Shown in pieces: positions 1 to 42,416 of a DNA stretch of 42,416 nucleotides. A program made the position numbers and the translations under genes. Within the stretch, counting starts at the first letter, position 1. Each line of letters opens with the position of its first letter. Source of the DNA: Deltaproteobacteria bacterium (GTDB lineage Bacteria > Desulfobacterota > UBA8473); assembly GCA_030623035.1 (NCBI GenBank), contig JAUXFK010000002.1, positions 1-42,416 on the forward strand, given 5' to 3'. The notes under the pieces are model-generated. The model did not search any database. It saw only the letters and a list, made by a program, of their open reading frames with translations, and was not told the origin of the DNA.

Positions 1-1
1 T

Positions 2-1132
2 ATTTACGTAAGAGCGGAATATCCACTGGCAATCAAGAGGTTGCAAATCGCCATAGCGCAGGCAAATGAAAAAGGGTTTCTAGGAAGCAACATCCTGGGG
101 AAGGGTTTCGATTTCGATATTGAGATATTCCAGGGTGCTGGAGCCTTTGTATGCGGTGAGTCAACGGCTCTGACCTTGTCTATCGAGGGGAAAAGGGGAA
201 TGCCAAAGGCTGCACCCAGACCACAGACAACAGAAAAAGGAATTTTTGACAAGCCGACTCTCTTGAATAATGTGAAGACTTTCGCTTCTGTTCCTCTGAT
301 CATTACCCGAGGTGGAGGCTGGTTTGCCAGTGTGGGTACAGAAAAGAGCAAAGGAACTGCTGTCTTTGCTCTCACAGGCAAGGTAGAAAACTGCGGACTG
401 ATAGAAGTACCAATGGGCATTACACTCCGTGAGATTGTCTATGATGTTGGGGGTGGAATTCCATTGGGTAAAAAATTCAAGGCGGTTCAAACGGGAGGCC
501 CCTCCGGAGGTTGCTTACCCGCGTCCCTTCTGGACACACCTGTGGACTATGACTCACTGAACGCAGCGGGTGCAATAATGGGATCCGGCGGCATGGTTGT
601 CATGGATGAAGAGACCTGTATGGTCGATGTTGCCCGATATTTCCTCGATTTTACTCGGAAAGAGTCCTGTGGGCAATGTGTGCCTTGTTCCTTAGGCACA
701 AAGCAGATGCTGGATATATTAAAGGATATAACTCAGGGGAAGGGGAGGCCTACAGATGTGGAACTTCTCATAGAAATAGCCGAGGCAGTCAAGGACGGTT
801 CTCTATGTGGTCTTGGAAAGAGCGCTCCAAACCCGGTGCTTACAGCCATCCGCTACTTTCGAGAGGAATATGAAGCACACATCAATGAAAAACGTTGTCT
901 GGCCAAGGTTTGCAAATCGCTTATCTCCTTTTATATTTTGCAGGATAAGTGCAAGGGCTGTGGAATCTGTCTGAAAGCATGTCCTGTAGAGGCGATCACA
1001 GGCGAGAAAAAAGAAGTCCACTACATAGATCAATCCAAGTGTATCAGATGCGGAATGTGTTTAGAGAAATGTCCTACGAAATTTAGCGCTGTTGAGTGCA
1101 TTCCTGGACAGTTGAATGATGGAGGTGAATAA
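2..1132 (+). CDS. nuoF: NuoF-family NAD(H)/FMN flavoprotein subunit with C-terminal 2x[4Fe-4S] ferredoxin domain (complex I 51-kDa / formate dehydrogenase beta, HydB/HylB-like); 5' end outside window
   Basis: Frame is open from base 2 ([21 protein letters not shown] precedes the track's TTG start at 41). Motifs: [13 protein letters not shown] (FMN/NADH site), [12 protein letters not shown] and LCGLG (N3-type cluster), then [12 protein letters not shown] and [12 protein letters not shown]. Stop lies 3 nt before the next gene. Confidence 0.9.
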
Positions 1133-1135
1133 GTA

Positions 1136-3814
1136 ATGGCCGAAGTTAGTCTCACAATCGATGGTTTAGAGATCACTGCAAATAAAGATATGACTGTATT
1201 AGAAGCAGCGCTTGAAAACAGCATTTACATCCCTCATCTTTGTCATCATCCGGATTTAGAACCCGCTGGTATGTGTAGATTATGTATGGTGGAGGTTGAT
1301 GGAAAGAGAATGGTTATCTCGTGTAAGACCCAGATAAGGGATGGGATGGTCGTGAGAACGGAAAGTGAAAGAATCAATCGAATACGAAAGATCACTGTTC
1401 AACTTCTGATCGCAAACCATCAGGGGGATTGCCTGTCCTGTAATAAGAGTACGACCTGTGAACTCCAATGTATTGCGAGTTATTTAGGAATAAAAGAAGA
1501 AGAGCTGGATCTTATGAGACGTTCCGACAAGATACGTCCCATTGATACCTCAAATCCTTTTTTCGATTATGATCCCAATAAATGTGTTCTCTGTGGCATC
1601 TGTGTACGGACATGTGCAGAATTGCAGGGGGTCAGCGCTATTGATCTGGCCTTTCGAGGCTTTGACACGAGTATCTCTACGTTTGGAGCCAAGCCTTGGG
1701 TAGAGTCCAATTGTGAGTCGTGTGGAGAGTGCATAATTAGATGTCCTGTGGGTGCGCTTATGCCCAAGCATCAGTTGAGGCCTTCTTTCGAGGTAAGAAG
1801 CGTATGCCCGTATTGCGGGTGTGGGTGTGGCATGTATCTGGGGGTACGAGCCGGTCGTATTGTAGGTGTGAGAGGTGAAATCGACAATCCTTCCAACAGG
1901 GGAAGTCTCTGTGCAAAGGGACGTTTCGGCTATGAATTTGTCAACCACCCTCAGCGGCTTACTGAACCGCTTATCAAGAAAAACGGCGAATTTGTTGAAG
2001 CCTCATGGGAGGAGGCACTGGAACTGGTTACGGAAAAATTCTCTCAATACAGGGGGGAACAGTTTGCCTGTATTGCTTCTGCCAAGTGTACAAATGAAGA
2101 GAACTACGTTTTACAAAAATTTACCCGGGTGGTGATGGGCACGAATAATATCGACCACTGTGCGCGGCTTTGACATGCCCCTACAGTGGCCGGTCTGGTC
2201 ACCTCATTGGGAAGTGGGGCAATGACGAATCCGATCAGCGATATCGGTGGAGCGTCGTGTATTCTTGCTGTAGGAACCAATACAACCGTTGCGCATCCCA
2301 TTGTCGGACTTCAGGTGAAAAAGGCGGTACAAAACGGTGCAAAGCTGATCGTCATTAATCCAAAAGAGATTGATCTCTGCCGATTTGCGGATATCTTTCT
2401 GCAGAACAAGCCGGGAACGAATATTGCCCTGCTTATGGGGATGATGCGGATCATCGTGGATGAAGGTCTTCTGGACGCTTCGTTCATCGAGAGCCGTTGC
2501 GAGAATTTTGATGATTTCAAAGAATCCCTGAAAAATTTCGATATACTCACAGTGGAAAAGATTACAGGAGTGCCAAAGGAAGACATAATCGAAGCAGCCA
2601 GGTGTTATGCCACCAATAAACCGGCTTCTATTCTATACGCAATGGGCATTACGCAGCATATTCACGGTACGGATAATGTGATGGCAACCAGCAACCTGGC
2701 ATTACTTACAGGGAACATTGGTATGCCATCAACAGGGGTCAACCCTTTGCGTGGACAGAACAATGTTCAGGGCGCTTGTGATATGGGTGCGTTACCCAAT
2801 GTTTATCCAGGTTATCAACGGGTAGACGATTCGGTGGTACAGAAGAAATTTGAATCTTTCTGGTTCCAAGACTTACCCAGCTCCCCAGGGCTTACACATA
2901 CAGAGATATTCGATGCCGTCCATGATGGAGAAATAAAAGCGATTTACCTGGTCGGTGAAAACCCTATTTTAAGTGAGGCAAATGCCAGCCATACAGAGGC
3001 TGCTATTGCCAAGATTGAGTTTCTAGTGGTTCAGGATATATTCCTTACTGAAACAGCAAGATTAGCTGATGTTGTGCTGCCGGCTGTAACCTTTGCGGAA
3101 AAAGACGGGACATTTACAAATACTGAGAGGCGGGTCCAGAGAGTACGCAAGGCAATAGAACCGGTTGGTAATGCTAAAAATGATTTGTGGATAACGTGCC
3201 AGATTGCTCAAAGAATGGGGGGGAAGGGTTTTGATTTTTCCAGTCCTTTTGAAGTCATGAAAGAGATAGCCTCAGTCACACCCCAGTACAAGGGCATCTC
3301 TTACGACCGCCTGGACAAAGGCGGATTGCAATGGCCCTGTGTTTCGGAGGATCACCCCGGTACACCGATTCTCCATATTGAGCGGTTTGCAACAAAAAGC
3401 GGGAAGGCAAAGTTTATGCCGCTGGAATACAAACCATCCGCAGAACTCCCGGACGATGAGTATCCTTTACTGCTTACTACTGATCGTAGTCTGTTTCACT
3501 TTCATACAAGCACAATGACTGGAAGGGTAGAGGGTCTCAATGTGTTGGACGGCCATGAATTCGTTAGGATAAATCCGAAAGATGCGGCCCGTTTTGAGGT
3601 TACGGATGACCAGATGGTACGGGTATTCTCCAGAAGGGGAGAGGTGGAAGCCAAGGCAAAAGTGACGGATGTTTGCCCACCAGGGGTGGTATCTATGACC
3701 TTTCATTTTCCTGAAAGTCGGACTAACGTCCTTACCAACTCCGCGTTAGACCCTGTGGCAAAAATACCTGAGACGAAAGTCTGTGCGGTACGGGTAGAGG
3801 GGATGAAACAGTAA
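1136..3814 (+). CDS. fdhA: Formate dehydrogenase alpha subunit (molybdo/tungstopterin bis-MGD), selenocysteine-containing; in-frame TGA at 2171-2173 read as Sec
   Basis: ORF-track pieces 1136..2173 and 2186..3814 share one frame and are separated only by TGA. Context is NNIDHCARL-U-HAPTVAGL...GSGAMTN. N-terminal 2Fe-2S (CHHPDLEPAGMCRLCMVE), HQGDCLSCNKSTTC, two CxxCxxCxxxCP motifs, CPYCGCGC Mo-domain cluster, AMGITQH, PLRGQNNVQG. RBS GGAGGTGA upstream of ATG 1136. Confidence 0.9.
2186..2202 (+). promoter_or_regulatory. SECIS-like hairpin 12 nt downstream of the UGA codon
   Basis: GTGGCC-GGTCT-GGTCAC: 6-bp stem (one G-U pair) with GGUCU apical loop, resembling the E. coli fdhF SECIS loop as I recall it. 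Confidence 0.65.
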
Positions 3815-4022
3815 AACAGGAGACTGGCACAAGATAAAAAAGGGGAAGAAGGGATCATGTTAGAAGATGTTGTCTTAGATGATTATATAAATAACAATCG
3901 CAATAATATTTTTTTGGTGGAGCTGCATGATATGTATATCTTTTAGCTGCCCTGCGATGTTATAGTATTGGGATGGTAGCAGTTTAGTTCAACAAAAATC
4001 TACTATAGGAAAAGGCATTAGG

Positions 4023-6698
4023 ATGGTCAGTTTAACGATTGATGGAAAAGAGGTTGTAGCAGAAGAAGGTACTACAATTTTGAAAGCTGCAAAGTCTGTG
4101 GGAATTGATATACCCACCCTTTGTTATCATGAAAGATTGAATCCGATAGGTTCTTGCAGGATGTGTGTAGTAGAAATAGAGGGGCTGCCCCATCCGATGA
4201 CTGCGTGTAATACACCGGTTGTTGAAGGCATCAAAGTCACCACTGCTTCTGGACGGCTTTTGAGGATGAGAGAGGAAACCCTCAAATTGATTCTAGTGAA
4301 TCATCCCCTTGACTGCCCCATATGTGATAAGGGTGGAGAATGTACCCTTCAGGATCTGGTACATGAGTTTGAGATAGATGGCGCAGGTTACCAGGCTATA
4401 AGAGAGAAGCGAGAGTCATCGTACGCTACTCCCCTCATTCACTACTGGCCTGACAGGTGTATAATGTGTCTGCGCTGTATTACAGCATGCAGAGAGATAA
4501 AAGGGTTGGGTGCAATCGATATTAGCGGGTCCGGTTTTGATGCAAGTGTAGTCGCCGTAGATAAGGATAAGTGCGAGTCGTGCGGTGAATGTATCAGTGT
4601 ATGTCCGACGGGTGCGTTGACAGAAAATCTAAGTCAATATAAAGCACGTCCGTGGATGGTAGATCGAGTTATGACTACATGTACCTATTGCGGATGTGGG
4701 TGCCAGCTTGAGATCAATGTGTTGGATAATAGGATTACAAGCATAACAACAAAAGATCACGTAGGCATAAATAAGGGCAGTCTTTGCGTAAAAGGACGTT
4801 TTGGATATGAATTTATAGAGAGCGAGGAACGGATTACTAAGCCTCTTGTTAAGAAGAATGGAGAGTTTCATGAGGCGAGCTGGGAGGATGCATTAAATCT
4901 GGTTGCTGAGAACTTTAATACTATCAAAGCCTCACACGGGGCAGATGCGATTGCGTGTCTTTCCTCTGCCCGCTGCACCAATGAGGAAAACTATCTCATT
5001 CAGAAACTGATGCGCGCAGTTATTGGAACGAATAACATAGACCACTGTTCCAGGCTTTGGCACTCTTCTACCGTGGCAGGTCTTGCAACAGCATTTGGTA
5101 GCGACGCAATGACAAATCCTATTGCTGATGTCTTGAAGTCAGAAGCAATATTGGTAACAGGGAGTAATACTACAGAAAATCATCCAATCTTTGCAAATTA
5201 CATTAAAGAGGCTGTATTAAAGAAAGGAGCCAAATTAATAGTTGTTGACCCCAGGAAGATTGATCTGGTTGATTATGCCGGCATCTGGCTTAGACCAAAA
5301 CCTGGTACTGACATCGCATGGATTAATGGGTTACTCCATATTATTATTAAGGAAAATTTGCATGCTGCAGAATATATCAAAGAGAGAACCGAAGGGTTTG
5401 AAGAACTCAAAGCCTGTGTTGAAAAATATACCCCAGAGTATGTTTCAGAGATAACCGGTATAAAAGCCTCTGACTTGGTTAATACGGCCATTACTTATGG
5501 AAAGGCTAAGCCGGCCTCAATAATGTATGCTATGGTAATCACTCAGCATATAAATGGAACTGATAATGTAAAGTCCCTGGCAAACCTTGCAATGCTATGC
5601 GGTAACATTAGTGTTGAAGGAGGAGGTGTTAATCCTCTGCGAGGGCAGAATAATGTTCAGGGAGCTTGTGACCTTGGCGCCTTGCCGAATGTTTTCACAG
5701 GCTATCAACCGGTTACCAATGATGAAGTCAGACAGAAGTTTGAAATGGCATGGGGGGTGGATAATCTACAAGGGAAAGTTGGACTTACCGTCACTGAGAT
5801 GTTTAATGCTGCAGAAGAAGGAAAAGTAAAGGCAATGTACATTATGGGTGAGAATCCCCTGCTCAGTGATCCTGATCTTAATCATATAGAACATTGCATA
5901 AAATCATTGGATTTTTTAGTAGTTCAGGACATATTTTTAACAGAAACTGCGAAGTACGCTGATGTGGTTCTTCCTGCTGTATCTTTTGCCGAAAAGGATG
6001 GAACATTTACAAATTCCGAAAGAAAGGTTCAGCGTATAAGGAAGGCGATTAAACCACGAGGAGAGGCTAAGGAAGGCTACCGGATAATATGTGAGTTGTC
6101 CAATAAGTTGGGATTCCGGATGGATTATAGTAGTCCGAGGAACATTATGGAGGAGATACGCAAAGTAACCCCCAGCTACGCTGGTATTACTTATGAACGA
6201 ATCGAGGAAGAGGGTATTCAATGGCCGTGTCCGGATGAAGGCCATCCTGGGACGCCGATCCTTCATGTGGGACAATTTGCAAGAGGTAAGGGGCAATTCA
6301 CAGCCATTGAATATCAGGAACCGGCTGAACTGCCGGATGATGAGTACCCATTCTTACTGGCCACAGGAAGGGTATTTGCGCATTACCATGCCGGTACAAT
6401 GACCAGTAAGGGAAAGGGACTTAACATGCTTTATCCTGAGCTTCTTGTAGAGATAAATCCGGATGATGCAGTAAGTCTGGGTATCGCATCCGGTGATTCT
6501 GTTCATATCACATCCCGTCGAGGAGATATTAAGGTAAAGGCACAAGTAAGTGAAAGACCGGACAGGGGAGTTGTATTTCTTCCCTTTCATCTCAAAGAGT
6601 CACCGGCAAATATATTAACAATAAATGCTATCGACCCTATAGCTAAGATACCACAATACAAGGTATGTGCAGTACGAATAGAGGGGATAAAACAGTAA
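4023..6698 (+). CDS. FdhA-type molybdopterin oxidoreductase paralogue with Trp (TGG 5058-5060) at the Sec/Cys ligand position; candidate non-catalytic NuoG-like subunit
   Basis: Collinear with 1136..3814 over its whole length and has the same cofactor-binding Cys motifs. Codon 346 is TGG where the upstream copy has TGA (also codon 346). GSDAMTN replaces GSGAMTN and AMVITQH replaces AMGITQH. Confidence 0.85.
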   Translation: MVSLTIDGKEVVAEEGTTILKAAKSVGIDIPTLCYHERLNPIGSCRMCVVEIEGLPHPMTACNTPVVEGIKVTTASGRLLRMREETLKLILVNHPLDCPICDKGGECTLQDLVHEFEIDGAGYQAIREKRESSYATPLIHYWPDRCIMCLRCITACREIKGLGAIDISGSGFDASVVAVDKDKCESCGECISVCPTGALTENLSQYKARPWMVDRVMTTCTYCGCGCQLEINVLDNRITSITTKDHVGINKGSLCVKGRFGYEFIESEERITKPLVKKNGEFHEASWEDALNLVAENFNTIKASHGADAIACLSSARCTNEENYLIQKLMRAVIGTNNIDHCSRLWHSSTVAGLATAFGSDAMTNPIADVLKSEAILVTGSNTTENHPIFANYIKEAVLKKGAKLIVVDPRKIDLVDYAGIWLRPKPGTDIAWINGLLHIIIKENLHAAEYIKERTEGFEELKACVEKYTPEYVSEITGIKASDLVNTAITYGKAKPASIMYAMVITQHINGTDNVKSLANLAMLCGNISVEGGGVNPLRGQNNVQGACDLGALPNVFTGYQPVTNDEVRQKFEMAWGVDNLQGKVGLTVTEMFNAAEEGKVKAMYIMGENPLLSDPDLNHIEHCIKSLDFLVVQDIFLTETAKYADVVLPAVSFAEKDGTFTNSERKVQRIRKAIKPRGEAKEGYRIICELSNKLGFRMDYSSPRNIMEEIRKVTPSYAGITYERIEEEGIQWPCPDEGHPGTPILHVGQFARGKGQFTAIEYQEPAELPDDEYPFLLATGRVFAHYHAGTMTSKGKGLNMLYPELLVEINPDDAVSLGIASGDSVHITSRRGDIKVKAQVSERPDRGVVFLPFHLKESPANILTINAIDPIAKIPQYKVCAVRIEGIKQ

Positions 6699-6744
6699 GA
6701 CAAAGGACGAAAACAGGAAAAAATTAAAGGGGTTAAAAGGGGTT

Positions 6745-7806
6745 ATGTCGGAATTAATAATAGCATTGTCAATAATAATGGTTAAGGTAACAGTTGTCTT
6801 TTCTGTTCTAATGTTGATGGTAGCCTATGTTCCTTTAATGGAAAGGAAAGTTCTAGGACACATGCAGGTAAGGCATGGACCGAGGAGAGTAGGCTGGCAT
6901 GGTTTGTTGCAGCCTATTGCCGATGGATTAAAACTCTTCTTTAAAGAAGAGATAATCGTTGACCATGCCAATAAAGGATTATACCATCTTGCTCCTGTTT
7001 TGTATATGACCTGTGCATTGGCTCTCTATGCTGTTATCCCATTCGGAAATGAGATAAATATCCTGGGGAGGGTTATTCCATTACACATTGCAGACGTAAA
7101 TATCGGGATTCTCTATATATTTGCCATCTCTTCTCTGGGTATATACGGCGTGGTTTTGGCGGGATGGTCTTCAAATAATAAATACTCTTTATTGGGAGCT
7201 ATTAGAGCTTCTGCCCAGATGATAAGTTATGAGTTGCCGTTAGGGCTTTCTATTATAGGGGTTGTAATGCTTGCAGGGTCATTGAGTATGGTTGAGATAG
7301 TCAATGCCCAAGAGAATGTATGGTTTATTCTATTACAACCATTTGGGTTCCTTTTATATTTAATCTGTGCCTTTGCAGAGTGTTCCAGGACGCCGTTTGA
7401 CCTTGTTGAATGTGAAAATGAGCTCGTTGCCGGTTATCAAACGGAATACAGCTCTATGAAATTCGCCCTATTTTATATGGCAGAGTATACGCATATCATT
7501 GCAGTAAGTGCCATTGCAGTGACCCTTTTTCTAGGTGGGTGGAGAGACCCCCTCATGTCTCCAGTCGTATGGGTACTTGAAAGGATACCCGTTTTGGGTA
7601 GCCTTACAATACAGCTTATTGGTCTTGTTCCTCCAGTTGTCTGGTTTTTAATGAAAGTAATTTCCTTTGTGTTCTTTTTCATTTGGGTTAGGGCTACTTT
7701 TCCCAGATTCAGGTATGACCAGCTCATGGGGTTTGGATGGAAGGTGCTTCTTCCATTGACCCTGGTCAATATAGTTATAACCGCTTTTATTATGATAATT
7801 GTTTAA
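6745..7806 (+). CDS. nuoH: NADH:quinone oxidoreductase subunit H
   Basis: LMERKVLGHMQVRHGPRRVGWHGLLQPIADGLKLFFKE signature; multi-TM; operon position. Confidence 0.95.
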   Translation: MSELIIALSIIMVKVTVVFSVLMLMVAYVPLMERKVLGHMQVRHGPRRVGWHGLLQPIADGLKLFFKEEIIVDHANKGLYHLAPVLYMTCALALYAVIPFGNEINILGRVIPLHIADVNIGILYIFAISSLGIYGVVLAGWSSNNKYSLLGAIRASAQMISYELPLGLSIIGVVMLAGSLSMVEIVNAQENVWFILLQPFGFLLYLICAFAECSRTPFDLVECENELVAGYQTEYSSMKFALFYMAEYTHIIAVSAIAVTLFLGGWRDPLMSPVVWVLERIPVLGSLTIQLIGLVPPVVWFLMKVISFVFFFIWVRATFPRFRYDQLMGFGWKVLLPLTLVNIVITAFIMIIV

Positions 7807-7831
7807 GACTTTAGGTATAAAGACCATTAGG

Positions 7832-7990
7832 TAGTGTCCATCCAGAAATGAGAAATTTTGTTCAAGGTCAAGGAAGACGAAGATTTTAACCGCAGGAATA
7901 TATTGACATGTAGGGGCACATTGCGATGTGCCCTTACATCTGAGCCTGACGCAGAGATTGGGCAAAATGGCCATTTATGGATGGACACTA
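7832..7990 (+). mobile_element. MITE-like element, copy 1 (terminal inverted repeats TAGTGTCCATCCAGAAATG / CATTTATGGATGGACACTA)
   Basis: 19-bp TIRs with one mismatch. Near-identical to the reverse complement of 34080..34224 except for the central segment. Lies in the nuoH-nuoI spacer. Confidence 0.8.
7908..7939 (+). repeat. REP-like hairpin of the GTAGGGGC...GCCCTTAC type nested in MITE copy 1
   Basis: ATGTAGGGGCACAT-TGCG-ATGTGCCCTTACAT: 14-bp stem with one G-T pair. Absent from MITE copy 2. Confidence 0.75.
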
Positions 7991-8057
7991 GGTAAGTGGA
8001 TGAAGACAATGGTAAACTTGCTTTCTATATAAGAGGTAAAGAGAATAGGAGAGTTCG

Positions 8058-8456
8058 ATGATTATACCGCTCGTCAAAGGCTTAAGTCTTACGTTTCGAA
8101 GGTTTTTTTCAAAACCCATAACCATACTCTATCCAGAACAGAGATGGGAGTGTTATCCCAGATTTAGGGGGCGTCATCAGCTCCAAAGGAAGGAAGATGG
8201 GAGTGCGAAATGTGTTGCTTGTCAATTGTGTGCCACAGTCTGCCCTTCCGAATGCATTCGTGTTGTGACTGTTGAAGGGCCAGACCATGAAAGGTATGCT
8301 GAGAGTTATGAAATTGACTTAAGCCGATGTATATTTTGCGGATATTGTGTTGAAGCATGCCCCGTTGGGGCAATAGTTATGACCGGCGAGTATGAATTGG
8401 CCACCTATAATCGTGATGATACCCAATACAATATGGAAATGCTTCTAGAAAAATAG
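8058..8456 (+). CDS. nuoI: NADH:quinone oxidoreductase subunit I (2x[4Fe-4S])
   Basis: CVACQLCATVCP and CIFCGYCVEACP motifs; size; operon position. Confidence 0.95.
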   Translation: MIIPLVKGLSLTFRRFFSKPITILYPEQRWECYPRFRGRHQLQRKEDGSAKCVACQLCATVCPSECIRVVTVEGPDHERYAESYEIDLSRCIFCGYCVEACPVGAIVMTGEYELATYNRDDTQYNMEMLLEK

Positions 8457-8481
8457 TATAACATAAAAGGAGTTATGGATT

Positions 8482-8991
8482 ATGACAGCCTTTTTCTTCT
8501 TTCCCATCGCTATAGTCGTATTAATTTCGGCAAGTTTGGTCATCTTTTTTCGAAACCCGGTACATAGTGCCTTATCCCTGCTTTTGACTTTTTTCAGTCT
8601 TGCAGGTCTATATATCCTTCTCAATGCCCAGTTTGTTGCTGCGATTCAGGTTATTGTATATGCGGGGGCCATAATGGTTCTCTTTTTGTTTGTAATTATG
8701 TTGCTCAATTTAGACAAAGTAAAGAAGGAGAGAGAAAGACACCCCTTGCAAAAGGCCTTTGGGATTCTAATCGCTTCTCTTTTACTGGTGGTCTTGGGCT
8801 CGGTTATCGCTTCGGGAATATTATACGGAACCAAAGGAATCTATACTGTTGAAAAGGTAGCTGCTATAGGGAATACAAAGGCTATAGCAGGTTTGCTCTT
8901 TACCGATTGGATTCTCCCCTTTGAGATAACTTCCATACTTTTATTGGCCGCTATTGTAGGGGCTATTGTTTTGTCAAAGAAGGAGTTGTAA
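8482..8991 (+). CDS. nuoJ: NADH:quinone oxidoreductase subunit J
   Basis: Hydrophobic 169-aa protein between nuoI and nuoK with the typical [18 protein letters not shown] segment. Confidence 0.9.
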
Positions 8992-8993
8992 AG

Positions 8994-9296
8994 ATGGTAC
9001 CGATATCATATTATCTTATACTTTCGGCGGTTTTATTCACCATTGGAGTTATAGGGGTCTTGGTCAGGAGGAACGCTATCATCATATTCATGTGTATAGA
9101 ACTCATGTTGAATGCCGTAAACCTGTCCTTTGTGGCCATATCAAAACACCTCGATTCGTTGGATGGACAGATATTTGTTATTTTTGTTATGACAGTGGCT
9201 GCCGCTGAAGTGGCAGTTGGACTGGCGATCATCATAAACCTGTTCAGGAATAAAGAGACCATTAACATTGATGAAGTTAATATTATGAAATGGTAG
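8994..9296 (+). CDS. nuoK: NADH:quinone oxidoreductase subunit K
   Basis: 100 aa, three TM segments, ELMLNAVNL and [11 protein letters not shown] motifs; starts 2 nt after the nuoJ stop. Confidence 0.95.
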
Positions 9297-9405
9297 TGAA
9301 AAAGTTTTTTGGTTTTACACTTTAGAAAATCATTTTTTTGCTATTTCAAGCTGGATTCTAAGTGAGAATAAGAGAATAAATTTCCGATAAAATTGGAGGA
9401 TGGAC

Positions 9406-18701: not shown

Positions 18702-19773
18702 TTATCTTCTCCACCTCTTCAATGATTCTCTCGGGATGAATTATTCCACCACCACCCGTGTTGTGCCTCGCCCACATCCCCAATAGATGAACGGGAACAG
18801 AGGTTTTTATCGAGGCCTCAACATCTTCTATCAATTGACCCTGACTGTCTTCGACTACTAATACCTTTTGTACTTTTGATGAAAGTTGGGATATCTGTTC
18901 CGCGGGAAAAGGCCAAAGAGTGATGGGACGTAACAACCCCAGTTTAAGCCCTTTATTGCGACCCATATCTACAGCACCTCGGGCTATTCTTGCAGATGAA
19001 CCATAGGCAACTATAAGTAAATCGCAATCTTCCGCCATATATGTTTCGTATCTTACTTCAGCCTTTTTTATTTCTTTGTATTTTTCTATCTGCTTCATGT
19101 GGTAGTTTACCACTCCACCATAAGTAAAAAAAGCAGCAATATGAGCGGCTCTATTTCCGCCTCTTTTCTCTTTTCCGGTCAATGCCCAGTCCTTCTTGGG
19201 GAGTGGTTCGAATTCCAATGTCCTTAACTCGATCGGTTCATCCATTTGACCCAATATAAAGTCGGTGACTAACAGAACGGGTGTCCTGTACTTATCTGCC
19301 AAAAAAAATGCAACTTGCATGAGGTCGAAGATTTCCTGGCATGACGCCGGTGCTAATACAATTGCTCGATATCCGCCGTGCCCGCAGCCTTTTGTTACCT
19401 GAAGATAATCGGTCTGTCCTCCCTGACCTCCTGTCCCGATTCCCGGCCCCATACGCATCACATTAACGATAACTGCCGGAATTTCTGTCTCAGCTAAATA
19501 GGATATACCCTCTGCCATCAGGCTGAAACCAGGACTGGATGTTGAAGTCATTATCCTTTCCCCTGCTAAACCCCCTCCGTATACCATGTAAATAGACCCG
19601 CTTTCACTTTCAGATTGGACAAAAACTCCGCCTATTTTTGGCAATTCCCTGGACATATATTCCGGAATCTCGCTTTGCGGTGTAATTGGATAACCGAAGA
19701 AGTATTTACAACCAGCCTGGATTGCTCCTCTGGCTACTGCATTATTCCCTGAAACAAAAATTCGATCTGACAT
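18691..19773 (-). CDS. korA: 2-oxoacid:ferredoxin oxidoreductase alpha subunit
   Basis: GNNAVARGAIQAGCKYFFGYPITPQSEI N-terminus typical of KorA/OorA/PorA. Confidence 0.9.
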   Translation of the reverse strand: MSDRIFVSGNNAVARGAIQAGCKYFFGYPITPQSEIPEYMSRELPKIGGVFVQSESESGSIYMVYGGGLAGERIMTSTSSPGFSLMAEGISYLAETEIPAVIVNVMRMGPGIGTGGQGGQTDYLQVTKGCGHGGYRAIVLAPASCQEIFDLMQVAFFLADKYRTPVLLVTDFILGQMDEPIELRTLEFEPLPKKDWALTGKEKRGGNRAAHIAAFFTYGGVVNYHMKQIEKYKEIKKAEVRYETYMAEDCDLLIVAYGSSARIARGAVDMGRNKGLKLGLLRPITLWPFPAEQISQLSSKVQKVLVVEDSQGQLIEDVEASIKTSVPVHLLGMWARHNTGGGGIIHPERIIEEVEKINGK

Positions 19774-19856
19774 AACCTTTTCCTTCTCTTTGGGTAATAA
19801 AAAATATGCATTGTGTTTTTAAATATCTATCTTTATTAAACGATAGAAATATATAA

Positions 19857-20081
19857 TTAATTTTCTATGTATCGATAAACATCTATAGTGCATTCTGGAC
19901 ACATCCAACCGCAGATTCCACAGCCATTGCAATTGTCTTCATTTACAAATATCGGTAAGGGTGCTCCATTTGGGTTAAATCTATCCTTCGAGATTTCTAT
20001 ACAATCCCTGGTACAAAATTTTACACAAAGCTGACACCCTTTACAGTATGATTCGATAATCTCTATTTTGCCTTTTGCCAC
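19857..20081 (-). CDS. korD: 2-oxoacid:ferredoxin oxidoreductase delta subunit (2x[4Fe-4S] ferredoxin)
   Basis: CKGCQLCVKFC and CNGCGICGWMCP; GTG start with GGGAGA upstream. The delta-alpha-beta-gamma order matches OorDABC/KorDABG-type operons; substrate not determinable. Confidence 0.8.
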   Translation of the reverse strand: MAKGKIEIIESYCKGCQLCVKFCTRDCIEISKDRFNPNGAPLPIFVNEDNCNGCGICGWMCPECTIDVYRYIEN

Positions 20082-20258
20082 TTTTTTATTCTCCCTTCTC
20101 TCAACTAATAAATGCAGGTATAAGGTTCAAGGATGTTATTGCTAAATTTGAGCAATTGGCCATAAATATGAATGGTTCAATATTATGGTCTATTAAAATA
20201 ATATTTCTAGCAGATAATGTCAAGAAATATAATAAAAAAATTTTGCCGGATGATATTT

Positions 20259-21119
20259 TTAATCGATCACCTTCCTTCCTGTAAGCTTAATAAAAACATC
20301 CTCCAAATTACTCTTTCGTATAATGGCATCCCTGTCCAAAGAGGCGACAAACCTTCCTGCATCTTCCCTGTTCTTAAAAAATCTGGCTTTAGATCTGTCA
20401 TCGTCAAGCATCTCCACTACAAAACGCCCGGTCCTCTTCAATAACTGCTCAGGGATATCTAAGGCAATCAGCCTTCCGTAATCGATTATTCCCACCCTAT
20501 GACATAGAACCTCTGCTTCTTCAATATAGTGGGTAGTAAGAAATATAGTCGCCCTTTCCTGGTTTATTCTTCGAATAATGCCCCAAATATTCCTCCTGGT
20601 TTGGGGATCCAGCCCAACCGTTGGCTCATCCAAGAACAACACCTTAGGCTCATGGAGCAGTGCCCTTGCGACCATAAGCCTCTTTTTCATCCCCTCGGAG
20701 AAGGTTTTAACAAGGCTTGATGCCCGATCCGAAAGTTGTACAAACTCAAGCATCTTTTCGATGTGCATTTTCATTTTGCCCCATTCCATTCCATGGAGCA
20801 TGCCATGGAGCTTGAGATTTTCATATGCAGATAACTCCCCATCCACGTTGAGGTATTGGGGTACTACCCCTATACCACTTTTGGCCTTGACCGGTTCTTC
20901 TACAACATTGAAGCCAGAGACAAAGGCATGGCCAGAAGAGGGTTTGGTCAAGGTAGTCAGGATTCGGCAGGTCGTAGTCTTTCCAGCCCCATTAGGGCCC
21001 AAGAATCCGAAAATCTCTCCTTCTGTAATCTCCAAATCAAGGTTGTCGACAGCAATGATACTACCGTATGTCTTGGTCAATGCTTCTGTTTTGATAAGAG
21101 GTTTTACAATTGGAGTCAT
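20259..21119 (-). CDS. ABC transporter ATP-binding protein (ABC-2/DrrA-like exporter)
   Basis: Walker A GPNGAGKTT, signature FSEGMKKRL, Walker B LFLDEPT. Start taken at MTPIVKPL (ATG 21119), which forms an ATGA overlap with the permease stop. Confidence 0.9.
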   Translation of the reverse strand: MTPIVKPLIKTEALTKTYGSIIAVDNLDLEITEGEIFGFLGPNGAGKTTTCRILTTLTKPSSGHAFVSGFNVVEEPVKAKSGIGVVPQYLNVDGELSAYENLKLHGMLHGMEWGKMKMHIEKMLEFVQLSDRASSLVKTFSEGMKKRLMVARALLHEPKVLFLDEPTVGLDPQTRRNIWGIIRRINQERATIFLTTHYIEEAEVLCHRVGIIDYGRLIALDIPEQLLKRTGRFVVEMLDDDRSKARFFKNREDAGRFVASLDRDAIIRKSNLEDVFIKLTGRKVID

Positions 21120-21850
21120 AAACTCGCCTTTTTTACACAGGTTATTGCCCCCAAAAAGAACAGTATGGAATAGATTATCATAACTAAAAAGGATATCAGG
21201 GGGATGTCCATTCCGAGGGCTGCCGCCCGAATGCAAGAACTGGCATGGGTTAAGGGAAAAACCTGAGCAATTAGATAGGCCCATTCAGGAAATCTGGACA
21301 GGGGGAAAAATGTTCCGCACAGAAACGACATGGGCACAATAAAAAAGCCGTTAAAACTGGCCTGGTCTGCATGAGATTTCACTATCATCGATGTGATCAC
21401 TGCTGCAGAAGCAAACATAAACGTATTGAAGATTACTGAAAGCAGTAAAGCCCAGTTGACGTTTAGCCTTATCCCGAATGCAGCGGCCAGGATGAATATG
21501 ATAAAGGATGCCAGCATTCCTCTGACCATTCCGCTTAAAACCTCTCCTAAAACGATTGAGCTAGAAGAGATGGGAGCAGTCTGAAACTCCTCAAAGGTCA
21601 TCCAGTAAAAGCGGGAAATGTTAATGTCCATTGCTATGCTGAAAGTTTGACTCATCGAGGATAGAGCAATAAGCCCCGGTATCATGAATGTCAGATAATC
21701 CATGCCTTCAACTTGCAGACTCCTTCCCATGCCCCAGCCAAACGCGATGAGAAAAAGAAGAGGGGATATCGCATAAGAAGCCATGACCCTTATTAATCTT
21801 CTTCTTAATATGACCATCTCTCGCCAAAATATCGCATAAGTCCCCACCAT
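21116..21850 (-). CDS. ABC-2 type transporter permease
   Basis: Six hydrophobic segments, typical ABC-2 N-terminus IFWREMVILRRR, AAGGAGG RBS, coupled to the ATPase gene. Confidence 0.85.
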   Translation of the reverse strand: MVGTYAIFWREMVILRRRLIRVMASYAISPLLFLIAFGWGMGRSLQVEGMDYLTFMIPGLIALSSMSQTFSIAMDINISRFYWMTFEEFQTAPISSSSIVLGEVLSGMVRGMLASFIIFILAAAFGIRLNVNWALLLSVIFNTFMFASAAVITSMIVKSHADQASFNGFFIVPMSFLCGTFFPLSRFPEWAYLIAQVFPLTHASSCIRAAALGMDIPLISFLVMIIYSILFFLGAITCVKKASL

Positions 21851-21918
21851 TAACCTCCTTGAGGAGTTTACATCTTCGATTTTACTGGTTTATATCAATC
21901 TAAAATAATACCTGAAAT

Positions 21919-22254
21919 CTATAGATTCACACAGCATATAATATCAAAATCTTCATCTCCTGTGTTTCTCATCCCGTGAGCCTCGTTCTCATCCACGAAT
22001 ACAAAATCTCCAGGGCTGAGTTCCCTCTCTGAATCTTTGGTAAAGATTACCCCGTTCCCTTTTAAAACATACTGTTCATGTATCTGAGGGTGAGAGTGAA
22101 GAGGTATGGCACCTCCTTTTTTAATTGATACAAGCCGCATGGCAAATTTTTTAGCACCTTCTTTCTCTGATATGAGCCATTGAATGGCGGTATTTTTGAC
22201 CCCCTCCATTGGCAATCGGTCTACCTTTACTTCTTTTGTTTTTCCAGCATACAT
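21919..22254 (-). CDS. Cupin domain protein
   Basis: GGAIPLHSHPQIHEQYVLKGNG...GDFVFVDENEAHGMRN (cupin motifs 1 and 2). Start at MYAGKT with GGAGGAAAAATT upstream; the track start is 22311. Confidence 0.8.
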   Translation of the reverse strand: MYAGKTKEVKVDRLPMEGVKNTAIQWLISEKEGAKKFAMRLVSIKKGGAIPLHSHPQIHEQYVLKGNGVIFTKDSERELSPGDFVFVDENEAHGMRNTGDEDFDIICCVNL

Positions 22255-22297
22255 AATTTTTCCTCCGTTATTCTTTTTTTTTAATAAAAAGATTTCA

Positions 22298-23017
22298 TTA
22301 GGTGTTCTCAAATATGCTTTTCAAAATCTTTTTGCTCGTATTTGTGGGGCATTTATTTATTTTTTTATTTATGGCAGCTTCTATCTGGTCACTTCCATTT
22401 CTATCCGGATTTTCTCTGTCAAGAGACCATCTTGATGGATTGTTCCGAATATATTCCCTAATCTTGGTTAATTCATCTTCATGACGGATGACGTGTTCAT
22501 AATAATTTCGTTGCCAGAATTTTTCATGGAATGGTCGCCATGAACGCCGTTTAACATTACGAATATATTCATTGGTGGTCATGGTTTTAAACCATTGAAC
22601 AACCCTATGTAGGGGCGAACCCGTGTGTTCGCCCTTTTCTGGAGAGGCAACCCTGTGTGATGGGACAATATTTGGGTAGACACATTGATCTGGATAGACA
22701 CATGGGTCAGGGCAGACACATGGGTCAGGGCAGACACATGGGTCTGCCCCTACGTTTATGATAACACCATGAATGTGATTGGGCATAATAACGAATTCAT
22801 CCATCTCTATATCGGAAAATTTGGACGGCAATCTATTCCACCAATTCTTCACCATCATTCCTGCATCGGACAACCTCATTTCCGTGTCCATAATATCTCC
22901 CAATAAACATTCTCTATTGTGTACACAGATTGTTACGAAATACACCCCTGACTGGGAATAATCGTATTCTTTCAACCGTATTGATCTTCTATGATGAATA
23001 TCAGGATTGTATTTCAT
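22298..23017 (-). CDS. IS200/IS605-superfamily HUH tyrosine transposase of the REP-associated (RAYT-like, COG1943) type
   Basis: MPNHIHGVII (HUH motif) and RNYYEHVIRHEDELTKIREYIRNNPSRW (catalytic Tyr region). No partner tnpB. Confidence 0.85.
   Translation of the reverse strand: MKYNPDIHHRRSIRLKEYDYSQSGVYFVTICVHNRECLLGDIMDTEMRLSDAGMMVKNWWNRLPSKFSDIEMDEFVIMPNHIHGVIINVGADPCVCPDPCVCPDPCVYPDQCVYPNIVPSHRVASPEKGEHTGSPLHRVVQWFKTMTTNEYIRNVKRRSWRPFHEKFWQRNYYEHVIRHEDELTKIREYIRNNPSRWSLDRENPDRNGSDQIEAAINKKINKCPTNTSKKILKSIFENT
22611..22636 (+). repeat. REP-like hairpin A inside the transposase ORF
   Basis: AGGGGCGAAC-CCGTGT-GTTCGCCCTT preceded by TGT; same head sequence (TGTAGGGGC) as 7908..7939. Confidence 0.7.
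22677..22748 (-). repeat. Four tandem 18-nt units (in-frame PDPCVC/PDQCVY repeats); the last unit forms REP-like hairpin B
   Basis: TAGACACATTGATCTGGA / TAGACACATGGGTCAGGG / CAGACACATGGGTCAGGG / CAGACACATGGGTCTGCC. GGGCAGAC-ACATGG-GTCTGCCC (22728..22749) is a perfect 8-bp stem. On the minus strand it reads GTAGGGGCAGAC-CCATGT-GTCTGCCC. Confidence 0.8.
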
Positions 23018-23574
23018 GATTTTTCTTTACTCATTCTTTGGGTTATTTCCTATTCGTTTCGTTCTGAGTTTTATTTCTCGCATTCTCCAGCAGTGAGTTT
23101 TTCTTCCCACCCGGCCGCATGCAATTTAGGATCAATCAATTAATCATATTTAACAGTAGAAACATTTCAATTTATTCTACATTATCTAACTTCGTAATTC
23201 TTGAGAGTCGGTGATACATGCTTTCTGATTTTTTCCCTGGGCTTTTCTATTGAGGTAAATCTCTAATGAGAATTTTGCAAAAATTACCTTTAAACAATTA
23301 GCGTTTTTACCCTTTGAAGTCAACGATATTTTCGACTTTTTATAATCCCGCATACCCCACCTCATTCCATTCGATTGTATTGGGAAGAAAGAAGAACTAT
23401 GCAGAATTATTGCATAAAGAAGGTGTAAGGGATTTTTATTGTTGACTATTATCTTCTCTCTCTGATAGCATTATATAATTAGTCTGCTTTTAAAGTTGAA
23501 AGAGTCATTCCAGGGTCTTGGGGAGTTCTTTACATTGTTCTCCTTTAGGGCACTGGTTAACAGGGAGGTTTTTA

Positions 23575-24195
23575 ATGGGACTAATGAATTTGCTATTCAA
23601 GGATCCTGGGGCTTTTATTGTTTTGGTTCCTCTCCTTTTATATTCCGTTATAATCCATGAGGTAGCCCATGGCTGGGTAGCAGAGAAGATGGGGGATCCT
23701 ACTGCTCGTATGCTTGGAAGAATAACCCTTAATCCGATGAAACACCTGGATCCAATTGGGTCGTTGATGGTTCTTATCTTTGGTTTTGGATGGGCGAAAC
23801 CTGTCCCTGTTAACTTTTCAAATTTGAGGGACTATCGTAAAGGGATGATACTGGTATCCTCCGCAGGTATCATAGCCAATATTATTGTAGCGTTTTTTGC
23901 TCTTTTGATTATACAGATGAACATCTTTTCTCCCTGGGGGAGTATGCCGGTAATACTGGCTGTACTTGCACAAATAAACATCATATTGGCAGCCCTCAAT
24001 TTAATCCCCATCCCCCCCTTGGATGGTTCTAAAATCCTGATGGGGTTTGTTTCCAACAGGATGCAGTACCAGCTGATGCAATTAGAACCGTATGGAATGT
24101 TTATCATCATTGGGCTGCTTGTCTTTGGGCTGTTGACTCCATTAATTATCTTCTTTCAAAGGATAATTGTAGGGATTATCGCTTTGATTCTTTAA
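23575..24195 (+). CDS. Site-2 protease family (peptidase M50) membrane metalloprotease
   Basis: HEVAHG (HExxH) and LNLIPIPPLDGS motifs; multi-TM. ATG 23575 preferred (GGGAGG 7 nt upstream); the track start is 23518. Confidence 0.85.
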   Translation: MGLMNLLFKDPGAFIVLVPLLLYSVIIHEVAHGWVAEKMGDPTARMLGRITLNPMKHLDPIGSLMVLIFGFGWAKPVPVNFSNLRDYRKGMILVSSAGIIANIIVAFFALLIIQMNIFSPWGSMPVILAVLAQINIILAALNLIPIPPLDGSKILMGFVSNRMQYQLMQLEPYGMFIIIGLLVFGLLTPLIIFFQRIIVGIIALIL

Positions 24196-24295
24196 GAATA
24201 CCAAGGCAAAAGAGGATTGAGCTGTAAAGATTGTATTTTTAAGAAGCAATGACAGATAATAGTCACGTTGGGTCGAGCCAAAGTTATAAGAGGTT

Positions 24296-24925
24296 CTAGG
24301 GTAGTTTTATCAGGGATTCTTTCCCCAAACCTAGTTTTTCTAATATGTCGTACGCCCACTTGACCATCCCTATTTCCCTTTTAGAATGAGCATCACTGCC
24401 GATGCTGAATTTTACACCTCTTTTGGCAATATGTTCTATGATATGAGGCTCGGGTACTTTTCTGAAACTATTCAATTCAATAGCTACATCTCGTTCTAAG
24501 GCTGCGTCTATTATTTTATCCCAATCCGTGTCATTGATATACCATGGGTGAGCGATGATATCTATCGGGTGGTCTTTTATGAGATTGGTGATGGCGTTGC
24601 GGAAAGTACCCCTGACCGGGCCGTGATTCGAGATTAGAAGCAAATCTAACTGTTCTCTATATTTCATTACCTTATCGATTGTAGGTATCTCGGCTTCTAG
24701 TCCGGTAAGTATTTTTATTGAGGATTTTCCTTTTATCCGATTCGCCTCATTAATATACTCTTCAATCGTATTTTCATCTATTGTGAATATATTATTGCTA
24801 AAAGCATGATCAGTAAATGCGATGTATTCTAATCCTCTTTCTTCGGCTGTCTTAACCACCTCTTGCATTGTACATCTTCCATCCGAAAATGTTGTGTGAA
24901 TATGCAAATCCATTTTAGGAATCAT
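24296..24925 (-). CDS. PHP-domain metal-dependent phosphoesterase (histidinol-phosphatase-like)
   Basis: MDLHIHTTFSDGRCT...YIAFTDH...GLEAE...SNHGP...IAHP...GSDAHS. Start uncertain (24925, 24913 or the track's 25027). Confidence 0.8.
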   Translation of the reverse strand: MIPKMDLHIHTTFSDGRCTMQEVVKTAEERGLEYIAFTDHAFSNNIFTIDENTIEEYINEANRIKGKSSIKILTGLEAEIPTIDKVMKYREQLDLLLISNHGPVRGTFRNAITNLIKDHPIDIIAHPWYINDTDWDKIIDAALERDVAIELNSFRKVPEPHIIEHIAKRGVKFSIGSDAHSKREIGMVKWAYDILEKLGLGKESLIKLP

Positions 24926-25248
24926 AAAAAGACCTTTTAGCAAGATGGAGTTTATCCAGTATTTAGACTCTCCAAAGACAGATTGAATACTTTTTGATTT
25001 TGTATCACAGACGATTTCCTTAGTCAAATATGAATGACCCTGGATTTTTTTTGGGGTTTATAAGACGCTAAGGTTCTATTCGTTGTTGAGAAAGTTTCCC
25101 CCTTCATTGTATCTTGCTTTTTGTCTAACATTTTGTATTTTTTGATATTCTTTTTCTTGACAGGAGAAACCGATTTAGATAGTCTCTTTAGATAGGTTTT
25201 TAGGGTTATTAATTTGTTTAACATTCATATTTATAAGGAGGCGATATT

Positions 25249-26667
25249 ATGGTAGGGATTACTTCTTATGGGGCCTATATCCCTATGTACAGAATGAACC
25301 TACAGACGCTTGCCCAGACTTGGGGTGGCTATGCGGGAAAAGGTGAAAAGGCAGTGGCCAATTGGGATGAAGATAGCCTCACTATGGCTACTGAATCCTC
25401 AATCGACTGTCTGAACGGTATGGATAGGTCACTAATTGACGGCTTGTATTTTGCTACGACGACTCCGGCTTATAGAGAAAAACAAAATGCAAGTATAATT
25501 GCTAAGGTGATAGATTTGAGACGGGATATAATTACAGCGGATTTTACCAATTCAGTGAGGGGGGGGACAAGCGCTTTGAGGGCAGCTATAGACGCGGTTG
25601 GTGCCGGATCCGCAAAGAGGTTCCTGGTTGCTGCTGCCGATTGCCGTGTTGCAGCTCCGGATTCCAAGTTCGAAAATCTTTTCGGTGACGGTTCTGCTGC
25701 CCTTTTGATAGGAGATTCAGACATCGCTGCACAAATCGAAGGTAGTGCCAGTATCTCCAGTGAATTCATCGACATATGGAAGAAAGAGGGCGACAGGTTT
25801 GTCCAGGCATGGGAGGACAGATTCATAATTACCCAGGGCTACCTTGCTCATCTTGAAGAGATAATCTCCATCTTATTCAAGAAATATAACGCTACCTCTA
25901 AGGACTTCAGTAAGGTGGTATTCTATGCTCATGATCAACGAAGGCATGGTCAACTTGCAAAGAAGTTGGGTTTTGACCTAGAGACCCAGGTACAGGATCC
26001 ACTTATTTCCACAGTAGGTCATACGGGATCTGCCCAGGCAATGATGATGCTGGTGGCAGCACTAGAAGAGGCCAAACCAGGAGATAGAATCCTGTTTGCC
26101 AACTATGGCGATGGGGCAGATGCCTTCATCCTAAAGGTAACAGATCAGATAGAGAAGATCAGGGACAGGCGTGGCATAAAGAAAAACCTGGCATCGAAGA
26201 TGGGACTATCGTCCTATGGAAAGTATCTCCATTTCCGAAACCTTATGGATTGGGGTCAAAAACGAGAACCAGATAGGTATGGAGCGGTATCCATGTCATG
26301 GAGGGACAGGGACTGGGTCCTCAGTTGTCATGGGCACAAGTGCAGGCAGTGTGGCACCATACAGTTCCCAATGCAAAGGATATGCACATGGTGCCAGGCC
26401 AAGGATGACTTTGATGAAGTAAGGTTGTCGGACAAAAAAGGCATTCTCTTCACTTACAGCATGGATAACCTGGCTACATCAGTGGATAAACCAACAGTAA
26501 TCGCTATCGTCAATATTGACGGGGGAGGTAGGCTCTCTACTATATTGACGGATCGAGATCCTGAAAAGATCAGCCCTGATATGCCGGTAGAATTCACCTT
26601 TAGAAAAGTTCATGAAGGACAGGGCGTTATCAACTATTTTTGGAAATGCCGTCCATTAAGGGGATAA
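25249..26667 (+). CDS. HMG-CoA synthase-like domain fused to a DUF35 Zn-ribbon/OB-fold (acyl-CoA-associated) domain
   Basis: N-terminal GITSYGAYIPMYRM...DEDSLTMA...GGTSALRAA...FGDGSAALLIG follows the archaeal HMGCS layout. C-terminal CRQCG...CTWC Zn ribbon plus OB region from about aa 350. RBS AAGGAGG. Confidence 0.8.
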   Translation: MVGITSYGAYIPMYRMNLQTLAQTWGGYAGKGEKAVANWDEDSLTMATESSIDCLNGMDRSLIDGLYFATTTPAYREKQNASIIAKVIDLRRDIITADFTNSVRGGTSALRAAIDAVGAGSAKRFLVAAADCRVAAPDSKFENLFGDGSAALLIGDSDIAAQIEGSASISSEFIDIWKKEGDRFVQAWEDRFIITQGYLAHLEEIISILFKKYNATSKDFSKVVFYAHDQRRHGQLAKKLGFDLETQVQDPLISTVGHTGSAQAMMMLVAALEEAKPGDRILFANYGDGADAFILKVTDQIEKIRDRRGIKKNLASKMGLSSYGKYLHFRNLMDWGQKREPDRYGAVSMSWRDRDWVLSCHGHKCRQCGTIQFPMQRICTWCQAKDDFDEVRLSDKKGILFTYSMDNLATSVDKPTVIAIVNIDGGGRLSTILTDRDPEKISPDMPVEFTFRKVHEGQGVINYFWKCRPLRG

Positions 26668-26680
26668 GGAGGGATGAAAA

Positions 26681-27898
26681 ATGGCAGAGAGTTTTAAAGA
26701 CAAAGTTGCAATAATTGGCATGGGATGTTCCAAATTTGGCGAAAATTGGGACTTGGGAAGCGAAGATATGATCGTCGACGCCACCTATAATGCATTGGAG
26801 GATGCAGGAATTGAGATGAAGGATATTGATGCAGCATGGGTAGGAACAATAGGGTTCACCGGTACTGGAGCCGGTATGACGTCTACTGGTATTACCGGGG
26901 CAGCAATATCGATGCCATTGAAGCTCCAATACAAGCCTGTTACCCATGTGGAGAACGGATGTGCTACAGGGACAGATGCCTTGAGAAACGCAGCCTTTGC
27001 TGTAGCTGCCAAGGTCTATGACATCGTCCTTGTGGTGGGTGTCGAAAAGCTCAAGGATACTGGTTATGGAGGACTTGGTGAGCTGTCCATACCTCCACAC
27101 CCTGTATTTGAGGGGGGTATAACTGCTCCTGGCATGTATGCCCTGGCAGCAACCAGATACTTTAAAAAGTATGGGCTCAGTCCTGAAGAGGGGAAGAAGA
27201 TGCTGGCAAAGGTATCGGTAAAGAGTCACTATAATGCCTCAAGAAACCCCAGGGCTCACCTTCGAAATGTCATAACCGAAGAGCAGGTGTTGAATGCACC
27301 AGTGATTGCATGGCCCCTTGGGTTATTCGATTGCTGCGGTGTGACGGACGGGGCAGGTGTGGCGATCCTCTGCCGTGCAGAAGATGCAAAAAAGTTTAGG
27401 GATGACTATGTACTCATCAAAGGATTGGGGCTCTCCATAGGTCCGGGGCAGGGCAGTATCAGGACGGATTATGACTTTACTATCTGGGACGAAACCGTAC
27501 ATGCGGCCAAAGAGGCCTATGCCATGGCAGGGATAAAGAATCCCCGAAAGGAACTCAGCCTCGTTGAGTGTCACGACTGTTTTTCCATCTCCGAGGTCAT
27601 AGCCGTCGAATCTCTGGGACTCTGCGAGAGGGGGAAAGCCATAGATGACCTCAATGCAGGTGCATGGACGCAGGAGGGTGATATACCCGTCAATCTCAGC
27701 GGGGGTTTAAAGGCCTTTGGCCATCCTATCGGTGCCAGTGGCTGCAGAGAAGCCTATGAGGTATATAAGCAGCTTCAGGGAAAGGCAGAAGACAAGTCAC
27801 GTCAGGTAAAGAATCCGCGAATGGGGCTCGTTCATAATCAGGCAGGTCTGCCAGGGAAATTCATGTGTGCGGTGGCTGTTTATGGGCTACCTGATTAA
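26681..27898 (+). CDS. Thiolase, archaeal / SCP-x (DUF35-partnered) type acetyl-CoA acetyltransferase-like
   Basis: ENGCATGTDALRNAAFAVA (nucleophile Cys), [20 protein letters not shown]; starts 13 nt after the previous stop with RBS AAGGAGGGA. Confidence 0.85.
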   Translation: MAESFKDKVAIIGMGCSKFGENWDLGSEDMIVDATYNALEDAGIEMKDIDAAWVGTIGFTGTGAGMTSTGITGAAISMPLKLQYKPVTHVENGCATGTDALRNAAFAVAAKVYDIVLVVGVEKLKDTGYGGLGELSIPPHPVFEGGITAPGMYALAATRYFKKYGLSPEEGKKMLAKVSVKSHYNASRNPRAHLRNVITEEQVLNAPVIAWPLGLFDCCGVTDGAGVAILCRAEDAKKFRDDYVLIKGLGLSIGPGQGSIRTDYDFTIWDETVHAAKEAYAMAGIKNPRKELSLVECHDCFSISEVIAVESLGLCERGKAIDDLNAGAWTQEGDIPVNLSGGLKAFGHPIGASGCREAYEVYKQLQGKAEDKSRQVKNPRMGLVHNQAGLPGKFMCAVAVYGLPD

Positions 27899-27948
27899 GT
27901 GAAAATTTTACTATCCAGTATCTAAAGGGGAGATGGCTTAAAAGGGTA

Positions 27949-29691
27949 CTATTTGTCTATTTCATTCAGGTGTTTTCTGGCAAAGCCAATGGTTGGATCC
28001 AGGCTGAGGGCCTTTTCAAACATGGGTATTGCCTTTTTTATCTCCCCTTTTTTTTTAAGATTTACGCCTATATTTGCATAATCGATCGCAGATTTAGGAT
28101 CGATCTGAACGGCCTTCATGAAGCATTCGATCGCCCGATCATGCTCTTTGAGTTTAAAATAGCAGTAACCCATCAGGTTATAGATGTCTTTCCTCTCTGG
28201 TTCTGCTTCTTTCGCTCTTTTAAGTGCGATTATTGCCTCCTGGTATCTCTCCATTTCCTTATAACAGAGACCCAGATGATAATATATGCTACCCAAGTCC
28301 TCCTCTTGAGGTTTAGAGGTCAGGGCTTTTTTAAGATACTCCAGTGCAACCTCGAGGTTCTGCATGCCCAGATGGCAGATTCCCATATAGTAATATATAG
28401 GGCTTTTGTTTGTAAAAAACCTCTCGGCAAGATTCATCATGGTAAGCCCATCATCGTACTCTTCAATATTTATATGACTTAGTCCCATATAGAAGTATAA
28501 ATCACCCAGAGGAAGCTCTTCGGATTGTAGTTTTAAGGCATCGTGAAACCTGTCGATAGCCTCTATATAATCCCTGAGGCCAAATTCGCAGAGCCCTCTA
28601 TAATAAAAGACCATCGCTGAGGGGGGGATATGTCTTTCAGCCTTGTCTAGAGCAGAGCTGGCCTTTGTTATCTCATTCTTACGAAGGTGACACAATGCCT
28701 TGGAAAGTAAAATTGCACCTATATCTTCAAAGTCCTTATTCTGTTCCAACACTCGATTGAAATGTTCCAATGCCCTGTCATAGTCTTTTTGCTTAATCAG
28801 CTCCATACCAAAATGAAAGGAAATGCTGTCTGCATCTTCTTGTCGATCGTTTACTTTCAGGGTGTCTTCCATAAGGGCAAGTGATTCCTCGTAACAGTCC
28901 ATACAGTCGCTTCTTTTGTTTTCATCTGTTTCGAGTGTATTGGATAACTCGTGTAGAATATGTTTGGAATAGAGGTTTGAAACAGAAGGGTTTGGAGACA
29001 TTGCCTTAAAACAACTATAGGTATTGCCCTCTTTTTCGCTCAATACAACAGAGCGACATCCAGGAAGGGGACCCTTGATAGGGGCATTCGCCCATGTCAT
29101 GATATTATCAAATACAGTATGAACCCCCAGGGTATATAAGACCGACCTCAAGTTGTCGCCTCTCATTAGTTCCAGATAGATTCTTTCCTTATCACTTCTT
29201 ACTTTATCCTTAATTATGGAAAAGGGAAAACCTTCTGGGATATAAACACTGGGGATCATCATCCGTTCCCTCAAGAAATTCATACATCTCTCGAAAAGTT
29301 TTAAATCGTTCTTCTCTTCTAAAATAAGAATCGGTAGGATCATGATACGTGATACGCTCTGGTGAAGATATCCTTCCTCGTTAAACGGGTTGATTTTCTT
29401 AAAAAGAGTGTTGTAAATATTTTCAAATAAATCTTCGAGAGGTAATGGATGTACAGGATGGATGTTTATCCTGTAGAAGGGGAAGTCCTTAAGAAAAAAG
29501 GATACCTGCCTTATAATCTCCTTTATTGCATGGAAATCCTTTGATAAATCTTGTGAAAGAAGGTAAATATCTGAGTAAATATCCAGATAAGGGAAAAGGT
29601 CAACGAGGCGTCTTTGAAACTCATTATTGGTGGTTCCCTTTATCTCTTCATCCATAAGGGCATAAATGCTTTTAAAAGAAAAATCCGGCAT
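27949..29691 (-). CDS. TPR-repeat protein with an uncharacterised N-terminal domain carrying a C-x14-C-x35-C-x2-C motif
   Basis: C-terminal ~300 aa are repeated TPR-like units (AIE.F.KAL..P / YY..G.CY). Start is either ATG 29691 (2 nt after the radical SAM stop) or ATG 29739 (46-nt overlap). Confidence 0.75.
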   Translation of the reverse strand: MPDFSFKSIYALMDEEIKGTTNNEFQRRLVDLFPYLDIYSDIYLLSQDLSKDFHAIKEIIRQVSFFLKDFPFYRINIHPVHPLPLEDLFENIYNTLFKKINPFNEEGYLHQSVSRIMILPILILEEKNDLKLFERCMNFLRERMMIPSVYIPEGFPFSIIKDKVRSDKERIYLELMRGDNLRSVLYTLGVHTVFDNIMTWANAPIKGPLPGCRSVVLSEKEGNTYSCFKAMSPNPSVSNLYSKHILHELSNTLETDENKRSDCMDCYEESLALMEDTLKVNDRQEDADSISFHFGMELIKQKDYDRALEHFNRVLEQNKDFEDIGAILLSKALCHLRKNEITKASSALDKAERHIPPSAMVFYYRGLCEFGLRDYIEAIDRFHDALKLQSEELPLGDLYFYMGLSHINIEEYDDGLTMMNLAERFFTNKSPIYYYMGICHLGMQNLEVALEYLKKALTSKPQEEDLGSIYYHLGLCYKEMERYQEAIIALKRAKEAEPERKDIYNLMGYCYFKLKEHDRAIECFMKAVQIDPKSAIDYANIGVNLKKKGEIKKAIPMFEKALSLDPTIGFARKHLNEIDK

Positions 29692-29693
29692 GA

Positions 29694-30980
29694 TCAGGAT
29701 ACCTTTCTCTTTGCACCATCCAGAGATTCCTTCTCCCATATAGTGCTTATCTTCTTGATTTCGCTAAAAGACAGGTGTTTGGTTTCGTACTGCTTCCCGA
29801 TGGAGATATACAAAGGAGCAGTCTTTTCGAGGGGCTGTATTCCGTATTTTTGGTGAGAATCGAAGACCTCTGTACCAAAATACAGTTGCATCTGTTGGGA
29901 ATTAGAATTCCCTCTGATCTTAACATTATTATCCTTTAGAAATTGGAGTGTCTTCATTGCATCAGCAAAGGTCTCGTTGGGGAGGCCATACTGGGTAAAT
30001 AATTCAACATCTATTTCGTATTTTTGTGTTAATCTTATCGCTCTTTGCATGTCATGCAATGAGAGATTTTTATTTAGATAATTAAGGACATTTTCTGAAG
30101 CGGATTCCAACCCATAAGCAATAAGATACACCCCTGCATGCCTCATCTTCTTTAAAAGCTCGTCATTAATAAGATCCACTCTGGTCTCCAGCCAGATCTG
30201 TGCATTTATTTCCCTCTGAATGATCTCTTCCATCAGTCGATCTACTCTCTCGATATTGATAGAAAAACTCGGGTCAGCAAACCAGAACTTCTTTATCCCC
30301 TTTTTATAGACCCATTCGATCTCCTCAATTACCCTTTCAATAGAATGAAACCTTACCTTTCTTTTAAAGGCATTCGGCGTATAACAAAAGATGCATCCAT
30401 AAGGACACCCTCTGGAAGTAAACATTATTGCCTCTTCAAGGTTGGAGAAGTCTATAAGGTCGTCTTGAAAGTAGGGGGAAGGATATCTGTCCAGTTTTTT
30501 AAAAGGAATGATTTCGTCTCCGTCATAAAATAGATGGTCATCGCACCTGCAGGAACTCCCAGGGATCACATTATCCTTCCTTTCATCCCGAATCGCCTCA
30601 GCAATATTTAAGAGTGCAATTTCACCTTCATCTCTACATATAAAATCGATACACCTGATCGATTCAAGGGCTGAAGAAGGCATAAAGGTAGCCTGAGGTC
30701 CTCCGATTGCAATTTTTATCTTCGGATCAACGGACTTTATAAATCTTGCAATGCCTATAACATAAAGGATATTCCTTTGATAGGTAGAGAAACCAACCAA
30801 TCTGGGTTTAAAATCATTGATAATTGAATAGAGCATATGAAGAGAAAAAGGCGTATTTTCTCCAATATTTACAATTTTAACCTGGAACCCTTTCTCCTTT
30901 AGGAAAGCTCCGATATAGGCCAAAGAGATAGGGACTGCTGGTGGAATAAAAGGATTTATTTCGAATAATAGTACATTCAT
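29694..30980 (-). CDS. B12-binding-domain-containing (class B) radical SAM protein
   Basis: N-terminal Rossmann-like PISLAYIGAFLKEKGFQVKIVN...IAIGGPQATF; radical SAM cluster motif SRGCPYGCIFCY (CxxxCxxC). Confidence 0.85.
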   Translation of the reverse strand: MNVLLFEINPFIPPAVPISLAYIGAFLKEKGFQVKIVNIGENTPFSLHMLYSIINDFKPRLVGFSTYQRNILYVIGIARFIKSVDPKIKIAIGGPQATFMPSSALESIRCIDFICRDEGEIALLNIAEAIRDERKDNVIPGSSCRCDDHLFYDGDEIIPFKKLDRYPSPYFQDDLIDFSNLEEAIMFTSRGCPYGCIFCYTPNAFKRKVRFHSIERVIEEIEWVYKKGIKKFWFADPSFSINIERVDRLMEEIIQREINAQIWLETRVDLINDELLKKMRHAGVYLIAYGLESASENVLNYLNKNLSLHDMQRAIRLTQKYEIDVELFTQYGLPNETFADAMKTLQFLKDNNVKIRGNSNSQQMQLYFGTEVFDSHQKYGIQPLEKTAPLYISIGKQYETKHLSFSEIKKISTIWEKESLDGAKRKVS

Positions 30981-31338
30981 AAATCGTCCATAATAGAGAA
31001 AACGAGATCAGTTTTCTTGTTTTTATTTAATATAATACCTTCAGTATGAAAGACTATCTACCAACTTGATGTAAGTAAGTCAATAAAAATAACAGATAGA
31101 TGGATGATAATATATGAATAACGAAATGAATTTTATATAAGAAATTAGGGCATGAAATAATTTCACAATTAATGGAAAACTTTTCATACTCAACGTGCTG
31201 TTGCCTAGATGTTTGAGTCAAAAAGGCGAATTTAAAATCGACTGGAGTGAACCTTTGACTTCTCAATAAACACATTGGAGAGGAAAGGGGTTAAGCTATT
31301 TCACGGTGAAATGTTAATGTGCCTGTTAATGAGTTTCT

Positions 31339-31354
31339 TGGCATAAATTTTGCT
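31339..31354 (+). promoter_or_regulatory. Candidate sigma-54 (-24/-12) promoter
   Basis: TGGCAT-AAATT-TTGCT matches TGGCAC-N5-TTGCW, with GG and GC separated by exactly 10 nt. About 165 nt upstream of, and co-oriented with, the 31518 ORF. Confidence 0.45.
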
Positions 31355-31517
31355 TTATTAAATTAATAAGAAATAAATAAAAACGTTTGAAAAAGGCAAA
31401 CCATTCGAAAGTATGGGACGCAAAGCTTCTGGCCTAAGTCCTTTTAAAGGATATGGCAGCAGAGTTGCCGGCGGATGCAGTACCTCCAAGTGACTGCACT
31501 CGATTCGGGAAGTAAAT

Positions 31518-34082
31518 ATGGGGGGTACTGCGATGATCAATATAAATGTAATATCATATAGGAAAGTCATATTCTTGACGTTCCTATTTTTTTTGTTCAC
31601 ATACCAGAGTTATGCATTAGATATTACCCTTCAGTGGGATGCCAATACTCAGCCGGATCTTGCCGGATATAAGGTTTATTATAAGGTGGATTCTTCTGGT
31701 GAACCTTACAATGGCACGGAAGCTATTGAAGGTGATTCGCCGGTTGTTATGTCACTTGCACAAGATGAAAGTTCAGATCCAGACACAGTGGAGTTTACAC
31801 TACATGGGTTGTCGGATGTTAATACTTACTATTTTACAGTTACAGCAAACGATGACCAGGGTTATGAGAGTAACTACTCCAATGAAGTGAATACAAGCGT
31901 TACGGGGAATATAGCACCGATAGCGGATGCGGGAGTTGATCAGACGGTAAGTGAGGGTGTTTTGGTAACATTGGATGGTAGTAACTCTACGGATTCAGAT
32001 GATGGTATAGCGACATATCTTTGGACTCAGACAGGAGGGATTGCAGTAACACTGTCAGATACCACTGTTGCGCTTCCTACTTTTACCTTAGCAGATGTCG
32101 GACCAGAAGGAGAATCTTTAACCTTTGAACTGACTGTTACGGATAAAGGGGGTCTCAAATCTTCCGATACATGTGTTGTTAATGTGACAGAACTTCCAGA
32201 TAACATCTCCCCTACCATTTTGGATGGTAAGATTATTGACTATCGTACGATCGAAATAACGTACAGTGAAGATAGCATGCAAAACGCTTTGGATGAAGCC
32301 AACTATAGCTTCAGTCCTTCCTTGAACTTCGCTTCTTCAGGTAGCGATATTACAACTACAGACGGAAGTACTTATCGACTTTTAATGGCGTCCATTCCAG
32401 AGTATACGATCATTAAGTTGACTTTGACTAATATAACGGATGCAGTAGGAAACGCGCTGGTCTCTAATTACACAATAATCAATGATGATGACGGCGATGA
32501 TATTGCAGATGACTGGGAGACCCTCTATAAGGTTGATGACCCAGCCGCAGACGCAGATGGTGATGACTTAAATAACATGGAGGAGTACAACTATGGTCTG
32601 AATCCCAATGATTCCGATACAGATGATGATGGTTTACCAGACGGATGGGAGGTTAGTAATGGCCTTGACCCAAGCAATGGTAGCGGAACAGACGGTGGAG
32701 ATGGGGACTTCGATGGCGACGGATGGACAAATTACGAGGAGTATCTCTATTCTTACGATCCCGATAACGCTGAATCACCGGCAGCAATTCCCCCGGAAGT
32801 GGTAGAGACTATCCCACACAATAGTGCGGGAATCACCGACTCAACACGTGTACCGGCAGACACCTCTTTCTGTGTTCGTATAGAAGATGATAACGGAATA
32901 GACATAACAGATACCTCAAGCATTGTATTCACCATAGGAGTAGACAATGAGGGTGTCTATTCAAGAGATTTAAGCGATAGTGACGTGGTCAGGGTTGTCA
33001 AACTTGCCTCAGATGATGATACAGCGATTATGGACTTTTGGGTCGTCTATGACAGATCCAGAGACGTTGGGGGTAAATATTCATTCGGAGCCAGGGTTGA
33101 CGTAATTGTAGACATAAAGGATAATCGGTACAGCATCACGAGTCGTAACTACAGCTTTAAGGTAGAAAGTGAGGAGGAATACGATTATGCCAATGATCCT
33201 GCTAATATACCAGCTACAACGGAATCGGTTGAGGAAGGTCTGGTGACCATAACGATTACTAGCGAAGACGAACTGAACGGATTCCAGATCATCTATGACG
33301 AAAGCGAAACGATAAGACCGCGACTTGGACCGAATGGTGAAATTCCATCGTTGAATGTTCGAGGTTCGTCCTCTGTTGCTTCTCCTTTGAATCTGCAACC
33401 ATCCACGATATTCGATAACCCTGTCATGCTCATCATGCCCTATAATGGCAAAGGAACAGTTCGGAAGCTCAAACTCCATCTATATAGAGGGATCGAGTGG
33501 GTATATGCTTGTAGTTCGTATAATACCGGAGGTGTAATTCAACCGGAGGGTGAAGGGTGGGCTGTTCCTGGGTCATTGGTATGTAATGACAAGGCAGATC
33601 CTCAGACCCTTGAGGTTCAGATTCGGCATTTCTCGGGTTTTCAGACCAGTTATGACGGCAAGATAGAGACCGGATACAGTGACGGAGATATTAACAGTGA
33701 AGGAGGTAGCGATAGTAACACCAGCGGATGCTTTATTGCAACAGCAGCCTTTGGCTCGCCTGTAGAACCCCATGTAGAAATATTGAAGGACTTCAGAGAT
33801 ATTTATCTGCTTACAAATAAACCCGGTCAGAGTTTTGTTCGATCGTACTACAGATATAGTCCCCCTATCGCTGATTTCATTGCAAAACATGAAAGCCTGA
33901 AGATAACGGTAAGGGCTACACTCTATCCTCTGGTGGGGATGAGCTACATGGCATTAAACATGCCTCTTGTAAAGAACGCATCAGTAGTACTCATTTTGCT
34001 GTTACTTTTGAGCCTTACATGGGTATTCATGCGGCGGTTCAAAGGGGCTGGCCTTTCGGTGGATACAGGTGCTGCTACATAG
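31518..34082 (+). CDS. Large secreted multidomain surface protein (FN3-like, PKD-like, Ig-like, thrombospondin-type-3-like Asp-rich Ca-binding repeats) with C-terminal [10 protein letters not shown]...TM tail
   Basis: Signal-peptide-like N-terminus ending [16 protein letters not shown]...[21 protein letters not shown] (FN3-like). [16 protein letters not shown]...[18 protein letters not shown] (PKD-like). [14 protein letters not shown] and [13 protein letters not shown] (TSP3-like). Cys738 [10 protein letters not shown], then a hydrophobic stretch and RRFK. Confidence 0.85.
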
Positions 34083-34224
34083 TGTCCATCCAGAAATGGC
34101 CCTTTTGCCCAATCTCTGTGTCAGGCTCAGATTTTAATCCTCGAAATATGTAATATATTCCTGCGGTTAAAATCTTCGCCTTCCTTGACCTTGAACAAAA
34201 TTGCTCATTTCTGGATGGACACTA
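34080..34224 (-). mobile_element. MITE-like element, copy 2 (inverted relative to copy 1)
   Basis: The reverse complement aligns with 7832..7990 along both arms (TAGTGTCCATCCAGAAATGAG.AATTTTGTTCAAGGTCAAGGAAG.CGAAGATTTTAACCGCAGGAATATATT ... CTGAGCCTGAC.CAGAGATTGGGCAAAA.GGCCATTT.TGGATGGACACTA). The central segment differs. Confidence 0.8.
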
Positions 34225-34332
34225 CCTAGAGGTAGATCAGAATCTGAAGCGAACGATCAACGCAGCAGGGCAGGAAGAAAAGTGACCTGATCAATCGGCT
34301 GGGAAAGAGATGCGTAAAAAACCCATCGAAAG

Positions 34333-34893
34333 TCAGATATGCTCAACTTCTTCAAGGAATTCGTCAAGAGTTATTATTCTGAAAAGCGGGTATATCGGTG
34401 ACTTACGATAGAGCTTAATCGCAGTATCATGGAGTTCCCTCTTAGGTGCAGCGCAACAGTCCTCCAGAATAATAACACGAAAGTCATTGGCCAGACCATC
34501 CCACGCGGTAAGCATCACACACACATGGGTATTCATGCCGCAGACTGCAATCGTATCTGCCCCAAGGGTTCTGAGGGTCATGTCAAGGTCTGTCCTGAAG
34601 AATGCGCTAAACCGCCTCTTCTCCAGAATCATATCCTCTGCTTCTGGTTTCAACTCGTCTATCACCTCGACCCCTTCTGTCCCACGGATAGGTCCGGAAC
34701 GCATCTTGCCTCCAAACATAAAATCCTGAGACAGAAAGCTGTCGCATGCGTATATGATCGGGATATTTGCGCTCCTGCTCTCCCTTAAGAGCTTCTGGAT
34801 GTTCGATATTATCCCCTCACTCTTTGCTTTAACGGTGGGGTTGCTGCCAACCCCACCCTTCAACATGTCGACTACAATTATGGCTGGTTTCAT
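34333..34893 (-). CDS. Isochorismatase-family cysteine hydrolase
   Basis: AIIVVDM (Asp), K in [20 protein letters not shown] (Cys): the family catalytic triad pattern. ATGA overlap with the upstream hbd stop. Confidence 0.8.
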
Positions 34894-35744
34894 TTACTGT
34901 ATTCGTAAAACCCCCTTCCTGTTTTTCTTCCTAGATATCCGGCTTCCACATACTTTTTTAAAAGAGGACATGGGCGGTACTTTGGATCGCCCAGTTCATT
35001 ATGAAGTACCTCCAGTATGGCCAGGCATGTGTCCAGCCCGATTAAATCGGCCAGTGTGAGAGGGCCCATAGGGTGGTTCATCCCCAGTTTCATCACAGTA
35101 TCTATTGCCTCTGGTTTCCCAACCCCTTCGTAGAGGGCAAAAACAGCTTCATTTATCATGGGAAGCAGAATCCTATTGGCAATAAAACCGGGAAAGTCCT
35201 TTGCCTCAGCCGGAGTTTTACCCATCTTTTCTGCAAGTTTCATCACCGTATCAAAGGTCTCATCAGAGGTGGGTAGCCCCCTGATAACCTCTACTAACTG
35301 CATCATGGGAACAGGGTTCATGAAGTGCATGCCTATAACCCTGTCTGGTCTTTTGGTTGCAGAGCCGATCTTTGTAATGGATATAGATGAAGTGTTACTC
35401 GCCAAAATCACATCAGCTTTACAGACCTCATCGAGTTTCCTAAAGATATCAAGCTTGACAGGAAGATTCTCTGTGGCAGCTTCAACAACAAAGTCAGCTT
35501 TTTCCATATCTTCTAATTTAGTGGTGCCGGAGATTTTTTTCAATATCTCCTCTTTTTTTTCAAGGGTAATCTTTTCCTTTTTGAGCATCCTATCCAGGCT
35601 TTTGGATATAGAGGATATTCCTCCCTTTACAAAATCGTCCTTTATGTCGTTTATTATAACGTCGAACCCGGTAGCAGCCGCAACCTGGGCGATCCCGCTT
35701 CCCATCTGCCCAGCGCCAATAACACCAAAAGTTTTGATCTCCAT
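34890..35744 (-). CDS. hbd: 3-hydroxybutyryl-CoA (3-hydroxyacyl-CoA) dehydrogenase
   Basis: [17 protein letters not shown]-binding motif, SNTSS, GMHFMNP, PGFIANR; AAGGAGGAA RBS. Confidence 0.92.
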
Positions 35745-35781
35745 ATAGTTCCTCCTTTTCCCTGATCATCAGGTTTGTTCA

Positions 35782-36966
35782 TCAACTCTCCATATCTACT
35801 ATAACAGCAGCCCCTTGCCCTCCGCCAACGCATAGGGTTGCCAGACCTAAATTAGAGCCTCTTTTCTTCATTTCATATAATAGTGTGATCAGTATCCTTG
35901 CACCACTGGCACCTATGGGGTGGCCCAGGGCAATAGCTCCACCATTAACATTTACATTATTTAAATCCCATCCCATCTCTCTATTCACATACAATGCCTG
36001 GGCCGCAAATGCCTCATTTGCCTCTATTAAGTCCAGGTCTGAAACGGTCAACCCCGCCTTATCCATAGCCTTTTTACTGGCCGGAACAGGGGCTGTGCCC
36101 ATAATGGACGGGTCAACGGCCGCAGTTGCGTAGGATTTTATTTTAGCCATAGGTTCTATGCTTAATTCCTTAGCCTTGTCTTCAGACATTATTAACAGAG
36201 CAGCCGCACCATCGTTGATACCAGAGGCATTGCCTGCGGTGACCGTCCCGCCCTTTTTAAATGCCGGCGGCAGTTTTGCCAATCCCTCTTTTGTGGTTTT
36301 GGATCTGGGATGCTCATCGGTATCGAACATCTTTACCTCCCCTTTTTTCTGGGGTATCTCCACAGGTACAATCTCATCTTTAAACCTTCCTTCTTCTATG
36401 GCCTTGGCAGCCTTGATCTGGCTTCCAAGTGCAAATTCGTCCTGCTCTTCCCTTGTAATACCGAATTTGTCTGCTATATTTTCAGCCGTAATTCCCATAT
36501 GGTAGCCATTGAATATTTCCCACAGACCGTCATGCACCATGAGGTCAACCAACTTATCGTCGTTCATCCTGATCCCCCAACGGGCTTTGTTAATGGCATA
36601 AGGAGCCCTGCTCATATTCTCCATACCACCTGCAATAATTATATCAGCGTCCCCCACCATTATTGACTGGGCTGCCAGGAGTACAGATTTCATCCCTGAT
36701 GCGCATACTTTATTGACAGTGAATGAGGGGACTTCCTGGGGTATCCCCGCGCCTATTGCTGCCTGTCTGGCAGGATTTTGCCCCAGGCCTGACTGTAAAA
36801 CATTCCCAAATATTACTTCGTCTATTTGATCCCTGTTTAACCCGGTCCTTTTTATTACCTCTTCGATGACCTTAACCCCTGTATCTATGACGGAAATGTC
36901 TTTAAGGGAACCGCCAAAAGTGCCTACAGCAGTCCTAACACCACATGCAATTACAACCTCTCTCAT
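35782..36966 (-). CDS. Acetyl-CoA C-acetyltransferase (thiolase II)
   Basis: [11 protein letters not shown] (Cys nucleophile), [28 protein letters not shown]; AGGAGG RBS. Confidence 0.93.
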
Positions 36967-37039
36967 CTTTAACCTCCTGTTCGAACGTATAATTTTTTTT
37001 GGTATATCATTATTTATCCCTGGATCCGTGTCCTTATGT

Positions 37040-37924
37040 TTATTTACCCAAAGGGGTAATTACTTTTAATGCTTTTGGTACAATCTCTAAAGAGAAAGGC
37101 GTCTTGCAGATAAACTCACCGTCCCCATAGAAATCAAGGGGAGTATCTGATTCAACTGATAGGTATCTTGATCTATAGTTCCGGACTTCGGAAATCCCTA
37201 TATGAGTTCCTTTAAAAACCCTGGGGAATATATATAATAACTTTAGTTTATTTATCTTTTTGATTAAACATATATCCAGAACCCCGTCATCTATCTTTGC
37301 ATTTGGGGTAATATACATTCCTCCTCCATATGATCTCGTATTGCCAAAGGCCGCCAGAAGAATCTCTCCGTCAAATACCCCTTTTTCAAAATGTATTCTT
37401 ACCCTTTTATATCTAAAACCAGGGATTTTTAAAAGAGCGCCTATCGTGTATGCAAAACTGCCTTTTAGGAATCGAAGCCTGCTGTTTACCAATCGATTGA
37501 CTTCTGAATCAAAACCGATTCCACCTATACCCAAATAATATCTGTCCTCATTTACCCTTACAATATCTATGCTTTTTTGATGGCCTCTACTGATATTTTC
37601 AATGGCTTTTGAGATATCCTTATCAATACCAAGATTATGGGCTAAATCTCCCCCTTTGCCCATAGGAATAATCCCTAGAGTTATATCCGTACCGATTATA
37701 CCATTTACAACCTCGTTTATTGTACCGTCACCACCACATGCGATGATCCTTTTAAAACCATCCTGTTCCGCTTTCTTTGCAAGTTCCTCTGCATATCTCG
37801 GATATTGACTAAGGAAGAAGCGATAACTTATCCCTTCCTCTTTTAACATCCTTTGAATATCAGGGATATTTTTTTTATACTTTCCACCACATGAAGCTGG
37901 ATTTGTGATTACCATTGTTCTCAT
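37040..37924 (-). CDS. Diacylglycerol kinase catalytic-domain lipid kinase (YegS/BmrU family)
   Basis: [16 protein letters not shown] motif, [12 protein letters not shown]; AGGAGAA RBS. Confidence 0.85.
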
Positions 37925-38121
37925 GCATTTCTCCTGACCATGGGCAGTCGAGAAATTACTATCAAATTAAATAAGATTTTACAAGGTCTTTTTTTCTTGC
38001 AAAAAATCCGTAATTAAGTTAATTGTTCGAAACACCGCCAGATAAACTTTAATTGTTATAGATTTTAAAGCATTTGATTCTTTACATTGATGCTGAAAGA
38101 AATGTGGCAAGGAGATAGAAG

Positions 38122-39774
38122 ATGGTTATGCCAAAATGGATTAAAGCTCTCTTTATACTGATTATTTTATTGGGGGTTTTAAGTTGCAAAAATGGGAGTG
38201 AAGAATCCGTCCAGGTTGTGGATAAAGATCAAAGTCTTATAAAACCGGAATACGGGGATATTTTGATAGATAGCTCTATCGGGGACGCAAGCAACCTCAT
38301 TCCAATGTTGTCATCAGACAGCTCATCTCATAGTGTGGCCGGTTTAATATTCAATGGACTGGTAAAGTATGATAAGAACCTTAATTTAATCGGTGACCTC
38401 GCAGAATCATGGGATATATCAGAAGATGGCTTGACCATAACCTTTCATTTAAAAAAAGGAGTCAAATGGCAAGACGGTGTCGAGTTTAGTGCCAATGACG
38501 TTATGTTTGGATATAAGACGATTATAGACCCCAATACCCGTACCGCATACGCTGGAGATTACCTGGAAGTCAAGGAAGCTCATATCATTGACAGGTACAC
38601 ATTTAGAGTGAGTTACGACAAACCTTTCGCTCCTGCACTGGCAAGCTGGGGAAGCTCTGTGGTTCTGCCTGAACATCTATTAAAGGATAAAGATATAAAC
38701 ACCTCTGAGTTGAGTCGCCACCCCATAGGTACAGGCCCTTACAGGTTTAAAAAGTGGAGTACTGGGGAGAAGATCGAATTGGTATCTAACCATGATTATT
38801 TTGAGGGAAGGCCTTATATAGATGGATATGTATTTCGGATTATACCGGATCTTGCGACTACCTTTTTAGAACTCAAGGCCGGGGGAATAGATATGATGGG
38901 ATTAACCCCTTTACAGTTTAAAAAGCAGACTGATACAGATAAGATAAAGAGGAACTTTAATAAGTACAAGTATCTTGCCTTCGGCTATACATACATTGGT
39001 TATAATCTTACAAATCCGATCTTTAAGGATAAACGGGTACGTCAGGCGATCAGTTATGCGATCGATAAAGAGGAGATAATCGAGGGGGTACTGCTGGGGC
39101 TGGGGAAGGTAGCAACAGGCCCTTATAAACCAGAAACATGGTATTACAACCCGGATGTAAAGAGATACCCCTATAACCCGAAAGAGGCAAAGAGATTACT
39201 GAAAGAAGCGGGTTGGATCGATACGGACAATGATGGTATACTGGACAAAGAGGGCATTCCTTTTCGTTTTACCATAATAACAAACCATGGCAATGAGCAA
39301 AGGAAACAATGCGGGGAGGTCATACAGCATAGGCTGAAGAAGGTGGGTATTGAAGTAAAGCTAAGGGTTATTGAGTGGGCAGCCTTCATCAATGACTTTA
39401 TTGACAAGAGAAACTTTGAGGCTGTTATCCTCGGATGGTCCATGGGGCCTGAGCCTGATCTATACGACATATGGCATTCAAGCAAAACCGGCTTTAAAGA
39501 GTTCAACTTTATCTCATATAAGAACGAAGAAGTGGACGAGCTAATATTGAAGGGGAGGCATACCTTCGATAAGGAGGAGAGGAAAAGGTGTTACTTTAAG
39601 ATCCAGGAGATATTGGCTGAAGACCAGCCTTATACATTCCTTTATGTTCCCTATGCCTTGCCTATCATCCACAAGAGATTTAAAGGGGTTGAACCTGCCC
39701 CTATAGGATTAGACTATAATTTCATCGAATGGTATGTGCCAAAGGCAGAGCAGAAATACAGGACGCAACAGTGA
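38122..39774 (+). CDS. ABC transporter substrate-binding lipoprotein, family 5 (peptide/nickel, OppA/DppA-like)
   Basis: Lipobox LGVLSC; family-5 SBP size and motifs (GLVKYDKNLNLIGDLAESW, TFHLKKGVKWQDG, GPYRFKKW). No cognate permease or ATPase genes adjacent. Confidence 0.85.
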   Translation: MVMPKWIKALFILIILLGVLSCKNGSEESVQVVDKDQSLIKPEYGDILIDSSIGDASNLIPMLSSDSSSHSVAGLIFNGLVKYDKNLNLIGDLAESWDISEDGLTITFHLKKGVKWQDGVEFSANDVMFGYKTIIDPNTRTAYAGDYLEVKEAHIIDRYTFRVSYDKPFAPALASWGSSVVLPEHLLKDKDINTSELSRHPIGTGPYRFKKWSTGEKIELVSNHDYFEGRPYIDGYVFRIIPDLATTFLELKAGGIDMMGLTPLQFKKQTDTDKIKRNFNKYKYLAFGYTYIGYNLTNPIFKDKRVRQAISYAIDKEEIIEGVLLGLGKVATGPYKPETWYYNPDVKRYPYNPKEAKRLLKEAGWIDTDNDGILDKEGIPFRFTIITNHGNEQRKQCGEVIQHRLKKVGIEVKLRVIEWAAFINDFIDKRNFEAVILGWSMGPEPDLYDIWHSSKTGFKEFNFISYKNEEVDELILKGRHTFDKEERKRCYFKIQEILAEDQPYTFLYVPYALPIIHKRFKGVEPAPIGLDYNFIEWYVPKAEQKYRTQQ

Positions 39775-39796
39775 TATAAATTTTTCAGCGTGAACG

Positions 39797-39874
39797 AATA
39801 AGTGCCCATCTAAAAATTTTACCTCCTTCTGACCTAATAGGTCACGTGACCTAATTTCCGGATGGGCACTTATT
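39797..39874. repeat. 78-bp palindromic mini-element related to the MITE termini, between convergent genes
   Basis: AATAAGTGCCCATC ... GATGGGCACTTATT (14-bp perfect inverted repeat). The ends resemble the MITE TIRs (AGTGCCCATCTAAAAA vs AGTGTCCATCCAGAAA; TTTCCGGATGGGCACT vs TTTATGGATGGACACT). The core holds the perfect 14-bp palindrome AGGTCACGTGACCT. Confidence 0.6.
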
Positions 39875-39898
39875 AGGGTTTTATTTTAATATAATGTA

Positions 39899-41209
39899 TT
39901 AGAAATTAAAGATAATGTCTAACTGTATCCGATCTTCGTCTTTTTGCCCATCCTTACTCTCATTATCACGTTCAGTTAAGAACAATGTCCCCCTAGCCTG
40001 AATATTATCCGCAAGCAGATACCGTCCCTGGATACAGTGCCCTTTGTTATTGGTTCCCCCACCGTGAAAGTCTGAATCTACGAATACAGCAGGGAATGTA
40101 TAATCTTGCAATTCCTGATAAAAGTATTTTGCATACCAATCCCCTTTTTTCTTCTTGTTCCCCAGTGAAAAACCGATAAGCCACCCAGTGTTGCGATCAT
40201 CACCCGAATAACTTTCAAGCTTTGAAGGGTCACTATTACCAGGCTCTACCCCCTCTTCTATAAGTTTATCGATGTCTGCATCCGTGTTTATAATAAAATT
40301 CCCAAATAGGGAAAAGGGTTCAGGAAATACATCTTTTAACTTGAGTTTTGCCACCAATTCCAAACATCTGAACTCGTTTAACAGATTGCCCTCTGCATCG
40401 AAAATCATCTGCTGGCTATGTTTATGATTATATCCTAAAAAATCTGTTTTGTTGCTTAATGTTCCAGGTTCCCAATCTATTGCATCCAGGTTAACAAAAT
40501 CATAAAAAGTCCCTGCGATCTCAAGCTTTGCATCTTTATTTGGCTTTATTACAGTTCCTGCCTGGTACACAAGCAGGGTCGGATCCTTATCTGTATCTTT
40601 AATGTTCAATTCCTCTATGACCCACTGACCCAGGTTAAAGAAGATATACATATCATCATTTACATCAAAATTTAGACTTTCAGAGACACCTTCAGGATTA
40701 ATGTCCGAGTCCCATACCAAAGAGGTCGTCAGTAAGGGGTTCTTATGCTTTCCGCCTGTAATTTTTACGGTATCATTCAGCTTCCATGAAGCATATGCCC
40801 TATCTATAAAAATTCCCTTACCCCTTGCATGCTCATCAAAACTCTGGTTTGTCGTATTCTGATACCCCGATCCGGAGACCAATCGAAACCCAACTTCTGT
40901 GTTTTTTGTTGTCTTTGCCTTTACCCCAAATCTAAGGCGATACCGTTCTCGGTTACGGGCATAATCATCATCACCCGTATCTATCCATTGTGTATCATGG
41001 CGAAGCCTCAGATCCCCTTTAAAACTCGTCTTTTCTAAGATCTTAAGGTATTTTTCTTTTGCATTATACACCATAGCTTCCCTTGCTTCATCCTCAGTAA
41101 TGATACCCTTTTCCTTCAGGATATCAGTAAGATCACCTGCCATTGCCCCAATTTCGGTCAAAAGCACGAAAAGAACACAAAACAATATACTGAACTGTAA
41201 TTTTTTCAT
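39899..41209 (-). CDS. Outer-membrane beta-barrel porin (candidate Pho-regulated / phosphate-selective porin)
   Basis: Signal peptide; N-terminal LKEKGIITEDEA helix motif seen in putative-porin families; alternating beta-strand pattern; C-terminal ...LDIIFNF ending in Phe; AGGAGGAAA RBS. Confidence 0.7.
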   Translation of the reverse strand: MKKLQFSILFCVLFVLLTEIGAMAGDLTDILKEKGIITEDEAREAMVYNAKEKYLKILEKTSFKGDLRLRHDTQWIDTGDDDYARNRERYRLRFGVKAKTTKNTEVGFRLVSGSGYQNTTNQSFDEHARGKGIFIDRAYASWKLNDTVKITGGKHKNPLLTTSLVWDSDINPEGVSESLNFDVNDDMYIFFNLGQWVIEELNIKDTDKDPTLLVYQAGTVIKPNKDAKLEIAGTFYDFVNLDAIDWEPGTLSNKTDFLGYNHKHSQQMIFDAEGNLLNEFRCLELVAKLKLKDVFPEPFSLFGNFIINTDADIDKLIEEGVEPGNSDPSKLESYSGDDRNTGWLIGFSLGNKKKKGDWYAKYFYQELQDYTFPAVFVDSDFHGGGTNNKGHCIQGRYLLADNIQARGTLFLTERDNESKDGQKDEDRIQLDIIFNF

Positions 41210-41335
41210 CCATTTCCTCCTATTAAAACCGATCTAAATTGAAATTAAAAAAAAGTAATATCCAGATTAAACTTATGATCACCTCCTTTGCATGGTGATT
41301 TGGCAAGTAGCCATCTGCCTAGATTAAGGCAAAGA

Positions 41336-41375
41336 TATTACAGATTGATTACGACTTTGTTAATCTTTTGTTACA
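41336..41375 (-). promoter_or_regulatory. Candidate Pho-box array a (four heptamers at exact 11-bp phasing, oriented toward the porin gene)
   Basis: Minus strand reads TGTAACA-4-ATTAACA-4-CGTAATC-4-TGTAATA, then 9 nt, then TAATCT (41321..41326). Confidence 0.5.
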
Positions 41376-41549
41376 ATTTGACGTGTCTGGAAAAAAGGTT
41401 ACAAGCTGTGCAGTTAAGCAAGTCCAGATTATCGAACTCCTCCTTGATGGTTCGATAAGAAGACAGAAATGACGAGAACAGAGTTAACCGCACAGTTTGA
41501 ACTTTTTTGGAGACAGGAGGGGCGAATTTCCTGCTAGGCTTCATCAAAT

Positions 41550-41578
41550 CTTAACCCATTCGTAATCAAATCGTAATA
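41550..41578 (+). promoter_or_regulatory. Candidate Pho-box array b (three heptamers, 11-bp phasing)
   Basis: CTTAACC-4-CGTAATC-4-CGTAATA, then 9 nt, then TATTAA (41588..41593). Confidence 0.4.
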
Positions 41579-41720
41579 AGAGTCTGTTATTAAAATCAGT
41601 CAGCATCGGGAAAAAGTATACAAAGGAGGGTTGATAACGCAGTGAAGTATGACATTGTTGAAGAAAAAGGCTTTATATCTCATAAAGATATCAGGTGAGA
41701 CCAGGAAGAATGAAGCCGTC

Positions 41721-41793
41721 ATGCCGGACTTGATCCGGCATCCAGAAGTCATATCATACTGATAATATTCTGGATTCCTGCTTTCGCAGGAAT
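41721..41793. repeat. Double-hairpin REP-like element
   Basis: ATGCCGGA-CTTGA-TCCGGCAT (41721..41741) and ATTCCTGC-TTTC-GCAGGAAT (41774..41793), each a perfect 8-bp stem. Confidence 0.6.
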
Positions 41794-42026
41794 GATGGCA
41801 CATAGTTTGTGATTCTAATAATTTCAACAAGTTAGAAGAACTTTGGACTGTGTAGATAAATAGTATCTGAACGAAAAGTACTCTGCTCCGGTAGTAAGGA
41901 TGGTTTAACTTAATTTTCCTTTGGTTATAGATAAGGTGATAAGCTGTTAGCGATTAACAAGTAGGGTCTTGAGATAAGGGGCGAGGCCGAAAATCAAGCA
42001 AAGGGAAGGAGGTGAACTAGATAAAA

Positions 42027-42066
42027 CCGTAATCAAATCTTAACACAATCTTAACATAATTGTAAC
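42027..42066 (+). promoter_or_regulatory. Candidate Pho-box array c (four heptamers, 11-bp phasing) upstream of pstS
   Basis: CGTAATC-4-CTTAACA-4-CTTAACA-4-TGTAACA, then 9 nt, then TACAAG (42076..42081). The ATG lies 52 nt further on. Confidence 0.55.
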
Positions 42067-42132
42067 ATTTCTCTGGTACAAGTAAAGATTAACAAGACTT
42101 CTAATCATTTTAAAAAATAAGGAGGCAGGAAC

Positions 42133-42416
42133 ATGAAGAAGTCATTCTGGGTAAAAGCGCTTGTCTTATCAATGGTATTCTGTTTTAATATCAGCAGCTT
42201 TGCATTTGCGGAGAAGCTGGTCATCAAAGGTTCTACCACGGTCCTCCCTGTCGCCCAGAAGGCGGCTGAGGACTACATGAAAACGCATCCTGATGTAACC
42301 ATATCGATCTCCGGCGGCGGTTCCGGAAAGGGGATCAAGGCATTGGTTGACGGTTTTACCGATATTGCCAACGCTTCCCGGTTCATCAAGCAGAAAGAGA
42401 TTAACCATGCCATGAA
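42133..42416 (+). CDS. pstS: Phosphate ABC transporter substrate-binding protein PstS; 3' end outside window
   Basis: Signal peptide, then LVIKGSTTVLPVAQKAAEDYMKTHPDVTISISGGGSGKGIKALVDGFTDIANASR, typical of the PstS family. RBS AAGGAGG. Confidence 0.88.
   Translation, partial: MKKSFWVKALVLSMVFCFNISSFAFAEKLVIKGSTTVLPVAQKAAEDYMKTHPDVTISISGGGSGKGIKALVDGFTDIANASRFIKQKEINHAM

Follow-up and report, generated by a model that had tools for sequence, protein, structure and literature searches.

The window analyzed here, the whole stretch of 42,416 nt from a Deltaproteobacteria bacterium (contig JAUXFK010000002.1), contains two tandem genes for formate dehydrogenase (FDH) alpha subunits, fdhA copy 1 and copy 2. 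At codon 346, copy 1 has TGA (Sec), whereas copy 2 has TGG (Trp) in the column that holds the Sec or Cys ligand of Mo/W. We consider it probable (about 0.7) that copy 2 has lost catalysis and serves as a NuoG-like electron-transfer scaffold, with copy 1 and NuoEF carrying out formate oxidation.

Gene organization of the window

The genes are arranged in the order nuoF, fdhA copy 1, copy 2 and nuoH to nuoN, with copy 2 situated immediately 5′ of nuoHIJKLMN (Table 1). The nuoF-like gene is cut by the start of the window, which contains the C-terminal 363 codons only, and its product has an additional C-terminal 2x[4Fe-4S] domain. The gene is complete (628 aa), with nuoE in front, in a second assembly, L001, which is not identical to the window (99.86 % identity, 23 mismatches over 16.7 kb). 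In this region upstream of the window, L001 and the related L082 encode HdrA-like, FlpD/MvhD and GltD-like proteins, as well as NuoE and NuoF. Genes nuoABCD were not found within the window or in the 6 kb upstream that are visible in L001; a complete Nuo complex is here putative. No other nuoG candidate was seen between nuoF and nuoH. Approximately the last 100 nt of the spacer between copies 1 and 2 are conserved with L082, the only conservation that an alignment of the spacer revealed, and a scan of the spacer for promoters and terminators yielded nothing above chance and no convincing signal.

Table 1. Features of the window discussed in the text.
Feature	Position	Strand	Remarks
nuoF-like flavoprotein subunit	41..1132	+	Pfam NADH_4Fe-4S, Complex1_51K, SLBB, Fer4
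fdhA copy 1, Sec-containing FDH alpha subunit	1136..3814	+	NuoEF-associated clade
Sec codon (TGA) of copy 1	2171..2173	+	Codon 346
SECIS apical hairpin of copy 1, GTGGCC-GGTCT-GGTCAC	2186..2202	+	In predicted minimum-free-energy fold
Spacer between copy 1 and copy 2	3815..4022	+	
fdhA-like copy 2	4023..6698	+	891 aa, full FdsA-type architecture, nuoG position
N-terminal Fe-S region of copy 2	4023..4790	+	Cys motifs for one [2Fe-2S] and four [4Fe-4S]
A343S (TCC)	5049..5051	+	Ala in 178/181 active-looking homologs
Trp346 (TGG)	5058..5060	+	Codon 346, Sec/Cys Mo/W-ligand column
Decayed SECIS remnant of copy 2, GTGGCA-GGTCT-TGCAAC	5073..5089	+	12 nt past codon 346, offset as in copy 1
G361D (GAC), GSGAMTN to GSDAMTN	5103..5105	+	181 homologs: Gly 175, Ala 6, Asp 0
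G505V (GTA), AMGITQH to AMVITQH	5535..5537	+	Gly in 181/181
G530S (AGT), GNIG to GNIS	5610..5612	+	Gly in 181/181
Arg540, catalytic site, kept	5640..5642	+	Arg587 of RcFdsA
nuoH	6745..7806	+	Pfam NADHdh
nuoI	8058..8456	+	Pfam Fer4 dicluster
nuoJ	8482..8991	+	Pfam Oxidored_q3
nuoK	8994..9296	+	Pfam Oxidored_q2
nuoL	9400..11373	+	Pfam Proton_antipo_N/M
nuoM	11404..12972	+	Pfam Proton_antipo_M
nuoN	12985..14454	+	Pfam Proton_antipo_M

Copy 1 shows no substitution at any of 126 near-invariant FdhA positions, defined by conservation of 97 % or more across a set of 181 FdhAs that look active. Its clade-mates are FdhAs encoded behind nuoF-like genes, with nuoH not nearby, in Planctomycetota and Chloroflexota, and members of this clade were never seen adjoining nuoH. 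Copy 1, NuoE and NuoF probably constitute an FdsABG-like soluble module.

Tryptophan in the metal-ligand column of copy 2

A previous reading of the letters alone (the sequence-only reading) had opposed Sec to Trp at codon 346 and assigned the Trp to the Mo/W-ligand column, and both statements proved correct. The assignment rests on HMMER alignments to solved structures, in which W346 (in the peptide DHCSRL-W-HSSTVAGL) aligns with the Mo ligand Cys386 of FdsA from R. capsulatus (RcFdsA; 6tg9, ARVCHSPT); it also aligns with the Cys of FdhF from the T. kivui HDCR. Among the 181 active-looking homologs, this column contains either Cys (128) or Sec (53). Residues H347 and R540, which align with His387 and Arg587 of RcFdsA, are both kept in copy 2.

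The changes in loops GSGAMTN and AMGITQH that had been reported before are indeed present (G361D and G505V), and two more had been missed, G530S and A343S, the last being confined to the window (GCC in L001). The cysteines of the Fe-S clusters, all 19 of them, and the motif PLRGQNNVQG are kept, in agreement with the previous description. Copy 2 further keeps 123 of the 126 near-invariant positions and matches Pfam models Fer2_4, NADH-G_4Fe-4S_3, Fer4_Nqo3 and Molybdop_Fe4S4. Regarding the features expected of an FdhA, it thus lacks the Sec/Cys ligand and the glycine-rich loops GSGAMTN, AMGITQH and GNIG in their intact form, and retains the His beside the ligand and the Arg of PLRGQNNVQG. With His347, Arg540 and essentially all the motifs of the MGD pocket intact, copy 2 may still bind the cofactor and possibly even have some activity. 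Its score against TIGR01591 (Fdh-alpha equivalog) is 861 bits, above the curated cut-off of 666, and it is therefore publicly annotated as "formate dehydrogenase alpha subunit". A gene without a metal ligand hence passes the FdhA model, and two FDHs, instead of the probable one, would enter metabolic reconstructions.

Decay of the SECIS element

The stem of the SECIS hairpin is perfect in the Sec orthologs of copy 2. In copy 2 itself, the third stem pair is mismatched by a synonymous GCC to GCA change, and the hairpin is missing from the predicted minimum-free-energy fold; the folds predicted for copy 1 and the Sec-bearing orthologs do contain it. Consequently, the combination typical of selenoprotein genes, an in-frame UGA with a SECIS hairpin ca. 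11–12 nt on, is found in copy 1 and in the loci of L003 and L009 but not in copy 2. The hairpin had been thought to be largely retained; the 12-nt offset, the GGTCT loop and the coding constraint on VAGL, which explains the remnant, agree with that description, whereas the structure itself is decayed and unfolded in prediction.

The TGG could in principle be a sequencing or assembly error for a true TGA (or TGC): TGA and TGG differ by one base, and two other public fragments bearing this Trp come from fragmented, low-coverage assemblies. However, L001, an independent and non-identical assembly, carries the identical TGG and the identical stem-breaking base, which shows that the TGG is no assembly accident. 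Additionally, the codon is accompanied by the SECIS-breaking synonymous change and by substitutions of three invariant glycines, and the nearest relatives likewise lack Sec. An artifact is thus extremely improbable.

Orthologs of copy 2 and repeated loss of the catalytic triad

Identity between copies 1 and 2 is only 49 %, and the two fall into separate FdhA clades; the TGA of copy 1 is for this reason the wrong comparison for the TGG, and copy 2 should be compared with its own Sec-bearing orthologs. Relatives with Sec reach 77–82 % identity to copy 2. Its nearest relative (91 % identity) has a Cys-Gln-Lys triad, and its identity to genuine Sec/Cys FdhAs ranges from 50 to 85 %. The proposal of a recent inactivation therefore holds in relation to these orthologs, but not in the sense of a recent duplicate of copy 1.

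Orthologs of copy 2 (67–72 % identity) occur in at least 11 related Thermodesulfobacteriota genomes within nuoABCD-[GltD-like]-fdhA-nuoH..N operons, all of them with TGA-His-Arg. The fdhA-like-nuoH junction is conserved in 17 operons, including that of L002, which has a complete nuoABCD-E-F-...-nuoN set. This conservation, together with the proximity of the block from copy 2 to nuoN to that of L002 (dS 0.4–0.6), speaks against the possibility that copy 2 works with the upstream HdrA/MvhD/GltD-like/NuoEF proteins in a soluble bifurcating complex, its adjacency to nuoH being incidental. Such an arrangement would be in line with the genes found upstream in L001 and L082, with the lack of nuoABCD in the cluster and with relatives L003, L011 and L006 (77–82 % identity), which are soluble GltD-FdhA pairs adjoining ETF genes; comparable hdrA-mvhD-nuoEFG modules exist in Desulfotignum (PMC4046663). 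Weighing both sides, we regard a soluble complex as unlikely.

Loss of the triad is mosaic in the copy 2 clade. At least one member has been lost in 6 of 17 NuoG-slot loci (W-H-R, C-Q-K, C-Q-Q, C-L-R, C-H-H and C-D-R), and the NuoEF-adjacent members are degenerate in all five distinct cases, from at least three lineages (window/L001, L082, L002, L084 and L085). The ligand codons found in the clade are TGA, TGG, TGT/TGC, TCA and GGA, every replacement being one base from TGA, and the neighboring His and Arg have been lost in other lineages. We also considered whether decay occurs exclusively where NuoEF is present, and rejected it: three GltD-type operons and the soluble lineage L006/P0005 are degenerate as well.

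The Trp does not define a clade, a question for which the sequence-only reading had suggested a phylogeny, but is a tip state that arose independently at least twice. That of the window is common only to genomes that are 99.9 % identical, and the second Trp lineage (P0009/L085), which adjoins nuoE-nuoF-fdhA(Sec), also contains G505E. The TGG may derive from TGA or from TGT: in a neighbor-joining tree, the window groups with L082, which has TGT, but the shared-derived sites are nearly balanced (30 vs. 27), and recombination has made the operon a mosaic. A protein database search for further W-bearing homologs, using a 69-aa peptide around the Trp, retrieved only fragments of less than ca. 120 aa. 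The two fragments with the Trp, P0123 and P0132, were discarded as unreliable, their sources being heavily fragmented or very low-coverage contigs, one of which adjoins a transposase.

Selection on copy 2

The sequence-only reading had recommended a dN/dS comparison of the two copies. The values were 0.17–0.25 for copy 2 among a degenerate trio, compared with 0.125 for copy 1 and 0.07 for nuoF in the same genome pair, and with 0.04–0.09 for pairs of Sec-bearing orthologs. Copy 2 is therefore under purifying selection that is 2–3 times more relaxed than in its Sec-bearing orthologs, the degree of relaxation being uncertain because dN/dS among close relatives is inflated by slightly deleterious changes that have not been purged.

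These values bear on the idea that copy 2 is a pseudogene at an early stage, dispensable since copy 1 was acquired and not yet old enough to show stops or frameshifts. The loss of the catalytic ligand, a selection 2–3 times more relaxed than on the neighboring genes and the location in copy 2 of 7 of the 23 differences between the window and L001 would all be expected of such a gene. Nevertheless, the 891-codon reading frame, which had rightly been described as full length, is uninterrupted in the window as well as in L001, L082 and L002 despite dS of up to 0.39, and omega is far below 1 in the Fe-S and Mo domains alike. In addition, none of the cluster cysteines has been lost, and the region between nuoF and nuoH offers no alternative nuoG, copy 1 belonging to a clade that does not adjoin nuoH. 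A pseudogene is consequently very unlikely. The previous description of copy 2 as an inactivated subunit is correct as to the loss of the ligand, and the gene product is better understood as an electron-transfer or scaffold subunit retained in the nuoG position than as a dying enzyme.

Copy 2 might instead be a neofunctionalized Mo/W enzyme that binds bis-PGD and catalyzes without a protein ligand, its pocket being adapted by Trp346, Asp361, Val505 and Ser530 to another substrate or to redox sensing. Arsenite oxidase, from the DMSO-reductase superfamily, is active with no protein ligand to Mo. The conservation of His347, Arg540 and nearly all cofactor-pocket motifs, purifying selection on the Mo domain (omega ca. 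0.19–0.27) and the replacement of G505 in the independent Trp lineage are compatible with this possibility, as is the activity of ForC from B. subtilis with a non-canonical Cys-Gln-Arg triad (PMC8808070). Against it, the lesion differs from one close lineage to the next (W-H-R, C-Q-K, C-Q-Q, G-H-C, S-H-Q and S-H-R), which looks like relaxed constraint rather than convergence on a new active site; the replacements are all one-step mutational neighbors of TGA, and the Trp is restricted to the tip. Furthermore, we know of no FDH-family enzyme with Trp in the ligand column. A new catalytic function for copy 2 thus appears quite unlikely.

A putative scaffold in the position of NuoG

Under our preferred reading, a dead scaffold, copy 2 would take the place of NuoG in a complex-I-type (Nuo) enzyme. 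Its ancestor would have been a Sec-dependent FdhA, of which sister lineages still look catalytically competent in that operon slot. In the lineage of the window, the ligand codon changed to TGG, and three invariant glycines lining the active-site loops gained side chains (G361D, G505V and G530S); owing to these four changes, copy 2 would neither coordinate Mo/W through a protein ligand nor oxidize formate. Copy 2 would have been retained because its five-cluster Fe-S chain and its fold are still needed, to wire electrons from the flavoprotein input module (NuoEF) to NuoI/NuoB and to dock the peripheral arm. Canonical NuoG fulfills this function with a molybdopterin-like domain that has no cofactor. 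Copy 1, with Sec, would handle formate oxidation in this organism. With a sense codon in place of UGA, a subunit whose role has become purely structural would also avoid Sec insertion, which is costly and inefficient.

More tentatively, and with somewhat less than even confidence, copy 2 could be a snapshot of an ongoing and repeated FDH-to-NuoG transition in uncultured Thermodesulfobacteriota. Competent Sec-FdhAs in the NuoG slot, with a GltD-like NAD(P)H flavoprotein instead of NuoEF, would form a proton-pumping formate (and NAD(P)H):quinone oxidoreductase, and Sec, His or Arg would be undergoing independent loss in several sub-lineages, including that of the window, leading to a ligand-less scaffold. 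It has long been accepted that the C-terminal domain of NuoG is a molybdoenzyme that has lost its activity and is akin to cytoplasmic FDHs; to our knowledge, intermediates in this transition have so far been missing. The copy 2 clade offers a graded series, from Sec-active members in the NuoG slot through single-lesion ones (the Trp of the window) to heavily decayed ones, which makes the transition experimentally approachable. If transitions have indeed been repeated, this series would supply natural intermediates for the cofactor-less NuoG domain of complex I. For selenoprotein evolution, it suggests that the Sec codon is lost once catalysis becomes dispensable, by single steps to any sense neighbor of UGA, with the SECIS element then decaying through synonymous changes.

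Comparison with known systems

Copy 2 aligns along residues 2–886 with FdsA (R. capsulatus 6tg9; 9wxb), with E values of ca. 1e-226 to 1e-228, and both have the architecture of five clusters plus Mo domain, with the same His and Arg. They differ in the Trp of copy 2 in place of Cys386, in the substitution of three glycines near the active site and in the operon, nuo instead of fds.

The closest Sec relatives of copy 2 (L003, L011 and L007) are Sec-FdhAs that have a GltD-like NAD(P)H subunit as partner, of the NADP-dependent FdhAB type with an SfrAB-like architecture. The GltD-like partner is kept by the nuo-embedded orthologs of copy 2, whereas in the window NuoE/NuoF and a second FdhA directly precede copy 2 in place of such a partner, and Sec is gone. 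A literature search of limited coverage found no description of a Sec-FdhA in the NuoG slot or of a nuoABCD-gltD-fdhA-nuoH operon.

Formate hydrogenlyase and the Fdh-Mfh-Mnh complexes are formate-oxidizing relatives of complex I, in which an FDH feeds a complex-I-like membrane module, as presumed for the ancestral state of the copy 2 clade. They contain a [NiFe]-hydrogenase module and an FdhH/FdhF without the NuoG-type N-terminal domain; in contrast, the setting of copy 2 is a quinone-reducing Nuo in which FdhA itself replaces NuoG.

The menaquinone-linked FDH ForC (YjgC) of B. subtilis resembles copy 2 in its FdsA-like architecture and non-canonical triad (His to Gln), but retains both the Cys ligand and the Arg, and experiments have shown it to be active, while copy 2 lacks any ligating residue (PMC8808070).

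Canonical NuoG/Nqo3 is related to cytoplasmic FDHs and has no cofactor (PMC10100899), and in the NuoG of M. smegmatis, which shows no FDH activity, the MGD site still holds a GTP-like moiety (PMC10068793). Like these proteins, copy 2 is encoded between nuoF and nuoH and has an N-terminal domain with [2Fe-2S] and [4Fe-4S] clusters (motifs for N1b, N5, N4 and N7/FS0), followed by a molybdopterin-oxidoreductase fold with a FS0/N7-type cluster and no metal ligand; a role as electron wire and scaffold is presumed. However, it scores 439 bits against TIGR01973, just under the curated cut-off of 470 and hence outside the family, and NuoG chains from the PDB align to its residues ca. 1–440 only. It also keeps the His, the Arg, the MGD-pocket motifs and both ferredoxin-type clusters linking FS0 to the main chain. 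Being outside the NuoG family and still FdhA-like, with the His, Arg and pocket motifs in place, copy 2 is best viewed as a very young and independent re-run of the FDH-to-NuoG transition.

Organization of the operon

The upstream selenocysteine (Sec) gene fdhA1 (copy 1) and the downstream FdhA-like gene fdhA2 (copy 2) lie in tandem, copy 2 occupying the NuoG slot directly upstream of nuoH. For nuoI, the gene caller gave only a 63-aa fragment in L001, a second public assembly. The metabolic genes of the window make up a fatty-acid-oxidising, syntroph-like set, which would fit a need to dispose of electrons by formate/NADH-linked routes.

Features of the window (positions in nt)
Feature	Position	Strand	Remarks
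nuoF-like gene	41-1132	+	3′ part only
Copy 1, FdhA	1136-3814	+	in-frame TGA (codon 346), 2171-2173
Spacer, copy 1/copy 2			208 nt
Copy 2, full-length FdhA-like ORF	4023-6698	+	891 codons
A343S, copy 2	5049-5051		TCC
Codon 346, copy 2	5058-5060		TGG
G361D, copy 2	5103-5105		GAC
G505V, copy 2	5535-5537		GTA
G530S, copy 2	5610-5612		AGT
nuoH, I, J, K, L, M, N	6745-14454	+	downstream of copy 2
Gap nuoH/nuoI	7807-8057		250 nt
nuoI ORF	8058-8456		132 aa; full Fer4 dicluster match
Metabolic genes	17326-19773; 25249-27898; 34890-36966	-; +; -	2-oxoacid:ferredoxin oxidoreductase (gamma, beta, alpha), thiolase-like/OB-fold proteins, 3-hydroxyacyl-CoA dehydrogenase, thiolase
ORF	22298-23017	-	weak IS200-like Y1 transposase match; flanked by ABC-2 transporter and peptidase M50-like gene

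Copy 2 has lost its metal ligand

As the sequence-only reading had proposed, a Trp stands exactly at the Sec position, the peptides being CARL-U-HAPTVAGL in copy 1 and CSRL-W-HSSTVAGL in copy 2. HMMER alignment with solved structures (residues 2-886 on R. capsulatus FdsA, 6tg9; E about 1e-226) pairs Trp346 with the Mo ligand Cys386, His347 with His387 and Arg540 with Arg587. The changes G361D and G505V, noticed in that reading, are real, and G530S and A343S have to be added to them. In a reference set of 181 homologues with an intact Sec/Cys-His-Arg triad ("active-looking"), every member has Gly at 505 and 530; position 361 holds Gly in 175 and Ala in six, and position 343 holds Ala in 178. 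The Fe-S Cys motifs are indeed kept (19/19 Cys, in one [2Fe-2S] and four [4Fe-4S] motifs), as is PLRGQNNVQG. Among 126 positions conserved at ≥97 %, copy 1 departs at none and copy 2 at three, with the ligand counted extra; active-looking homologues depart at a mean of 0.87 (sd 1.41, maximum 7) and older degenerate relatives at up to 17, and the lesion is therefore young and centred on the active site.

That the TGG is an artefact is highly improbable: L001, 99.86 % identical to the window over 16.7 kb (23 mismatches), shares it, so it is not an assembly accident. Seven of these 23 single-base differences fall in copy 2 (16 % of the compared length) and one in copy 1; two of the seven are nonsynonymous (S343A and G420D).

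The SECIS candidate of copy 1, GTGGCC-GGTCT-GGTCAC, lies 12 nt past the TGA and is part of the predicted minimum-free-energy fold. In Sec-bearing orthologues of copy 2 the hairpin is perfect (GTGGCA-GGTCT-TGCCAC), and it is also predicted in the fold of locus L003 (the predicted fold of L011 differs). The hairpin of copy 2, described in the sequence-only reading as largely retained, survives as a sequence resemblance, but the 3′ arm TGCAAC breaks the third stem pair and the hairpin is gone from the predicted fold (-7.6 kcal/mol, versus -12.7 for L003). The break is a synonymous change (GCC>GCA). The residual likeness reflects coding constraint on VAGL, as that reading suspected. None of these short hairpins was distinct from shuffled controls, so it is the comparative argument that carries weight.

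Copies 1 and 2 belong to different clades

The lesion is recent by the conserved-position count, but copy 2 is not, as might be supposed, a recent duplicate of copy 1: they share 49 % amino-acid identity and fall in separate FdhA clades. Copy 1 groups with Sec/Cys FdhAs (60-71 % identity) from Planctomycetota, Chloroflexota and other phyla, where the gene follows a nuoF-like gene and nuoH is not nearby. The clade of copy 2 comprises uncultured Thermodesulfobacteriota ('Deltaproteobacteria') MAGs (67-91 % identity).

Orthologues at 67-72 % identity from 11 genomes (L008-L010, L012-L015, L018, L021, L031, L043) are embedded in operons ordered nuoA-B-C-D, a GltD-like gene, fdhA and nuoH-I-J-K-L-M-N, with no nuoE, nuoF or other, canonical nuoG; in all 11 the triad reads TGA-His-Arg and a SECIS hairpin is predicted. 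The GltD-like flavoprotein (about 650 aa) contains NADH_4Fe-4S, Fer4_20 and Pyr_redox_2 domains, and the operon may specify a formate/NAD(P)H-driven complex I. The layout recurs, e.g., in L009 (3153-18557) and in L088, L089 and L090. The relatives at 77-82 % identity (L003, L004, L007, L011, L049) are Sec-bearing FdhAs, none near nuo genes; a GltD-like gene lies upstream in all five, directly adjacent except in L004, and ETF and Wood-Ljungdahl genes neighbour fdhA in L003 and L011.

Members of the clade lie directly upstream of nuoH in 17 loci, six of which lack at least one triad residue. NuoE/NuoF genes flank a clade member in five distinct loci, all five degenerate, and in four of them (window/L001, L082, L084, L085) a second, Sec-containing FdhA is beside NuoEF. 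This association is suggestive of a tie between triad decay and a NuoEF neighbourhood. NuoEF is not an exclusive condition, since decay has also reached three GltD-type operons and the soluble L006/P0005 lineage. In the complete nuoA-N operon of L002, a gene (5711-7891) between nuoF and the degenerate FdhA-like gene encodes a 726-aa protein in which a NuoG-type N-terminal Fe-S domain (Fer2_4, NADH-G_4Fe-4S_3, Fer4_Nqo3) is fused to a GltD-like flavoprotein.

Triads of degenerate members (L, genomic loci; P, homologous proteins)
Member	Triad	Ligand codon
Window/L001	W-H-R	TGG
P0009/L085	W-H-R	TGG
P0002/L082	C-Q-K	TGT
L002	C-Q-Q	TGT
P0004/L084	G-H-C	GGA
L006	S-H-R	TCA
P0005	S-H-Q	–
P0006/L088	C-L-R	–
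P0011/L090	C-D-R	–
P0012/L089	C-H-H	–
P0016	C-Q-H	–

In an NJ tree the window is nearest to P0002, then L002, this trio being nested among Sec-bearing sequences; P0009 sits in a different lineage, with a C-H-R protein as its neighbour. Trp, examined as a possible clade marker, thus has two origins at the least and defines no clade. Arsenite oxidase is an active Mo enzyme with no protein ligand to the metal, and copy 2, with its His, Arg and pocket retained and a recurrent change at G505, could be a similarly ligand-less yet active Mo/W enzyme; this is distinctly unlikely, because the lesion differs from lineage to lineage and the replacement ligand codons, among those read, are each one base from TGA.

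The operon (41-14454) is a recombination mosaic with respect to L082 and L002, with a breakpoint near or within copy 2: nuoF-fdhA1-fdhA2 is near L082 (dS 0.17-0.28), and nuoH-N is saturated against L082 (dS about 2) and near L002 (dS 0.4-0.6). Shared-derived sites inside copy 2 number 30 for window and L082, 27 for L082 and L002, and 11 for window and L002. Both the mosaic and this split are compatible with a TGG that may have arisen straight from TGA or via TGT.

Copy 2 is under relaxed purifying selection

The dN/dS comparison proposed for the two copies (omega, pairwise Nei-Gojobori) gave 0.17-0.25 for copy 2 within the degenerate trio (window, L082, L002) and 0.125 for copy 1 (window versus L082). 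Values were 0.07 for nuoF (window versus L082), 0.04-0.17 for nuoH-N (window versus L002) and 0.04-0.09 for Sec-bearing orthologue pairs. Constraint on copy 2 is thus relaxed about 2-3 fold yet far from neutral, in the Fe-S (0.17-0.21) and Mo (0.17-0.27) domains alike. An early pseudogene is very unlikely with an omega so far under 1, an ORF unbroken even where dS reaches 0.39 and every cluster cysteine kept. Copy 2 has lost its metal ligand; its fold and complete Fe-S wiring are retained, and purifying selection still acts on it.

A putative electron-transfer scaffold

The best explanation, to which we give a probability of about 0.7, is that copy 2 is a NuoG-like electron-transfer scaffold with a dead Mo/W site, and that copy 1 with NuoEF is the formate dehydrogenase. 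Copy 2 would dock the peripheral arm and pass electrons from the flavoprotein module, here NuoEF, via its own clusters to NuoI/NuoB, its former Mo/W site perhaps plugged by the indole and by side chains at three former glycines. A sense codon in place of UGA would also spare a structural subunit inefficient Sec insertion. Formate dehydrogenase activity would come from copy 1, NuoE and NuoF, probably in an FdsABG-like module, and copy 1 may also act with proteins encoded just upstream in L001. There (1-7110, some 6 kb before the window begins) lie genes for HdrA-like, FlpD/MvhD and GltD-like NAD(P)H oxidoreductase proteins, a 286-aa HdrA-fragment-like protein, NuoE and NuoF, the last of 628 aa and carrying an additional 2x[4Fe-4S] domain. 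This gene set hints that copy 1 is part of a soluble module for electron bifurcation; similar HdrA/MvhD/NuoEF sets have been described (PMC4046663). No nuoABCD was found in this stretch, and a cluster without nuoABCD would suit copy 2 as a subunit of such a soluble complex instead of Nuo; the fdhA-like-nuoH junction, conserved in 17 operons, makes this unlikely.

Comparison with NuoG and formate dehydrogenases

That NuoG is, in general terms, a dead formate dehydrogenase is established, as is the occurrence of ligand-less 'FDH' sequences in bulk surveys: Nqo3 is a cofactor-less offshoot of cytoplasmic FDHs and many database 'FDHs' have no ligand Cys (PMC10100899). Our literature search found no account of a clade with an apparently active Sec-FdhA and a GltD-like partner in the NuoG slot, nor of repeated, graded decay of that subunit. 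The Trp variant is among the youngest steps of this decay, and the wider nuoABCD-GltD-fdhA-nuoH operon family is a more interesting lead than the variant alone.

Copy 2 scores 861 bits against TIGR01591 (FdhA), above the cut-off of 666, while lacking the Sec/Cys ligand, the defining catalytic feature of that family; against TIGR01973 (NuoG) it scores 439 bits, just below the cut-off of 470. It is the orthologue of the sole NuoG-like gene in many nuo operons and has the position and architecture of NuoG, but not its sequence membership, and so would work like NuoG from outside the canonical family. It probably repeats, recently and independently, the FDH-to-NuoG transition; a precedent is M. 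smegmatis NuoG, whose MGD site still holds a GTP-like moiety and which has no FDH activity (PMC10068793).
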